This document shows positions 1 through 64,000 of a stretch of 64,000 bases of DNA, one piece after another. A model generated the notes under the pieces. The model saw only the letters and a program-made list of their open reading frames with translations, was not told where the DNA came from and did not search any database. The position numbers were made by a program, and so were the translations under genes. Origin of the DNA: an uncultured Bacteroidales bacterium (GTDB taxonomy: Bacteria; Bacteroidota; Bacteroidia; Bacteroidales; UBA11471); the NCBI GenBank assembly GCA_947625885.1, contig CANQQA010000004.1:1838-65837 (forward strand). The letters are read 5' to 3'. Positions within the stretch are counted from its first letter, which is position 1. The number at the start of each line of letters is the position of its first letter.

Positions 1-304
1 CCCGATAATATCCGGCAGGGTCGGCAAGGGAGCACTCATCGAGGTTCTCATAATTATACACCGCCATCATTTCGCTCGTGGCATTTTCGGTGGGTTCGAG
101 CATGCCGCTGCGCAGACCTTCCAATATCGGAGCCTGATCGGCAACATCGGCAACCGCAGAAGCTATGCCCCAAAGTCCGGAATAAAGTTCGGTATTTACA
201 CCGACATAATTATCTTCGTTGAGGACGTCAATCGTATCGTCGGAGCAAGCCGCCATGGACAAGGCGACAAACACGGCAATCAAATTTTTCGTTATCTTTT
301 TCAT
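1..304 (-). CDS. SusD/RagB-like outer-membrane lipoprotein, N-terminal fragment (gene continues past the left edge)
   Basis: Absent from the ORF track because there is no stop in the window. Hand translation of the reverse strand from CAT at 302-304 gives MKKITKNLIAVFVALSMAACSDD..., a signal peptide plus lipobox Cys. It starts 20 nt after the SusC-like stop at 325, the canonical SusC-then-SusD order. Confidence 0.55.
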   Translation of the reverse strand, partial: MKKITKNLIAVFVALSMAACSDDTIDVLNEDNYVGVNTELYSGLWGIASAVADVADQAPILEGLRSGMLEPTENATSEMMAVYNYENLDECSLADPAGYYR

Positions 305-324
305 AATCATAAATTCCCAATGGT

Positions 325-3300
325 TTAGAATTCGATTTTAACACCTGCTTTGAACGAACGGGGAAGAGCTACTTTCGCATAGTCGAATCCGCGCAATGAC
401 GCATCGTAAGAATAAGTCGTTTCGGGGTCGAGACCCAGATATTTCGTAGCAGTGAATACATTTTCGGCGGAAGCGAATATGGTAAGTCCGCGCAGCAGAT
501 TGAAGCGGTAGCTTACATATACTTCTTTGAGCTTGATGAACGAAGCGTCTTCAATCCAACGGTCGGAGAAGCGGTTGTTGTCCATCGGGTCACCGTAAGT
601 CGCTTTCGGTACGAGGGTCTGGTCGCCGCTGGCTTTCCAACGACGATTGACCGAAGTCAGCTGGTTACCGTAGTCGCTCATGGCTTCGCCTATGCGACGC
701 ACGGCATTGTACACTTGATTGCCTTTGCTGTAACCGAACGTAAGCGATACTTCAAAGGCTTTATACCGCAAAGTGGTATAAAACTCGCCGAAGAATTTCG
801 GGTCGGGGCTGCCAAGATTTACACGGTCTTTTTCGTCGATGAAACCATCGTCGTTTTGGTCTTTGAAGTGTATATCGCCGGCACCGAATGTTTTGCCGCC
901 CGGAGTTCTCAGACCGGCAGCGGCAGCTTCAGCTGCCGATTCGAATACGCCTTCCGTCTGATAGCCGTAGAAGCTGTACAGCGGTTTATCGACTTCGGAA
1001 ATGATAGCCGAACCGTCACCCATTTCGGTAATAATTTTGTCGTTGCCATCGAGCGAGGTGAGGGTGTTTTTATTGTGTGCCAACGTGGCTCCGATATACC
1101 ATTTGAGGTTTTTGGTATAGACGGGCGCTACTTGGAAAGCAAGTTCCACACCTCTGTTTTCAAGGGTTCCGATATTGTCGTACATGGTATTGGTACCGTA
1201 CACGGAGGAAACGTTGCGCAGCATGATGACATCGGAAGTTTTTCCTTGATACAAATCCACGTTCACGTCGATGCGGTTGTTGGCAAGCGAGAGGTCGATA
1301 CCCAAATCGAAGGTACAGTCGGTTTCCCATTGCAGACCGGTATTGGGAACGCCGGCACGTACGAGACCCGACAGCGAACGGAAGTTCGACCGCGAGTAAG
1401 CATATTTGCTGAGACTCGTCGAGAAACGGCTGTTACCGCTCGTTACATATTCGGCACGAATGGTAAACTGGTTGAGTGCGTGGGCATCGTTGAGACCGGG
1501 CAGGTTTTTCAGATAGAGAGCTGCATTTACCGAGGGGAACACCGCCATGGCGGGAACATCGGCGCCGAACGAAGAGGCATAGTCGGCAGCCAGCGTTACG
1601 CCTGCGCTTACCAAGTGGTTGTAAGTATAAGATACATTGGCATTAAGGTTTACCCAATTGTATTTGTCGATGTAACCCGATACCTTGCGACCGATAGTAG
1701 AACTGGTATTTCCGAGCAGGAAGTAATAGTCGCTCGAAGCATTGATACCTTCGGCATAGTCGTATTCGGTCTGGTTTATAGCCGTCTGTATACCGAGTGC
1801 ACCTCTGAGGTTATGCAGTCCGTTGATCGTATAGTTGAACGTCGAACGAGCCGAGAAGTAGAGGTTCATCAATTCGGTTTCACCTACGCGGGAGGTGTTT
1901 TCAGCCAATCCGTCTTGCAGGGGCATGATAGTCTGGTTGGTGGTACCCGGAATGAATATCGACTCTTGTCTCTTGTAATAGTAGATGCCGGCATTGGCAC
2001 CGAGAGTCCAATGGTCTTTTATTTTTCCGTCGAGACCGAAAAGTCCCTGTATGTCATAAATGTTGTTTCCTGCATCGACCGTATTGACGATAGCCGTAGG
2101 ATTGGAAACGGCATTATTGACGAGGATATTTCCTTTGTCGTCGCGAATGGAGGCATAGTCGGGCAAGAGATGGTCTTCGGCATCTTTTTCATAGGGCGAG
2201 AACACGGGAGCTTTGCGCATGGCAGCCAGCATGGGGTTGGTTTCGAGCGAAAGACCTTGTTCCTGCAAATTGCTGTTGATGTATGCCATCGACAACGACG
2301 ACGAGAATATGAGGTTACGCGTCAGGTTTATATCCGAATTCAACCGTGCATAGTAGCGGTTGAGGTTGGTGTTATCTATTTGTCCGCCTTTGCGTTTGTA
2401 ACCGATAGAGAGGTCGTATTTGGCGATAGCGTCGCCGCCTTTTATCTTCAAGGTGTTATCGGTTACGAATCCCGGGGTGTAGATTTCGTCCTGCCAATCG
2501 GTATTGTTGTTATAGAGATAGGGATTGACATAGGTCGACGGGTCGTTCGAGAGGTAGGGGAATGCGTTGAGCAAAGCATCCATATCCTCATAGGCGGGGT
2601 CGCTCAGACCGATGTCGGAAACGAGTTTCTTATAGTCTGCCACGCCGAGTAAGGGGTAGGTCGATTGGTTGAGATCGACACCGTACTGACCGATAAATTC
2701 TACTTTGGTCTCGAGGTCGGTGGCACGTTCGGTTTCGATAGCGATGACGCCGTTCGATGCCAAGGTGCCGTACATGGCGGCATCGGCGCCTTTGAGTACG
2801 GATACGCTGGCTATATCCTGTGCGTTGATGGCATTGAATATGCCGGTGGAGTATCCGTTGATGGCGCCTGAGGTATTTACGTCGCCGAAATAGGGTTGCC
2901 CGTTAATGACGATAAGGGGCATACTCGCCGCATTGAACGTGCGGTTACCTCGCAGCTGGAAATAGGCACCCTCGCCCGGCATACCGCTTTTCTCGGCTAC
3001 GTAGAGACCGGGAATGCGGGTAAACGTTTTCTCGACATCGACGGTCGAAAGCGAAAAGTCTTTGTTATGACGGGTGTAGGTATTGGTATTTTTATCCTGT
3101 GCTGCAACCGAAGTATAGGGTGTTTCTACGGTATTGGCATATCCGTATTTGTCTTCGGGTATCAATATCACCTCTATTTTCGTGCGATTGCTGATAGGAA
3201 CTGTCTGCGTATAGAAGCCGGGATACCAAACTTGCAACTCGCCTTTGAGGGCAGGGAGTTCGATGGTGAACACACCGTCCGCATTGGTAGGTTCCGATTG

Positions 3301-3456
3301 TTTCAATCCTGTGGCTGAAACGATAGCTCCTTCGATAGGTTCTCCTTTGAAAGAGTCCATTACCTTACCGGTAACCGTATAGGTGCGCTGCGCCATGACA
3401 GGCATCGTTGCCAACACGGTAATCAGGAGGAGAAATAGATTTCTAAGTTTTTTCAT
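325..3456 (-). CDS. SusC/RagA-family TonB-dependent outer-membrane transporter
   Basis: About 1040 aa. N-terminal signal peptide, then a carboxypeptidase-regulatory-like module (TVTGKVMDSFKGEPIEGAIVSA), plug, large beta-barrel and a terminal aromatic residue (KIEF). The track start at 3480 is a TTG overlapping the upstream gene. ATG at 3456 (MKKLRNLF...) is preferred. Confidence 0.9.
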   Translation of the reverse strand: MKKLRNLFLLLITVLATMPVMAQRTYTVTGKVMDSFKGEPIEGAIVSATGLKQSEPTNADGVFTIELPALKGELQVWYPGFYTQTVPISNRTKIEVILIPEDKYGYANTVETPYTSVAAQDKNTNTYTRHNKDFSLSTVDVEKTFTRIPGLYVAEKSGMPGEGAYFQLRGNRTFNAASMPLIVINGQPYFGDVNTSGAINGYSTGIFNAINAQDIASVSVLKGADAAMYGTLASNGVIAIETERATDLETKVEFIGQYGVDLNQSTYPLLGVADYKKLVSDIGLSDPAYEDMDALLNAFPYLSNDPSTYVNPYLYNNNTDWQDEIYTPGFVTDNTLKIKGGDAIAKYDLSIGYKRKGGQIDNTNLNRYYARLNSDINLTRNLIFSSSLSMAYINSNLQEQGLSLETNPMLAAMRKAPVFSPYEKDAEDHLLPDYASIRDDKGNILVNNAVSNPTAIVNTVDAGNNIYDIQGLFGLDGKIKDHWTLGANAGIYYYKRQESIFIPGTTNQTIMPLQDGLAENTSRVGETELMNLYFSARSTFNYTINGLHNLRGALGIQTAINQTEYDYAEGINASSDYYFLLGNTSSTIGRKVSGYIDKYNWVNLNANVSYTYNHLVSAGVTLAADYASSFGADVPAMAVFPSVNAALYLKNLPGLNDAHALNQFTIRAEYVTSGNSRFSTSLSKYAYSRSNFRSLSGLVRAGVPNTGLQWETDCTFDLGIDLSLANNRIDVNVDLYQGKTSDVIMLRNVSSVYGTNTMYDNIGTLENRGVELAFQVAPVYTKNLKWYIGATLAHNKNTLTSLDGNDKIITEMGDGSAIISEVDKPLYSFYGYQTEGVFESAAEAAAAGLRTPGGKTFGAGDIHFKDQNDDGFIDEKDRVNLGSPDPKFFGEFYTTLRYKAFEVSLTFGYSKGNQVYNAVRRIGEAMSDYGNQLTSVNRRWKASGDQTLVPKATYGDPMDNNRFSDRWIEDASFIKLKEVYVSYRFNLLRGLTIFASAENVFTATKYLGLDPETTYSYDASLRGFDYAKVALPRSFKAGVKIEF

Positions 3457-3476
3457 ATCGTATTGTGTGTTTGATA

Positions 3477-5357
3477 TCAATAATTATTCTCAGTAGGTTT
3501 AAGGCACCAGTGGAAAAGTTCGATACGTTTGCTACCGGTAACGTATTTTACTTTGATGCGTACGGACTGCATCGTTCCCGGGTCGCCTTCCACTTCGACA
3601 GTACCTACGGTACCGCCGTCGGAGTTCCATTTACGACCGTTTCTCTGCATATATTTGTCCTGTCCGCCGGTACCGGAACGGTCGAAGTTCCACGGGGTGG
3701 AGGCGGTGAAGTCGATGCCACCGCGCACGAGGCTGTAACCCGATTTCAAGAGTACATCGCCATCGGCATCGGCAGGATCTTTTTGGAGGTTGCCGTTGTC
3801 ATCGGTCTGCGCCGTTCCGAAGAGTACGTCGCCTGTACAGCAGTCGGTGGAACGGAAGCCCATACAGAGGGTGTATTCGCCTGCGGGTATTTTATACTCG
3901 CTTATTGCGCCGGTTGTTTTCATAGCGGTAGGTTGAAGCGGCGTGAACGAAATGGAAAATTCCGTCGGTTCTTCCTTTCCGCGTACATCTATATAGGTAT
4001 ACACCGGCTCGCCTTTTTCGTTTTCATTGAAATAGGTATAGGTGTATTCCGACCATGCGTCCGAAGGATAACCTGCTGCTACAACCGGGCTGACTACGGC
4101 AGCGTCAGTGGCGATTTTCGGATAGGTCTTGTCATCGGCGTTGTTTTTGACGCATACGAAAATCTGCTGTGCAGGGTCGTTCTTGTCGCGATAACCAATG
4201 TGGTATGCGTATTGTTTCAACCGCGATATGATGACGTTGTTGGGTATTTTCAAGTCTTTTACTTTATATACCCGACCGTTGGAGAGTTTTTTGTAGGGGA
4301 AACTGCTGCCCTCTTCATAGGGGACGCTGCCCTCGACTATCTGTACGGGTGCGCCGGTGCGGTCGATATTTTTCCATTGTTTTTTGAATATGGAGTAAAT
4401 ATCTTTTTCCTGTGTGGCTTCCGGCTCGAGAAGTCCCTCGTAAAGTACGGCGCGCTGTATCCAATTGACAGCCATGGTCAGGTCTTGGGGGAACAAATGG
4501 TCGTAGCCCGTGTAGAGCGAATCGCCTTCGACGCTTTCGTTGAGCGGACGACCGATACCCGTGTAGGTAGCGTTGAGTTTATCAAAGCAGTTTTTCATTA
4601 CCTCATTGTCGGGCAGGAAACAAGTAAACTGCAAATACTCCGAGTTGATGCGTGCGGTATCGAACAAGGGGTTGTACTCTACTTCCACCCAATCGTAGAT
4701 GATGTTGCCGGTCTCATCGACGCCTGTCGGAGTCGAACGTGCCGTATCATACACCATGCGGCTGCGATTCATTATCGAATCGCGGAAAATGGAATACGAA
4801 TCGTCCAGCGATTTGATGTAGTTATAGAGATTGATACGGGGTTCCATCAACTCTTCGATTTCATATACCACACCGTTGTTCAAACGGTAAGATTTCAACA
4901 CCTTGATATCGTTGGCTAAAAGCCCCCCTTCATTGTTGGTAATCTGTATATAGGTACCATTCAATGTTTTGAGTCGTTTTCCGTCGGTCAGCTGGTCTTT
5001 GGTCATCGACAAATAGTTGACGTGATAACGCAGACGTGCCGTATCGCTCTCCAAGGGTGTTTCGCTTTTTTCGGCTTCGGTGGCGATATTGGAGTTGTTA
5101 ACAGTCCAGAGGGTAAATTCCTGACCCGAATTTTTCAATTCTTCGGTTATGCCCACACTTCCCAAAAGGTTGAAGAAATCGTTGTATTCGGCATGCTCGT
5201 CAAAAAATTCCATTACGGTAACATTCTCGATTTCCTCGATATCATCGGTGGGATTCTTCGATATTGTCGACGAGTTATAATAATCGTCCCATGTCTCCGT
5301 GCAGGCTGCTATCAATCCGCAGCCGACCAACAAAAGAGGATATATCTTTTTCTTCAT
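3477..5357 (-). CDS. Fasciclin (FAS1) domain-containing lipoprotein
   Basis: Signal peptide plus lipobox (LLVGCGLIAAC). FAS1-like signatures FTLWTVNNSNI, YHV and NNGVVYEIEELMEP. The large C-terminal part is unassigned. Confidence 0.72.
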   Translation of the reverse strand: MKKKIYPLLLVGCGLIAACTETWDDYYNSSTISKNPTDDIEEIENVTVMEFFDEHAEYNDFFNLLGSVGITEELKNSGQEFTLWTVNNSNIATEAEKSETPLESDTARLRYHVNYLSMTKDQLTDGKRLKTLNGTYIQITNNEGGLLANDIKVLKSYRLNNGVVYEIEELMEPRINLYNYIKSLDDSYSIFRDSIMNRSRMVYDTARSTPTGVDETGNIIYDWVEVEYNPLFDTARINSEYLQFTCFLPDNEVMKNCFDKLNATYTGIGRPLNESVEGDSLYTGYDHLFPQDLTMAVNWIQRAVLYEGLLEPEATQEKDIYSIFKKQWKNIDRTGAPVQIVEGSVPYEEGSSFPYKKLSNGRVYKVKDLKIPNNVIISRLKQYAYHIGYRDKNDPAQQIFVCVKNNADDKTYPKIATDAAVVSPVVAAGYPSDAWSEYTYTYFNENEKGEPVYTYIDVRGKEEPTEFSISFTPLQPTAMKTTGAISEYKIPAGEYTLCMGFRSTDCCTGDVLFGTAQTDDNGNLQKDPADADGDVLLKSGYSLVRGGIDFTASTPWNFDRSGTGGQDKYMQRNGRKWNSDGGTVGTVEVEGDPGTMQSVRIKVKYVTGSKRIELFHWCLKPTENNY

Positions 5358-5362
5358 GGCGT

Positions 5363-6952
5363 CTATTTTTTAGGAGTGAACAACATATAATCGAGTTGCA
5401 GGGTGGCGCCTGTATTGTCTTCGATACGGACGTCATGTCTGTCTGTAACAGCGAATTTCACAGTACCTACCAATGCGGTGCTGTCGGTTCCGTTTACTAC
5501 GACCGAGCGGTCGGGGTATTTGCCGTTGGTGAAGAGCCAGCCGATTTCTTCACCGTCGATATAGACGGTAATGCGGTTGCCTGCTTCGTTGGCAAACTCG
5601 TTGTAGTGAGCCAACCCTACGGTGTAGGTGGTGGAGTCGGCGATGATAGTGGGAGTCTTCATCGTAATGGAATTGTACTGACGAAGGTTGAGTTGGAGAG
5701 CATCGTTGTTGAGAAGTCTGTTCCGTACCGTATCGGTCGAAGCAGCCACATAATAGCTCACACTGCTTACATCAGGATTCCACGAATAAGTAAAGTCGGG
5801 GTAGTTGGGATTATCAACCAACGAATCCATGTAATGGACACTAGCCTCCCGCAACGAAGTCAGGCGATAATCGGGATAGAGGCTCTCCAACACTTTGTTG
5901 TCGGACAAATCCCATGTAACGCTCGGCAAGGTCGAGGGGTCTTTGATGGTCATCAGAGCGTCGATGATGTGTACCACGCCATTTTTGCAGGTAACATCGC
6001 CTTCGATAATCTGTACGCCGTCTTTTGTATCTTTATCGTAATTGATGTAGAACTCGCCATCGGTGATGGACATTTCGATATATGCGGCTTCTGCCTCTGT
6101 TTCGAGCAACGGGTTGCTGGTGCTGGGCAGATAGTTAAGCCGGTTGGTGGAGAAAGCACCTCTCGAAATGAAGTGGTAAGCGGCGAAACGATACATGGCG
6201 TTGTCCTGTGTGCGCCATGCATCTCTGTTCTGTCCGGCTCCCAAGCGATCGGCAAGTGCGTCAAGCGTGGTGATGTTGGCGTTACAGAAAACGCTGTCGG
6301 GCACGACGAAACAGGTGTACGAAGCGCGCCCTTGCGGCTGTGCGAATGCCATCGTACCGGTGGCATCGAGCAACTGGTAGAACATAGACCAGCCGTTTTC
6401 CTTATTATTTTCATTTATGAGGTCGGCAATGGATTCATTGACAGGGTCGAGCACTTTGTCGATAATGAATATGCTGCCGTTGGTAACTTCGATGTCGGCA
6501 TCGTTAAGAATCTTGGCATCTCTATTGACCCAATAGTTACCTTCTTCGTCGAATGTGATGGTCAGATAGTCGCCGGAGGCGGTGGTATCGGGCAGCACAT
6601 CGTTGGAGAAGTCTATCCGCGAATATACGTTATTGGCAATCGTGGAATATTTCACCAATCCGCGAGCCGTAAGGCTGTCGATCTCGAAAACGGAACCGAG
6701 CCCTCTACCGGTAAGGTATGTCGTAACCGCATCGTTGTTGGGAACAAAGAGGGTGTAGGCGGCATCGAGGTTGATGGTGTTGAACAAATCGGTGTGTTCG
6801 AGCAGGTCGGTCCACATCGTGTAACCGTTTTCCTTAAGCCAAGTGGCGGCAGGTTCGTCATCGGAGATTCTGAACGTGGAATCTTCGAGATCGTCATTGC
6901 AAGCCGAAAGCATTGCAGCCGCTACGAAAAAATATAAAATTTTATGTTTCAT
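5363..6952 (-). CDS. Fasciclin (FAS1) domain-containing lipoprotein
   Basis: Lipobox (AAAMLSAC). Clear FAS1 signatures YTLFVPNNDAV ... TNGSIFIIDKVLDP. A second FAS1-like module follows (CFVVPDSVF ... KNGVVHIIDALM). Confidence 0.8.
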   Translation of the reverse strand: MKHKILYFFVAAAMLSACNDDLEDSTFRISDDEPAATWLKENGYTMWTDLLEHTDLFNTINLDAAYTLFVPNNDAVTTYLTGRGLGSVFEIDSLTARGLVKYSTIANNVYSRIDFSNDVLPDTTASGDYLTITFDEEGNYWVNRDAKILNDADIEVTNGSIFIIDKVLDPVNESIADLINENNKENGWSMFYQLLDATGTMAFAQPQGRASYTCFVVPDSVFCNANITTLDALADRLGAGQNRDAWRTQDNAMYRFAAYHFISRGAFSTNRLNYLPSTSNPLLETEAEAAYIEMSITDGEFYINYDKDTKDGVQIIEGDVTCKNGVVHIIDALMTIKDPSTLPSVTWDLSDNKVLESLYPDYRLTSLREASVHYMDSLVDNPNYPDFTYSWNPDVSSVSYYVAASTDTVRNRLLNNDALQLNLRQYNSITMKTPTIIADSTTYTVGLAHYNEFANEAGNRITVYIDGEEIGWLFTNGKYPDRSVVVNGTDSTALVGTVKFAVTDRHDVRIEDNTGATLQLDYMLFTPKK

Positions 6953-6974
6953 AAGTGTATGACTTTTTCATAGG

Positions 6975-8498
6975 TTATTTTCCGAGCTCGGCATATGCCC
7001 TATTTTGTTCCAAAAGGGTATTTTTCTCCAATTCGGAACTGTTGATGGGCAGATACCATGAATCGGGGTAATTCTTGTTCATCTTGGAGAGTACCAACGC
7101 ACGAGAGATAGGAGCCAAATCTCTTGAACATTCGGTAATCAGCCAATCTATTCCATCGGCGTGGTAGTTGTAATTGTACAAGCCGACGCGCAAGATGTCG
7201 AACCAACGTTTGCCTTCGGCATAAAATTCGATGCTGCGTTCGTCGACAATGGATTGTATGACATTGCCCGCGTTGACGAGCGACGGACTTCCACCCCGTT
7301 GGTGCACCCGATTGACAAGGTTGAACGCTTCTTCGGTGTTGCCCGTTCTTGCCAAGGCTTCGGCTTTCATCAGCAGGACTTCGGCGAAGCGGTAGATTAT
7401 CCAGTTTTGGTCATTTTGTTCACCGGTACGTACGGTGTTTTCGGTGTCTTGTCCGTAATATTTCCATACCATATCGGCGGTGATTCCCGGCGTAACATCG
7501 CCCCATGTACCTCCGGCGCCGCGAATGTCGTTTTCGGCGTCGATGATACGATTAGCCCGAGCCTCGAAAGTGTTCGATGCTCTGAACCGGCGGGTCGTGG
7601 CAGAACCCGTAGCGAACCACTCTTCAAAGCTGTTTGTCTGCGCGAGTGCATTGGAGTATTGTACCTCAAAGATGCTCTCTTCGCTGTTTCCCGGGAAGAA
7701 ATTGGAGAACCATTCGTCTTTTTGTTTCAATCCCAACCAGCCGCCGTTGATGACACTGTCGCACGAAGCGATGCAGAGGTTGAAATAGTAGTTGGAGGTA
7801 TCGGAATTGGCTACCGAAGAACCCAACCACAACGACATATCGGCGGTGAGGGTGTAGAGCGCCCAGCGGGTGGCTCGACCTTTATCGTCTTCGACAACGG
7901 GGAAACGTTCCTTGGCATAGGTGTAATAACCGCTCAGGGCTTCGATTTCTTTTTCGAGAATGATGTTGCCGTCGGTTTTTTCCAAAAGAAATTCGGCATC
8001 GTCATTGACGTAGGGTTCGATAACGTAGGGAACGTCTTTGAACGTGCGCACCAGATAGAAATAGGAGAGCGCACGCAGGAAGTGGGCTTCGGCTACGATA
8101 GAGTTCATTTCGAACTCATTGAACGAAGCGTCTTTTTCAACGACGGTGGGAGCATACTTGATGACGGAGTTTGCCATACCGATAATATTGTATGCCGAAC
8201 TCCAAGCGGTGAGGTCGTTGGTGGGAAGAATGTTCCCGTTTCGAATGTTCATGGCTTTTGATTCGACCAACTCGAGGTCGCAGGCGCGCATCTCGCCCCA
8301 ATAGATGAAGGTGCAGTTGTTTATCGCATCACGCAAGTAGCGGTAGGCTTTTCCCAAAACACCTTCGACATCGCCTTTCGATTTCCAGAAAGTGGTAGTC
8401 GCCTGCACACCGGCAGGATCGACGTTCATCCAGTCCTGACAAGCTGCCATAGCAATTGCTATTGCCGATGCGCATATATATATGTATATCTTTTTCAT
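6975..8498 (-). CDS. SusD/RagB-family nutrient-binding outer-membrane lipoprotein
   Basis: Lipobox (AIAMAAC). Helical TPR-like SusD core motifs (AHFLRALSYFYLVRTFKDVPY, RFAEVLLMKAEA, ERSIEFYAEGKRWFDILR). Lies 12 nt downstream of a SusC-like gene. Confidence 0.88.
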   Translation of the reverse strand: MKKIYIYICASAIAIAMAACQDWMNVDPAGVQATTTFWKSKGDVEGVLGKAYRYLRDAINNCTFIYWGEMRACDLELVESKAMNIRNGNILPTNDLTAWSSAYNIIGMANSVIKYAPTVVEKDASFNEFEMNSIVAEAHFLRALSYFYLVRTFKDVPYVIEPYVNDDAEFLLEKTDGNIILEKEIEALSGYYTYAKERFPVVEDDKGRATRWALYTLTADMSLWLGSSVANSDTSNYYFNLCIASCDSVINGGWLGLKQKDEWFSNFFPGNSEESIFEVQYSNALAQTNSFEEWFATGSATTRRFRASNTFEARANRIIDAENDIRGAGGTWGDVTPGITADMVWKYYGQDTENTVRTGEQNDQNWIIYRFAEVLLMKAEALARTGNTEEAFNLVNRVHQRGGSPSLVNAGNVIQSIVDERSIEFYAEGKRWFDILRVGLYNYNYHADGIDWLITECSRDLAPISRALVLSKMNKNYPDSWYLPINSSELEKNTLLEQNRAYAELGK

Positions 8499-8510
8499 AT
8501 CTGTAAAATG

Positions 8511-11500
8511 TTAGAATCTGAGGTTGATACCGAATTTCACACGAATAGGCTTCGGAGTGGAGGCTCCATCGACGGCGAGACGTACAAGTCCGCTGTCGTC
8601 TTGTTTCTTTTCGCTGACCTCAGGGTCTTGACCCGAATATTTGGTCAATGTCCACAAGTCGTAGGCAGTAACGTAAAGGTCGAATCCTTTGAGGTGCATT
8701 TTCTTGAGGAGGTTTTTGGGGAATCCGTATTTGAGCGTAAGCGTCTTCATACGGAGGAACGAAGCGTCTTCGATATAACGGTCGGAGCCCAAGGAGTTGT
8801 AACCCTGTCCGTAAAGAGCGCGCGGCATATCGGTAATATCGCCTTCATTACGCCAGCGGCGCAGGGTGGCGGTACTCTGGTTGGTCTTTCCGCGCATCAT
8901 TTCGGAGTTGAGTCGGGCTTGGTTGAATACCTTTTGTCCGGCACGACCTTGGAAGTTGGCGGAAAGCTGCCACGTCTTGTACGAGAGGCGGAACTGGATA
9001 CCGCCGAGCAGTTTCGGGCTGTAATTGCCGAGATACACGATATCGTTGGCGTTGATTACACCGTCGCCGTTGATATCTTCGTATTTGGCGTCGCCCGGGC
9101 GGGCAGTCCACGTGTTGATGCGGGTTACCACCGGTTTGCCGTCGATGTCGTAAATGGTCTTGCCATTGATGTCTTTGGCATAGGTGTCTTCGACGTTTTG
9201 ATATACGCCTTTGTAGCGGTAGCCGTAGAACGAACCGAGCGGATTCCCTTCCATGACGAGGAATGCGTATTTTCCGTTGTCGAATGTGTAGTTCTCCATA
9301 TCGACGTTGGGGGGGAAAGAGTTAATCATGTTGTCGTTCTGCGAAATGTTGAACGAAAGGAAGAAATTCCAGTCTTTGGTCTTCACCACGTCGGCATCAA
9401 TACGGAACTCCCAACCTTTGTTGGTCATCTTACCGGAGTTGTACCATGCCACTTTGGAGAAACCGGTGGAGGTAGGCAGGCTCATACCTTTCTGCAACAG
9501 GTTGTTGGTAACGTTTTTATAGAGATCGACGGTGAACATGAGGCGGTCGTTGAGAATACCGAAATCAATACCGGCATTCCATTTATCGACGACTTCATAA
9601 GTTACGTTATCGAGTTCGATAGCGCTGGGGTACATAGAAGGCATATTCAAGTAACCGCTGGGATCGGAAGCGAATGTACCTACATAGGGCGATACGCCGG
9701 AGGGTGCTTTACCGGTCTGACCCCAAGAGAGACGAATCTTGCAAAGCGAGATGACGTTTTGGTTTTTCATGAACTCCTCGTCACCGAGTTGCCAACCGAC
9801 ACCGAAAGTGGGGAATTTGCCCCAACGGTTCCGCGCAGGCAGCGAAGAGGTGGCTTCGCCGCGGAACGATGCGTTGAACATGTAACGATCCAACAGAATA
9901 TATTCGGCAGAAACGTTGGCACTCATTTCACGCGTAGTGGACTTGCCGCTGCTCATTCCGACGAGATAGCCGCCTGTGGCGGGGTCGGAAAGATAGTAAG
10001 AGGCGTTGCCCGACGTCTGGGCGCCGTAGCTGGTGGCGGAGGTTTGCTCTATTTGCAGGATACCGGAAGCGACGAGGCGGTGTATATCGTTGAATGTCTG
10101 GTTATAGACCAGTCGGTTTTCGGTATAGAGGTAGAGCTGTTCATTGGAAGCATCGGAACTGCGGTTGTACCACTCATTGGGGTTTTGGGCGTTGGCGCTT
10201 TGTACCCAAGGCACACCGCTCACCGAAACCGGCAGGAATTTTTTGGTGCGTTTGCTGTCGGCAGTGAGTGCCACCGTTCCGAAATAGCTGAGTGAAGGAA
10301 TTATCTGGTATTGAAGGTTGAACGACAGACGGGAGTTGTAGGAGTTGAGTTTGTTCACGCCTTCGTTTACCAAAGCTACGGGATTGTAATTGTTATTGGC
10401 TTCAAAAGTCTGCTGGAAGTCTTCATAGGGAGTGAAGTAGGTGTCGGTGCGGCGGCTGCCGTCTTCCGTCATGACGAAAGGACTCTCCTGCGGCATCTTC
10501 TTCATCGCCATAGAGCGGGCACCCTCGATGCTACCTTCCGACCAGTTGGAATTACGGTCGTTGTAGGTAAGCGAAAATTCGGTGGTGATTTGAAGTTTCT
10601 TCGAGAAGCGGTAGTTCATGTTGAAGCGGGTGGAGAAGCGTTGCACACCGGTACCTTTCGTGGTACCTTTTTCGTTGAGGTAACCCAACGAGAGGCGATA
10701 GGTGGCTTTGTCGCCGCCACCCGACATGGAGAAGTTGTTGTCGATGGTGTAACCGATACGCGACACTTCGTCGAGCCATTTGGTATCGACATTGTATTCG
10801 TTGAAGAGCAGCGAGCCCGGGTTGAAGTTTATTTCATCGGCATCGAGCAAATCCATATACAATTGCGCGTTACTGTTGTTGTAGCCCAAGTCGTTGATAG
10901 AGTTCCAAAGGGCGTCTTGCAACAGGGATACATACTGCGAAGCGTTGAGCAAAGGATAGGTGCTCGCCTCTTTCTTGACTTCGGCGTTGGTGCTGAACGT
11001 GAAACTTATTTTTCCTTTCGCACCTTTCTTGGTATTGATGACCAAGACACCGTTGGCGCCTTTGGAGCCCCAAATGGCAGTGGCTTGGGCATCTTTCAAT
11101 ACTTCGATGGACTCGATGTCGGCAGGCGAAATATCGAGCAGCTGCGAGTAGTCGTCGGTAGAAGCGGCTGCGAAATCGAAGTCATCGGTATTTACGGGGA
11201 AAGGTACGCCATTGACGACGATGAGAGGGTCGGAACTGGCGTTGAGCGACTGGGTACCGCGAATACGAATGGTAGAGTTGGAACCCGGGTCGGCGCCGGT
11301 AATAATATCGACGTTGGAGAGAGCACCTTGCAGAGCTTCGGCAACGGAGGTTACGGGAGCCGTTTCGAGACCCTCCATACTCATGCGCTGTACGGCGCCG
11401 AGTTCTTCACGAGGGGTAAGACCCATCTGATTCCGCTCGGCTCTTTTGGCGGAAACTTCAACGGTTTCGAGTTCATGCGATTCTTCTACGAGGGCAACGT

Positions 11501-11792
11501 TCAGAATCTTTTGCCCCGTATATTTCACGTCCTGACTCTGCATACCGATGAACGAGAATTTGATCACGAGATTGTCTCCTTCGGGAATGCGAATACGGTA
11601 TTCACCGTTGGCATCGACAAGGACACTTGCCAAAGTACGTTCGTCTTTGTTTTGCACGAATACGCTGGCGCCGGCAAGGGGTTCGCCCGAGGATTTGTCC
11701 TCGACTTTACCGGTCAAGACCGACTGTGCCGCAATTGCCTGAGAGACAACAAAAGCAACCAGCAACAGGCATATTTTCCGTGTTATTTTCAT
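8511..11792 (-). CDS. SusC/RagA-family TonB-dependent outer-membrane transporter
   Basis: 1093 aa. Signal peptide, CarbopepD_reg-like N-terminus (LTGKVEDKSSGEPLAGASVFV), plug motifs (IRIRGTQSL, VVNGVP), barrel, terminal F. ATG start verified at 11790-11792. Confidence 0.92.
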   Translation of the reverse strand: MKITRKICLLLVAFVVSQAIAAQSVLTGKVEDKSSGEPLAGASVFVQNKDERTLASVLVDANGEYRIRIPEGDNLVIKFSFIGMQSQDVKYTGQKILNVALVEESHELETVEVSAKRAERNQMGLTPREELGAVQRMSMEGLETAPVTSVAEALQGALSNVDIITGADPGSNSTIRIRGTQSLNASSDPLIVVNGVPFPVNTDDFDFAAASTDDYSQLLDISPADIESIEVLKDAQATAIWGSKGANGVLVINTKKGAKGKISFTFSTNAEVKKEASTYPLLNASQYVSLLQDALWNSINDLGYNNSNAQLYMDLLDADEINFNPGSLLFNEYNVDTKWLDEVSRIGYTIDNNFSMSGGGDKATYRLSLGYLNEKGTTKGTGVQRFSTRFNMNYRFSKKLQITTEFSLTYNDRNSNWSEGSIEGARSMAMKKMPQESPFVMTEDGSRRTDTYFTPYEDFQQTFEANNNYNPVALVNEGVNKLNSYNSRLSFNLQYQIIPSLSYFGTVALTADSKRTKKFLPVSVSGVPWVQSANAQNPNEWYNRSSDASNEQLYLYTENRLVYNQTFNDIHRLVASGILQIEQTSATSYGAQTSGNASYYLSDPATGGYLVGMSSGKSTTREMSANVSAEYILLDRYMFNASFRGEATSSLPARNRWGKFPTFGVGWQLGDEEFMKNQNVISLCKIRLSWGQTGKAPSGVSPYVGTFASDPSGYLNMPSMYPSAIELDNVTYEVVDKWNAGIDFGILNDRLMFTVDLYKNVTNNLLQKGMSLPTSTGFSKVAWYNSGKMTNKGWEFRIDADVVKTKDWNFFLSFNISQNDNMINSFPPNVDMENYTFDNGKYAFLVMEGNPLGSFYGYRYKGVYQNVEDTYAKDINGKTIYDIDGKPVVTRINTWTARPGDAKYEDINGDGVINANDIVYLGNYSPKLLGGIQFRLSYKTWQLSANFQGRAGQKVFNQARLNSEMMRGKTNQSTATLRRWRNEGDITDMPRALYGQGYNSLGSDRYIEDASFLRMKTLTLKYGFPKNLLKKMHLKGFDLYVTAYDLWTLTKYSGQDPEVSEKKQDDSGLVRLAVDGASTPKPIRVKFGINLRF

Positions 11793-11807
11793 AGCGTATA
11801 TTATCTG

Positions 11808-14282
11808 TTAATTGATATTTTCCTTTGTATTGTATTCTCCGAAGTCGAGATAATCCTCGAGAACGTATATAGCGCCATCGGGATAGATGTAGGGGAATGA
11901 ATTTTTCACTCTCACTTCACGACCGGTAGGATCGATAACGGTCAAATGGTCGCCGTCGTCTCTGATCTTAAGGGAGGTGTATCCACCGCCATCGGCAGCA
12001 GTTTTTTTCTTGAAAGTCTGCAATTCGCGAATGCCTTTACCGTCGTTCGGGAAAGGATAGTCGGCAAGGCGGCTTCGCGGAACGGAGACGTAAAGATTGG
12101 AGCTGTAAGCTATCTTAGCGGTAGTTTGTGAGTCATCAATGACTCCTGCCATGATAGCGTTCATGGTAGCCTCTGTCGTGAAAGCGAAAAGAATAAAACG
12201 AGGCAGCTTGGAACCGACGCTCTCTTCCTGCATGGTTTTGACTACCGCCAGCGTATCCTGTTCTTCTATAAATCTTGAATAAAAAGTAGCTTCGCTCGGA
12301 CCTTCATCTATCAATTCATGGGGCAGGCGATTTTTATCTATTTTATAGGTGTCTTCATTCTTGACAAAGAAAGTATAAAGCTCGCTGGAAGGAGGAGCGA
12401 CGAATGCCGAAGCATGATTTCCGCCGGAGAGTCTGTATACACGACCGTTTCTTACATTTACCTTAGCGGGCAGTTGTTCGGTAATGTCTTCACAGGTAAT
12501 CTCTCTCTCGCTCGCGTTATCATTTTCGCCCGTAACTTGGCTTTCGCCAAGACGTCCGACAAGGTCGTTGTAGAGGCTGGGCGAATAGAGCTTGTCGCCT
12601 TTCCGATAGAGATAGTTGAAAGTACCGTATGTGGTATGGTAGATTTTTTCGTCTCCTCCGCGCACTTCAATCACATTGTCGCAAAAATGGTTACGCACGA
12701 TGTTGCTTGCCAAAGAAGCGCTGACGGAAAATATTTCATCGCCCTCTTGATAAGAAACATCTTCATCGCCGGCTTTATTGGAATTCTTGACGTACTGGAA
12801 TCTCGAACCGGAAAATGTTTCGGTATTCGAAATTATCGCATCGTCGGGATAGAAAGCATGGAAAGTAACATTTTCAGAAGTGTAGCTATCAAATCCCGAC
12901 TTGTACATCAGCAAAAGGAACATGTTGTATGCAGGGTCGAGGAAAGCGGGAGCTGTAACGTAAGAGAAAACCGTAGGAATAGCCACCAAATCGTTCACTT
13001 CGTAAAGAATGCCGTTGGAACAATAAATGGAGCTATCAATTTTATCCCAACCTACACTGGTATTGGTAAAGAACGTCCCCGCCTCATTATGCTGGATATT
13101 GCTCGGGAAAACAGGTTTGCGTCCGAACATTTGCTCTTTATCATTAGCTATCACTGTCGATATATTGGAGCCCTCGATTTGGTCTGTCAACAAGGCAGCC
13201 AAAGGTTTGATATTCACCTTATCAAGCGAGGAATAATAGTTTGCCCAATAATCATTGAAGAAAGCAGTCATTATGGCATTATTGGGAGCATACACCGTAT
13301 TATATAAGACCATATTGTATTGCGACCAATCGGAAGTAACCCACTCTTGGGCAATATTGAGAAGGTCGATATGTTCAAAGCGGAAGAGGGTATCGCGCCC
13401 GCCGTTGCCGTAAGTTTGCGAGATTTCGGCGTCGTATATGAAATCGGCAAAACGGTCGTAGGCGTTGATGAACATGGAGTAGTTTTCGTTTGCTTTCAAT
13501 ACCTGATGAATGGTTTTCAGCGGCTCTACTACATCGTCGAGAATGTAGAGATAACCGTTATCGGTAATGATGTTGTACTCCTTTACGGCAGCATTGCTCA
13601 CTCTGAAATAATTTCCTTGCTCATCGCTGGCAGCTTCGTTCCAAAGATTCTCTCCGAAAGAGCCATAGAGCGTCTGATAATCGGTCGCAGCCGATGCTCC
13701 GACCCTCGAAAACGCATTCGAAGTGAATACCGGAATACATTTTTCGGCATGAAATACTTTCTTTTGAAGTCCGTCCGTGGGATCTGACACCACTTCTATT
13801 GTGTCACGGCTCTTGGTACGGTATTTGTGATAGGTGCCGGCTGTATTATCTTGACTTGCCGTTACACCGTCGGGATTGTACGCCATGAATTGACCGGAAG
13901 TAAATCCGTAATAGAGCAAATGATAGGTAATCATGTTTTTCAATTCGGTCGGATTCATATCCTCGACCCACTTTTTCAACTCGTCCAGCGTCACACTGTC
14001 GGCATCGTCATGACCGTGCCGCTTGAAATATTTTCTAAAAGCATCATCGGTCGGAGCGAAAATCGTGGCAAGACCGGTACCGCTGACCAACGATTCGTAA
14101 CCTGCTTTTTTGACTCCGGTCAAAAAGCAGGTGAAATTGCCCCGACTCGAAAGGTAATCCCATGCGTTCCCCACCGAAACGGAAGAACTATGACGTTCGT
14201 TGTCGTAATACTTATCCATTTCGTTACAAGAAAAGCAGAAAAGCAAAAGAGCCAAGGCTAACAGATTAGTCCATTTTTTCAT
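11808..14282 (-). CDS. Multi-domain fasciclin (FAS1) lipoprotein
   Basis: 824 aa. Lipobox (LLFCFSC). FAS1 signatures ATIFAPTDDAF, ITYHLLYYG, DNGYLYILDDVVEPL and further FAS1-like repeats (YAPNNAIM, SNGILYEVNDLV). Confidence 0.8.
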   Translation of the reverse strand: MKKWTNLLALALLLFCFSCNEMDKYYDNERHSSSVSVGNAWDYLSSRGNFTCFLTGVKKAGYESLVSGTGLATIFAPTDDAFRKYFKRHGHDDADSVTLDELKKWVEDMNPTELKNMITYHLLYYGFTSGQFMAYNPDGVTASQDNTAGTYHKYRTKSRDTIEVVSDPTDGLQKKVFHAEKCIPVFTSNAFSRVGASAATDYQTLYGSFGENLWNEAASDEQGNYFRVSNAAVKEYNIITDNGYLYILDDVVEPLKTIHQVLKANENYSMFINAYDRFADFIYDAEISQTYGNGGRDTLFRFEHIDLLNIAQEWVTSDWSQYNMVLYNTVYAPNNAIMTAFFNDYWANYYSSLDKVNIKPLAALLTDQIEGSNISTVIANDKEQMFGRKPVFPSNIQHNEAGTFFTNTSVGWDKIDSSIYCSNGILYEVNDLVAIPTVFSYVTAPAFLDPAYNMFLLLMYKSGFDSYTSENVTFHAFYPDDAIISNTETFSGSRFQYVKNSNKAGDEDVSYQEGDEIFSVSASLASNIVRNHFCDNVIEVRGGDEKIYHTTYGTFNYLYRKGDKLYSPSLYNDLVGRLGESQVTGENDNASEREITCEDITEQLPAKVNVRNGRVYRLSGGNHASAFVAPPSSELYTFFVKNEDTYKIDKNRLPHELIDEGPSEATFYSRFIEEQDTLAVVKTMQEESVGSKLPRFILFAFTTEATMNAIMAGVIDDSQTTAKIAYSSNLYVSVPRSRLADYPFPNDGKGIRELQTFKKKTAADGGGYTSLKIRDDGDHLTVIDPTGREVRVKNSFPYIYPDGAIYVLEDYLDFGEYNTKENIN

Positions 14283-14327
14283 AATACTTCGTATGTTTTT
14301 CCGTATATAAAATTAATTTTCTTCATT

Positions 14328-16478
14328 TTATGGCATCGGTGCCAGACCTTCCCAGCGAACGTCCCAATTTCCGTCGTCGGGGAATCCGGGATTGCCGTCT
14401 TCGTGTCCGTCCCAACCGGCACACATCATTGCCACAGTGGTAAGAAGTCCTCCGTTGCCGGGCAGATAGATGCGCAAGCGGGTATCTTGGTAATTGTGTC
14501 CGTTAGGGAGATAAGTGTTGGTGCGCTTATCCATGAGCAGAGCGCCGACAGCTTTGTCGGTGTCGCCCAGCCGGGCGGCGTCCATGGCGGTCATGGCAAA
14601 GTCCCAGCCCCATGTTTTACCCCAATTCCAATTGTCCCACACCCAGTCGAGCGTGTTGTGCATGATGTCTTCGCGTACGAGCGGACACTTGGGCAGTATG
14701 CCGTATGCACCGAGCACTGCCATGTGGTCGGACGTGAAGCGTATATCTTTATAGGTATCGGTAGCCGTTTCGGCTGCGAGATAGAGCTTGGTGCCGTTTT
14801 CGTCCTGATAAGCGAGCGGCGAGAGTTTGTCGAGCATTTCGTCCCATTGCAGGTCGCGTTTCAGACCCTGACGTTCGCGCCACTTCTGCGCCACGCTGAT
14901 AGCATAATACCAATAGGAAAGCTCGAACGGCGGATTGACGGTCTCGGCTGCCCGCAGGGTTTCCTGTGCGGGTATGGCGCCTTTGAGTACGTAACGGCCT
15001 TCGAGTTCGTCGTAGGTGGCGAAAGAGAACATGAAGTCTGCCGTAGCAGCTACCAAGTCTTTATACTTGTTGAGGGTTTCTTCGGTGGGTTTGGCGCGGT
15101 ATATCAACTCTGCCATATAAATAAAGTGCGGCTGCTGCCAAATGAGGAACGAGCCGACCTTAGAGGGGGCTTCGACGGACGAGGGGTCGGTCATCTTCAT
15201 CCAGCGTGCACCCTTAAAGCCTTGGCGCGCAGCAATGCTGCACGCATTGTCGTAGGCGGTTTTATACCAATCGAGGCTCTTTTCGAGCAGCTCGGGGTGT
15301 CCCCACAAGGCAAAATGTACGCCGTGCCACCAGTGCATTTCGAGGTGGAATTTGCCGAACCAGCTGTTATAGGTAAGCCCCGTTTCCTGCGGAGGCACGG
15401 AACCGGCGCATTGTATGGCGGTAAGGTATTGCGAGAGTATGACGCGGCGTTCGAGTTCGGGGGCGCGGGTGTCGCGGCAATGCGAGAAATCGACGATACC
15501 GCCGGTCGTCCAATAGTTGCGCCAATAGTCGGCGGCATGTGTCGCGGCAGCAGCGAAATCGAGCGGTGCGCCGGAAGGCATCTCTGCGGTGAAAGCGCAG
15601 GTAAACGAAAGCGTGTCGCCCGCAGCAGGTTTCAGCACATAGTAATGCGGTTCTTTCTGTTGAAGCGAAGCATTGCCGTTCCACGCCAGACGCACATAGT
15701 AGGTCGTCTCGTCGAGTTTGCGGCAGAGGAGCGCGCTATGGTCGTCTTGCGCCACGACGGTGGTCGTGTGTTTATCGGGCTTCGTCCAATCGCAGGCATC
15801 GTCGGAGTGTCCGCCCGTCGGATAAGGGAAGCGCAGATTTACAGCGACTTCGCCTGTTCCCAACAAAGGAGAAACGATGCTAGCGGCTACGGCATCGGTA
15901 GCATCGTCGCACACCGTCTGCACGGCTACGGGTTGTCCGTCGAGAGTAAAACTGCTGTTTATTGTTCCGCTCCACAAATCGAGTTTCTGATTGATGTCGG
16001 AGAGCTCGCCGGCTTCGACTTTCTTACCGTCGCGCACCAATTCCAAACCGATTGCTCCCAAGTGGAGACGGTGCGGATTGACACGATACCAATTGGCAGC
16101 TTCTTTGTTCCGTCCGTCCTCATTGAACTGCACGGAATAAAGTTCTTCATGTCCGCGGAAATTATAGGGTTTCAGGGTTTCTTCAAAACGGTATTTTTCG
16201 GGATTCGGGAACGAATGCCACCCCCATTGCGATTGTGTACCCAACGGCACACCGGCGCTGTACAGCTCGGGGTAGGTCTGCAAACCGGTGGCATCGACTG
16301 TAAAAGCAAACTCGCCATTGCCTACCGACAACGACGACAGCGCATCGAATGTCGTGTTTACAGGGCAATTCCGTTGTACGACGGCAGCTCTGTCAATTCG
16401 CTCATTTTTACCACTTTGGCATGAAAATAAAGCGATAAGCAACACAGTTGCCAAACCCGTAACGGTTGTTTTTTTCAT
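14328..16478 (-). CDS. Lipoprotein, putative glycoside hydrolase-like enzyme of unassigned family
   Basis: 716 aa. Lipobox (LIALFSCQSG). Trp/His-rich segments (SQWGWHSFPN, FHLEMHWWHGVHFALWGHPE, GNGGLLTTVAMMCAGW) are reminiscent of (alpha/alpha)6 six-hairpin glycosidases. It is the first gene of the FAS1/Sus operon, 45 nt from the next gene. The CDS call is firm. The function is a guess. Confidence 0.5.
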   Translation of the reverse strand: MKKTTVTGLATVLLIALFSCQSGKNERIDRAAVVQRNCPVNTTFDALSSLSVGNGEFAFTVDATGLQTYPELYSAGVPLGTQSQWGWHSFPNPEKYRFEETLKPYNFRGHEELYSVQFNEDGRNKEAANWYRVNPHRLHLGAIGLELVRDGKKVEAGELSDINQKLDLWSGTINSSFTLDGQPVAVQTVCDDATDAVAASIVSPLLGTGEVAVNLRFPYPTGGHSDDACDWTKPDKHTTTVVAQDDHSALLCRKLDETTYYVRLAWNGNASLQQKEPHYYVLKPAAGDTLSFTCAFTAEMPSGAPLDFAAAATHAADYWRNYWTTGGIVDFSHCRDTRAPELERRVILSQYLTAIQCAGSVPPQETGLTYNSWFGKFHLEMHWWHGVHFALWGHPELLEKSLDWYKTAYDNACSIAARQGFKGARWMKMTDPSSVEAPSKVGSFLIWQQPHFIYMAELIYRAKPTEETLNKYKDLVAATADFMFSFATYDELEGRYVLKGAIPAQETLRAAETVNPPFELSYWYYAISVAQKWRERQGLKRDLQWDEMLDKLSPLAYQDENGTKLYLAAETATDTYKDIRFTSDHMAVLGAYGILPKCPLVREDIMHNTLDWVWDNWNWGKTWGWDFAMTAMDAARLGDTDKAVGALLMDKRTNTYLPNGHNYQDTRLRIYLPGNGGLLTTVAMMCAGWDGHEDGNPGFPDDGNWDVRWEGLAPMP

Positions 16479-16508
16479 GGTATTATCCTATTATTCGATA
16501 TATCCTTA

Positions 16509-16516
16509 CAAAGATA
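16509..16516 (-). promoter_or_regulatory. Bacteroidetes -7 promoter box TATCTTTG (TAnnTTTG)
   Basis: The plus strand reads CAAAGATA. The box lies 31 nt upstream of the ATG at 16478 and is the only such motif in the 314-nt intergenic region. Confidence 0.5.
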
Positions 16517-16736
16517 GAACGGGGAGTACGGATCGGAAATTATTAAAATGATACAAATACTTCATTTTTTGACACCATCGTTCATCTTACCCCCGAACAA
16601 GAGTGTTTCGTCAAAAATCATGCCACACTCCTCGCCTCTCTTTTATCAAGGAAAATCCCCATAAACAGGGAGATGTGGATTTTTCAGTCTCAGGAGCAAG
16701 CGGACATATTTTCACACTATCTCCTATTTACAAAGG

Positions 16737-16776
16737 AAAATCCACTTTGCAAAGGTTGTTGCAAAGTGGATTTTTT
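16737..16776 (-). terminator. Bidirectional rho-independent terminator after the GH28 gene
   Basis: Perfect 12-bp stem TCCACTTTGCAA / TTGCAAAGTGGA (16741-16752 and 16759-16770) with a 6-nt loop, flanked by AAAA and TTTTTT. Lies 17 nt past the GH28 stop. Confidence 0.75.
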
Positions 16777-16792
16777 ATTCGAGACTTCGCAG

Positions 16793-18232
16793 CTATTTCA
16801 CCGGTGAGAATACAGGTTGTCCGTTTATTTTAAGGTTATTGAAGCGGACATCTTTCACGCCGCCCGAGATGAAGATACCTTCCTGCGGGTCTTTCGCGGC
16901 TTTCTTCACATTGTTGAACTCGCAATTATCGACCTGTATGTTATATACGTTGTCGCTGCCTTCGAGTCCCACGAAATAAACGCCAAGTTCGCTGCCTCCG
17001 GTACAAACGATATTTTCGCAAAGCACGTTACGCACCGTCGGCGGGAAATTGCGGTCGCAAAGTTCTTTGTTTTCGTATTGGAGGTTGATGCGCAGCACGG
17101 CTTCGCGGCACTGCCCGACCTTGATGTTGCGTACATAAATATTCTCGATGACGCCGCCGCGGCAGTTGCTGGTCTTAATACGAATCACGCGGTCGAGGTT
17201 GGGGCTGTCCATTTCGCAATTCTCCACGAAAAGATTTTTGTAACCGCCGGAAATTTCGCTGCCGACCACCACGCCGCCGTGTCCGTCGAGCATCTTGCAA
17301 TTGCGCACGATGATGTTCTGGCTGGGCACGTTCCATGTACGACCGTCGCGGTTGCGACCGCTCTTGATGGCGATGCAGTCGTCTCCGGTATTGAATACGC
17401 AGTTTTCAATCAGTACGCCGTCGCACGACTCGGGGTCGCAGCCGTCGCCGTTAGGACCGTGGTTGTCGAACGTAACGCCACGTACAATGAGGTTGTTGCA
17501 GAATAAGGGGTGCAACGTCCAGAACGGAGAGTTTTTCAACGTTACGTCTTCTACCAAAACGCGGTCGCACCGGTAAAGGTTCACAAGTTGGGGACGCATA
17601 CCGTCTTTCCACGAGAACACCCGTTTGTAAACGGGTTCACCCGACTCGCCCCACGCCAGCAGGCGGGCGCGTCCGCCGCAGTTCTGCCCTATCATGCCTT
17701 CTTTCCAATTGTATTTTTTCGCACCGCACATAGGCCACCAATGTTCCATAGAGCCTTGCGCATCGACCACACCTTTTCCGGTAATGGCGATGTTGGTTTC
17801 TCCATAAGCATAAATAAGGGGGTGCAGGTTGTAGCAGTCGAGTCCTTCCCAACGGGTGAGCACTGCCGGCTCATAGAGTTCGGGGTTGGTATCGAATTTG
17901 AGTACGGCTCCCTCTTCGAGATGTAAATTCACATTGCTCTTCAATGTAATGGGACCCGTATAGAAAGTCCCGGCAGGTACGACCACCGTACCGCCGCCAG
18001 CCTGATTGCAGGTAACGATAGCCAAGTTGATGGCATCGTGGCAGAGCGCATCGGGAGCATCGGGTTTGGCACCGAAGTCGGTGATGACATAGCGTTTGTC
18101 GGGAAAAGAGGTCTTTTTGATGTTCTTTTCCACCTTGGCAGCCTGTTTCCACGCCTCTTTGGAAGAAAGTTGCGCCGAGAGAAGACACGGAGTCATAACA
18201 GCACACGCGCACAAAAGAAGAATTTTTTTCAT
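16793..18232 (-). CDS. GH28 family pectin hydrolase (polygalacturonase / rhamnogalacturonase type)
   Basis: Signal peptide. The four GH28 signature blocks are present: NGDGCD, GDDCIAIKSG, GHGGVVVGSE, RIRIKT. Parallel beta-helix repeat pattern. Confidence 0.9.
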   Translation of the reverse strand: MKKILLLCACAVMTPCLLSAQLSSKEAWKQAAKVEKNIKKTSFPDKRYVITDFGAKPDAPDALCHDAINLAIVTCNQAGGGTVVVPAGTFYTGPITLKSNVNLHLEEGAVLKFDTNPELYEPAVLTRWEGLDCYNLHPLIYAYGETNIAITGKGVVDAQGSMEHWWPMCGAKKYNWKEGMIGQNCGGRARLLAWGESGEPVYKRVFSWKDGMRPQLVNLYRCDRVLVEDVTLKNSPFWTLHPLFCNNLIVRGVTFDNHGPNGDGCDPESCDGVLIENCVFNTGDDCIAIKSGRNRDGRTWNVPSQNIIVRNCKMLDGHGGVVVGSEISGGYKNLFVENCEMDSPNLDRVIRIKTSNCRGGVIENIYVRNIKVGQCREAVLRINLQYENKELCDRNFPPTVRNVLCENIVCTGGSELGVYFVGLEGSDNVYNIQVDNCEFNNVKKAAKDPQEGIFISGGVKDVRFNNLKINGQPVFSPVK

Positions 18233-18292
18233 AATATTGTTTTTTATGAAAGTCTCTCCCTATACATTATATATAAGGAGAGATACTTTCTG

Positions 18293-19600
18293 TTATTTTT
18301 TCACAACGATGCGGTCGTATTGTTGTTCGGCTTTGATTTCGGAATATTTGGGAGCGTCCATCATCTCCACCAAAGCGCGCAATACGGGACCTTCGCCCAT
18401 GGGGTCGTCTTTTTGTGTGGGTCGGTTGTAATAGAAAGTGAGCGACGGCATGATGCCCGTACCCACGCAAATGGCTTCGAGATTGCCGGCTTCGGATATT
18501 TTGCTGAGAATACCTTTCAAGCCCTCTTCGGCAACATTGATGAAGTCTTTGTGAATCCAACCCATTTTCACGCCGCGTGCAATGGCGAACGTAAACATTG
18601 CCGTGCCGGTTACTTCGTCGTACGAATCGGTTTTGTCGAGCAGTTGGTGCCAAAGACCGTTTTTACCCTGATACCGGCATACGCCGCTTACCTGTTGGCG
18701 AAAGTTTGCCAGCAGAGCTTCGCGCTGCGGGTGGTTCTCGGGCAGGCGGGTCAGCAAGTCGGCTTGCGCCATGAGTATCCAACCGTTGGCGCGCGACCAG
18801 TGGGCAACGCCGTGTTCGTCGGTGTCGGTGTGGTAGCAGTGGTAATAAATCTGCTTCTCGGGACACCAAAGGTATTTGTTGTATTTCAGCACCTGATTGG
18901 CGGCGTCATCGAAATATTTCATGTCGCCGGTCAGTTCGCCCATGCGGCAAAGGAAGGAAATCGCCATGAAAAGGTCGTCAGCCCAAACGGTATTTTCGTG
19001 CGGCCACAGACGGGCGATAGTACCGTCTTCGAGGCGCGGCTCGGCATAGTTGAGGTGTTCTGCCGTAGCGTCGATATAGGCTTGGAAAGCCTTGTCGGGC
19101 GAAGGCAGATGCATCTGCAAGTCGATAAGCGATGCGCCCATGGGACCGTTATCGTCAAGGCGTTTGCCGCGGAAAATCATGTGCCAGCTGATGTTGCGGA
19201 TTCCCTGCCAGCCTTTCTCCTTGAATGCCTTGTCGAATTTCTTTTTGAAGAAATCGAGATTGCCTTCATTGAATACGAAGTTCATGTTTTTCAATACATA
19301 TTCCTCGTATTTTTTGTCGCCGAGTTTGTCCGCCAATTCGAGCATGGCGATATGCAGCACACCGTTGGTATAGTGCCAGTCGTTGTATTTGCAAGCAACC
19401 TTGATGGGTTCGCTGCTGTTGCGTTTTTTTACGGTCGTATAGGTTTCGCCCGTCTCGGTGTTTTTGAATTGGTAAGTGGTGCTTGCCACGATGCGATCGG
19501 CGATGGCGACGGCAGCATCTTTTGCTGTACGCTTGGGCGGAGCCGCCCATACACTCATTCCCAAAGAGAGGGCAAAAGTCAATAAAACAAACTTTTTCAT
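18293..19600 (-). CDS. GH105 unsaturated rhamnogalacturonyl hydrolase (YteR-like)
   Basis: Signal peptide. GH105 hallmarks WADDLFM and WSRANGW within an (alpha/alpha)6-type sequence. Confidence 0.82.
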   Translation of the reverse strand: MKKFVLLTFALSLGMSVWAAPPKRTAKDAAVAIADRIVASTTYQFKNTETGETYTTVKKRNSSEPIKVACKYNDWHYTNGVLHIAMLELADKLGDKKYEEYVLKNMNFVFNEGNLDFFKKKFDKAFKEKGWQGIRNISWHMIFRGKRLDDNGPMGASLIDLQMHLPSPDKAFQAYIDATAEHLNYAEPRLEDGTIARLWPHENTVWADDLFMAISFLCRMGELTGDMKYFDDAANQVLKYNKYLWCPEKQIYYHCYHTDTDEHGVAHWSRANGWILMAQADLLTRLPENHPQREALLANFRQQVSGVCRYQGKNGLWHQLLDKTDSYDEVTGTAMFTFAIARGVKMGWIHKDFINVAEEGLKGILSKISEAGNLEAICVGTGIMPSLTFYYNRPTQKDDPMGEGPVLRALVEMMDAPKYSEIKAEQQYDRIVVKK

Positions 19601-19623
19601 ATCTCTTTCTTGTTTTTCGATTT

Positions 19624-20433
19624 TTACTTCGGCAAATTGAAAGCGACACTAAGCTCTTTCATCTGGGCAGGCGACATACCGTCGGGCTCGAAGCCCATGC
19701 ACTTGGCATTGATATATATTTGTGCCGACTTGCTCAACACATCGACTTGGTCGAATGCGTCCATGATGTCTTGACCCACAGCGCATACGCCGTGTTTTTC
19801 CCACATCACCACATCGTAATCGTCGAGTTCGGCAATGGTGGCATTGGCGAGTTCTACCGAGCTGGGCATTTTATAGGGGATAATTCCCAGTCCGCGCGGA
19901 CAGAAGGCTTTGGTTTCGGGAATCATGCTCCATAACAGATTGGTAAGCACATCTTTTTCAAGGAATTTTTTGTTATGGCTCATAGCCACCAATTCGATAG
20001 GGTGCGTATGTAATGAGGCTTTGTAAGTAGAGCCGCGACCGATAAGCAGGTTGTGCATCGACAGGTGTGCGGGCAGTTCCGAAGTGGGTTTCACCAAATT
20101 GTCGGCAATGATTTCGTAACTGGCGCAATCGTCGAGAATGCGGATTACCGAGCCGTTTTCCATCGGGTAGCGTGCCAAGTCGCGCATACGCTTGTTCGTG
20201 CCTTTGCAGAAGAAATAGCAGCCTTTGATATGGGGCAGCGTCGTACCGATAGGGGTTACCGCACCGATAGCCGGCATTTTGCGAATTTCGTCATCGACAA
20301 ATTCGGTGATGTTGATAGTAATGTTTCCGCCGTTGCGTTCAGCCCAACCTTTTTGCCAAAGGTATCCGGCTACTTCGGCTACTTTTTCTATTTCCCGTTG
20401 CAGGGCGGGACGCCCGTTCAATATTGATTTCAT
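19624..20433 (-). CDS. rhaD: Rhamnulose-1-phosphate aldolase
   Basis: 269 aa class II aldolase fold. N-terminal WQKGWAERNGGNIT and the His cluster (SLHTHP, EKHG) are typical of RhaD. Sits in a rha gene cluster. Confidence 0.88.
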   Translation of the reverse strand: MKSILNGRPALQREIEKVAEVAGYLWQKGWAERNGGNITINITEFVDDEIRKMPAIGAVTPIGTTLPHIKGCYFFCKGTNKRMRDLARYPMENGSVIRILDDCASYEIIADNLVKPTSELPAHLSMHNLLIGRGSTYKASLHTHPIELVAMSHNKKFLEKDVLTNLLWSMIPETKAFCPRGLGIIPYKMPSSVELANATIAELDDYDVVMWEKHGVCAVGQDIMDAFDQVDVLSKSAQIYINAKCMGFEPDGMSPAQMKELSVAFNLPK

Positions 20434-20452
20434 GATGTTTTTTTCTTTTATT

Positions 20453-21646
20453 TTATTCTACAATAACTTCCGTCGGAGCGGAATTGCCCACCCCGATTGC
20501 CTCTTTCACACTGTCGGAAAGGGGTATTTCCACTTTCACGGTAGGAATGGGAAACGCTTCGCTTTCTTCGACAACGGCTTCTATTTCAGCAGCCGGCGTT
20601 TCATCTTTGTCCGATTTCAGCAATTCGGGCAGGAACGTGGAGACAATCAGCACGACAATGCCGACTATCAGTACGACAATCGTTTTGCGGGAGCAACCTT
20701 TCCACTCTTTCAATATGATACCCCACACGTTGGAGAACACGACATTGAGCGCCATCAGTATACAGAAAGCGAATGTCATCAACGCCGGCGAACCGGTGAG
20801 GAATCCTTTGCCCAAACTCAGTCCGAAGAACTGGCTGTACCACAACAGACCCGCCAATGCACAGAACAGCAGGTTATTGAGGTAGAGCGATGTTTTGCCG
20901 TAATCGCCCCACGTCTTGTTTTTCTGATTCTGATAGAAGCAATAAACGGCATTGGTTACGAAGCCGCCCAGCGTTACGAGCATCGTGGCGGGAAGGGTCT
21001 TGTACATATCGCCCGTTTCGGCGAAGTGCAGACCGCTGCCAAATTCCAGACCTACATTGAAGCAGGCGCTCATGAAACCGGCAAGCAACGCAATGGCGAT
21101 GCCTTTCGGGAAGTTGAAGTCCTTGACGGCTTTTTTCTTCTCCTCGTCCGAGAGCATGGAGGCTTTCATGTTTCCTGCCACGCCGATGATAGAGATACCC
21201 ACCAGCGTTACGATGACGCCGATGATTACCGCCCACGTAAGTTTTTCGAGGTGTCCGGCTTCGGGATAGAAGATGTGCAGCATCACCGGTCCGAGTATCG
21301 TACCCAAACCGGCGCAGGTGCCCAACGAAATGGATTGTCCCAAAGCGACGCCCAGATAGCGCATCGAAAGTCCGAATGTAAGACCGCCGACACCCCAGAG
21401 AGCGCCGAACAGAATCGTCATTCCTATATCGACCGAATTGTCGGACGTGAAGAGTTCACACAACGAATGTCCTGCGGGAACAGCCAGCAGCGCACCCAAG
21501 AAAGGAAATATCAACCACGCAAAGACGCCCTGTACAATCCAGTAGGATTCCCAGCTCCACTCTTTGATGCGATTGATAGGCACATAACAGCTCGATTGGC
21601 AGAATGCCCCGATTGCGATAATCAGCAGACCGATTACTATATCCAT
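20453..21646 (-). CDS. rhaT: L-rhamnose/proton symporter with a C-terminal acidic extension
   Basis: Ten-TM DMT-like protein beginning MDIVIGLLIIAIGAFCQSSCYVPINRIKEWSWESYW, typical of RhaT. It lies between rhaA and rhaD. The last ~55 aa are hydrophilic and not part of the canonical transporter. Confidence 0.82.
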   Translation of the reverse strand: MDIVIGLLIIAIGAFCQSSCYVPINRIKEWSWESYWIVQGVFAWLIFPFLGALLAVPAGHSLCELFTSDNSVDIGMTILFGALWGVGGLTFGLSMRYLGVALGQSISLGTCAGLGTILGPVMLHIFYPEAGHLEKLTWAVIIGVIVTLVGISIIGVAGNMKASMLSDEEKKKAVKDFNFPKGIAIALLAGFMSACFNVGLEFGSGLHFAETGDMYKTLPATMLVTLGGFVTNAVYCFYQNQKNKTWGDYGKTSLYLNNLLFCALAGLLWYSQFFGLSLGKGFLTGSPALMTFAFCILMALNVVFSNVWGIILKEWKGCSRKTIVVLIVGIVVLIVSTFLPELLKSDKDETPAAEIEAVVEESEAFPIPTVKVEIPLSDSVKEAIGVGNSAPTEVIVE

Positions 21647-21660
21647 AATTATATACGACT

Positions 21661-21699
21661 AAAAGGTTTGTGTCGGGACAAGCCCGACATAAACCTTTT
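21661..21699 (-). other. Intra-operon stem-loop between rhaA and rhaT
   Basis: AAAAGGTTTGTGTCGGG acaag CCCGACATAAACCTTTT forms a 17-position stem with one mismatch. In the minus-sense RNA it ends in UUUU, 14 nt before the rhaT ATG. Confidence 0.55.
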
Positions 21700-21715
21700 G
21701 ATGAGCATTAAAAAA

Positions 21716-22966
21716 TTATCTCTTGGAAGTAACTTCTCTTTCGTATTTCTCTACTTCGGGAATGAACTCCTCGCCTACGGGCACGTTGTTTTTGAGGCAG
21801 AACATATCCCAAACAGCGTTCCACGGCATGGCTTTGGCTTCTTCGAGCAGAGCAAGACGCTGGAAGCCTTTGTCTTCGGCTTCGTATTTGCGCAGGGTAG
21901 CCAACGGCTCCAAGAGAGCGCGGAGAATTGATTTCTGTGCGGCACGCGTACCGATGACGTAAGCGCCGATGCGGTTGATAGAGGCATCGAAATAGTCGAG
22001 AGCGATGTGTACGCGGTTCATGGCGTCGCAGCGCACGAGTTCTTGGAAAAGCTCGACGGTGGAATCGTCCATGATGGTTACGTGGTCGGAGTCCCAACGG
22101 ATAGGACGGCTTACGTGGAGTATCAGTTCCGGAACGAAGAGCAGCATCGACGATACTTTGTCGGCAGCCACTTCGGTGGGGTGATAGTGTCCGGTGTCGA
22201 TAGTGAGAAGCGTCTGGTTCTTGGTAGCATAACCTACGCAAAATTCGTTGGAGCCTACGGTGTAATATTCGAGACCGATACCGAATACTTTCGATTCCAA
22301 ACCGGTCTTCATGTTCTTGTATTTCACGGAGAATATTTCGTCCAGACTTTGTTCGAACAATTGACGGTAGAGCATACGGTTTACGGTGATGTCTTTGCTT
22401 CCGTCGTGTACCCACAGGTTCATGATGCAGGGGTCGCCCTGACGTTTACCCATTTCTTCGGCAATGGCGCGGCAGCGTTTGGTGTGTTCGATCCAGAAAT
22501 CGCGAATGCCTTTGTCGGGATTGGAAAGCGTGAGGTTACCCGATTTCGGGTGCGAGAAAGACGACGAATTGAAGTCGAGTTTCACGCCGAGTTCGGCAGC
22601 CCATTGCATCCAGCTCTCGAAGTGAGCGGGTTCACATTGGTCGCGATCGACGAATTTTCCGCCGAAGTCACCATAAATTTCATGCAGATTCACACGATGT
22701 TTCGAGGGAATCAACGACATGGCTTTTACCAAGTCGGCGCGTACCTCGTCGATGTTGCGGGCTTTGCCCGGATAATTGCCGGTGGTCTGTATACCGCCCG
22801 ACAGCGCGCTGCCCGACTCGAAGCCTACAACGTCGTCGGTCTGCCAGCAGTGCAGCGATATTTGCACGTTTTGAAGGGTTTTCAATACTTCGTCGGTATT
22901 CACACCGATGGCGGCATAGCGCTCTTTGGCTATTTCATACGCCTTTTGAATCAGATTTTCTTTCAT
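21716..22966 (-). CDS. rhaA: L-rhamnose isomerase
   Basis: Strong similarity in pattern to enterobacterial RhaA (AYEIAKERYAAIGVNTDEVL...ISLHCWQTDDVVGFE). The track start at 22996 would abut the rhaB stop. The internal ATG at 22966 (MKENLIQKAY) matches the canonical N-terminus. Confidence 0.92.
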   Translation of the reverse strand: MKENLIQKAYEIAKERYAAIGVNTDEVLKTLQNVQISLHCWQTDDVVGFESGSALSGGIQTTGNYPGKARNIDEVRADLVKAMSLIPSKHRVNLHEIYGDFGGKFVDRDQCEPAHFESWMQWAAELGVKLDFNSSSFSHPKSGNLTLSNPDKGIRDFWIEHTKRCRAIAEEMGKRQGDPCIMNLWVHDGSKDITVNRMLYRQLFEQSLDEIFSVKYKNMKTGLESKVFGIGLEYYTVGSNEFCVGYATKNQTLLTIDTGHYHPTEVAADKVSSMLLFVPELILHVSRPIRWDSDHVTIMDDSTVELFQELVRCDAMNRVHIALDYFDASINRIGAYVIGTRAAQKSILRALLEPLATLRKYEAEDKGFQRLALLEEAKAMPWNAVWDMFCLKNNVPVGEEFIPEVEKYEREVTSKR

Positions 22967-22996
22967 GTTTTTATGTATTAGTTTGTTTTTATGCAA

Positions 22997-24478
22997 TTAA
23001 ATATTTTCACGATACACTTCGAGGTAGCGTTTGTAAGCCTCGTCCCACACGGCTTTGTCGCGCGGCGTAAACGCTGCCGACTCTATCGATTCGGCGATAA
23101 TCGCCCGCATGGCGGCAATGTCTGCCACATCGTCGGCAGCTTTTGCCTGTAACATGATGTTTCCGATAGCGGTGCATTCGGAAGGTCCTGCCACTACGGG
23201 AACGCCTACGGCATTGCTGGTATTTTGGTTGAGGAGGTTGTTGCGCGAGCCGCCGCCGATGACGTGCAGCTTTTCGATGGGGAACGGCGCCATACTCTGC
23301 AAATAGCCGAACACCTGACGATAGCGCAGTGGCAGACTTTCGAAAATGCAGCGGGTGATTTCGCCGTAAGATTGCGGTTCTGCCTGTCCCGTCTGCCGGC
23401 AATAGCTGCGAATGGCGTCTATCATCGACGACGGATTGGCAAAGCAGGGCGAATCGGGATTGATGATGCTGCGGAAAGCAGGAGCTTTTTCGGCAGCGGC
23501 TATCAGGTCGGGATAGGAATAATCGTTGCCGGCTGCAGCCCATTCGCGGCGGCACTGTTCGAGCAGCCACATGCCGCAAATGTTTTTGAGGAATCGCGTC
23601 GTACCCTCGATGCCGCCTTCGTTGGTAAAGTTCTTATCGAAACTTTCTTTCGTGATAATGGCGTCTTTCACTTCGATACCCATCAGCGACCACGTGCCCG
23701 AACTGAGGTAGGCGAAGCGTTCGTTTCGTGCGGGAACGGCAGCCACTGCCGATGCCGTATCGTGTCCGGCAACAGCGATGACAGGCACAGCGCCAAGACC
23801 TGTCAGTTTCTGCACTTCGGGAGTGAGTGTGCCTATTTTTTCGCCCGGATATACGAACGGGGCGAATTGTTCTTTTTTCATGCCCGCCACATCGAGCAAT
23901 TCCTGTTCGAACTGTTTGGTGCGGGGATTGAGTATCTGCGAGGTCGAAGCAATGGTATATTCCGTTACCATTTTTCCGGTAAGCATATAGCTGAGGGCGT
24001 CGGGCACGAAAAGCACTTTGTCGGCGGCTTCGAGTGCGGAGCAGTGGTTGCGGTGCAGCGTCGAAAGCTGGAAGAGCGAATTGATGTTCATAAACTGTAT
24101 GCCGGTCAATTCGTACACCCGTTCTTTGGGAATATGGGTGAAAAATTCTTCCACGGCGCCTACGGTATGGGGGTCGCGATAGCAATAGGGATTGCGCAGA
24201 AATGCCCCGTCTTTGCCCACCATGACAAAATCGACACCCCATGTGTCGATACCTATCGACTCGATAGCTATGCCTTCATGAGCGATATTTCTCAATCCTT
24301 TGATGATTTCGAGATAGAGGGCGTAAATGTCCCAATAGAAGTGTCCTCCGGTTTCGATGATAGGATTGGCAAAACGCGTAATCTCTTTCATCTCCATTTT
24401 CCCGTCGGAAAGAGTGCCCAAGATAGTGCGACCGCTGGTCGCGCCCAAATCCACGGCAAAAAAGCGGTGTGTTTTCAT
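22997..24478 (-). CDS. rhaB: Rhamnulokinase
   Basis: FGGY-family kinase N-terminus (FFAVDLGATSGR), a GHDTASAV block, and rha cluster context. Confidence 0.9.
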   Translation of the reverse strand: MKTHRFFAVDLGATSGRTILGTLSDGKMEMKEITRFANPIIETGGHFYWDIYALYLEIIKGLRNIAHEGIAIESIGIDTWGVDFVMVGKDGAFLRNPYCYRDPHTVGAVEEFFTHIPKERVYELTGIQFMNINSLFQLSTLHRNHCSALEAADKVLFVPDALSYMLTGKMVTEYTIASTSQILNPRTKQFEQELLDVAGMKKEQFAPFVYPGEKIGTLTPEVQKLTGLGAVPVIAVAGHDTASAVAAVPARNERFAYLSSGTWSLMGIEVKDAIITKESFDKNFTNEGGIEGTTRFLKNICGMWLLEQCRREWAAAGNDYSYPDLIAAAEKAPAFRSIINPDSPCFANPSSMIDAIRSYCRQTGQAEPQSYGEITRCIFESLPLRYRQVFGYLQSMAPFPIEKLHVIGGGSRNNLLNQNTSNAVGVPVVAGPSECTAIGNIMLQAKAADDVADIAAMRAIIAESIESAAFTPRDKAVWDEAYKRYLEVYRENI

Positions 24479-24556
24479 GTGTACTTTTTTCGGTTTTTAA
24501 TTTACGACGCGACCGCAGCCGCATCGGTTGAATAATAAAAAAGGCTCTTTTTCAAC

Positions 24557-24578
24557 CAAAATATCCGCCGATATTTTG
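24557..24578 (-). promoter_or_regulatory. Perfect inverted repeat CAAAATATC-N4-GATATTTTG in the rhaB leader (candidate operator or leader hairpin)
   Basis: 9-bp arms at 24557-24565 and 24570-24578. It lies between the candidate -7 box (24596-24603) and the rhaB ATG (24478). Confidence 0.4.
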
Positions 24579-24595
24579 CAAGCCGTTCCGATTGA

Positions 24596-24603
24596 CAAAG
24601 ATA
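24596..24603 (-). promoter_or_regulatory. Bacteroidetes -7 promoter box TATCTTTG upstream of rhaB
   Basis: The plus strand reads CAAAGATA, 118 nt upstream of the rhaB ATG and just downstream of the GH106-like gene terminator. Confidence 0.45.
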
Positions 24604-24620
24604 AAGAAAATATCCAATTA

Positions 24621-24665
24621 AAAAAATAACGAACGTTTTTTTATTTACACGTTCGTTATTTTTTC
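24621..24665 (-). terminator. Rho-independent terminator after the GH106-like gene
   Basis: 10-bp stem ATAACGAACG / CGTTCGTTAT (24626-24635 and 24650-24659), flanked by an A-run and a T-run. Lies 14 nt past the stop at 24679. Confidence 0.7.
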
Positions 24666-24678
24666 TGCAAAAGAGGCA

Positions 24679-27468
24679 TTAAAAATCCGTTTTCCGGTCG
24701 AGCGGCACAAGACGCACCGTGCCGAGCAAGCCCGAAGGTATGAGCTGCCACCGGTCGTAAAGTCCCGTCTTATAGCCCAGATTATTGATATTGGCATCTT
24801 TGAAGCGCCGCCACTCGATGCCGCGACGGTCGTAGTCGGCTATGCGGTTGGCGGGAAGGTTGGTAACTTCCACCTCTATCGTATTGGAACCTTGCCGCAG
24901 GTATTTTTTTACATACGTACAGAAAGGCACCGACCACAGCGTACCCACCGGCTCGCCGTTGATGACGACACGGGCGCTCTCCCGCACGTCGCCGAGGTCG
25001 AGCAGCCACTCGTCGGCAGCAATGGCTGGCAGGTCGAACGTAACGGAATAACGGGCTGTACCGCTATTGACGCGGGCTTCGGGCACGGGGAGCGACGTCC
25101 ACGAGCCCAACGTGTCGATGTCGAAAGTGCCCGATATGGCGGGCGTACTCTCGACAAAAGAGAGCGACCAACCGTTATCAATAGAAAGGCTCAGCGGCTG
25201 CCGTTCGTAATACGCCCACGCATCGCCGTCGGTCGGCTTATCGTAAATGCGCACGATTGCCGATTCGCCCGAGCGGAGTTGCAGGTAATACTGCAAACGA
25301 CCGTCGTACCGACGGGTTTTCGCCATGCCGGAGCGTCCCGACACGGGGTCGTAAATGGCAACCGATTCGCCATCGACGGCGGGTGTAATCCAGCCCTCTA
25401 CCCCTTTGTCTTGCAACGAAGCGATAAAATAGTGATGTCCCTCATCATTGCTGCGGCGGATAAAATAAGCGCCGTACTGCGTTTTTATATCTTCTTTTGG
25501 GACACCGGTCATTTCGAGTACGCGGGCATAATCGGCGCCGGTGATGATGCGACCTTTGCCGTAAGGCACGACCTGTTCGGAGGCAAAGTCCTGCGCATCG
25601 GGCAGGCGGTCGAGTACTTTTTTGAAATCTTTGCGCCGCTTTTCAAGGGAAGCAAACCCGGGCACGTCCTGCGGATAGTTATCGACGAATATCAGGGTAG
25701 CGCCCTGCTCCGCCAAGGAGAGGAGGTGTTTCAGTACGTTCTCGGGCATCAGCTTCACGGCCGGGAGTATCAATGCCTTATAGACAGCACCGCCAGAAGT
25801 CTGCAACAGACCGTCTTTCCGGCAAACGGTCGTGCGGACGAAATTGTCGGATATGTAATCGACGTCGTAACCGGAATCGGTAATCTGGCGGACAACTCCG
25901 ATGAAATGCGGGGCACGCTTCGCCATGCCGTGTATGTCGAACGCCAATCCCAGTTTCGAGCCTTGCTGCTCGTACCACATATCGTAAACGGGCAAATAGA
26001 CCAGAAAATCGTTGTCGGGCTTGCCCATCTGCAAAAACGACTGACAGCGGGCTATGTAAGTAAAGAACGCCGGAGCGTCGTGCCAAATAGTATTGGTGGG
26101 CGACATGTTGATGGTCGCATAGAAAAGCCAGCCGGGCCACTCGGCTTCGCGCGGGGAATAGGGCGTACCGTGGAAGAACATGTGATTCACACCGGCAGCG
26201 AACATCAAATCCATATCGGGTTTGCACTGGGAGAGCGAAGTGCGAAAATGTTCGGTGAGCCACGTGAACGTTTCCGACGAAGTGTAGGGCTTCCCGGCTA
26301 TGTGCGCTCCCGAAGAAGCGTATTTGAGCATGGAAAAATCGGAATCGTTGTCTTTTTTCACCGAATCGCGGCGCAGCCCCTTGATGTTGAAATCGGTAAT
26401 GCCGAATCCCTCGCACTCGGGTATATCGACGGAGGCGTAAAGGTCTATCAAATTACCGGGAGAGCCGTGCGCCTGATTCCGCGTCAAAGCGCCGTGCTTA
26501 TGCGCCCATGCCACCCATTGGTTGGTAAAGTTTTCTTTCAACAGCTCGGCAATCGTTTCCCGATAGTCGGAGATGAGGCGGGCACGGGTGTCGCACTGTT
26601 CGCCGGTAAATTCGAGCAAATGGTTTTCGAGCTTGTAACCGCGTCGGCGGGAGAACTGCTCGAAGAAGTCGGGCGTCCAATCGGCGCCATATACTTCGTA
26701 GGAATCGTTGAAAAAGGTTTTCGGCACCGGCGCGCCCGACGAGGCAAACGCCTTGTCGAAGCGTGAAAAGTACCGAGCCACCGCCTCTTTGGAAAAATGA
26801 TTCATCACATAGCCGGCACCGCCCGGAGCGGCACGTTTTACTTTCTGAAAAGTTTTTCCCACAAAAACGGCAACCAGCGTCCAGTCGTCGCCGGCAGGGG
26901 CAGTCCAGTTCACTTCTCCGGTTTTACGATCGTATCGGGAAGTGATATTCAAACATTTTCCGGAGGCAGCGTAAGCCATTAGCCGAGAAAGCACGGCTAC
27001 ATCGGCTTGCTTCTTATCATTGACAGTTATCGCTGCGGGCTTCTCCCCTCCCGCCACGGCATACTTCTGAAAAATCACTTTGCAGGCGGCATCTTCCACC
27101 GAAACTTCGGGACCGCCGAAGGGCCACCCCGTACCGCCGTTCATGTCGATGTCCAGCCCCACGCTGTCGCCTTTTTCAATGACGAACGAGAGCATCTGCA
27201 TCCAACGTGGCGAGAGGTAATCAATGTCATTGGCTTCATTGTTTTTCACGCCGTAAATAGGGGTTATTTCGAGCGTGCCCATACCGGCTCGCGCGTACTC
27301 TTCCATATTGTAGGCAAGATTTGCCGAATCGACGGCACTTCCCAGCCACCACCAACGGGCGCCCGGTCGGGCTGTCGTTTCTATTTCAGACCACGCGGGT
27401 GCTTGTGCGGACAAAGATAAGGCGGCAAAAAATGCCGCTGCTCCCAAAAACAGTTTTTTGCGTATCAT
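24679..27468 (-). CDS. GH106-like alpha-L-rhamnosidase
   Basis: 929 aa. Signal peptide. The N-terminal pattern RPGARWWWLGSAV...MGTLEITPIYG matches what I recall for GH106-type rhamnosidases of Bacteroides pectin loci. The context (rha genes, GH105, GH28, CE12) fits. Family assignment is from memory only. Confidence 0.65.
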   Translation of the reverse strand: MIRKKLFLGAAAFFAALSLSAQAPAWSEIETTARPGARWWWLGSAVDSANLAYNMEEYARAGMGTLEITPIYGVKNNEANDIDYLSPRWMQMLSFVIEKGDSVGLDIDMNGGTGWPFGGPEVSVEDAACKVIFQKYAVAGGEKPAAITVNDKKQADVAVLSRLMAYAASGKCLNITSRYDRKTGEVNWTAPAGDDWTLVAVFVGKTFQKVKRAAPGGAGYVMNHFSKEAVARYFSRFDKAFASSGAPVPKTFFNDSYEVYGADWTPDFFEQFSRRRGYKLENHLLEFTGEQCDTRARLISDYRETIAELLKENFTNQWVAWAHKHGALTRNQAHGSPGNLIDLYASVDIPECEGFGITDFNIKGLRRDSVKKDNDSDFSMLKYASSGAHIAGKPYTSSETFTWLTEHFRTSLSQCKPDMDLMFAAGVNHMFFHGTPYSPREAEWPGWLFYATINMSPTNTIWHDAPAFFTYIARCQSFLQMGKPDNDFLVYLPVYDMWYEQQGSKLGLAFDIHGMAKRAPHFIGVVRQITDSGYDVDYISDNFVRTTVCRKDGLLQTSGGAVYKALILPAVKLMPENVLKHLLSLAEQGATLIFVDNYPQDVPGFASLEKRRKDFKKVLDRLPDAQDFASEQVVPYGKGRIITGADYARVLEMTGVPKEDIKTQYGAYFIRRSNDEGHHYFIASLQDKGVEGWITPAVDGESVAIYDPVSGRSGMAKTRRYDGRLQYYLQLRSGESAIVRIYDKPTDGDAWAYYERQPLSLSIDNGWSLSFVESTPAISGTFDIDTLGSWTSLPVPEARVNSGTARYSVTFDLPAIAADEWLLDLGDVRESARVVINGEPVGTLWSVPFCTYVKKYLRQGSNTIEVEVTNLPANRIADYDRRGIEWRRFKDANINNLGYKTGLYDRWQLIPSGLLGTVRLVPLDRKTDF

Positions 27469-27478
27469 GATGTTTCCT

Positions 27479-30346
27479 TTATTTTTTTCTAAAATCGAAT
27501 CCGAGCGTCATGCGTATGCCTTCATCGCCCGACTTGATGCGGATAGAGCCGGGCTGGCTTTTCGGTCCGTGCTGCGAAATGGGTTTGAAGCTGCGTATGG
27601 CGGGTATCTCCACGAGGAAAGAGATGTCGCCGGCGGGAAATTCCGGCATGGTGCGCGCCTCTCCCTCCCGATCTTTCGGTTCTTCGGGAGTAAGCATACG
27701 CAGATACACACCGTCGCTTGCGGCATATACGGTGAAATCCTGCTCCCGATTCTGCACCGTCGCCCAATGAAGGTCGGCGTGATAGCCCTTAAATTCAGGA
27801 TAAACGAGGTTGTCGTAGCTCTCGCCCGTAACGGTATTGTTGTAGGCTTTCTCCCACAACCCTGCATTGGCTCCGCGCAGGCGGTTTTTCCAGACGCGGT
27901 AGGGTCCGCCGCCCAACCAGCGCATACCCGTTACGAGGCTGTCGGGATAGGAGAATGTAATGCCGAGATTCAGTATGTTTTCATAGCTTGCCGCATCGTC
28001 GAGCCCGCCGCCCAAACGCGAACGGTTGAGCATCACCATATCCATGTCGAGCAATCCGTCGGGCGCCATGCGCCACACCACAGAGTCGATGTTGCCGTTG
28101 TAGCGCACCGTCCATACGGCAGTGTCGCCGTCCATACGGACAGCCGTGTTTTTCACGGCAGCCACCATGCCCACCGGCACGGGACCGTTACCGAACGAAA
28201 CAGCCTTCCCATTACTCGTTACTTTCATTATATAGCCGGTCGTCTTGTCGAAAGTTACTTCCACACCCTGCGCCGCAAGGATTATTTCATTTCCCGCTTC
28301 GCGGAAAACTGCCGGTGCTGCCGTTTCTGCAACGGGACGGTTTCGCTGCCAATACTCTTCGGCATACCCGATATTCCATGAACGGGTACACATTTCGCGA
28401 CCGTCGGGGTGATAGGCTTTCAGCTCCATGACATCGGCATCGAAAAATCCGCCGGGCAGCTCCATACGGGCATATCCCCGCTCGCCGGGCTGCAGGTCGG
28501 GCAGCTGCACTTCGCCCGTGCCGACGAGCGTGCGCGTGCCTTTGCCGTCGGCAAGCGGCGACGATATTTTATACAGCGACCACGTCATGCGGCAACGACC
28601 GAGCGATGTATAAAGATAATTGTTCGTTACGCGGAAACGACCGTCGAACGAAGAAGTTACAAAAAATTTCTCGACTTGCAGGGGCGCCCATATATCGCGC
28701 ACGGTGTAATAACTCCCCTCCTTTTCCCGATAGGGTCCGAGAATGCCGTCGGGGGCATTGAATCCGTCGGAATCGAGAGCGCCGTCACGGTCGGTGCGGC
28801 GCACGGCATTGTCGCAAAAAGCCCACATGAAACCGCCGACAAAAAGCGGGTGCGCCGTATAGTTGTTCCAAAAATCTTCAAGCCCCGCTCCGTGCCCCTG
28901 ATCGTATTGCCCGTGCATAAACTCGGTCGGCATGAAAAGTTTGTAACCGTTGGTAAAGCGGGCTACGCCGGTGAGGAAAGCAGGGTAATGGTGGGTGTCG
29001 AGGTCGTCGAAATCAGCCCACGGGTGAATGACGTGGCGGTGCTGCGGATCATATTGAGCAAAAAGCGGGTCGAGCTTTTTGTTCCAACCGCCTTCGTTGC
29101 CGTTGCTCCAAATGATGATGCAGGGGTGATTCACGTCGCGCCGCAACATCTCGCCGAGCAGTTTTTCACCCGTCGGGGTATCGTAGGAGTTTTGCCAACC
29201 GGCAAGTTCGTCGATGAAGAAAAGCCCCAACGAATCGCACGCATCGAGAAAATGCTCGTCGGGCGGATAATGGCTCCGCACGGCGTTCATGTTCATCGCC
29301 TTTATCAACTCGACATCGTCGATGCTTATTTGTTTGTCGGTGGTTCTGCCGCCGTCAGGCCAGAAAGAGTGGCGGTTGATACCTTTGAGCACGACTTTCA
29401 CGCCATTGACGTAGAGACCGTCCTGCGGACGGAAATCGACGGTGCGGAAGCCGATGCGCTCCTTATGGCGATGCAGCACGGTACCGGCATCGTCGCGCAA
29501 CTCCACCGTGAGAAGATAGAGATTCGGTTCTTCGGGATTCCACGCTTTCACGCCGTTCCAACGACCGGAAAGCACGGCAAGGGTATCGCCTGCCAAAACA
29601 GCGGTCTGCACGCTGCCGCGCACTTCACTGCCCGAGAGCGTCGAAAGCGAAGCTACCAGCCTGCCCCCGCCGGTCATGCCGGAGAGGAACACCTGCGCCG
29701 CTATGGAGCCGTCGGCACGGGCATCGACCGCCATACGGTCGATATGCTGCGCCGGTTTCACTTCCAAATAGACCGGGCGATATATACCGCCGAAAAGCCA
29801 CCAGTCGGCTTTTCGCTCGGCGTTGTTTACCGATTTGTTTTCGGAGTGTTTCGACACGATTACTTCGAGGCGGTTTTTCCTGCCGTAGGCAAGCAAGCCC
29901 GTAACGTCATAGGAGAAGCGGTAGAACGCGCCCTGATGACGTGCGCCGACCGGCTTGCCGTTCAGCGTAACTTCGGCATCGGTCATCACGCCGTCGAACA
30001 CCAACGACACCTGCTGTCCGCGCCACGAAGCCGGTACGGCAAAGGTATAACGATATTTTCCCTGCTCCATGCTCGGATTTTTTTCGCACGGCACCAACCC
30101 CGAATTTCGGTTTTTGTCTTTATACCAACGACCGTAGGTATATTCGCCGAAGCCCTGCAACTCCCATTGCGAGGGCACTTCTATCTTTTTCCACTTGCCG
30201 CTGTTGCGCCCTCCGGTGCAATAGAAATCCCACGTTACGGTATTTCCGAATCCCGTGCCCGAAAGGTAGGTGCGCTGCGTTTCCTGCGCTCGGGCAGGTA
30301 AGAGGAATGCGGCAGCCAAAAGTCCGACAAGGAGAGGTGTTTTCAT
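27479..30346 (-). CDS. GH2 family glycoside hydrolase (beta-galactosidase / beta-glucuronidase type)
   Basis: 955 aa. Signal peptide. GH2 sugar-binding, Ig-like and TIM-barrel order, with NRHSFWPDGGR, the acid/base block IIWSNGNEGGW and the nucleophile region PTEFMHG. Confidence 0.85.
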   Translation of the reverse strand: MKTPLLVGLLAAAFLLPARAQETQRTYLSGTGFGNTVTWDFYCTGGRNSGKWKKIEVPSQWELQGFGEYTYGRWYKDKNRNSGLVPCEKNPSMEQGKYRYTFAVPASWRGQQVSLVFDGVMTDAEVTLNGKPVGARHQGAFYRFSYDVTGLLAYGRKNRLEVIVSKHSENKSVNNAERKADWWLFGGIYRPVYLEVKPAQHIDRMAVDARADGSIAAQVFLSGMTGGGRLVASLSTLSGSEVRGSVQTAVLAGDTLAVLSGRWNGVKAWNPEEPNLYLLTVELRDDAGTVLHRHKERIGFRTVDFRPQDGLYVNGVKVVLKGINRHSFWPDGGRTTDKQISIDDVELIKAMNMNAVRSHYPPDEHFLDACDSLGLFFIDELAGWQNSYDTPTGEKLLGEMLRRDVNHPCIIIWSNGNEGGWNKKLDPLFAQYDPQHRHVIHPWADFDDLDTHHYPAFLTGVARFTNGYKLFMPTEFMHGQYDQGHGAGLEDFWNNYTAHPLFVGGFMWAFCDNAVRRTDRDGALDSDGFNAPDGILGPYREKEGSYYTVRDIWAPLQVEKFFVTSSFDGRFRVTNNYLYTSLGRCRMTWSLYKISSPLADGKGTRTLVGTGEVQLPDLQPGERGYARMELPGGFFDADVMELKAYHPDGREMCTRSWNIGYAEEYWQRNRPVAETAAPAVFREAGNEIILAAQGVEVTFDKTTGYIMKVTSNGKAVSFGNGPVPVGMVAAVKNTAVRMDGDTAVWTVRYNGNIDSVVWRMAPDGLLDMDMVMLNRSRLGGGLDDAASYENILNLGITFSYPDSLVTGMRWLGGGPYRVWKNRLRGANAGLWEKAYNNTVTGESYDNLVYPEFKGYHADLHWATVQNREQDFTVYAASDGVYLRMLTPEEPKDREGEARTMPEFPAGDISFLVEIPAIRSFKPISQHGPKSQPGSIRIKSGDEGIRMTLGFDFRKK

Positions 30347-31134
30347 TTCTTCACGAGTTTTTTAAGATGGCACTTCGGCAGATGACGGGCTTGCTCCGCT
30401 ACGACAGAGGCATTGAGGCGCGCCCCTTTTTCCGACGTATGCGTCCAATCGGCATCGGTAAAATATTCTTTTACAGCCTCCTGCCCCATTTCATCGTAGA
30501 GGTCGGCAACGACGGCATGCAGGTCGATACAGGGCACGCCCTCTTGGGCTGCGACCTGCCGCACCCATACGACGTGGGCGGTGTCGCGCATGACGACGCC
30601 CTCCGTCGTCCAGCGGTTGCGGGGTATCTGCGTACAGAGCACGGGGCAGGCACCTTTCGCGCGCGCATCGCGTACATATTTACGGAGGTATGCACCGTAC
30701 GTGTAAACGGTTTCTTTTTTGCCGGTTTCCTCGACCACGCCGACGGTATCTTCATCGCCTATGCCGCGCAGAGAGGCGCGCGGGCGGTTGCTTGTAAATA
30801 TCTCGCCGCCGTCGTTGTGTCCGAACTGTATCAGCACGTAATCGCCTTTTTGGAGCGAATCGAGTACGACGTCCCAACGACCTTCGGTGATGAACGTGCG
30901 GCTGCTGCGACCGCCGATAGCATGATTGTGCACTTCGGCTTTGTCGGCATCGAGATATTCGGAAAGGAAACTGCCCCACCCCCATTGACCTCTGTCGCCG
31001 CGTCCTTTACCGTTTTTCACGGTGGAGTCGCCGACAAGGAAAACTTTTTTCTTCTCTTTGCGCGCGCACACATCGGTCGCGCAGAAAAGTTGCAGAACAA
31101 ACGCCGCAAGCAGGGCGATAATCAGGTTTTTCAT
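30343..31134 (-). CDS. CE12 rhamnogalacturonan acetylesterase (SGNH hydrolase)
   Basis: SGNH blocks are present: LVGDSTV (I), IGGRSSRTF (II), FGHNDG (III), DWTHTS (V). Overlaps the GH2 start by 4 nt (ATGA). Confidence 0.85.
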   Translation of the reverse strand: MKNLIIALLAAFVLQLFCATDVCARKEKKKVFLVGDSTVKNGKGRGDRGQWGWGSFLSEYLDADKAEVHNHAIGGRSSRTFITEGRWDVVLDSLQKGDYVLIQFGHNDGGEIFTSNRPRASLRGIGDEDTVGVVEETGKKETVYTYGAYLRKYVRDARAKGACPVLCTQIPRNRWTTEGVVMRDTAHVVWVRQVAAQEGVPCIDLHAVVADLYDEMGQEAVKEYFTDADWTHTSEKGARLNASVVAEQARHLPKCHLKKLVKK

Positions 31135-31206
31135 GGTTTCTTCTTATGTTTTTTCGGAGAGAATTGTCAACTCTGCCGACACGACAGGCATCAAAAAACT
31201 GTCGGA

Positions 31207-31752
31207 TTATTTGGTACAGCGGAAAAGTCTGTCCCACTGTTCAAAGCGTCTTTCTGCCGCTTCTCCGTATTTGGAAAGACTTTTTCGTATCTGTTCAGGA
31301 GTTTTTTCGAGGTCGGGTTCCGATTTCGTATAGAACTTGTCGGCATAACAGATGATTTGCTCTTCGATGCTCACCGGCAGCATATCGCGGTGGGGTATGG
31401 GCAGATTCTGCCGCAGAATATCGTCGAGCGAAAGCCCCGCACCCGTATGCCGCTCGCACACGAGGGCATGACGGGGGAGATTTTCGTTTTTGAGCAATTC
31501 GCTGCCGAGCGTGCCGTGACAGATGTAGGGACGGGTGCCGTGGCAGTGTATGTCGGGGGCATCGGTCAGATAAATACCTATATCGTGCAGCATGGCAGCT
31601 TCGTAAAGGAACGTTTCATCGGCATGCAGTTCCGGACAGGCGCGGGCTATCGACACGGCTTTTTCGGCGACACGCCGGCTGTGTTTCGTCAGCACTTCAT
31701 ATAACGGCGTACCGGGCACATAGTATTTCTCGATAAGGGTTATAGGCTCCAT
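31207..31752 (-). CDS. HD-domain phosphohydrolase
   Basis: 181 aa with the HD signature (AAMLHDIG) and downstream His/Asp residues (CHGT, ERHTG, YADK). Lies 27 nt after ilvE. Confidence 0.78.
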   Translation of the reverse strand: MEPITLIEKYYVPGTPLYEVLTKHSRRVAEKAVSIARACPELHADETFLYEAAMLHDIGIYLTDAPDIHCHGTRPYICHGTLGSELLKNENLPRHALVCERHTGAGLSLDDILRQNLPIPHRDMLPVSIEEQIICYADKFYTKSEPDLEKTPEQIRKSLSKYGEAAERRFEQWDRLFRCTK

Positions 31753-31779
31753 ACGGACAGGTTTTAGGTTAATCGGTGA

Positions 31780-32796
31780 TTAGAGAACAGTTACCCACCC
31801 GTGCGTATCGGGTTCGTCGCCGTACTGTATGCCGCGCAGTTTGTTGTAGAGTTTGGTGCATACGGGACCGGGCTTGCCGTCTTTGGAGATAACGTATGAT
31901 TTTTTGTTTTCGAGGTCGTCGATGCGCTGGATAGGGCTTATCACGGCAGCCGTTCCGCAGGCGCCCGCCTCCTCGAATGTCGTAAGCTCTTCTTCTGGCA
32001 CGGGACGGCGTTCGACCTTCATGCCCATGTCTTCTGCCAACTGCATGAGGCTGCGGTTGGTAATGGAGGGCAGAATGGAAGTCGAGAGCGGAGTTACGTA
32101 TGTGTTGTTCTTGATGCCGAAGAAATTGGCAGCACCGCATTCGTCGATGTATTTTTTCTCTTTGGCATCGAGATAAAATTCGCAGGAATAGCCCAAGTCG
32201 TGCGCCATCTTGTTGGCACGCAGGCTGGCGGCGTAGTTTCCGCCCACCTTGTAGATGCCCGTGCCGAGCGGCGCCGAGCGGTCGAACTCCCGTATGATGA
32301 CGTAGGGATTGGTGGAAAATCCGCCTTTGAAATAGGGACCCACCGGCGTTACGAATACGACGAACAGGTATTCGCGCGCGGGGTGCACACCCACCTGTGC
32401 ACTCGTGCCGATGAGCAGCGGACGTATGTAAAGCGATGCGCCGCTTTCGTAGGGCGGGATAAAACGCTCGTTGGCTTTGACTACTTTCTTTACGGCGTCG
32501 ATGAACGTTTCGGTCGGCAGCTCCGGCATCAGAATGCCCCGACAGGTGCTTTGCAGACGCTCGGCATTGGCTTCGGGACGAAAGATGCGTATTTTCCCGT
32601 CTTTTCCGCGAAAGGCTTTCAGCCCCTCGAATGCCTCCTGCCCGTAGTGCAGGCTCGTGGCAGCCATGTGCAGGTTGATGGTTTCTTCCGAGCAAAGTTC
32701 CAACTTACCCCATTTCCCGTCGCGATAGTAGCAGCGTATATTATAGTCGGTGCGCATATAGCCGAACGACAGATTCGCCCAATCGATATTTTCCAT
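31780..32796 (-). CDS. ilvE: Branched-chain amino acid aminotransferase
   Basis: Class IV aminotransferase pattern (LHYGQEAFEGLKAFR, GGNYAASL, TPPLTSILPSITR-like TPLSTSILPSITNRS). The track start at 32832 overlaps a -7 box, so ATG at 32796 (MENIDWANLSFGY) is preferred. Confidence 0.9.
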   Translation of the reverse strand: MENIDWANLSFGYMRTDYNIRCYYRDGKWGKLELCSEETINLHMAATSLHYGQEAFEGLKAFRGKDGKIRIFRPEANAERLQSTCRGILMPELPTETFIDAVKKVVKANERFIPPYESGASLYIRPLLIGTSAQVGVHPAREYLFVVFVTPVGPYFKGGFSTNPYVIIREFDRSAPLGTGIYKVGGNYAASLRANKMAHDLGYSCEFYLDAKEKKYIDECGAANFFGIKNNTYVTPLSTSILPSITNRSLMQLAEDMGMKVERRPVPEEELTTFEEAGACGTAAVISPIQRIDDLENKKSYVISKDGKPGPVCTKLYNKLRGIQYGDEPDTHGWVTVL

Positions 32797-32831
32797 ATTT
32801 CTTTCTGTTCTTACATTTTGTTTGGAATCCA

Positions 32832-32839
32832 CAAAGGTA
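32832..32839 (-). promoter_or_regulatory. Bacteroidetes -7 promoter box TACCTTTG upstream of ilvE
   Basis: The plus strand reads CAAAGGTA, 36 nt upstream of the ATG at 32796. Confidence 0.45.
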
Positions 32840-32908
32840 AAAATTTTTGAGAAACACGCGTTTTTTTCTTCGTATTTTTTATCCTTTCAGAATTATTAAT
32901 GAAAAGAT

Positions 32909-34096
32909 TTATTTTTTTGCCGAAGTGCGAGCCTTGTACTGTTCGAGCTGTATACAGCCCATGATGAAAGGACCGGTGGCTTTGGCATCGTTGTCGCGCA
33001 TGCGTTCGTGTATATAGTAGTTGAACGAACCGTCGCGATATTTGCTGCCGCCCAGTCCGCCTACGGCGCAGCAGCGGGTGAGCGTCCAAGTCTTGTCGGG
33101 CTCGCGGCGGAGCAGTACTTTGCGCAGACCGTCATAGGCTTTCTCCGCCACGCGGATATACTCCTCGTCGATATAACCCTTGTTCACGGCTTTGGCGTAG
33201 GCGTACATGAACATGGAGGTAACCGACGCTTCGGGGAAGTTGCCTTCGCGTTCGGGGCAGTCGAGCACCTGATACCACAGTCCGTCCTTGTCCTGATATT
33301 CGGGCAGCGAAACCGCCAACCCTTTGATGAAAGTAATGAGGTCGGCACGATGCGGGTGATTTTCGGGCACGTAGTCGAGCACATCGACCAACGCCATGAA
33401 CCACCAACCCATGCTGCGTCCCCAAAAGTTGGGCGAATGCCCCGTAACGGGGTCGGCCCACCGCTGGTTGCGGCTTTCGTCGTAAGCGTGATAATAGAGC
33501 CCCGTGCGGTTATCATACGTGCGGCGGGCGCATATCATAAATTGATTGACGGCATCATCGACGAGGTCGGGGCGGTCGAACGTCGCACCGTAGCGCGCCA
33601 GAAAAGGCGATGCCATATAAAGCCCGTCGAGCCATATCTGGAAAGGATATATCAACTTGTGCCAAAATGCACCCTCGTGGGTGCGGGGGTGGCGGGCAAG
33701 CTGGCGGGCAAGCAAGTCCATCGCCTTTTTGTAACGGGCATCGCCCGTTTCGGCGTAGATATCGAACAGCACTTTGCCCGAGTTGATGAAATCGAGGTTG
33801 TACTCCGACATATCGTAGAGGTATATTCCGCCGTCTTTATCGACAATGGTATCAGCCCATGCAGCGACATAATCGTAATATTTGCGGTCGCCGGTGTAGT
33901 GCCACATATCGAGCATGGCGCAGCAGCCCACGCCCTGCGCGTAACCGAAAAAGAGGCGTTTGCCGTGGTCGAGCTGCCACGCTTCGGGAAAGCGTTTCAT
34001 TTCGGAGTCGGCAAATTCGACCGACATTTTCTGCGCGGCGGCAGAGAGGGGAAGCAAGAGGGCGGCTGTCATAGCCAGCGTGATGATTTTTTTCAT
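32909..34096 (-). CDS. GH105 unsaturated rhamnogalacturonyl hydrolase (second copy)
   Basis: Signal peptide (MKKIITLAMTAALLLPLSAAAQ). GH105 hallmarks WLDGLYM and WGRSMGW. The track start at 34120 is TTG. ATG at 34096 is preferred. Confidence 0.82.
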   Translation of the reverse strand: MKKIITLAMTAALLLPLSAAAQKMSVEFADSEMKRFPEAWQLDHGKRLFFGYAQGVGCCAMLDMWHYTGDRKYYDYVAAWADTIVDKDGGIYLYDMSEYNLDFINSGKVLFDIYAETGDARYKKAMDLLARQLARHPRTHEGAFWHKLIYPFQIWLDGLYMASPFLARYGATFDRPDLVDDAVNQFMICARRTYDNRTGLYYHAYDESRNQRWADPVTGHSPNFWGRSMGWWFMALVDVLDYVPENHPHRADLITFIKGLAVSLPEYQDKDGLWYQVLDCPEREGNFPEASVTSMFMYAYAKAVNKGYIDEEYIRVAEKAYDGLRKVLLRREPDKTWTLTRCCAVGGLGGSKYRDGSFNYYIHERMRDNDAKATGPFIMGCIQLEQYKARTSAKK

Positions 34097-34123
34097 ATCG
34101 GTATTTTTTATGTTTTTCAAAAA

Positions 34124-35659
34124 TTATTTTTCGCCGTCGGTGCGGAAAGGCACGGCGGGAAAGCCTTCACGATTTCCGAGATTGACACGGAAAAATTTAT
34201 TCCAACCGTAGCGCACGGCGACGGGTCGGGCAACTTCGGGCGACGAAACGACCACGCGGTCGCCCCGTATCTCGGCAGCGGCGGGGTGAAACACACCGTC
34301 GGCGCCGGCAACAACGAAGCCGCGCAAAGCGCCTCCGCCGGCAGCGACAAGTCCGCCGCCCGTGTAGTCGAACGAAAGCACCGCCTCGCTACCCTCGACC
34401 GTCATGCTTTTATACACGGGACCCATATAGGGTACGCGCTTGCCATAGTCGTGCGACAATGCCCATGCGGCAAGACGTTCGCCCGGAATCTTTTTGTTGC
34501 GGGGGTGTATGTCGGTGGAGTCGCCGGCATCGGTAATCACCGCCATACCGGTGTGCGGGGTTTCGAGCCAAACGCGCGTCTGGCACTCGCGCAGCTCGGG
34601 CGACTGCTTGTAATAGGGGGCTATCTGCACGAAATAGAAAGGAAATTCACCCTGCCCCCATACGGCGCGCCAATCGGCTATCAGGTCGGAAAAGACTTTG
34701 CCGTAGGCGGCAGCCCGACTGTCGTTGCTCTCGCCCTGATACCATATAACGCCGCGCAGGGCGTAAGGCAAGAGGGGATTTATCATGCCGTTCCAAAGGG
34801 TGGAGAGGCGCAGGTTGTCATTGATTTTCTTGGGGGAGGCAGGCTTGGCAACCGCCGTATCGGGATTGAGATCTTTCGCTATGCGGTAGGCAGCCATTTC
34901 GCGGTCGTACCGTTTTTTCTCGGCGGGATAGGCTTCGATGATGCGGTGCTGGTATTCGTCCAGTTCCTTGTAATACGGGTCGTCCTGCATGGCTTCGCGG
35001 CGCATCCACGACTCGGCGTGCGTGCCGCCCCACGTGGCTTGCAGCAGCCCGACAGGTCGGTGCAGCTCCTTGTGCAGCCGCCGTCCGAAAACGAAGCCTA
35101 CGGCAGAGAAACGCGCTGCCGCGTCGGGAGTGCATACCTCCCACACGCCCGTACAATCATCGACGGGAGCATCGGGCGCCAGCCGGTGCTCTACGCGGAA
35201 AAGGCGCATTTCGGGATAGTCGGCATCGCGCAGCTGTTCCTCGACATCGACCATAGCGGTTTTCCAACGGCTGGTCGTGTCGCGGGCGACGGGGAACTCC
35301 ATATTCGACTGCCCCGAACAGAGCCACACTTCGCCGATGAGTATGTTGCGTATCGTTATCGTGTTGTCGCCGCTCACCGTCATGGTTTCGGCGCGCGACG
35401 AGGCGCGCGGCGTGGCGACGGTCAGCGACCAGCGTCCGTCGGCGTCGGCAACGGTCGATACTTTCTTTTTGCTCCACGAAACGCTCACGGTAACCGTTTC
35501 GCCCGCACGGGCTTTGCCCCACACGGGGGCGTCGGTGCGCTGTTGCAGCACCATGTTGTCGGAAAACACGGCAGGCATTTTCACTTCGGCGCGTGCCGGT
35601 AGAAAAAACAGAAGGGTCGATGCGGCAACCGTCGACCACCGGAAATTGTGCGTTTTCAT
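34124..35659 (-). CDS. SASA/DUF303-type carbohydrate acetylesterase (sialate O-acetylesterase-like)
   Basis: The catalytic GQSNME block sits in GEVWLCSGQSNMEF, with an N-terminal signal peptide from MKTHNFRW. The longer track ORF (start 35710) would begin only 11 nt after the -7 box, so ATG at 35659 is preferred. Confidence 0.78.
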   Translation of the reverse strand: MKTHNFRWSTVAASTLLFFLPARAEVKMPAVFSDNMVLQQRTDAPVWGKARAGETVTVSVSWSKKKVSTVADADGRWSLTVATPRASSRAETMTVSGDNTITIRNILIGEVWLCSGQSNMEFPVARDTTSRWKTAMVDVEEQLRDADYPEMRLFRVEHRLAPDAPVDDCTGVWEVCTPDAAARFSAVGFVFGRRLHKELHRPVGLLQATWGGTHAESWMRREAMQDDPYYKELDEYQHRIIEAYPAEKKRYDREMAAYRIAKDLNPDTAVAKPASPKKINDNLRLSTLWNGMINPLLPYALRGVIWYQGESNDSRAAAYGKVFSDLIADWRAVWGQGEFPFYFVQIAPYYKQSPELRECQTRVWLETPHTGMAVITDAGDSTDIHPRNKKIPGERLAAWALSHDYGKRVPYMGPVYKSMTVEGSEAVLSFDYTGGGLVAAGGGALRGFVVAGADGVFHPAAAEIRGDRVVVSSPEVARPVAVRYGWNKFFRVNLGNREGFPAVPFRTDGEK

Positions 35660-35720
35660 CGGTATTCTTTTTTGTCGCCCCGACGGCAAGGCACAAGGCA
35701 TCGTCCTCACCGCGAGTGTA

Positions 35721-35728
35721 CAAAGATA
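35721..35728 (-). promoter_or_regulatory. Bacteroidetes -7 promoter box TATCTTTG upstream of the acetylesterase/GH105 pair
   Basis: The plus strand reads CAAAGATA, 62 nt upstream of the ATG at 35659. Confidence 0.5.
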
Positions 35729-35779
35729 AAATTTTTTTCGGGAGATTTTATACCATATTCTATTAGAAAAACGATAAAT

Positions 35780-35820
35780 AAACCGAAAAAGAGGATTCCG
35801 ATTCTCCTCTTTCTCGGTTT
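35780..35820 (-). terminator. Rho-independent terminator after the DUF4301-like gene
   Basis: 16-position stem AAACCGAAAAAGAGGA / TCCTCTTTCTCGGTTT with 15 pairs and a 9-nt loop. The minus-sense RNA continues with a U-rich tract. Lies 18 nt past the stop at 35838. Confidence 0.65.
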
Positions 35821-35837
35821 TCGGAAAGGCATTGCGC

Positions 35838-37355
35838 CTATTGATGCTGTTCGCGCAAGAGGTCGTTTACGGTCTTTACGGGGTTGAACGTACCGATGGG
35901 CACTTCGACGAAAAGGGTGTTCCAGTCGGACATGGCGCCGTTCCAGAGACCGGGCAGTTCGAGCGCTTTCAACTCCTTGCCGCTCTTCGACTTGAAGGAA
36001 ATAAATCCCGTATTTTTATCGACGTACTGCGGCAGGTCGTATTTGCGACCTTTTCCGTCTTTGACGGCGCACACCAAATCGACGGGATTGAAGTGGGTCG
36101 ATTTGTCGAACAGGGCTTTCGAGGCGGGATTTTTCAGGTCGATTTGCGAGCTTTCCAGAATTTGCAGCGAATAGGAGCCGTCGGCATTGTAGGCGAGGAA
36201 CGGACCGCCGCCGGGTTCGCCCACGTTTTTCACCATGCCGCAGACGCGCAGCGGGCGGCGCAGTTTCTTTAAGAGGTAAACCACGAGTTCGGCATCTTCC
36301 ATTTTCTTGATGTCGGGGTGGCGGGTAAAGAGCTGCTGTTGCAGGAACAGAATGACGTCGCGCACATCGTCCATCGTATATTTGCCGCTTTCGAGAATGG
36401 CAATGTAGGCGTCGATTTGTTTTTTCAGCGACACGAGCACGCCGCCGATGATTTTCTTGAAGCGCACGGTTTCGGACTTGATGCGGTCGGGCACCACGTT
36501 GTCGATATTCTTGATGAAGATGACGTCGGCGTCGATGTCGTTGAGGTTCTCGATCAGCGCGCCGTGCCCGCCCGGGCGGAAGAGCAGTTTGCCTTTGTCG
36601 CGGAACGGCTTGTTCTCCATATCGGCGGCAACGGTGTCGGTCGAGGGTTTCTGTTCGGAGAAACTGATGTGATACTTCACGCCGTACTCTTTTTCGTAAG
36701 CCGCCTGTTTGTCGGCAACGAGTTTTTTGAAATACGGCAGGTGTTCGTGCGAAACGGTGAAATGCACGTTCACGTCGCCGGCTTCGTTGCGGGCGTACAT
36801 GGCGCCTTCGGCGAGGTGTTCCTCCATAGCGGTGCGGTCGGTTGCCGCATAGTGGTGGAATTTGAGCATACCTTTCGGCAGCGAGCCGTAATTCAACCCC
36901 TTGTCGGAAAGGAGGTTGGAAACGACGGCTTTGTAATTGCCGGCAGCCATGAGGGCTTTCACGCCCTTGCCTTCGTTTTCGAGGCAGGCGGCGTCGAGGT
37001 CGGCAAAGAAAGCGAACCGGTCGATGCGGTCGAAAAATTTCTTTTCGAAGTCGGTGGTCGGTTCGGTATAATCGGCATCGAGAAATTCAAAAAGATTTTT
37101 GAACATACGGCTGGCGGCACCCGAAGCCGGCACGAATTTTACGATGGAAGGGTTGGTGGCGAGGTATTCGTCCCACACTTCAAGATAGTGGTCGGCAGCC
37201 GATGCGTCGAGAGCGAGAATGCCGTTGCCCAAACTTGCCGAAGCCTCCAATTTCAGATAGGGGAAACCTGTTTCGAAGCAGTGCAACTGCTCTTTTATCT
37301 GTTGCTCGGATATGCCTTTTTGCTGCAACAGAAGCAAATCGTCTTGTGTTAACAT
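35838..37355 (-). CDS. DUF4301-like protein (possible nucleotidyltransferase fold)
   Basis: 505 aa, cytoplasmic, no signal peptide. The segment KFVPASGAASRMFK resembles the glycine-rich NTP loop of UDP-sugar pyrophosphorylases. The family name is recalled, not verified. Confidence 0.6.
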   Translation of the reverse strand: MLTQDDLLLLQQKGISEQQIKEQLHCFETGFPYLKLEASASLGNGILALDASAADHYLEVWDEYLATNPSIVKFVPASGAASRMFKNLFEFLDADYTEPTTDFEKKFFDRIDRFAFFADLDAACLENEGKGVKALMAAGNYKAVVSNLLSDKGLNYGSLPKGMLKFHHYAATDRTAMEEHLAEGAMYARNEAGDVNVHFTVSHEHLPYFKKLVADKQAAYEKEYGVKYHISFSEQKPSTDTVAADMENKPFRDKGKLLFRPGGHGALIENLNDIDADVIFIKNIDNVVPDRIKSETVRFKKIIGGVLVSLKKQIDAYIAILESGKYTMDDVRDVILFLQQQLFTRHPDIKKMEDAELVVYLLKKLRRPLRVCGMVKNVGEPGGGPFLAYNADGSYSLQILESSQIDLKNPASKALFDKSTHFNPVDLVCAVKDGKGRKYDLPQYVDKNTGFISFKSKSGKELKALELPGLWNGAMSDWNTLFVEVPIGTFNPVKTVNDLLREQHQ

Positions 37356-37401
37356 AGTATTTTGTTTAGAGTAATCGATTACATTCTTTTCAAAATGTTT
37401 T

Positions 37402-37409
37402 CAAATTTA
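37402..37409 (-). promoter_or_regulatory. -7 box TAAATTTG for the DUF4301-like gene
   Basis: The plus strand reads CAAATTTA, 47 nt upstream of the ATG at 37355, in a divergent intergenic region. Confidence 0.4.
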
Positions 37410-37454
37410 GAAAAAAACATCGAGAAAAACAACATTCATCGAATAAAAAAATCT

Positions 37455-37462
37455 TATATTTG
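37455..37462 (+). promoter_or_regulatory. -7 box TATATTTG for relA/spoT
   Basis: Lies 29 nt upstream of the ATG at 37491. Confidence 0.45.
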
Positions 37463-37490
37463 AATCGGTTTTCAATTTCAGAGGCAAATC

Positions 37491-39722
37491 ATGGAGAAAA
37501 TGGAATATTTTTCCGACGCCGAACGAAAAGAGTTTTGGCCGCTTTATCGGGCGCTGTTCCGCTCGGCGCGCGCCCTTATCGGAGAAAAAGAATTTCTGTT
37601 TTTGCGCCGCCACATTTCCGACGCCGTGCAATCGGGCAGCTACCTGCGCGACGGCAACGGTATCAACCGTCTGCTGCGCGACATCGCCACCGCTCTCATT
37701 CTGTCGCAGGAAGTGGGGCTCGACCGCAGCACGCTGGCTGCCGTGCTCACCTGCAACCTCGTGGTGGAAAACCGGCTTGCGACCGAGCAGGTGGAGGAGC
37801 TTTTCGGCGCGGACTGCGTGAAAATCATTCGCGGACTCATCAAAGCCAACAGCCTCTACGCCAAGCAGGAAACGGTGCAGAGCGACAACTTCCGCAACCT
37901 GCTGCTCACTTTCGCCGAAGACGTGCGGGTAATCATCATCATGATTGCCGACCGGCTGTGCCTCATGCGCATGATAAACCATCACCCGAACAATAAATTC
38001 CGCGAAAACGTGGCTTACGAGGCGTCGTACCTCTACGCTCCCCTCGCCCACCGGCTGGGGCTGTACCGCATCAAGACGGAGCTGGAAGACCTCGCGCTGA
38101 AATACACCAACCGCGAAGCCTACGACCGCATCGCCCGCAAACTGAGCGAAACCAAAGAGTCGCGCGACCGGTACATACGCGCATTCATCGCCCCCATTCA
38201 GGAAAAGCTGACGGCGGCTGCACTGAAATTCGAGATAAAGGGTCGGGTGAAATCCATTTCGTCGATTCTGAACAAGATACGGAAACAGAACGTCGATATA
38301 GAGGGCATATACGACCTCTTTGCCATACGGGTGGTGCTCGACTCGCCGCCCGACCGAGAGTCGGCAGAGTGCTGGCACGTCTACTCCATCGTTACCGATA
38401 TGTACCGCCCCAACCCGAAGCGGCTGAAAGACTGGCTGTCGGTGCCCAAAAGCAACGGCTACGAATCGCTGCACATCACCGTGTGGGGTCCCGAAGACCG
38501 CTGGGTGGAGGTGCAGATACGCACCAAACGCATGGACGAAATCGCCGAGCGGGGACTCGCCGCCCACTGGAAATACAAGGGCATCAAAAGCGAAAAGGGG
38601 CTCGACGACTGGCTCAACAACGTGCGCGACGTGCTGGAATCGGGCGAGGGCGGTCCGCTGGAACTGATGAAAGAGTTTCGCATGGACCTCTACGACAAAG
38701 AGGTTTTCGTGTTCTCGCCCAAAGGCGACCTCTACAAACTGGCGAAAGGGGCGACGGTGCTCGACTTCGCCTTTCTGATACACACCCGCATCGGCTGCAA
38801 ATGTACGGGCGCGAAAGTGAACGGCAAAAACCAGACGATACGCTACAAACTCAAAAGCGGCGACACCATCGAGGTGATAACCGCGCCCGCCCAAACGCCC
38901 AAACAGGAGTGGCTGTCGATTGCCACTACCTCGAAAGCGCGAGTGAAAATAAAACAAGCCCTCAACGAAATTGAGCACAAAGAGGCAGATCTCGGGAAAG
39001 AGCTGCTCACCCGCCGTTTCAAAAACCGGAAAATCGAGGTGAACGAATCGGTGCTGATGAAGGTGATGCGGAAAATGGGTTACAAAACCGTTACCGACTT
39101 CTACTGCGCGCTGGCTCAGGAGAAAATCGACGCCAACGACGTGCTCGACAGCTACCACGAAACAGAGCGAAAAGAGAAAGAGAACGAAGAAAATGCCGAA
39201 AACCGCACGGCGGAAAATTTCGTCGCCGCACCGGTGCCCGTCGATGAAGCTGGCGAAGACGAAGTCGTCATCGACCAGAACATCAAAGGGTTGGATTACA
39301 AGTTAGCGAAGTGTTGCAACCCGATATTCGGCGACAAGGTGTTCGGCTTCGTTTCGTCACAGGGAAGCATCAAGATACACCGCACCGACTGTCCCAACGC
39401 CGAAAACCTGCGGACGCAGTTCGGCTACCGCATCGTCAAGGCGCGCTGGTCGGGCAAGCAGGGTTCGCAATACGCCATCGTGCTGCGGGTGGTGGGCAAC
39501 GACGACATCGGCATCGTAACCAACATCACTTCCATTATCTCCAAAGAGAAACGGGTGATGATGCGCAACATCTCCATCGACTCCGACGACGGACTGTTTC
39601 AAGGGCACATCACCGTACTCGTCGATGATACGACGGCACTCAACGCCCTGATAAAGAAATTGAAAACCGTCAAAGGGGTGAAAAACGTAACGCGCGAAAC
39701 GTTCTACCCGCAAAAAGATTGA
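37491..39722 (+). CDS. relA: Bifunctional (p)ppGpp synthetase/hydrolase (RelA/SpoT homologue)
   Basis: 743 aa with a hydrolase-domain region, a synthetase core (YESLHITVWGPEDRWVEVQIRTKRMDEIAERGLAAHWKYKG), a TGS domain (VFVFSPKGDLYKLAKGATVLDFAF) and a C-terminal ACT-like domain. Confidence 0.93.
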   Translation: MEKMEYFSDAERKEFWPLYRALFRSARALIGEKEFLFLRRHISDAVQSGSYLRDGNGINRLLRDIATALILSQEVGLDRSTLAAVLTCNLVVENRLATEQVEELFGADCVKIIRGLIKANSLYAKQETVQSDNFRNLLLTFAEDVRVIIIMIADRLCLMRMINHHPNNKFRENVAYEASYLYAPLAHRLGLYRIKTELEDLALKYTNREAYDRIARKLSETKESRDRYIRAFIAPIQEKLTAAALKFEIKGRVKSISSILNKIRKQNVDIEGIYDLFAIRVVLDSPPDRESAECWHVYSIVTDMYRPNPKRLKDWLSVPKSNGYESLHITVWGPEDRWVEVQIRTKRMDEIAERGLAAHWKYKGIKSEKGLDDWLNNVRDVLESGEGGPLELMKEFRMDLYDKEVFVFSPKGDLYKLAKGATVLDFAFLIHTRIGCKCTGAKVNGKNQTIRYKLKSGDTIEVITAPAQTPKQEWLSIATTSKARVKIKQALNEIEHKEADLGKELLTRRFKNRKIEVNESVLMKVMRKMGYKTVTDFYCALAQEKIDANDVLDSYHETERKEKENEENAENRTAENFVAAPVPVDEAGEDEVVIDQNIKGLDYKLAKCCNPIFGDKVFGFVSSQGSIKIHRTDCPNAENLRTQFGYRIVKARWSGKQGSQYAIVLRVVGNDDIGIVTNITSIISKEKRVMMRNISIDSDDGLFQGHITVLVDDTTALNALIKKLKTVKGVKNVTRETFYPQKD

Positions 39723-39725
39723 CCC

Positions 39726-40577
39726 ATGACACACCGCCCCCTTTCCATACTGCTGCTCGCCGCACTGCTCGCCCTGCTCTCTTTCTGCGGGTGCCGGAGA
39801 CACACCGAAGCCGAAACGCTGTACCGACGGGCGGAACAGGCATTCGGAGAGGGCGCATACAGCTCCGCCCAACGCCTCATCGACTCCATTCCGGAAGTCG
39901 ATGCTACGGCATTCACATGGATACGGCGGGGCACGATGCTCAACCAACGCATCATTCTCGAATACAACCGGCGAAACCTCGCCTACTTGGACAGTATTTT
40001 GCCGGAGGTACAGAGGGAGGAACGGAAAATGGCATCGGAGTTCGTCCCTATCTTCGACCCCGAATCTTTGAGCGACACGCTCTATTACCATTTTGCCGAC
40101 CGCTACGCCGGACGCACCGACACCTGCTGTCTGCGCATGGAATTTACCGTCGACGGACGGGCGCGGGTATCGAGCGTATATTGCGGAAAAAAACCGCTGC
40201 GGCACATATCGGCAAAAGCCGAACTGCCCGACGGCTCGTATGCCCTCACCCCCACCGTACCCTACGACGACGCGCGAAATTACCGCTTCATGCGTCCCGA
40301 CGGCAGGTATAGCGAAGTGGTGTGCTACACGGGACGCAGCCTGCGCCCCTTTGTGGAAATCATCGCCACCACCGGCGAAAAGCCGATAAAAATTTCGTAT
40401 GCCGGCGAACACCCCTATTCTTATTATCTGTCGAAAGAAAACCGGCGCTCGTTCGAGAAGTGTTACCGATACCTCTATCTCAAACACCGCGTCCGCCGCT
40501 TGGAACAGAACAAAGAGCTTGCCGAAAGGACTATCGAACTGCTCTCGCGCCAGCTCGCCGAAGAAAACGATTGGTAA
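39726..40577 (+). CDS. Hypothetical lipoprotein
   Basis: Starts 3 nt after the relA stop. Signal peptide plus lipobox ([10 protein letters not shown]). Helical N-terminal and C-terminal segments. No recognisable family. Confidence 0.7.
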
Positions 40578-40636
40578 TAAAAAACGTATCGGCAGCGATT
40601 CTTGTCGTCCCATACGGAATTTTCAAAGAAATTTTC

Positions 40637-40644
40637 TACCTTTG
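40637..40644 (+). promoter_or_regulatory. -7 box TACCTTTG upstream of aroC
   Basis: Lies 64 nt upstream of the ATG at 40708. Confidence 0.4.
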
Positions 40645-40707
40645 CTTACGGAAAGGGTCGCATACCGGCAAATCGATATGCACCGCCAACCCGATAAAAC
40701 AGATACG

Positions 40708-41784
40708 ATGATGAACAGTTTCGGACACATTTTCAGGCTTACCTCTTTCGGGGAGTCGCACGGCAAAGCCGTAGGCGGCGTGATAGACGGAATGCCCGCC
40801 GGAGTGAAAATCGACATGGACTTCATACAGCGGGAGCTCGACCGCCGGCGCCCGGGGCAGTCGGACATCGTTACCGCCCGACAGGAGAGCGACCGCGTAG
40901 AGCTGCTTTCCGGCGTTTTCGAGGGACGCTCCACCGGCACGCCGATAGGCTTCGCCGTTTACAACCAAGACCAGCACTCCGCCGATTACGATATGCTGCG
41001 CAACTGCTACCGCCCCTCGCATGCCGATTATACCTACACGCAGAAATACGGCATACGCGACCATCGGGGCGGAGGTCGTTCGTCGGCGCGCGAAACGATA
41101 GCCCGCTGCGTGGCGGGTGCGCTGGCGAAACTCGCCCTGCGCCCGCTCGGCATAGAGATACACGCCTACACTTCGCAGGTGGGCGACATCGTACTGCCCG
41201 GAACCTACACCGATTACGACCTTTCGCAAACCGACAGCAACAGCGTGCGCTGCCCCGACGAGGAAACGGCGCGGCAAATGATCAACCTCATTTCGGAAGT
41301 GAAAGCCGCCGGCGACACGATAGGCGGCATCATCACCGGTGTGGCACGCGGCATTCCTGCCGGATTGGGCGAACCGGTATTCCACAAACTGCACGCCGAC
41401 CTCGGCGCCGCCATGTTGGGAATCAATGCGGTGAAAGGCTTTGAATACGGCATGGGATTTGCCGGTGCGGCACATCGCGGCTCGGAAATGAACGATGCGT
41501 TCATCGTGCGCGACGGTGTCGTAACGACGGCGACCAACCATTCGGGCGGCATACAGGGCGGCATATCCAACGGACAGGACATTTGTTTCCGCGTCGCCTT
41601 CAAACCCGTCGCCACGCTGCTGCAAGAGGTCGATACGGTCGATGCGGAGGGCAATCCCGTCGTGCTCAAAGCGCGCGGACGCCACGACCCCTGCGTTCTG
41701 CCCCGCGCCGTGCCGGTGGTTGAAGCCATGACCGCCATGGTGGTGCTCGACCACTACCTGCTGAACAAAACACACCATATTTAA
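40708..41784 (+). CDS. aroC: Chorismate synthase
   Basis: Canonical N-terminus [32 protein letters not shown], plus RPGHADYTY-like (RPSHADYTY) and GRHDPCV blocks. The upstream part of the track ORF (from 40399) overlaps the preceding gene and is rejected. Confidence 0.93.
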
Positions 41785-41795
41785 CCTATACCCCT

Positions 41796-43154
41796 ATGGA
41801 CTTTCAATCGTACCTCGAAGCGCACCGCGCCCGTTTCCGCGAAGAGCTGTTCTCGCTCATTCGCATTCCCTCCATCAGTTCCGATTCCGCGCACAAAGCC
41901 GACATGACGGCTTGCGCCGAACGGTGGCGCGAACTGCTGCTCGCCGCCGGAGCCGACCGCGCGGAAGTGCTGCCCACGTCGGCATCGCCCGTCGTTTTCG
42001 CCGAGAAGATTCTCGACGCCTCCTACCCGACCGTGCTGGTTTACGGACACTACGACGTGATGCCCGTCGAGCCGCTCGAACTGTGGAAAACCTCGCCTTT
42101 CGAGCCGGTAATCGAAAACGACATTTTATACGCACGCGGCGCCGACGACGACAAAGGACAGTCGTTCTTGCAGCTCAAAGCCTTTGAATATGCCCTGAAA
42201 GAGGGGCTGCTGCGCTGCAACGTGAAATTTATCATCGAGGGCGGCGAAGAAATCGGCTCGCCCGGCGTGGCGGAATTTTGTCGGGAAAACAAAGATCTGT
42301 TGCGTGCCGACGTCATGCTGGTGTCGGACACCAGTATGGTGGGCGCGGAAATGCCGTCGATTACAACCGGTCTGCGCGGACTGGCATACTGGCAAATCGA
42401 AGTTACGGGTCCCAACCACGACCTCCATTCGGGCATATTCGGCGGCGCGGTAGCCAACCCCGTGAACGTGCTCTGCAAACTCATCGCCGGCATGACCGAT
42501 GCCGACGGACGCATCACCCTGCCCGGATTTTACGACGACGTGGAAAACGTGTCGCCGCAAGAACGCGCCATGCTGGCTGCCGTGCCCTATGACGAGGAGA
42601 AATACAAAGCCAACATCGGCGTACAAGCGTTGTGCGGAGAGAAAGGCTATACGACATTGGAACGGACGGCGATACGCCCGACATTCGACGTGTGCGGCAT
42701 CTGGGGCGGATATACGGGCGAAGGGGCGAAAACCGTCCTGCCGTCGAAAGCCTTTGCCAAAATATCCTGCCGGCTGGTGCCCCACCAGAATCACGAAAAA
42801 ATCGCGCAGATGATGATCGACCACCTGCGCCGCATCGCTCCCGCTGGCGTACAGATAGAAATCACGTCGATGCACGGCGGCGAAAGCTACGTGTGCCCCA
42901 TCGACCTGCCGGCATACAAAGCCGCCGAAAAGGGGTATGAAGAGGCATTCGGCAAACGCCCGCTCGCCGTGCGGCGCGGCGGAAGCATTCCTATCATCGC
43001 CGTATTCGAGAAAGAGCTGGGCATCAAATCCATACTGATGGGATTCGGTCTCGAAAGCGACGCCACCCATTCGCCCAACGAAAATATGCCGCTCGACATC
43101 ATGCGCAAAGGCATCAAGGCAATCATCGGATTTTACAAACATTTCGGGAAATAA
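41796..43154 (+). CDS. M20-family metallopeptidase (dipeptidase / ArgE-DapE-like)
   Basis: Metal-ligand blocks YGHYDVMPV, RGADDDKGQ, IEGGEEIGS and a C-terminal HSPNE. Confidence 0.85.
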   Translation: MDFQSYLEAHRARFREELFSLIRIPSISSDSAHKADMTACAERWRELLLAAGADRAEVLPTSASPVVFAEKILDASYPTVLVYGHYDVMPVEPLELWKTSPFEPVIENDILYARGADDDKGQSFLQLKAFEYALKEGLLRCNVKFIIEGGEEIGSPGVAEFCRENKDLLRADVMLVSDTSMVGAEMPSITTGLRGLAYWQIEVTGPNHDLHSGIFGGAVANPVNVLCKLIAGMTDADGRITLPGFYDDVENVSPQERAMLAAVPYDEEKYKANIGVQALCGEKGYTTLERTAIRPTFDVCGIWGGYTGEGAKTVLPSKAFAKISCRLVPHQNHEKIAQMMIDHLRRIAPAGVQIEITSMHGGESYVCPIDLPAYKAAEKGYEEAFGKRPLAVRRGGSIPIIAVFEKELGIKSILMGFGLESDATHSPNENMPLDIMRKGIKAIIGFYKHFGK

Positions 43155-43167
43155 ATACGATAATACC

Positions 43168-44118
43168 GTGAAAAAATACCTGCATTATTTTCTGTGCGCT
43201 GCGGCGATTGCCGCTTTCGCCGCCTGCTCCGACGACGATGACTATGGCAATGACTCCGTTTTCACGACATATTGTTTGGAGCATTTCGACAGCAACCGAA
43301 ATGGTGTCATCGAAGTCGAAGAGGTAGATACCGTTACCTACCTCGATGTCCGCGAAATGGGCATTACTTCGTTGAAAGATATTGAAAATTTCACGGCTTT
43401 GAGAGAGTTGGTTTGTAGTAACAACCAATTGACCGAATTGGACGTCAGCAAGAATACATCTTTGACGTTTTTGGATTGCAGCGGCAACCAACTGACCGAA
43501 CTGAATCTCAGTAAAAATAAAACTTTAACGAGGTTGTACTGCTATGGCAATCAATTGACCACATTAGACGTCAGCCAAAATACACTTTTGGAATGGCTTC
43601 ATTGCAGCGGCAACCTACTGACAGAACTGGACGTCAGCAAAAACACGGCTTTAACAGGCTTGAATTGCGACGGCAACCAACTGTCAGAATTGAACATCAG
43701 TAAAAATACAGCTTTGAAGGGTTTGGGGTGCGCCAATAACCGACTGACTGAATTGGACATCAGTAAAAATACGGCTTTGACGGATTTGCATTGCTACTAC
43801 AACCAACTGACTGAATTGGACGTCAGTAAAAATACGGATTTGACGGATTTGTATTGCTACCACAACCGACTGACCGAATTGAACGTCAGCAAAAATACCG
43901 CTTTGACAACGTTGTATTGCCACTACAACCAGATTCAGGAATTGGATATTTCCAACACGAATTTAATCAACTGTAAAGGGGATTATCCGCTTCTTTGTGC
44001 ACCGATGAAAACGCTGCAAACGCTCTATTTGAAAACAGGGTGGGAATTGGAAGGCATCAACAAAAATCGTGATATCAGATGTGTCCCCGCACAGACGGAA
44101 ATCAAATACAAAAAGTAA
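43168..44118 (+). CDS. Leucine-rich repeat lipoprotein
   Basis: GTG start. Lipobox (AAFAAC). Eight canonical 21-aa LRR units of the form LTELDVSKNTaLTxLxCxxNQ. Confidence 0.85.
   Translation: MKKYLHYFLCAAAIAAFAACSDDDDYGNDSVFTTYCLEHFDSNRNGVIEVEEVDTVTYLDVREMGITSLKDIENFTALRELVCSNNQLTELDVSKNTSLTFLDCSGNQLTELNLSKNKTLTRLYCYGNQLTTLDVSQNTLLEWLHCSGNLLTELDVSKNTALTGLNCDGNQLSELNISKNTALKGLGCANNRLTELDISKNTALTDLHCYYNQLTELDVSKNTDLTDLYCYHNRLTELNVSKNTALTTLYCHYNQIQELDISNTNLINCKGDYPLLCAPMKTLQTLYLKTGWELEGINKNRDIRCVPAQTEIKYKK
43429..43932 (+). repeat. Eight tandem 63-bp coding repeats (LRR units)
   Basis: The in-frame 63-nt periodicity can be read directly (CAACTGACCGAATTGGACGTCAGCAAAAATAC... recurring). Degenerate units flank both ends. 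Confidence 0.85.
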
Positions 44119-44166
44119 TATCGTGCAAGGCATCGCAGCCATGATAAAATTTTACAAACATCTCGA

Positions 44167-45108
44167 ATGCCGATGACAGCGGAAACCCTACCATACACCG
44201 ATTACGGAAGTTACCTGCGCCGCTGCTTTCCCGATTGCAAAGTACAGAAAATCTCGCTCCATGCGGGATTTTCTTGTCCCAATCGGGACGGTACGAAAGG
44301 GGTGGGCGGGTGTACCTATTGCAACAACCGGACGTTCAGCCCCGACTACTGCCTCACGGGAAAAAGCATCACGGAACAGTTGCGGGAGGGCATCGCTTTC
44401 TTTGCCCGCAAATATCCCGAAATGAAATATCTGGCTTACTTCCAATCCTATACCAACACCTACGGCACGCTCGAACACCTGACGGCGCTCTACGAAGAGG
44501 CGCTGCATCACCGCGATGTGAAAGGGCTGATTATCGGCACGCGCCCCGACTGTATGCCGCAACCGCTGCTCGACTACCTTTCGCACACGGCGCAAAAGCA
44601 TTACGTCATGGTGGAGTACGGCGTGGAGAGTACCGACGATGCCACGCTCGTCCGCATCAATCGGGGACACACGTATGCCGACGCCGCCGATGCCATACGG
44701 CGCACGGCGGCAGCGGGGATTCCCGTCGGAGCGCACCTCATACTGGGGCTGCCCGCCGAGAGCCGCGAACAGATGTTACGACACGCCGACCGGCTCTCGG
44801 AGTTGCCGATTACCTCGCTGAAACTGCACCAGCTACAATTGATACGCCACACCCGCATGGCGCAGGAATATGCCCAAACGCCGCAGGATTTTCACCTTTA
44901 CACGGTCGATGAATACATCGACTTGGTTATCGACTTCATCGAACGGCTGCGACCGGACATCGTGGTGGAACGGTTTGTGTCGCAGTCGCCCGACGAGCTG
45001 CTCATCACACCCCGCTGGGGATTGAAAAACCACGAGTTTACCGCCCGCCTGCTGCGGCGTATGCGCGAACGGGGCAGCCGGCAGGGTCGGCTGTTCGTCG
45101 GGAGATAA
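44167..45108 (+). CDS. TIGR01212-type radical SAM protein
   Basis: N-terminal cysteine cluster SCPNRDGTKGVGGCTYCN and the overall ~310-aa YhcC-like pattern. Confidence 0.82.
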   Translation: MPMTAETLPYTDYGSYLRRCFPDCKVQKISLHAGFSCPNRDGTKGVGGCTYCNNRTFSPDYCLTGKSITEQLREGIAFFARKYPEMKYLAYFQSYTNTYGTLEHLTALYEEALHHRDVKGLIIGTRPDCMPQPLLDYLSHTAQKHYVMVEYGVESTDDATLVRINRGHTYADAADAIRRTAAAGIPVGAHLILGLPAESREQMLRHADRLSELPITSLKLHQLQLIRHTRMAQEYAQTPQDFHLYTVDEYIDLVIDFIERLRPDIVVERFVSQSPDELLITPRWGLKNHEFTARLLRRMRERGSRQGRLFVGR

Positions 45109-45143
45109 AAATTCTTATCGGAGAAAATAAAAGAGGGAACCGG

Positions 45144-46583
45144 CTACTCTGCCGGTTTCTGTTCGTCATCGGCAGGCGCCACATAATTGGCAGCGCCGAG
45201 ATCGGGCGGCGTGCCGTCGGTAAGACGGGGTACTCCAAAGAGGTCGAAAGCGGTGGTGTCGTTGAGATAGCGCACATCGCCCGCCCCCCGCGCCGACGAC
45301 GAATCGGCGATGGTGTAATAAACATAATCCGCGCCCGTGCCCGTCGTCACGAAATCGGGGTCGCCCTCCCACACGCACGACAGGAAATTATCATCGTCCG
45401 TCCCCGCCACCGTAAAAAGGCAGTGGTCGAATGTAACAGGCATACCGACAATATCGGCGGGCGACATCAGCGTACCAAGCCCCACGACGATGCTGTTGGC
45501 TATCGATACGGACGGCAGGTCGGCTGCCGCCGAATCGGTGGTGTCGTAACCGGCAAATACCAGCATCGGAGCCGAAATAATATCCCAGAAATAGTAATTG
45601 GCTATGGTGCAGTGCACCCATTCCGACGGACAGGCGGTAAGGTCGAGCAGCGACGCGCCGGCGTTGGAAAGCTGGCAATTGTAGGCGTTTATGCGGGCGT
45701 GCGAGGCGGAAATGAGCGTGCCTGCCGAATTGTGGACAATCGTATGGTTGAGCGTGAGTTTCTCGCGGGCGATATCGCTCGAATCGATGCGTATGCCCCA
45801 CGACGAGCCGTGCATATCGACGAAATCCCAGCTGTTATCGTAGCTGCCGCTGCCGAAATGCACACCGCCCCACTGTCCGGAGTAATAGTCGTAAGGCAGG
45901 TCGGGAAAGAGGTTGTCGGTGCGGTCGCCCCGCAGGGTAACCCGTTTATCGGCAGTGCCTTGCGCCACCATGCGACCGTCGATGCGCAAATAGGCTTTGT
46001 CGTGCAGGTAGAGGGTCGTGCCTTCGGTCAGCGTCCACGTAACGTCCGGAGCGACCACGAGGCTGTCGTAAATGAGAATCGGCAGTTCAGCGGAAAAGAG
46101 GGTGTCGGCAGAAAGAATTTTTCCGTTGCGAAACACGACGGCATTCTGCCCGTAGGCTTGCAGTTTCACATCTTGGCGCACGCCGTTGGTCAGAAATACG
46201 ACCGAATCGCGCACGAGAAAAGGCGTCTTTTCATCGGTGGGGTCGATATTCGCCTCGACGAATACGAGCAAACTGTCTTTCGCATCGAGCACGATAGAAC
46301 CCACGTCGGGACCCTTCTCGCCATCGACGTTGATGAAGAAGCCCGAGCGGGCGGCATCTGCCAGCGTAACCGACTCGATGCGCACCGCCTCCTTGTTGCG
46401 GTTGTACACGCTGAACATCGCCGTCGCCGTGCCCTTGTCGGTAAACACGGTGTCGAAGCTCACGACGTCGGTCGAAAACGACAGCACGCAAGCGGGATCA
46501 TTGCTTATCTTTTCGTCGAAACAGCCTGCCGCCGAAAACAGCAGGAGCAATGCGAACAGCGTATGGAGCGCAGCTTTTTTCAT
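45144..46583 (-). CDS. Hypothetical lipoprotein (Ig-like N-domain plus probable beta-helix)
   Basis: Lipobox (LLFSAAGC). The N-terminal beta-sandwich-like segment and repetitive short beta-strand pattern (NHTIVHNS, YNCQLSNA, VHCTIAN) suggest a right-handed beta-helix. Divergent from lpxB. Confidence 0.68.
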   Translation of the reverse strand: MKKAALHTLFALLLLFSAAGCFDEKISNDPACVLSFSTDVVSFDTVFTDKGTATAMFSVYNRNKEAVRIESVTLADAARSGFFINVDGEKGPDVGSIVLDAKDSLLVFVEANIDPTDEKTPFLVRDSVVFLTNGVRQDVKLQAYGQNAVVFRNGKILSADTLFSAELPILIYDSLVVAPDVTWTLTEGTTLYLHDKAYLRIDGRMVAQGTADKRVTLRGDRTDNLFPDLPYDYYSGQWGGVHFGSGSYDNSWDFVDMHGSSWGIRIDSSDIAREKLTLNHTIVHNSAGTLISASHARINAYNCQLSNAGASLLDLTACPSEWVHCTIANYYFWDIISAPMLVFAGYDTTDSAAADLPSVSIANSIVVGLGTLMSPADIVGMPVTFDHCLFTVAGTDDDNFLSCVWEGDPDFVTTGTGADYVYYTIADSSSARGAGDVRYLNDTTAFDLFGVPRLTDGTPPDLGAANYVAPADDEQKPAE

Positions 46584-46680
46584 ACAGTTAAATAACGCCG
46601 TTCACCGCTTTTTATTGCCTCGATTTTCTTTTCTCGCAAGAAAGTGCAGACCGACATTAGGATAAACGGCAAACTTCGCT

Positions 46681-46688
46681 TACATTTG
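46681..46688 (+). promoter_or_regulatory. -7 box TACATTTG upstream of lpxB
   Basis: Lies 22 nt upstream of the ATG at 46711. Confidence 0.4.
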
Positions 46689-46710
46689 TAGAAACAAAAA
46701 AGCCGCATAT

Positions 46711-47847
46711 ATGAAATATTATCTGATAGCCGGCGAAGCATCGGGCGACCTACACGCCGCCAACCTCATGCGGGCGCTGCAACAGGAAGACCCGCAAGCC
46801 GAATTTCGCTTTTTCGGCGGGGACGCCATGCAGCGGGCAGGCGGCACATTGGTGCGCCACTACCGCGATATGGCTTACATGGGATTCGTGCAGGTGGCTC
46901 TCCATATCCGGCAGGTGCTCGGCAACATCGCCTTGTGCAAACGCGACATCGAGGAGCATCGCCCCGACCTCTTGATTTTGGTCGATTATCCGGGTTTCAA
47001 TCTGAAAATCGCCCGTTACGCCAAAGAGCGGCTGGGACTTCCCGTACATTATTATATATCGCCGAAAATCTGGGCGTGGAAAGAGTACCGCATCAAAGAG
47101 ATAAAACGGTACATCGACCGGCTCTATTCGATACTCCCCTTCGAGGTCGATTTTTACCGCCGGCACGACTACCGCATCGACTACGTGGGAAACCCGACGG
47201 TCGATGAACTGGCGGCGCGCCCCGATGCCGACGAGACATTCGCCCACTTCGCGGCGGAAAACCGGCTGCCCGACAAACCGATTATCGCTCTGCTGCCCGG
47301 AAGCCGGCTGGCGGAGATACGCGACAACCTCGCCCGCATGATCGAGGCGGTCGCTGCCTTCGGCGAATATCAGGCGGTCATCGCCGGCGCGCCCGGCGTG
47401 CCCGAAACATTTTACGCGCCCTACCTGCGCGAAGGGCAGGTGTCGATTGTGTTCGGCAAAACCTACCGGCTGCTGCAACAGGCGCGGGCTGCGCTCGTAA
47501 CGTCGGGCACGGCGACGCTTGAAACGGGCTTGCTGCGCGTTCCGCAGGTGGTCGGGTACTATATGCGGGGCGGACGGTTTACCTATTCGTTTTTCCGCCG
47601 GCTGATAAAAGTCGATTACGCCTCGCTCGTCAATCTGATAGCCGACGCCCCGATTGTCAAAGAGCTGCTGGTGCATCACTTTTCGGTAGAGAACCTGCGC
47701 CGCGAACTCGCCCCGCTGCTCGGCGACACGCCGCAGCGGGCTGCCATGCTGAAAGGATACGACGAAGTGGCGGCACGGCTCGGCAGTGCGGGCGCTCCGG
47801 CACGCGCCGCCCGCCTTATCGTCGAAAGCCTGCAAGCCAATAAATAA
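46711..47847 (+). CDS. lpxB: Lipid-A-disaccharide synthase
   Basis: Canonical N-terminus MKYYLIAGEASGDLHAANLM and the GT19 pattern throughout. Confidence 0.92.
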   Translation: MKYYLIAGEASGDLHAANLMRALQQEDPQAEFRFFGGDAMQRAGGTLVRHYRDMAYMGFVQVALHIRQVLGNIALCKRDIEEHRPDLLILVDYPGFNLKIARYAKERLGLPVHYYISPKIWAWKEYRIKEIKRYIDRLYSILPFEVDFYRRHDYRIDYVGNPTVDELAARPDADETFAHFAAENRLPDKPIIALLPGSRLAEIRDNLARMIEAVAAFGEYQAVIAGAPGVPETFYAPYLREGQVSIVFGKTYRLLQQARAALVTSGTATLETGLLRVPQVVGYYMRGGRFTYSFFRRLIKVDYASLVNLIADAPIVKELLVHHFSVENLRRELAPLLGDTPQRAAMLKGYDEVAARLGSAGAPARAARLIVESLQANK

Positions 47848-47854
47848 AACCACC

Positions 47855-48430
47855 ATGAAAACGAATTTGCTGCCGATAGAAAACCGCCGCGATTTCCGGC
47901 AATGGTTAGAACAGCACCACCGGACGGAAAAAGAGTGCTGGATTGCCGTAAAGCGGGGTCGGGCGAAAGACGAGCGCACCTTCCGCTACATCGACGCCGT
48001 AGAAGAAGCCTTGTGTTTCGGCTGGATAGACAGCACGACAAAAAGAATATCCGATACCGTTACGGCACAGCGATTTACGCCGCGCAAGCCGCACAGCCGC
48101 TGGACGGAGCTGAACAAAGAGCGATGCCGCCGCATGGAGCGGCTCGGACTGATGACCGACGCGGGACGTGCAGCTCTGCCCGACATGACGGAGGCAGGTT
48201 TCCGCATCGACGACGCCATATCGGAAGCCTTGCAGGCAGACCCGCTCGTGTGGAGCAACTTTCTGAAATTTCCGCCGCTCTACCGGCGGGTGCGCATCGA
48301 CACGATACAAATCTACCGAAAACGCCAACCGCAGCTTTTCCAAAGCCGTTTGGAAAAATTCATCGCCAACACGCGGCAAGGCATCATGTTCGGCGCATGG
48401 GACGACGAGGGGCGCCTCTCCGAGAAATAA
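47855..48430 (+). CDS. YdeI/OmpD-associated family protein
   Basis: 191 aa. The segments FRQWLEQHH...CWIAV...EALCFGWIDS...RFTPRKPHSRWTELN are typical of this family. The ATG at 47855 lies just after the lpxB stop. The longer track ORF overlaps lpxB. Confidence 0.78.
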   Translation: MKTNLLPIENRRDFRQWLEQHHRTEKECWIAVKRGRAKDERTFRYIDAVEEALCFGWIDSTTKRISDTVTAQRFTPRKPHSRWTELNKERCRRMERLGLMTDAGRAALPDMTEAGFRIDDAISEALQADPLVWSNFLKFPPLYRRVRIDTIQIYRKRQPQLFQSRLEKFIANTRQGIMFGAWDDEGRLSEK

Positions 48431-48448
48431 TCTTCCCCTCCCTTACTG

Positions 48449-48480
48449 CGGCGACATACGAATTTCTGTCGCCGGCTTTT
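48449..48480 (+). terminator. Rho-independent terminator after the YdeI-like gene
   Basis: 8-bp GC-rich stem CGGCGACA / TGTCGCCG (48449-48456 and 48467-48474), followed by GCTTTT. Confidence 0.55.
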
Positions 48481-48545
48481 CAATCAGAGAGAGATTTCAA
48501 AAACACCCGCTTAAAAATTTTTACCGAAAAAAGTTCAAAAAAATT

Positions 48546-48574
48546 TTTGCTTTCGTATTATTTTAATATCTTTG
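48546..48574 (+). promoter_or_regulatory. Bacteroidetes promoter (-33 TTTG, -7 TATCTTTG) for the BspA-like LRR gene
   Basis: TTTG at 48546-48549 and TATCTTTG at 48567-48574, separated by 17 nt. Confidence 0.5.
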
Positions 48575-48683
48575 CGATTGTGAAATAAAAAACCAGTTAC
48601 AACTAATCCATATGAATATCATATATTATTTCGGCAAAAACGGGAAAATATTTCGATGCATAAAACAACAAAAATTCAATTCC

Positions 48684-49553
48684 ATGAAACAACAAATTCT
48701 CACATTCACAAGCGTCCTGTTCCTATGCTTTATCGGATACATGGACGTGGCAGCAGACGAATTCAACGAAGGAAATCTCCACTTCGACATCATTTCCGAA
48801 GCAGAGGCAACCGTATCCGTGAGTTTCAGATATTCAGCGCTGAACCCGTATGAAGGAGAGTGCCGTATTCCCCAAACGGCAACCTACCGAAACAAAACAT
48901 ATAAAATCGTTGCCATCGACGATTTCGCTTTCAAAGGATATATCGGACTAAGAATCCTTGTCATTCCCGAAGGGGTTATCCGCATCGGGAAAGGAGCGTT
49001 CTGGGGCTGCTGCAATCTGACCGATTTAACGATACCCTCCACCGTCGAAGAAATAGGAAGCTGCGCATTCAGGGAGTGCAGCCGCCTGTCGGCGATAAGC
49101 CTTCCCGACAAAACAATTAAAATTGGCGAAGAAACATTTTACAACTGTTCCCGATTGGAAAAAATATCGCTCGGCAACGTGCAGCACATCGGGCAAAATG
49201 CTTTCTATGGCTGCAAAAAGCTCAAAGAGCTGACCGTCTCCCCGAACAATTCCGTCTATACAGTGCAAAACGGTGTCTTATTTAGCGGAAACGGGAAAAA
49301 ACTGCTCGCCTATCCGCAAGCAAAATCCGGAGCTTACCAAGTACCCGAGGGTGTCGAAACAATCGCACGAGGGGCATTTGCCGAAAGCGCATTGACACGG
49401 GTGTCGATACCCGCCGGCGTCATCTACATCGGACTGAAAGCATTTTACGGCTGCGAACAATTGACGACCGTCGTACTGACGGAACGCACGCGAGTGGGAT
49501 ATAAATCGTTCTCCAATTGTCCGAATCTGAAAAGATTAACAATCGCCGAATAA
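48684..49553 (+). CDS. BspA-type leucine-rich repeat surface protein
   Basis: Repeats of about 23 aa of the form IPxxVxxIGxxAFxxCxxLxxIx (LRR_5/BspA type). The signal peptide begins at MKQQILTFTSVLFLC (ATG 48684). An in-frame upstream ATG at 48612 is possible but would bury the signal peptide. Confidence 0.78.
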   Translation: MKQQILTFTSVLFLCFIGYMDVAADEFNEGNLHFDIISEAEATVSVSFRYSALNPYEGECRIPQTATYRNKTYKIVAIDDFAFKGYIGLRILVIPEGVIRIGKGAFWGCCNLTDLTIPSTVEEIGSCAFRECSRLSAISLPDKTIKIGEETFYNCSRLEKISLGNVQHIGQNAFYGCKKLKELTVSPNNSVYTVQNGVLFSGNGKKLLAYPQAKSGAYQVPEGVETIARGAFAESALTRVSIPAGVIYIGLKAFYGCEQLTTVVLTERTRVGYKSFSNCPNLKRLTIAE

Positions 49554-49606
49554 ATCGCACGCTCATTTTCTTATCCTTTACAGATATTTCATCATCTCGG
49601 ACATGG

Positions 49607-49636
49607 CGGGGCTGCTGTTTCATTACGGCAGCCCCG
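49607..49636 (+). terminator. Candidate terminator hairpin after the BspA-like gene
   Basis: 9-bp GC-rich stem CGGGGCTGC / GCAGCCCCG with a 12-nt loop. The downstream T-tract is weak (TTCAATTT). Confidence 0.4.
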
Positions 49637-49782
49637 TTCAATTTACGAAATATTGTAAAAAACGACGTCTGCGATAATTTACCGCCGTACCTTAAAACGC
49701 TGTTTTTCTTTCCAAAATCTTTGTTTTTCTTGATTTTTACTTTTTTTTGTATTTATATTTTTATATTTCCTTACAAAATATT

Positions 49783-49790
49783 TAATTTTG
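49783..49790 (+). promoter_or_regulatory. -7 box TAATTTTG upstream of the eight-gene Sus/thioredoxin operon
   Basis: Lies 30 nt upstream of the ATG at 49821. It overlaps the TTG (49788) that the ORF track used as a start, which argues against that start. Confidence 0.45.
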
Positions 49791-49820
49791 CGCCCGTCTT
49801 TTGAACACACACGAATAGTT

Positions 49821-52800
49821 ATGCTTAAAGAGAAAAAAGAAATTCTCGTCATTATCTTACTTTTTTATTTGCTTCCCTTTGCGACATATGCTCAACAGGA
49901 AAATAAATCGACACGTTCACTTTACGGCTGTGTAACAGACGAAAGTGGCGAACCCCTGCTCGGCGTATCGGTCATTCCGACAAATTTTCCGGCATACAGC
50001 ACCGTAACCGACGAAGAAGGCAAATATGTACTCCGGCATATACCCGCAGGAGCAAAATCTGTAACGTACAGACTATTGGGTATGAAAACGGAGGTGCAGA
50101 TGATTGGCGGTAAAGAAAAAATCGACGTCATCATGATTGAAGACGTAAATTCGCTGGAAGAAGTCATCATCACCGGCTATCAGAAAATCGACAAACGATA
50201 TTCGACAAGCGCCGTAACCTCCATGAAAATGGAAGACATAAACCTGCCGGGCGTTTCCAGCCTCGACCAAATGTTGGAAGGAAAAATTCCCGACATGATG
50301 ATCACGACAAACAGCGGCGAGGTAAATTCGACTCCGCGCTTGCGCATTCGCGGTACTTCGACACTGATAGGCAATCGTGAGCCGCTATGGGTGCTCGACG
50401 GTGTTGTGCTGACCGACCCTATCGAGCTGAGCCCCGACGTACTGAACGATCCCGACTACGTAAACCGCGTCGGTAATGCCATTTCGGGTATCAATCCGCA
50501 GGATATTCTCCGCATCGACGTTCTGAAAGATGCAGCCGCCACAGCTCTGTACGGTACTCGCGCCGCCAACGGCGTCATCGTGATAACGACAAAAAGCGGA
50601 CGTGACGGAAAGCCCATACTTGCCTATTCAGCGACTTTCACCGGCAGACGCCGCCCCCATTACACGGATTCAAAAATAAATCTTATGAATTCAAATGAGC
50701 GAATACAGTTCTCGCAATCGTTGGTAGAACAACACTACCGCTACCCGAGCAGCATGCCGTTGGTGGGGTATGAACATGCGTTGAGCAATCTGTATATGGG
50801 AATCTATACACAAGAGCAATTCGACGTGGCAGTAAATGAAATGGCAAGCATGAACACCGACTGGTTCGATATTCTATGCCACAATTCATTCTCGCATGAC
50901 CACAGCCTGTCGATTTCGGGAGGAAGCGAACGCATTCGCTACTACGCCTCATTAGGATATACCGGTCAGGACGACGTTATCAAAAACACCACCAACCGGC
51001 GCTATACCGGTATGGCAAAATTGAATATAGAGCTATTCAAGAATTTCGATGTATCGTTGAATATCAACGCATATCAAAATGACCGCAAGTACAACGCTCC
51101 CGAAATCAACCCCACCCAATATGCCTACAAGACATCTCGTGCCATTCCGGCTTACAATAGCGACGGCTCCTATTTTTACTATAAAAAATATGCCGGAGGT
51201 CAAGCCGGATATTTGAATTACAATATTCTGAACGAACTCGATAATTCGGGACAGAAACAAAATGTAAACAATATCATGGGTACGGTGAACCTGCATTACC
51301 AACCGCTTTCGTGGCTGCACCTGAACGGAATTTTGTCGTTGAACACGGCGTCGAGTTCGTCGGAAACCCTTTACGGAGAAAGCACGTTCCACAGTTCGAC
51401 GCTGCGCAAAAGCGAGGTCGGCGTCGTTCCCGACACCTACAGTGAAATGCCGTACGGAGGTGAATTTACGGTATCTACGACCAACACCAAAGGCTATATG
51501 GCACGTCTGCAAATAGATATCAACAAATATTTCGGAGCAGAAGCCAAGCACCAAATCAACTTCTCTCTCGGAGGTGAAGTTTCATCGACGGTCTACGAAG
51601 GTTACACCCGCACCGATCGTGGCTATTACCCCGACCGAGGTAAGACATTCGTGATAAACATACCGACGAGCTACGCCAACTATTACAGCTGGCTGAGCGG
51701 CAATGTGCCGACAATCACCGACCAAAAGACCAATCTGGTATCGGCATACGCCACCTTATCCTATATGTATAAAGACTTGTTCATACTGAACGGTAACACC
51801 CGCTACGACGGGTCGAACAAATTCGGCAGCCGCAGCAACGAAAAGCTCCTGCCCATTTGGTCGGTTTCGGGAAATGCCAATCTGAAAAGCATTGCAAGGA
51901 TAGATGCCGACCGAATCGACTTTCTTTCGCTCAAAGTGTCATACGGTGAACAAGGAAATATGCTCGACGGACAAACGCCTGTCATGGTCATCAAAAAAGG
52001 CACCATGGACGCCTACTACGGCGAAATGGTAACGACGGCAGCCTATTTCGCCAATCCCGATTTGGAGTGGGAAAAGACCCGTTCCGCCAATCTCGGTTTA
52101 GAGACGAGCTTCTTTGCCGGACGTCTGCAACTCGCCGTGGAGCTGTATCACAAACGTACTACCGACGCGTTCATGTCGAAAACCATCAGCGACGTAAACG
52201 GCTATACCTCTTATATTGTCAATTCGGGTACTATCGTAAACAAAGGTTATAACATATCTCTCTCGGCAACGCCGGTGAAAGTGCGCAATTTTTACTGGAT
52301 ACTGTCGGGCAATCTGTCGAAAGCATATAATAAGGTAACGACTGCTCCGGGCGGCGAAACGTATGAGTTGAGCGATTTTCTGAACGGCACCGCCGTGGTG
52401 AAAGGGCAGCCGGTAGGGACTTTTTACAGCTACCAGTTTGTGGGATTGAGCAGCGAAGACGGAGGTCCCATAATCGAAGACTGGGAAGACCGACAGAGCG
52501 AACTGAAAAACGCCGACAACTACGAAGCCTACACCAAAGTGCTCGTGCCAAGCGGTAAACGCGAACCCGACCTGACGGGAAGTATCACCAACACATTTAC
52601 TTACAGGCAATGGCGGTTGGGGGTAACATTCACCTACTCGTGCGGCGCCAGTACCCGTCTGTTCCGCCTGTTCGACGGATTCACAAGCGGCTATTCGAGC
52701 GAAGAAAATATCAGTCGCGATTTGATGAACCGCTGGCAGAAACCCGGAGACGAAGCGCACACGAATATTCCTTCCATCATGGGCAGCGGCAACAACAGCT

Positions 52801-53132
52801 ACTGGCTCTATAACGGTCATTGGAGCAACGGCGATTACTATACGGGACCTATCATCGCCTACGACGCATGGACGATGTACGATTATTCCACCGCCCGGGT
52901 GGTGAGCGCCGACTACGTGAAGTTGCAGAATGTATCTCTCACCTACGAATTTGCAAAAAAACTGCTCCGGAAATGCCGGCTCGGTCGTTTGGCGATTACC
53001 GCCTCAGCGACGAACCTCTACACGTTCTGCGACAAACGCCTGCGCGGACAGACGCCTACGCAGGGCGGTTTCTCGGAAATTCAACTCGGCGACACGCCCA
53101 CTTACAATCTCATGCTTAACATAGAATTCTAA
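49821..53132 (+). CDS. SusC/RagA-family TonB-dependent outer-membrane transporter
   Basis: Signal peptide (LLPFATYAQQ), CarbopepD_reg-like module (LYGCVTDESGEPLLGVSVIP), plug (LRIRGTSTL, VLDGVV), barrel, terminal F (NIEF). There is no STN/anti-sigma signalling extension. Confidence 0.92.
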   Translation: MLKEKKEILVIILLFYLLPFATYAQQENKSTRSLYGCVTDESGEPLLGVSVIPTNFPAYSTVTDEEGKYVLRHIPAGAKSVTYRLLGMKTEVQMIGGKEKIDVIMIEDVNSLEEVIITGYQKIDKRYSTSAVTSMKMEDINLPGVSSLDQMLEGKIPDMMITTNSGEVNSTPRLRIRGTSTLIGNREPLWVLDGVVLTDPIELSPDVLNDPDYVNRVGNAISGINPQDILRIDVLKDAAATALYGTRAANGVIVITTKSGRDGKPILAYSATFTGRRRPHYTDSKINLMNSNERIQFSQSLVEQHYRYPSSMPLVGYEHALSNLYMGIYTQEQFDVAVNEMASMNTDWFDILCHNSFSHDHSLSISGGSERIRYYASLGYTGQDDVIKNTTNRRYTGMAKLNIELFKNFDVSLNINAYQNDRKYNAPEINPTQYAYKTSRAIPAYNSDGSYFYYKKYAGGQAGYLNYNILNELDNSGQKQNVNNIMGTVNLHYQPLSWLHLNGILSLNTASSSSETLYGESTFHSSTLRKSEVGVVPDTYSEMPYGGEFTVSTTNTKGYMARLQIDINKYFGAEAKHQINFSLGGEVSSTVYEGYTRTDRGYYPDRGKTFVINIPTSYANYYSWLSGNVPTITDQKTNLVSAYATLSYMYKDLFILNGNTRYDGSNKFGSRSNEKLLPIWSVSGNANLKSIARIDADRIDFLSLKVSYGEQGNMLDGQTPVMVIKKGTMDAYYGEMVTTAAYFANPDLEWEKTRSANLGLETSFFAGRLQLAVELYHKRTTDAFMSKTISDVNGYTSYIVNSGTIVNKGYNISLSATPVKVRNFYWILSGNLSKAYNKVTTAPGGETYELSDFLNGTAVVKGQPVGTFYSYQFVGLSSEDGGPIIEDWEDRQSELKNADNYEAYTKVLVPSGKREPDLTGSITNTFTYRQWRLGVTFTYSCGASTRLFRLFDGFTSGYSSEENISRDLMNRWQKPGDEAHTNIPSIMGSGNNSYWLYNGHWSNGDYYTGPIIAYDAWTMYDYSTARVVSADYVKLQNVSLTYEFAKKLLRKCRLGRLAITASATNLYTFCDKRLRGQTPTQGGFSEIQLGDTPTYNLMLNIEF

Positions 53133-53134
53133 AT

Positions 53135-54721
53135 ATGAAACGATTGCAACATATATTCATCTGTTCGACGGCTCTCTTTCTCTGCCTGATGTCGGCGGCG
53201 TGCAATTTTCTCGAAGAGTATTCGCAAGATACCGATTATGTGCGCACGTGGAAAGATCTCGACGAGCTGTTAATCGGCGACTGCTATCTGCCGGTGTACG
53301 AATCCGATTATTTGGCATTTACCCGCACGCCCGCATCGTGGATACACCTGCTGGGCGACGAAATGGAGGAATCGCAGACGGGCTGGGACATGAGTACGTC
53401 GGCTTCCGGCGATTTCCGCGCCAATGCTTTCGGCTATTTCACATGGCAGCAGCGGGTGGGCATAAACGAGTCGGAGACCGAATATTTTGCCGAAAACGGA
53501 ACATGGACAAAATTCTACTACTGCATCAATGTTGCGAACAACATCATCACTTCCGTAGAGAATGTACCCTGCAACAGCGACGACGAGCGGCAGGGCGTGC
53601 ACAAGGTCAAAGGCGAAGCGCATTTCCTGCGCGCCTTTTACTACTTCTGGTTGGCAAACCTTTACGGGAAACCTTACGACCCGCAAACTGCCGCCGCCGA
53701 CTTATGCGTGCCGCTGAAAGTGAGCGACAAGGTGGAAGACCGTAAATTCTCGCGACAGACCGTCGCCGAAATATATGCACAGATACTTTCCGACCTCGAC
53801 ATTGCCGAGCGGGAATTGGAGCTTTACTCCACACCGAAAGTGAGCATCTATCGAGCCGACTCCACTGCCTGCCACCTGTTGCAAAGCCGGGTGTATCTGT
53901 ATATGCAGCAATGGGAAAAGGCTGCCCTGTATGCGAAAAAGGTCATGCAGGCACACCCTGCTCTCTACAATTTCAACACGGCTACCGGCAAATTTTCCGT
54001 GAAAGACAATCCGGAAAATCTTTTCTCGATGGGCGGCAACGATGTCCACAAACTTTTCGACTACGCGTGCCAGTCTTTCTCCGTCAGCCGAGAGCTTTAC
54101 GACACCTATACGAGCAGCGACCTGCGCAAGACGCGTTGGTATTGGAAGAAAGGCGACTTTGCCGGTCCTATCCGCACGACCACCAACCCCACCTATTACA
54201 ATTATGACCCCACAAAAGGCGAGTACTATTCGTATTCTTATGCCGACAAAAGCCGTCAGGAAGAGGTGTCGGGACAATTTCTCATGCGCTCGGCAGAGGC
54301 TTACCTGAACTATGCCGAAGCCGAAGCCTATCTCGGTCATGACGCCGAAGCGCGAAACACACTCAATACGCTGCGTGCCTACCGCTTTTCAAGCGACAAC
54401 AGCGGAGTGAATGTTTCCGGAAGCGAACTAATCACCGCCATTCGCCGCGAACGCCGTCTGGAACTCGCCCTCGAAGGGCACCGCTGGTTCGACCTTCGCC
54501 GGTATATGGTATGCGCCGTGCAGCCTGAGAGTCACTCCATCACCCACGAATGGACTTATTACTCCGACTATCTTTCCTGTAATGCGGTAAAGCGGTACCG
54601 TTTCGTGCTCGAAGAAAACGACGAAGCCTATACCCTGCCTATCCCGCAGGAAGAGCTGGACTTCAATACCGGAATGCCTAACAACCCACATCCTTACCGC
54701 GAACATACCCAAGTATTATGA
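53135..54721 (+). CDS. SusD/RagB-family outer-membrane lipoprotein
   Basis: Lipobox (LMSAAC). SusD core motifs (AHFLRAFYYFWLANLYGKPY, MRSAEAYLNYAEA, ERRLELALEGHRWFDLRR). Lies 2 nt after the SusC-like gene. Confidence 0.9.
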   Translation: MKRLQHIFICSTALFLCLMSAACNFLEEYSQDTDYVRTWKDLDELLIGDCYLPVYESDYLAFTRTPASWIHLLGDEMEESQTGWDMSTSASGDFRANAFGYFTWQQRVGINESETEYFAENGTWTKFYYCINVANNIITSVENVPCNSDDERQGVHKVKGEAHFLRAFYYFWLANLYGKPYDPQTAAADLCVPLKVSDKVEDRKFSRQTVAEIYAQILSDLDIAERELELYSTPKVSIYRADSTACHLLQSRVYLYMQQWEKAALYAKKVMQAHPALYNFNTATGKFSVKDNPENLFSMGGNDVHKLFDYACQSFSVSRELYDTYTSSDLRKTRWYWKKGDFAGPIRTTTNPTYYNYDPTKGEYYSYSYADKSRQEEVSGQFLMRSAEAYLNYAEAEAYLGHDAEARNTLNTLRAYRFSSDNSGVNVSGSELITAIRRERRLELALEGHRWFDLRRYMVCAVQPESHSITHEWTYYSDYLSCNAVKRYRFVLEENDEAYTLPIPQEELDFNTGMPNNPHPYREHTQVL

Positions 54722-55617
54722 AAAAGATTTCTTACCTCGTACCGTTCTTGGCAATCATCGGGCTATCCGCCTGTACGGAAGATGCCGTAGTGCCAGACCT
54801 GCAAGACGTAACCGTACCTTTCATGCCGGCGCCCGACGACCAAAGCGAGGAGGCGCAGCTCCGACGGGAGTTTCACGACCGATACGGCTCGTACCTGCTT
54901 TTCAACGATACCCTGCAATATCGGGAAACCGGCAATGACGCCAACGGCGACCTGCACTATTTCACCGAAGTGCTCCAACTCGAATACAACGTGGGTATGA
55001 ACGTTTCCGCTGCCGAGTCGTTCACCTATACCCTGCTGAACGACATGGAGTCCAAACACAAGGCATTGCAGTACCTCGAAGAAGAGATACTCATACATTT
55101 TTCCGGCAAGATAAAACCGTTTTCATGGCTTTTGGTCGATAAAATCAGCCGCAAACACACCAACAATATCTCCTCGCCGTATGCCGCCACGGGCGAAAGA
55201 GCCATCGTCATTGCCTGCAACGTGCTTTTCACGCTCAATGAAGCACAGAAAGAGCAGTTTACGGCACAGGTCATGAACACGATCATCAGCAAGCCCGTCA
55301 ACGACAACATCGAAATGTTCGATAACTTTTTGTCGGTGAGCGAGGCATACTACAACGGCACGTTCACCGATCCCGGCTCTACGACGGAAAACATGAAAAT
55401 ACTCAACGAGGCAGGATTCATCTGCCGCGGTCGGAGTTACGGCAGAGACGCCAACGGTATCTATCCCGATCAGGAACTCGACCTCAGCGCCTTCGCCCGC
55501 AAAGTCATAGCGAACGATGCGGAGCAAGTGCAGAAAGAGTATCAGAATTATCCTCTGGTCGTGCAAAAATGCGACCTGATGCGCACCACCTTAAAAACAC
55601 TCGGATATGTGGAATAA
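54718..55617 (+). CDS. Hypothetical lipoprotein (no recognisable family)
   Basis: Lipobox (IIGLSAC). Start overlaps the SusD stop (ATGA). It occupies the position usually taken by a surface glycan-binding protein. Confidence 0.68.
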   Translation: MKKISYLVPFLAIIGLSACTEDAVVPDLQDVTVPFMPAPDDQSEEAQLRREFHDRYGSYLLFNDTLQYRETGNDANGDLHYFTEVLQLEYNVGMNVSAAESFTYTLLNDMESKHKALQYLEEEILIHFSGKIKPFSWLLVDKISRKHTNNISSPYAATGERAIVIACNVLFTLNEAQKEQFTAQVMNTIISKPVNDNIEMFDNFLSVSEAYYNGTFTDPGSTTENMKILNEAGFICRGRSYGRDANGIYPDQELDLSAFARKVIANDAEQVQKEYQNYPLVVQKCDLMRTTLKTLGYVE

Positions 55618-56248
55618 TATAAACAGTCTTTTGCCCGGACGGAAAAATCCGTTCCTGCTTTTATTTGCCGCCCTGTTCGTCGTGTCTTGCTCCGACGAGA
55701 ACGACTTTGTCATTGAAGAACCGACGGCGCAAAGCGTATTCGTGGACGAACGCGACAGCACGGAATACCGCTACGTGCATATCGGCGGACTCGACTGGAC
55801 GATAGACAATCTTGCCTACGATCTCGGCGACCTCGATTTAAGCCGCGTGTATCAATCGGTCGATGACGATGCGAAACAGGTTTACACGACGACAAAACGC
55901 GCCAAATACGGTATGCTCTACTCCTACTCGGGTGCCGTACAGGCGGTACCGGAAGGGTGGCGGCTTCCCACCGACGAAGACTGGGCGGCGTTGGAGGCAT
56001 CGCACGGCTACCTCTCCGAGTCTTTCAACCTGCTCTACGGAGGTTATTACACCAAAAACAAGTACGCCGCGGCAGATAACGGCAACCGTTTCATGGGGTC
56101 GTGGGCTTACTTCTGGACGGTGAGCGGCGACTCCGGCAAAGACGGACAATACTATTTCATTCGCAAAAAATTCTACGACAGAGACTACATGGAGCGGCTC
56201 AGCATCGAGCCGGAGGCTTATTACCTCAGCGTAAGACTCGTACGATAA
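55607..56248 (+). CDS. FISUMP-domain lipoprotein (Fibrobacter succinogenes major paralogous domain, TIGR02145-like)
   Basis: Lipobox (LFVVSC). Pattern DERDSTEYRYVHIGGLDWTIDNL ... YGMLYSY ... VPEGWRLPTDEDWAAL ... AYFWT ... LSVRLVR follows the FISUMP consensus (RDGxxY..V.IG.Q.W..NL / GxLY.W / CPxGWxLPsxxEW / SVRCV). Confidence 0.78.
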   Translation: MWNNINSLLPGRKNPFLLLFAALFVVSCSDENDFVIEEPTAQSVFVDERDSTEYRYVHIGGLDWTIDNLAYDLGDLDLSRVYQSVDDDAKQVYTTTKRAKYGMLYSYSGAVQAVPEGWRLPTDEDWAALEASHGYLSESFNLLYGGYYTKNKYAAADNGNRFMGSWAYFWTVSGDSGKDGQYYFIRKKFYDRDYMERLSIEPEAYYLSVRLVR

Positions 56249-56279
56249 GAATTTCTATTATTTCCAAAACCATACCATC

Positions 56280-57719
56280 ATGAAAAAATTGAATGTTTTA
56301 CTGCTGACGCTGCTCTGCTGCGCTTCCTGTTCCCGCACCCCGCAGGCAACTTTTACGGGCAGCATCGGCAATTACGACCCCGACGACGTTTTATTCATCT
56401 ACGTACAGGGTCTCGAACAGGCGGGTTACGATACGCTCGACATCGACGCCAAGGGGAATTTCACCTACACCGTCGCATTGGAAGAGCTTTCGGAAGGGAT
56501 TGTTTTCGCCGGCAGCAAGCAGGACGAAAACGGCAGCGACCGCAGCAACTCTTTCTGCGTACTCCTTCAACCGGGTAAAACGGTTCATGCCGACATCGCT
56601 CTCCGTCCCCTGTCCGTGAAATTCTCCGGCGACGAAGCCGCCAAATCGACTTACGCCAACCAATTCTACCAAGCCTTTTCGCTCTCCCCGTCTTTCACCG
56701 GCGACACGCTGGCAGCCGTTCACCCGACCTTTGCCGCCGCCGAAGCATTTGTCGACGGCGAAATTGCGAAAATGAAGGCGACCGTCGAGACCATCACCGA
56801 CAAGACTTTTGCGGAGGAGGCGCTCAGCGCCCTCGCCGATCGGCGTGAAAGCGCTCTTTTCGACTACGCCATCGGCAGCGAAAAGATAGGTCGCGCCATG
56901 TCGTCCGATGCCGATTTCGGCAAGTTCGTCGCCGACATCGACCCGAACGACACCCTGCAAATCGGTCGGATTTACAATTACATCGAATGGTACTACACCG
57001 CTCACCCGGGTCTTTACCTGCCCTTGTCCGCCGGAGGCGCCAAAATCAAATACCTCACCGAATACACGCAAAACCAAGATGTGCGCAACCAAATGGCAAA
57101 CCTCTATCTCGTGAACATTCTTTTCCTCGCTTCGTTCGGACTCGATACGTCCAACAGTGAATTCAAAGATCTGTACGAACAGTATCTCGCCGTTTCCACC
57201 GACACCACCTACACGAAGTTCGTCAAAGAGAGTCTTGCCGGCATGGCAGCGCAGGAGCCCGGCAAGGAGCCTATCGACTTCACACTCGAATATGCCGACA
57301 GCACGCCGGTGCAGTTTGCCGCGCTGATGGGCAGCGGACACGTTACCTACGTCGATTTCTGGGCGACATGGTGCGGTCCCTGCAAAGCGGAAATACCGCA
57401 CCTCGACAAAATGGCTGTCTACTACAAAGAGAAAGGCTTGCTCTACTCCGCCCAAAATCCGAAGGGTAAAGTGCGCATCATCTCCATCTCTATCGACGCC
57501 GACCGTCAGGCATGGCTCGACAAAATCGCGAAAGACGCCCCGATATGGGAGCAGTGCATCGTACCCGACATCGAAAACTGCGCAGGGCTTACGGGTTACA
57601 ATATCCAAAGCATACCCCGATTCATGCTTTTCGATGCCGACGGCAAACTCTACCGCTCGTCCGCTCCGCGTCCGAGCGAGGTCGAAACCCGCGCCCTTAT
57701 CGACAGCATGATACGGTAG
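56280..57719 (+). CDS. TlpA-like thiol-disulfide oxidoreductase lipoprotein (N-terminal beta-sandwich, helical linker, thioredoxin domain)
   Basis: Lipobox (LLCCASC). The C-terminal thioredoxin fold has the active site YVDFWATWCGPCKAEIP and a cis-Pro region (IQSIPRFMLF). Confidence 0.85.
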   Translation: MKKLNVLLLTLLCCASCSRTPQATFTGSIGNYDPDDVLFIYVQGLEQAGYDTLDIDAKGNFTYTVALEELSEGIVFAGSKQDENGSDRSNSFCVLLQPGKTVHADIALRPLSVKFSGDEAAKSTYANQFYQAFSLSPSFTGDTLAAVHPTFAAAEAFVDGEIAKMKATVETITDKTFAEEALSALADRRESALFDYAIGSEKIGRAMSSDADFGKFVADIDPNDTLQIGRIYNYIEWYYTAHPGLYLPLSAGGAKIKYLTEYTQNQDVRNQMANLYLVNILFLASFGLDTSNSEFKDLYEQYLAVSTDTTYTKFVKESLAGMAAQEPGKEPIDFTLEYADSTPVQFAALMGSGHVTYVDFWATWCGPCKAEIPHLDKMAVYYKEKGLLYSAQNPKGKVRIISISIDADRQAWLDKIAKDAPIWEQCIVPDIENCAGLTGYNIQSIPRFMLFDADGKLYRSSAPRPSEVETRALIDSMIR

Positions 57720-57726
57720 CTCGCAC

Positions 57727-58857
57727 ATGCGGAAGTTTATCGGCAGCATATTATTCCTCGTTGCGGCAGGAGCGGCGCAGGCAGCCGAGAGCGACAGCAT
57801 CGCTCCGGCATTGCCCACCGACGTCTATGCCGACTACATGGTCGTTACCCCGGGCGACGGCTTCACCTCCATGCTCGGACACGCCGCCATTCGTATGTAC
57901 TGCCCTTCCGCAGGTCTCGACTACTGCTTCACCCACAAGTCGCCCGAGATAGGGAACGAATTTACCGCCATGACTCTCCGCACCCTCCTTTCCGGTCTCG
58001 TGCCGGAGCCTACCGCCATGTTCGTCGACGACTACCGGAGCGAAGGACGCGGCATCAGCCGCTACCGGCTGCGCCTTACCGTAGAGGAGGCACGCCGGCT
58101 CTGGAAACTTCTCGACGACGAAGTGGCTCGGGGATTGCACCGGCACATGGACTACATACGCAGCGGCTGCGCCCAAGAGGCGTTTGCCATGATACAAAGA
58201 GCGGTCGCCGGTCGAAACATCGACTTCGACCGTCTTGCCGACGAATCCATCGCCGACGATACCCGCCGCCTGATTTCGGCACACTACCTCAACCTACGGC
58301 AGTGGAAAGACTTTGCCGCCTACACTCTTTACGGCGGCTCTGTCGACGAAACCGTGCAAGGCGCCGAGAAGTTCATCATGCCCCTCGACATAGCGAACGT
58401 ACTCGAAAAAGCCGGATTGGCAGAGGCGCCCGAAACCGTCTGCACACCCGCTGCCGAAAACACGCCTCCGGCGGTTACGCCGCTTCTGTGCGCAATCATT
58501 TTCTTCGTGTTGTGCCTCCTGCCGCTGCAAAACCGCATCGTCAACCGCACGCTCTCGGTCACCCACTTTCTCGTAGGCATACTCATCGCCTATATGGTGT
58601 TCATCGCCCGTACCCCCGGCACCGAATGGAATTGGCTGGTACTCATTTTCAATCCCGTTCCGTTCCTCATTTCGCCGTGGGCAGGTCGCCGCACCCACAT
58701 GGCATACTGCGGCATACTGTTTGCCTTTTTGGTGTTCATGCTTGCGTGCCTCGGACGTATGTTCTGCATCGAACAGGTGCTTATCGTAGCGGGCGTATTT
58801 ATACGAACTATTTACAAAACATTTAATATTAACCTTCTAAAATCAAAAGTAAAATGA
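57727..58857 (+). CDS. Membrane protein with a DUF4105-like periplasmic domain and about 5 C-terminal TM helices
   Basis: Signal peptide. The segment SMLGHAAIRMYCP resembles the DUF4105/Lnb N-terminal GH(S/T)xxR core. The C-terminal third is hydrophobic, with five Cys inside predicted TM segments. The family name is tentative. Confidence 0.55.
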   Translation: MRKFIGSILFLVAAGAAQAAESDSIAPALPTDVYADYMVVTPGDGFTSMLGHAAIRMYCPSAGLDYCFTHKSPEIGNEFTAMTLRTLLSGLVPEPTAMFVDDYRSEGRGISRYRLRLTVEEARRLWKLLDDEVARGLHRHMDYIRSGCAQEAFAMIQRAVAGRNIDFDRLADESIADDTRRLISAHYLNLRQWKDFAAYTLYGGSVDETVQGAEKFIMPLDIANVLEKAGLAEAPETVCTPAAENTPPAVTPLLCAIIFFVLCLLPLQNRIVNRTLSVTHFLVGILIAYMVFIARTPGTEWNWLVLIFNPVPFLISPWAGRRTHMAYCGILFAFLVFMLACLGRMFCIEQVLIVAGVFIRTIYKTFNINLLKSKVK

Positions 58858-60224
58858 AAAAAATCTGTTCATTTCTCTTTTTCGTCCTTCTCTGCTCCAA
58901 CGCTTTTGCAGAGGGCGACGGTAATTACTATTGGTTCTACGACAGAGTAGAAGCCGCCCCTACGGGCAAAGGCGTCGTCTACGCTGCCGAAAGCAGCGAC
59001 CCCCAACCGGCAGAGAACGATTACCAAGAGTCCGTTGAGGTGAAATTTTCCGCACAAGGTTACCCCGACGACGATATATACGCATGGGCAAAACCTGCCG
59101 AGGGGTATCAGTTTGCCGGCTGGTTTTCTTCGGCTACCGACGAAACGACGCTGGAAGAACTGCTATCCGATGCCGATTCCGCTGCAACACTCGATGTTAC
59201 CACAGCTTATGTTTCCGAAGACGAATCTGCTAATGCATGGGGATTCACACCCGATACTACTTTTTACGGCATCTTCACCAAGGTTGTCGTTCAAGCTCCC
59301 GATGTCGATTGCGTAGGGTCGGCAACCATCAGCAAAGTAGCCAATGACACGGGCGACGAAATAACGCTCACCGCCACGCCCGCCAATGAAACCGTAAAAT
59401 TCGATTATTGGCTCGATTCCAAAGGAAACAAGGTAGAAACCAACCCCTATACATTCACGGTATCCGACGTAGAAACCTATAAAGCGCACTTCTCGGGCGA
59501 CTCCATCATCACCATCGACTTCGGCGAAGGCAAATACATTCCGTTCTCCAACATCTATTCGGCAAATTTTACATCGGGCATAACCCAATATTCCTATATT
59601 AAAACGACGTCTTTTACGGAAAACGGACATACCTACAACTACGACGAAACGTCAAACACGTGGGCATATTATAATGAGGAGAATAGTTTCATAGAATACC
59701 CCGGTACTCCCCAATTAGAATCCACCTACGCACTTATAGAGTGGGCGTCCTACATTGATTATGATGCAGGCTCCGGCATCATACTCTACGGCGAAGGCGA
59801 ACAGTACATCGTTTTCCACAAAGACGAAGACCCCAATCCGTACCCCAGTTTCATAGTAGGCACCGCTGAAGGCGAAGTGAATATTGCCGAGCTGCCCGCT
59901 GCCGATGAAGAAGGCAACGCCATCACCTATTACACGTTCGACGGCACAGATTTCGTGAAAGCGACCACCGGTATCGTGAAGCAAGGTGAGTGCTATCTCG
60001 CCCTTGACGCATCACACCACCCGCTGCCCGACAAAATTCCTTTCACGGAAGACGTTGAAAAATATGAAGAAATGGCAGGCATAGATGCCCCGACGGTCGA
60101 TGCTCCCGCCGCTCTTGCCGCTCCCGCTGTGAAAGGCATCTACACCATCGACGGCAAACGGATTGCCCGACCGATCAAAGGCGCCATCAACATCATCGAC
60201 GGAAAGAAAGTATTTGTCAAGTAA
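58854..60224 (+). CDS. Secreted protein with two divergent InlB-B-repeat-like modules
   Basis: Signal peptide (LLCSNAFA). Modules contain AEGYQFAGWFS and ITLTATPANETVKFDYWLDSKGNKVETNPYTFTVSDVETYKAHF. The C-terminal strand-rich tail is GIYTIDGKRIARPIKGAINIIDGKKVFVK. Start overlaps the upstream stop (ATGA). Confidence 0.62.
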   Translation: MKKICSFLFFVLLCSNAFAEGDGNYYWFYDRVEAAPTGKGVVYAAESSDPQPAENDYQESVEVKFSAQGYPDDDIYAWAKPAEGYQFAGWFSSATDETTLEELLSDADSAATLDVTTAYVSEDESANAWGFTPDTTFYGIFTKVVVQAPDVDCVGSATISKVANDTGDEITLTATPANETVKFDYWLDSKGNKVETNPYTFTVSDVETYKAHFSGDSIITIDFGEGKYIPFSNIYSANFTSGITQYSYIKTTSFTENGHTYNYDETSNTWAYYNEENSFIEYPGTPQLESTYALIEWASYIDYDAGSGIILYGEGEQYIVFHKDEDPNPYPSFIVGTAEGEVNIAELPAADEEGNAITYYTFDGTDFVKATTGIVKQGECYLALDASHHPLPDKIPFTEDVEKYEEMAGIDAPTVDAPAALAAPAVKGIYTIDGKRIARPIKGAINIIDGKKVFVK

Positions 60225-60236
60225 TTGGCATATATC

Positions 60237-61316
60237 ATGAAAAACCTTTTTTCAATTTTATTTTTGACAGTCTGCTGTGCCGTGTCGGCACAGCAGACTT
60301 TCTGCATACACGGCAAGGTGAAAGGGCTTAAAGCCGGCGTGGAAATCGCGGTACTGTCTCACGAAAACACAGGCGAAACCATCGCCACCGCCACCGTGCA
60401 GAAAAACGGGAAATTCTTCATCGAAGGTCATGTAGACCACCCGACTCTCTGCACCCTCACCACCACCAACCTCGATATGCTGGGCGACAAAATCGCCCAA
60501 AACAACTACAAAGACGTGAAATGGACTTACACACCCGTCTTCGTCGACAACTCCGACATGACCATCGAGGTGCCCTCTTACGACCTCGTGCCCGATGCTC
60601 CGGAGTCGGAACACTTCCACATCACGGGCAGCGCCACACACCGCGAATACTGCGAGTACACGGCACGCTGCGGCAGCCACGACCCGAAATTCGACGACGC
60701 CATACGGTTCATTGCGGAGCACCCGACGTCGGTGGTTTCGGTCTACGCCGCCAACCTTATGCTTACCAACGGCTACAACCTCACCGCCGAACAGATACAC
60801 GAATTGCAAACGACCATCACCGGCTGCCCCGCCGACACGGCGCGCTACAACCTTTTCGTGCGCCGGGCACACATCGCCGAGCTGACCGCCGTAGGCAATC
60901 CTATCGTGGATCTCGACCTCATCACCCCCGAAAATGCACGCCGACAGCTCGCCGACATCGTCAAGGAGCACGAAGGGAAATACCTGCTCATCGACTTCTG
61001 GGCATCGTGGTGCGGCATCTGCCGGGCTTCGACGCCGTACATCAAAGTCATGTACGACAAGTACGACCGCAGCCGTTTCGACGTCATTTCCGTCTCCTGC
61101 GACGAGAACGACAACGCTTGGCGCACCGCCATGGAGAAAGACCAAATGGCGTGGAAACAGTACTGCCTCACGCCCGAAGGGTACAAACGTTTTTTCGAAT
61201 GCTACCAGCTCATCGGCGTTCCTTACTACCTGCTCGTCTCTCCCGACGGCAAAGTCATCGGAAATCCGTCGGGCACCGAAGCTATCGAAACACTGGTTTC
61301 GCAGGCGTTGGAATAA
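60237..61316 (+). CDS. TlpA-like thiol-disulfide oxidoreductase with an atypical CGIC active site
   Basis: Signal peptide (MKNLFSILFLTVCCAVSAQQ), a DUF4369-like N-terminal beta-sandwich (FCIHGKVKGL), and a thioredoxin domain with LIDFWASWCGICRAS and a cis-Pro region (LIGVPYYLLV). The track start at 60225 is TTG. ATG at 60237 is preferred. Confidence 0.85.
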   Translation: MKNLFSILFLTVCCAVSAQQTFCIHGKVKGLKAGVEIAVLSHENTGETIATATVQKNGKFFIEGHVDHPTLCTLTTTNLDMLGDKIAQNNYKDVKWTYTPVFVDNSDMTIEVPSYDLVPDAPESEHFHITGSATHREYCEYTARCGSHDPKFDDAIRFIAEHPTSVVSVYAANLMLTNGYNLTAEQIHELQTTITGCPADTARYNLFVRRAHIAELTAVGNPIVDLDLITPENARRQLADIVKEHEGKYLLIDFWASWCGICRASTPYIKVMYDKYDRSRFDVISVSCDENDNAWRTAMEKDQMAWKQYCLTPEGYKRFFECYQLIGVPYYLLVSPDGKVIGNPSGTEAIETLVSQALE

Positions 61317-61337
61317 CCCGCCGTTTTCTCAAAAAAC

Positions 61338-61369
61338 AAAGGCATACAGAGTTTTCCGTATGCCTTTTT
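61338..61369 (+). terminator. Rho-independent terminator closing the eight-gene operon
   Basis: 10-bp stem AAAGGCATAC / GTATGCCTTT (61338-61347 and 61358-61367) running into TTTTT. Lies 22 nt past the stop at 61316. Confidence 0.75.
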
Positions 61370-61426
61370 CTTATCCCCTTGCACGAGATTTTGCCGACAA
61401 ACTCTCGCCGGATAATCATTTTATAT

Positions 61427-61434
61427 TACCTTTG
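61427..61434 (+). promoter_or_regulatory. -7 box TACCTTTG upstream of the GtrA-like gene
   Basis: Lies 17 nt upstream of the ATG at 61451. Confidence 0.35.
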
Positions 61435-61450
61435 CGTGTCGATTACGCAC

Positions 61451-61870
61451 ATGGACGAGCAAGGAAAACCGAAAACGAAAAAAGAGATTTTGCGCTTCTG
61501 CATCACGGGAGCCACCATCACGGCGGTGCTGTACGGCATTTACTACGCCATGCTGTACGTGGGGTTCAGCGTCGATATTTCTTTTACGACCGGATTTGTG
61601 GTCAGCTTCATCTGCAACTTCCTGCTCACCAACTACTACACGTTCCACACCCCTATCGACGCGGAGAACGCCCTGCGCTTCACCCTGTGTCAGGCGCTCA
61701 ATTTTCTGATGCAGTATGCGGCGTTGAAACTTTTTGTGGCGCTCGGGGTACCGGAGGAGGTTGCCCTCGTGCCCGTGTGGGTCGTCATTTTCCCTATCAA
61801 TTTCCTGCTGATGCGCAAGCTGCTGCGGTCGCAGCGGTTCCGCATTCACAAAACGAAAAAGAATCCGTAA
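61451..61870 (+). CDS. GtrA-family membrane protein
   Basis: 139 aa with four TM helices and the GtrA pattern (LRFCITGATITAVLYGIYY ... NFLLTNYYTF). It is only the 3' third of the 449-aa track ORF. The upstream part overlaps the thioredoxin gene out of frame. Confidence 0.82.
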   Translation: MDEQGKPKTKKEILRFCITGATITAVLYGIYYAMLYVGFSVDISFTTGFVVSFICNFLLTNYYTFHTPIDAENALRFTLCQALNFLMQYAALKLFVALGVPEEVALVPVWVVIFPINFLLMRKLLRSQRFRIHKTKKNP

Positions 61871-61904
61871 CTGCCGTTTTCGCACGGCGCGGCAGACCGG
61901 CGGC

Positions 61905-62741
61905 TCACTCCGCCCGCAAGCGCAGGTAAGCGCGGTCGTCGAACGACGTCTGCCCCTGCATCACACCTTTGGTCGATTTGAAAATACGGAAACAGTGCGG
62001 GTCGTCGTGCAGAATCTGCCGCAGGCGGCGCTCCGACTCTTCGAGCGTGGGCAGCACCGCCGGATAACCGTCGGAGGCGAGCACCACCTCCTGCCCCGCC
62101 TCTACGGCATAACAGCGCACATCGGGCGCATAGGGCGGGAAGCCGTCGAGCACGCCGTAGGCAAACGGCGTATCGGGCTCCGTAGGATTCTGCGCGTGGT
62201 ACTGCTGCAACAGTGCCTCCCGTATGGCTTCGCGCCCCACATCGTGCACAAAAAGAGCTTCGGGCGCACCACCCTGCGCCAAGTAGCTTTCTATCGCCTC
62301 GGCGCGGCGGGAAGACAAAAGCGTGTCTATCGCTTTTTCGTGCCGGTATTCGGCACCGCCGATGCGCAGACGGCAATCGCCCACCGACCAGACTTCGCGA
62401 CGGGCATCGCTATATACGACCGCCGACGCCGTCAGGCGGCAGGAGGCATCGGCGCGGGCACGGTCGAGCAAACGATGTTCCCGATAAAATCGGACAAACA
62501 TTTCATTTGCGCGGGCGATAAACGCGGAGCAATCGGCATCGGCAGGCAGGTCGGCAAGAAGCCGCACCAACAGCGACGCCGCCACCCGCCCGGGCGTGCG
62601 ACCGGAAAAGCGAAAGGAAGTTTTCGACGTGGCGCCATCGACGATGGCGGCAAAATGCGGAGTAACGGCAAGGGCGTCTTCACACCGTTCGGGGTCATCG
62701 AATTTTCCGACCGCATACTGCTCGATTACGGTGAATGCCAT
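61905..62741 (-). CDS. Hypothetical protein, possibly PP2C-like phosphatase fold
   Basis: 278 aa, cytoplasmic. The segments CEDALAV...AAIVDGATSKT and VVLASDGY loosely resemble the metal-binding Asp motifs of PP2C_2-type proteins. The functional call is weak. Confidence 0.45.
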   Translation of the reverse strand: MAFTVIEQYAVGKFDDPERCEDALAVTPHFAAIVDGATSKTSFRFSGRTPGRVAASLLVRLLADLPADADCSAFIARANEMFVRFYREHRLLDRARADASCRLTASAVVYSDARREVWSVGDCRLRIGGAEYRHEKAIDTLLSSRRAEAIESYLAQGGAPEALFVHDVGREAIREALLQQYHAQNPTEPDTPFAYGVLDGFPPYAPDVRCYAVEAGQEVVLASDGYPAVLPTLEESERRLRQILHDDPHCFRIFKSTKGVMQGQTSFDDRAYLRLRAE

Positions 62742-62753
62742 ACAGGGGAAAAA

Positions 62754-64000
62754 TCAGTCGTTAAGACGTTTGAGAACATTGTACGCCGACACGATGCCCA
62801 ACTCGCCCGCCTTGCTCAGGTCGGCAATGCCGGCATCGTTCCGACCCAGATAGATATAGACCAACCCGCGATTGTAGTAGGCTTCGGCAAAATCGGGGTC
62901 GCGCTCTATGGCGGCGGTGTAATCGGCAACGGCAGCGGTGAAATCCTGCCTGCCGCAGCGCACGTTGGCACGGTTGTAGTAGTTGTAGGCAAAATCGGGA
63001 GCAAGGGCGATGGCGCGCTCATAGTCGAGCAGTACCATTTCGTAATCGACCGACGAGGGGTCGCGCACCAAACCGAGCTCGACGAGTTTCTGCGATTGCA
63101 CCGTCCGCTCCGTTCCGCCCTTCAAGCGGTTGTCGTCGCTCCATGCCGAACGGTTGTATTCGATTTGACGCTGGCGGACAAAAGCCCGCACGAAGTAGGC
63201 GAACATGAACGAAGGACTCAGCTCGACCACGCGGTCGAGGTCGCTCAACGCATTGTCGTAATCCTGTAAAAGCATGAAGTCGATAGCCCTGCCGAAATAG
63301 GGCACGGGATTGGTGGGCGAAATGTCGATAAGGCGGGAATAGTCGGACACCGACGTGAAATGCGTGCGGGCTTGCGCCGAATCGAGCGGCTGCACGGAAT
63401 TGGTGAGCAGCAAACGGCGGCGCAGCAGGCGGGTGTTGTTGAGGGCTGCCAGTTCCGGCACGAACGCAATCGTGCGGCGCACGTTGTCGCCCCGCTCGTA
63501 GTAGGTGAGCGAGTAAGGCGGGAGTATCTCCACCTTGCTCGAACGGTCTTGTATGCGTCCGCGTATCTCGCTGGAATATTTCTGATCGACGCCGGCAGTG
63601 TTGTCAGCCACCAACAGGCGGTCGAATTTGTTGATGTTCTTGTCCGACTCTTTGCGCACGCGGTCGGCTTCGGCGAGCGCTTCGTCATCGGGCGACGCCG
63701 TTTTCGATTTTTCATACAGCGCCATCGCCTTGTCGTAATCCTGCTTGCCGCCTGCCGTGTCGCCCGACTTGCGCTTGGCTTCGGAACGGGCGTAATAGCC
63801 TTGATAAAAATCGGGATAAGCCTCCAACACCTTATCGAAGTCGGGTATCGCCTCCCGATATTTGCCCAGCTCGCTCAACAATACGGCACGGTTGTAACGC
63901 GCCAGCAAATTGTCGGGTTCGTGGCGGATATAGTAATCGAAATCGTTGAGCGCATCGTTTTTGGCACCGACGGCAAAAGAGAGCAAGCCGCGGTTGTAAC
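62754..64000 (-). CDS. Tetratricopeptide-repeat protein (5' end beyond the right edge)
   Basis: Repeated TPR units (YYNRGLVYIYLGRNDAGIADLSKA, AYNYYNRANVRCGRQDFTAAVADYTAAIERDPDFAEAYY, and others). The frame stays open to position 64000 (..YNRG before the TTG the track called as a start). Confidence 0.8.
   Translation of the reverse strand, partial: YNRGLLSFAVGAKNDALNDFDYYIRHEPDNLLARYNRAVLLSELGKYREAIPDFDKVLEAYPDFYQGYYARSEAKRKSGDTAGGKQDYDKAMALYEKSKTASPDDEALAEADRVRKESDKNINKFDRLLVADNTAGVDQKYSSEIRGRIQDRSSKVEILPPYSLTYYERGDNVRRTIAFVPELAALNNTRLLRRRLLLTNSVQPLDSAQARTHFTSVSDYSRLIDISPTNPVPYFGRAIDFMLLQDYDNALSDLDRVVELSPSFMFAYFVRAFVRQRQIEYNRSAWSDDNRLKGGTERTVQSQKLVELGLVRDPSSVDYEMVLLDYERAIALAPDFAYNYYNRANVRCGRQDFTAAVADYTAAIERDPDFAEAYYNRGLVYIYLGRNDAGIADLSKAGELGIVSAYNVLKRLND

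Follow-up and report, generated by a model that had tools for sequence, protein, structure and literature searches.

ButCD of Bacteroides fragilis (8ypt/8ypu), which like the operon described here has no CAZyme at its locus, imports BfUbb, a small folded, ubiquitin-like mini-protein with a functionally essential disulfide; this C-terminal disulfide is reported to be crucial for antagonism, and ButCD has been put forward as a protein/peptide nutrient system, its native substrate being a proposal (PMC11467351). RagAB of Porphyromonas gingivalis (6sli and related entries) is likewise of the SusCD type and without CAZymes, and imports peptides instead of glycans. Classical Sus systems and PULs (utilisomes 8aa4, 5t3r) share with the present operon the SusC-SusD core, extra surface lipoproteins and the TAnnTTTG operon layout, and with some of its versions ECF sigma/anti-sigma control. 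The periplasmic oxidoreductases of the TlpA/ResA/CcmG/Etrx group (1jfu, 1st9, 4hqz; from structural genomics of Bacteroides 2lja, 2lrn, 3fkf, 4k9z) are exported proteins with a CXXC thioredoxin fold. Among DUF4105 proteins, only Lnb (BT_4364), a lipoprotein N-acyltransferase, has been characterised (PMC11573676). In the literature, we found no published functional study of an operon of the type described here.

Organisation of the operon and its gene products

We analysed a 64,000-nt stretch of DNA from an uncultured Bacteroidales bacterium (the window), which carries eight co-directional genes between positions 49821 and 61316 (g1 to g8; Table 1). A preliminary description had claimed a tightly packed block, and ORF calls and junction sequences reproduced it exactly: from g1 to g8 the junctions measure +2, -4, -11, +31, +7, -4 and +12 nt, with exact ATGA overlaps at 54718 (g2/g3) and 58854 (g6/g7). 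The start of g8 was taken to be the ATG at 60237; with the alternative TTG at 60225 the last junction (g7/g8) is 0 nt. Similarly, g1 starts with the ATG at 49821, and its frame would also allow a start further upstream, at the TTG at 49788. The -7 box and the hairpin with T-run said to bracket the block were both found. Boxes of the TAnnTTTG type are located 17-52 nt upstream of SusC in seven related loci (L001-L007), and TAATTTTG probably acts as a promoter. The hairpin at 61338-61367 is the strongest stem that a stem scan found within 47.5-62 kb. The scan placed it on the minus strand, T-runs flank the stem on both strands, and it is a putative terminator.

Table 1. Positions of the operon genes and flanking elements in the window
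Feature	Product or type	Length	Position	Strand	Signatures
-7 box	TAATTTTG, Bacteroidota TAnnTTTG type	 	49783..49790	+	38 nt 5' of SusC ATG
g1	SusC/RagA-family TonB-dependent transporter	1103 aa	49821..53132	+	TIGR04056, TIGR04057, Plug + barrel
g2	SusD/RagB-family surface lipoprotein	528 aa	53135..54721	+	PF07980, PF14322
g3	Family-specific lipoprotein	299 aa	54718..55617	+	No family; N-terminus C-TEDAVV
g4	FISUMP (Fib_succ_major) lipoprotein	213 aa	55607..56248	+	PF09603, TIGR02145; N-terminus C-SDENDF
g5	Exported thioredoxin-fold protein	479 aa	56280..57719	+	WCGPC at 364-368
g6	Lnb_N/DUF4105 membrane protein	376 aa	57727..58857	+	PF13387; C-terminal TM helices
g7	Secreted protein with InlB B-repeat domain	456 aa	58854..60224	+	PF18998 (Flg_new_2)
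g8	Exported DUF4369 + thioredoxin-fold protein	359 aa	60237..61316	+	WCGIC at 258-262
Hairpin	Intrinsic-terminator-like	 	61338..61376	+	13 bp stem at 61338-61367, then TTTCTT

Profile searches with Pfam and NCBIfam upheld the earlier domain calls for all genes. They returned no match to glycoside hydrolase, lyase, esterase, sulfatase, classical peptidase or regulator families in g1-g8, in agreement with the claim of an operon free of recognisable glycan-degrading enzymes. The rest of the window is rich in CAZyme loci (GH106, GH2).

The transporter g1 scores 601 bits against TIGR04056 (cut-off 368, NCBIfam) and has an N-terminal CarboxypepD_reg domain, but no STN domain; its orthologues in related loci are 55-81% identical. 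In g2, the lipobox is followed by a conserved C-x-x-FLEEYSQD, and two further, non-lipid cysteines (C50 and C460) are conserved. The closest solved structures are ButC for g1 (337 bits, E 3e-99) and ButD for g2 (8ypt_A; 120 bits, E 1e-33). The next-best SusC reaches 197 bits with g1, glycan SusCs score no higher than that, and RagA scores 154. As the identity of g1 to ButC is moderate, g1/g2 are not ButCD orthologues.

Both g3 and g4 have acidic N-termini of the surface-export type. No Pfam, NCBIfam or PDB sequence match was obtained for g3, and every one of its 98 homologue clusters is unnamed. Its AF2 model (pLDDT 85.6) gave nothing significant against the PDB in Foldseek (best E 0.11, TM <0.25), so that, judged from the model, the fold is novel or unmatched. 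An HExxH motif occurs in no g3 homologue. For g4, the family assignment is clear (PF09603, E 2e-22; TIGR02145, 70.7 bits versus a cut-off of 41.65), and the FISUMP domain class is reported to be a DGR target with a C-type-lectin fold (PMC5758913).

The two thioredoxin-fold proteins, g5 and g8, are equipped with export signals, yet the acidic motif for surface export seen in SusD, g3 and g4 is missing from both; we therefore assign them to the periplasm, beyond the transporter on the import route. In g5, a region of ~320 aa without any family precedes a domain matching Thioredoxin_8, Thioredoxin, Redoxin and AhpC-TSA; its best PDB sequence matches are the Bacteroides 'putative thiol-disulfide oxidoreductases' 2lja and 4k9z, and also ResA. 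In g8, PF14289 is combined with thioredoxin families, and the best PDB sequence matches are 2lrn/4grf, 2lja and 3fkf.

For g6, the earlier label of a DUF4105-like multi-TM protein stands as to family and membrane helices, but can be refined. PF13387 (formerly DUF4105, now Lnb_N) matches with E 1e-5 and 5TMH_Lnb weakly, and with 70 bits against NF051878 (Lnb; cut-off 550) g6 is a distant paralogue of Lnb. Its clade is small and separate, with three representatives above 470 bits before scores fall to 244 bits. In a set of 48 diverse DUF4105 proteins, every member has C148 and D65 and nearly every one H52; g6 keeps all three residues. The AF2 model (pLDDT 82.5) found YiiX (2if6, probability 1.00) and TseH (6v98, probability 0.99) as top Foldseek matches, both with E >0.001, and the periplasmic domain is predicted to adopt a permuted papain, NlpC/P60-like fold. 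Given this domain, the affinity to Lnb and the conserved Cys148/His52, g6 is a probable cysteine acyltransferase or hydrolase, not a known peptidase. Its neighbour g7 (PF18998, E 3e-8) has a signal peptidase I type secretion signal, and no T9SS C-terminal domain was detected. Since g7 is fused to a g6-like protein in some genomes (L007, 750 aa; P0171, 846 aa; P0132), the two form a unit of probable functional partners. The fusion, the papain-like fold and the retained active-site residues fit an enzyme that works on the periplasmic side of the inner membrane.

Conservation of the locus and regulation in its relatives

The preliminary description had made its case dependent on conservation of the gene order. 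This order recurs in five species-level genomes, ~10 further contigs and 80 metagenome loci, far beyond chance, and the operon type is real and widely conserved in gut Bacteroidales. The metagenome loci for the neighbour counts were retrieved solely by a g3 peptide pattern, and the denominators are the testable loci, which differ by neighbour (62, 72, 46, 42 or 39). SusD lies directly upstream of g3 in 62/62 loci, the FISUMP lipoprotein directly downstream in 72/72, and SusC-SusD upstream in all 46. At least one downstream thioredoxin-fold gene is present in 40 of 42 loci and at least two in 33; the proposed link between SusCD and thioredoxin-fold proteins is therefore evolutionarily fixed. 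In loci L090 and L096, a sulfatase-like ORF occupies the place of the thioredoxin genes. Starting instead from SusD homologues with ~50% identity, among them the exact B. ovatus SusD SDH06790.1, led independently to the same architecture. Within the operons of the metagenome loci, the recurrent genes were those of the queried families only.

All eight genes are present in the window, but the minimal conserved core consists of six: the DUF4105 gene was found in 30/42 loci and the InlB-like gene in 34/42, and because they are missing from about a quarter of the loci, g6 and g7 are not essential for the core function. Orthologues of g8 with WCG[I/M]C occur in nearly all loci and a WCGPC-type partner in most. 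Since the two follow each other, WCG[I/M]C then WCGPC, in 30/42 loci and are fused into one 714-aa protein in locus L016, they constitute a fixed pair and form a unit.

The absence of a regulator holds for the window but not beyond it, since 23 of 39 related loci have a co-directional ECF sigma/FecR match upstream. An ECF sigma/anti-sigma pair accompanies the operon in some Bacteroides, B. ovatus among them, and Pfam showed SusC to bear an STN domain as well in those Bacteroides-type loci to which it was applied.

Candidate functions of the operon

We tentatively propose that the operon takes up a peptide or protein with disulfide bonds by TonB-dependent import and then reduces it in the periplasm, a reading that is quite possible but far from assured. 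At the surface, SusD and the lipoproteins g3 and g4 would capture the ligand, which SusC would import on TonB energy. In the periplasm, the module of g8 (WCG[I/M]C, DUF4369) and g5 (WCGPC) would reduce the disulfides of the cargo, with electrons that would have to derive from a DsbD/CcdA-type donor encoded elsewhere. At the inner membrane, in the window and in most loci, g6 with g7 may perform an acyl-transfer or amide/thioester-cleaving step on the cargo. We infer both this role and the reductive direction of the g5/g8 chemistry. The proposal is based on the nearest solved SusCD being ButCD, an importer of a disulfide-bearing protein, and on WCGPC being the canonical reducing thioredoxin site, while the lack of any matched CAZyme family in g1-g8 argues for a SusCD that does not serve glycans. 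A disulfide-containing peptide or small folded protein is the best-fitting candidate cargo. However, no inner-membrane permease, DsbD/CcdA electron donor or classical peptidase was found at the locus, which counts against import of a disulfide cargo, as do the moderate similarity to ButCD and the large number of TlpA-like proteins in Bacteroidales, whose task may be the general redox upkeep of the envelope.

The thioredoxin pair and the Lnb-like enzyme could instead service the machine or the envelope, in which case the cargo could be anything. They might keep Cys148 of g6 or the SusD cysteines C50 and C460 reduced, or g6/g7 might specially N-acylate the four lipoproteins of the operon, of which g2, g3 and g4 are clear and g5 is possible. 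Dsb-type reductases are known to act on periplasmic enzymes with a single Cys; g6 retains the Cys/His of Lnb, and this only characterised member of its family suggests lipoprotein maturation rather than cargo processing. But the thioredoxins are more conserved than g6 (40/42 versus 30/42 loci), and protection of g6 therefore cannot be their main role. Neither g3 nor g4 has a conserved cysteine besides the lipidated one, which makes the surface proteins of the operon improbable clients of the thioredoxins. In addition, g6 stays far below the score for Lnb orthology, g7, its partner in the fusions, is no lipoprotein, and a housekeeping redox function gives no reason to expect strict co-location with a single SusCD clade. 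We consider this explanation unlikely, though a serious contender.

It is distinctly unlikely that the cargo is a small thiol/disulfide metabolite, a redox-active cofactor or a metal, for example glutathione or another gamma-glutamyl-Cys peptide, cystine taken up for its reduced sulfur, or haem or iron. In this scheme the cargo would be reduced by the thioredoxins and cut at an amide or thioester by the papain-fold g6. Glutathione conjugates and gamma-glutamyl bonds are substrates of papain/CHAP-superfamily enzymes, and Bacteroides depend on a supply of reduced sulfur. The authors of a 2026 preprint speculate that DUF4369 thioredoxins linked to transporters, including transporter-adjacent lipoproteins of Muribaculaceae, serve iron uptake or oxidative-stress defence, and cite P. 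gingivalis HBP35 as a case of a thioredoxin domain together with haemin binding (PMC13404670). However, the sole iron-response figure we found for a DUF4369 protein is 1.6-fold (BT_0239), no riboswitch was found upstream of the operon, and no HmuY-like or siderophore component was detected among g1-g8 (Pfam, NCBIfam). Moreover, the typical ligands of SusCDs that have additional surface lipoproteins are oligomers or macromolecules, and protein or peptide is what the nearest solved relatives transport.

Uptake of a glycan or glycoconjugate is quite improbable. FISUMP, as a member of a C-type-lectin-fold class, could bind such a ligand together with g3; CAZymes would have to come from other loci, and a disulfide-linked aglycone, for example of a mucin or other glycoprotein fragment, would fall to the thioredoxins. 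ECF sigma/anti-sigma control, as in 23/39 related loci, is typical of Bacteroides host-glycan PULs, and the CAZyme-rich surroundings in the window point in the same direction. But no CAZyme family was matched in g1-g8, no extra gene was seen to recur across the 80 loci, and the solved system nearest to the SusCD is ButCD, which is a non-glycan one, and no glycan utilisome. Finally, reductive inactivation of disulfide-dependent, bacteriocin-like proteins of the BfUbb type that hijack a ButCD-like transporter is suggested by the affinity of g1/g2 to this entry route of BfUbb and by the role of its disulfide in antagonism (PMC11467351), but is highly improbable, as it leaves g3, g4, ECF-type substrate induction and the transporter's native role unaccounted for and no toxin/immunity genes were seen near the related loci examined.

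Comparison with known systems

The proposed import and reduction of a disulfide-bearing cargo resembles, in concept only, the action of GILT, the lysosomal thiol reductase, which opens the disulfides of imported proteins in a degradative compartment so that they can be processed; the two systems are not homologous and work in different compartments. The ButCD locus has only an upstream zinc metalloprotease and none of the g3, FISUMP, thioredoxin or Lnb-like genes. RagAB, which is more distant from g1 (154 bits), is a two-gene system relying on secreted gingipains and lacks a periplasmic redox module, which the present operon appears to have. Compared to Lnb, g6 shares the DUF4105/Lnb_N NlpC/P60-like periplasmic domain with TM helices, the conserved His and a conserved Cys numbered C148 in both, and TseH among the nearest folds; in contrast to Lnb, it lies inside a SusCD operon and is partnered with or fused to g7. 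The proteins g5 and g8 differ from the TlpA/ResA/CcmG/Etrx group in scoring below all equivalog cut-offs (NCBIfam), in their additional N-terminal domains (DUF4369 and ~320 aa without family), in their occurrence as a fixed WCG[I/M]C and WCGPC pair, and in their linkage to a SusCD importer and not to cytochrome c, copper-centre or Msr genes. Unlike classical PULs with their glycoside hydrolases, lyases, esterases and sulfatases, the operon has an accessory set of putative redox and acyl-enzyme proteins: it joins a SusC/SusD importer to two predicted periplasmic thioredoxin-like reductases and a probable papain-fold membrane enzyme, and not to sugar-cutting enzymes.

Organization of the operon and its surroundings

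The genes g1 to g8 of the operon, from the SusC gene to the second thioredoxin gene, lie on the same strand and are joined at distances of +2, -4 (ATGA), -11, +31, +7, -4 (ATGA), and +12 nt, as read from the ORF listing and the junction sequences. The preliminary description of an eight-gene co-directional operon is therefore borne out, and every one of its domain calls was reproduced by Pfam and NCBIfam. As stated there, no CAZyme, sulfatase, classical peptidase, or regulator is recognizable: not a single Pfam or NCBIfam match to such families was obtained in g1-g8, and none to GH, PL, CE, or sulfatase families in g3-g8.

Features of the operon and of other regions in the window
Feature	Position	Strand	Description
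TAATTTTG	49783-49790		38 nt 5' of the SusC ATG
g1	49821-53132	+	SusC/RagA (601 bits, cut-off 368)
g2	53135-54721	+	SusD; starts 2 nt past the g1 stop
g3	54718-55617	+	without family in Pfam/NCBIfam
g4	55607-56248	+	FISUMP
g5	56280-57719	+	thioredoxin fold, WCGPC
g6	57727-58857	+	PF13387 = Lnb_N (formerly DUF4105), weak Lnb TM-domain match
g7	58854-60224	+	InlB B-repeat domain
g8	60237-61316	+	DUF4369 and thioredoxin fold, WCGIC
hairpin	61338-61367		13-bp stem, strongest of the region; T-rich sequence 3'
BspA-type gene	48612-49553	+	leucine-rich repeats, PF13306 (E 6e-44)
long ORF	56391-57818	-	overlaps operon genes
long ORF	60258-61145	-	overlaps operon genes
long ORF	60521-61870	+	overlaps operon genes
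second SusCD-type locus	325-14282	-	SusC-like genes 328-3480 and 8514-11792; SusD 6978-8498; fasciclin-domain proteins 3480-5357, 5366-6952, and 11811-14282
CAZyme locus	24682-30346	-	GH106 alpha-L-rhamnosidase-like and GH2 genes within this and the next interval
CAZyme locus	37491-39722	+	RelA/SpoT gene at the same positions

An Rfam search of 47.5-62 kb (E up to 1) found no family in the leader or the block and one chance-level match outside the operon, which leaves a leader RNA or riboswitch that would name the ligand without support. No regulator gene is present 5' of the operon in the window. The BspA-type gene, flanked by the OmdA/YdeI gene and the SusC promoter, has no counterpart in the 97%-identical locus L001, where the OmdA-SusC gap is ~290 nt compared to ~1390 nt in the window. 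Local GC falls to 0.46 at this gene, which looks like a strain-specific insertion outside the operon. The long antisense or out-of-frame ORFs over g5 and g8 (295-475 aa) have Arg- and Gly-rich, low-complexity-like translations and most likely represent non-coding shadows of the true genes. Elsewhere in the window, the second SusCD-type locus, with no CAZyme among the genes scanned, may be another non-canonical uptake locus.

Conservation of the gene set

Three independent routes, starting from g6, g3, and SusD, back the operon as a unit. A g6-based scan, with one genome per species, recovered five Bacteroidales/Bacteroidaceae MAGs (rabbit, roe deer, rumen) with 52-97% identity and the same gene order; g5 is missing from one of them. 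For g3 we obtained 98 homologue clusters, none of them named, and contigs with members just 30-40% identical to g3 repeat the order SusC-SusD-g3-FISUMP-thioredoxin(s). SusD homologues of ~50% identity led to the same architecture. Among them is the exact sequence of SDH06790.1 (WP_081352632.1), a SusD of Bacteroides ovatus, and the contigs carrying it read ECF sigma-FecR-SusC(STN)-SusD-g3-like-FISUMP-thioredoxin-thioredoxin.

We also scanned metagenomes, seeded solely by a g3 peptide pattern, and collected 80 loci (52 non-redundant). Neighbors were counted only in loci with enough flanking DNA, hence the varying denominators. SusD lies directly 5' of g3 in 62/62 loci and the SusC-SusD pair in 46/46, FISUMP directly follows g3 in all 72, and at least one thioredoxin-fold gene is found within 8 kb 3' of g3 in 40 of 42. 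The gene order is thus kept in related genomes. At least two thioredoxin-fold genes (33/42), a g7-like gene (34/42), a g6-like gene (30/42), and a co-directional ECF sigma/FecR match 5' (23/39) are frequent as well. Based on these counts, the conserved core consists of SusC, SusD, g3, FISUMP, and the thioredoxin pair, with g6/g7 as a frequent accessory module; the eight-gene form in the window is one arrangement of this set. Additional members (peptidase, permease, DsbD) do not recur in the 80 loci, and unrelated housekeeping genes come after the last thioredoxin gene. The family was found in Bacteroidales from the rumen, rabbit, and human gut.

The operon thioredoxins are a fixed pair with distinct active sites. 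In 30/42 loci a WCG[I/M]C protein precedes a WCGPC protein; the order in the window, with WCGPC (g5) ahead of g6/g7 and WCGIC (g8) last, is rarer. In locus L016 (14729-16873), a WCGMC-type and a WCGPC-type thioredoxin form a single fusion protein of 714 aa. This locus has no g6-like gene; its g7-like gene is followed by two genes of the Porph_ging (GLPGLI) family and a further TonB-dependent receptor.

Two further deviations were observed. The sole two loci without thioredoxin genes are L090 (2743-4269) and L096 (4142-5668). In both, an ORF resembling a sulfatase and another SusC come after g3-FISUMP, pointing to a variant that was truncated or recombined and became joined to a glycan PUL. In L076 (2034-3098) and L077 (3739-4677), the g6-like gene is located 5' of SusC instead of in the interval from FISUMP to g7, which shows that the module can take another position in the operon.

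Protein families and predicted locations

The g1 protein matches the SusC/RagA models TIGR04056 (600.9 bits, cut-off 368.25) and TIGR04057 (58.7 bits, cut-off 46.2) together with PF07715 and PF00593 (plug and barrel). The g2 protein, encoded directly 3' of SusC, is a SusD/RagB protein (PF07980, 102.9 bits; PF14322, 72.7 bits) with the lipobox LMSAC. Topology was deduced from the N-termini. In SusD, g3, and g4 acidic residues come after the lipobox (for instance C-TEDA and C-SDEND), which we take to be the Bacteroides surface-export signal. The g5 and g8 proteins are predicted to be periplasmic, since they have signal peptides without this acidic motif. A signal-peptidase-I site is present in g7; g6 starts with a signal or TM segment, continues with a soluble domain, and ends in TM helices.

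PDB sequence searches with g3, g4, g6, and g7 returned no match. The AF2 model of g3 is confident (pLDDT 85.6) and matched no PDB fold (best E 0.11). Scattered Foldseek matches of g3 to ERAP, selecase, lethal-factor, and BT_4244 had probabilities below 0.1 and TM below 0.25, Peptidase_Mx1 matched weakly in just 2/46 members (E 1.6e-4), and HExxH is absent in all 98 homologues. A zincin metallopeptidase is therefore unsupported.

The g4 protein is a FISUMP protein according to both TIGR02145 (70.7 bits, cut-off 41.65) and PF09603 (80.9 bits, cut-off 33.9). This domain class has been described as a C-type-lectin-fold target of diversity-generating retroelements, in other words a scaffold for surface ligand binding (PMC5758913). 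The family has been described with conserved cysteines suggesting extracellular disulfides (PMC5758913), whereas g4 has no Cys beyond the lipid Cys and its 13 orthologues show no conserved Cys column.

Both thioredoxin proteins match Thioredoxin_8 and Redoxin above the cut-offs and carry signal peptides, as exported CXXC thioredoxin-fold proteins do. They share fold, export, and CXXC with TlpA, ResA, and DsbE but stay far below every equivalog cut-off, with g5 and g8 reaching 47 and 54 bits on ResA (NF002854, cut-off 170), 38 and 46 bits on TlpA (NF047696, cut-off 230), and 27 and 25 bits on DsbE (TIGR00385, cut-off 123). Hence, orthology to a characterized member was not obtained. Their thioredoxin domains resemble Bacteroides "putative thiol-disulfide oxidoreductases" from structural genomics, ResA, and TlpA.

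On the Lnb equivalog NF051878, g6 scored 70.3 bits against a cut-off of 550, and ten of its nearest representatives 50-128 bits. A profile search of 1.84 billion representatives gave 2032 matches (E up to 0.001), three of them above 470 bits, followed by a fall to 244 bits; judged by these scores, g6 belongs to a tiny clade inside the large DUF4105 family. Scores and clade structure rule out that g6 is the true Lnb of this organism, and the ten sampled relatives are likewise paralogues. Among 48 diverse DUF4105 proteins, C148 and D65 never vary, and conservation of H52 is at least 90%. In Lnb (BT_4364), whose domain was described as NlpC/P60-like, the essential Cys is also numbered C148 (PMC11573676), the correspondence of the g6 residues to Lnb H49/N66/C148 being one of position only. 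The closest folds to the g6 AF2 model (pLDDT 82.5) are YiiX (2if6; probability 1.00, TM 0.64 to target), TseH (6v98; probability 0.99), and CLN5, all with E-values above 0.001. Because of the conserved Cys/His/Asp and the YiiX/TseH-like fold, g6 is probably a membrane-anchored cysteine acyltransferase or hydrolase.

A g7-like sequence is fused in frame behind a g6-like Lnb_N domain in L007 (750 aa) and in the proteins P0171 (846 aa) and P0132, indicating that both proteins act together. In the fusion of L007 (11631-13883), just one or two hydrophobic segments are left between the two parts, and what was the signal peptide of g7 seems to function as a TM segment. A conserved C-terminal tail, KGIY..DG[KR]... 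ending in ..DGKKV.VK, is present in g7 (residues ~425-456), the L007 protein, and P0147 (676-727). It resembles the ends of some secreted Bacteroidales proteins and fits no T9SS sorting-domain model; Por_Secre_tail-type domains were absent from g7 and three orthologues at E up to 5. These null results speak against g7 as T9SS cargo, and the fusion behind an inner-membrane protein argues for a periplasmic g7.

Proposed function and comparison with known systems

From the sequence alone, capture, import, and reductive processing of a disulfide-containing ligand had been proposed. This interpretation is partly supported and is refined here. In the best-supported model, which we hold only tentatively as a whole, SusD, g3, and g4 would capture a non-glycan ligand at the surface, g1 would import it in a TonB-dependent manner, and the thioredoxin pair would reduce its disulfide(s) in the periplasm, drawing electrons from a donor whose gene lies elsewhere. 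In loci that have g6/g7, these two might contribute a further step at the inner membrane, either acyl transfer or cleavage of an amide/thioester. The best-fitting cargo would be a disulfide-containing peptide or mini-protein. What the analysis shows is the architecture, its conservation, the fusions, the retention of active-site residues, and the affinity to ButCD; the class of cargo, the reductive direction, and the part played by g6/g7 are inferred. It is a weakness of this model that no peptidase, permease, or electron donor was matched in the operon. More doubtful is the specific version of a dedicated pathway for peptides or mini-proteins that are locked by disulfides, resist proteases, and stem from the diet, the host, or microbes. 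Here a SusCD utilisome resembling ButCD, equipped with two new proteins for surface binding, would take them up, a relay of two thioredoxins would unlock them in the periplasm, and the membrane-bound papain-fold Lnb paralogue g6 and its partner g7 would process them further.

Alternatively, the thioredoxins could serve self-maintenance of the machine or lipoprotein maturation, which we consider unlikely; g3 and g4 contain no conserved Cys besides the lipidated one, so the thioredoxins are unlikely to exist for these two. A small thiol, cofactor, or metal as cargo, also offered in the preliminary description, is improbable. A 2026 preprint reports TonB-dependent transporters beside a DUF4369 thioredoxin lipoprotein in Muribaculaceae and speculates on iron uptake and oxidative stress (PMC13404670). 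The one iron result found in its support is a 1.6-fold change for BT_0239. The lectin-fold FISUMP could bind a glycan, which is a weakness of the non-glycan model and favors a glycoconjugate cargo with enzymes encoded elsewhere; we regard this as quite improbable. Neutralization of a toxin is hardly credible.

In B. fragilis GS077, 12/59 SusCD loci were left as "function unknown" (PMC11467351). CAZyme-free SusCD loci are a sizeable minority in gut Bacteroidota. The present family is a sharply defined example of such loci and is strongly conserved. Its set of parts is fixed and comprises SusC, SusD, one lipoprotein of novel fold and one of lectin fold, a module of two thioredoxins, and in most cases an Lnb-like enzyme plus partner. 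Its six-gene, ECF-regulated version is present in B. ovatus, which can be cultivated and manipulated genetically, and this opens the family to direct experiments. Our literature search yielded no paper that examined the function of such an operon. Should the thioredoxins act on the cargo, the system would be the first in which TonB-dependent uptake is coupled to disulfide reduction in the periplasm, and the newly discovered Lnb/DUF4105 enzymes would gain a second, non-housekeeping role. If import and reduction hold true, gut Bacteroidales would gain access to Cys-rich protein nutrients and reduced sulfur, the first function would be assigned to SusCD-thioredoxin loci, and the system would parallel, in bacteria, the GILT-assisted proteolysis of lysosomes.

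Compared to a canonical PUL, the operon shares the SusCD pair but shows no match to CAZymes and thus falls outside this class. The nearest solved transporter is ButCD (8ypt/8ypu), with bit scores of 337 (SusC) and 120 (SusD); g1 reaches 197 bits against the best glycan SusC and 154 bits against RagA. BfUbb, which is imported by ButCD, is a ubiquitin-like toxin, and its C-terminal disulfide is important for activity; the authors viewed ButCD as a protein-related nutrient system with a neighboring zinc protease (PMC11467351). The window operon has no such adjacent metalloprotease and therefore differs from a ButCD-type locus despite the affinity of its SusCD pair. Taken together, all component families are known, and their combination is a conserved, uncharacterized variant of the SusCD uptake locus.
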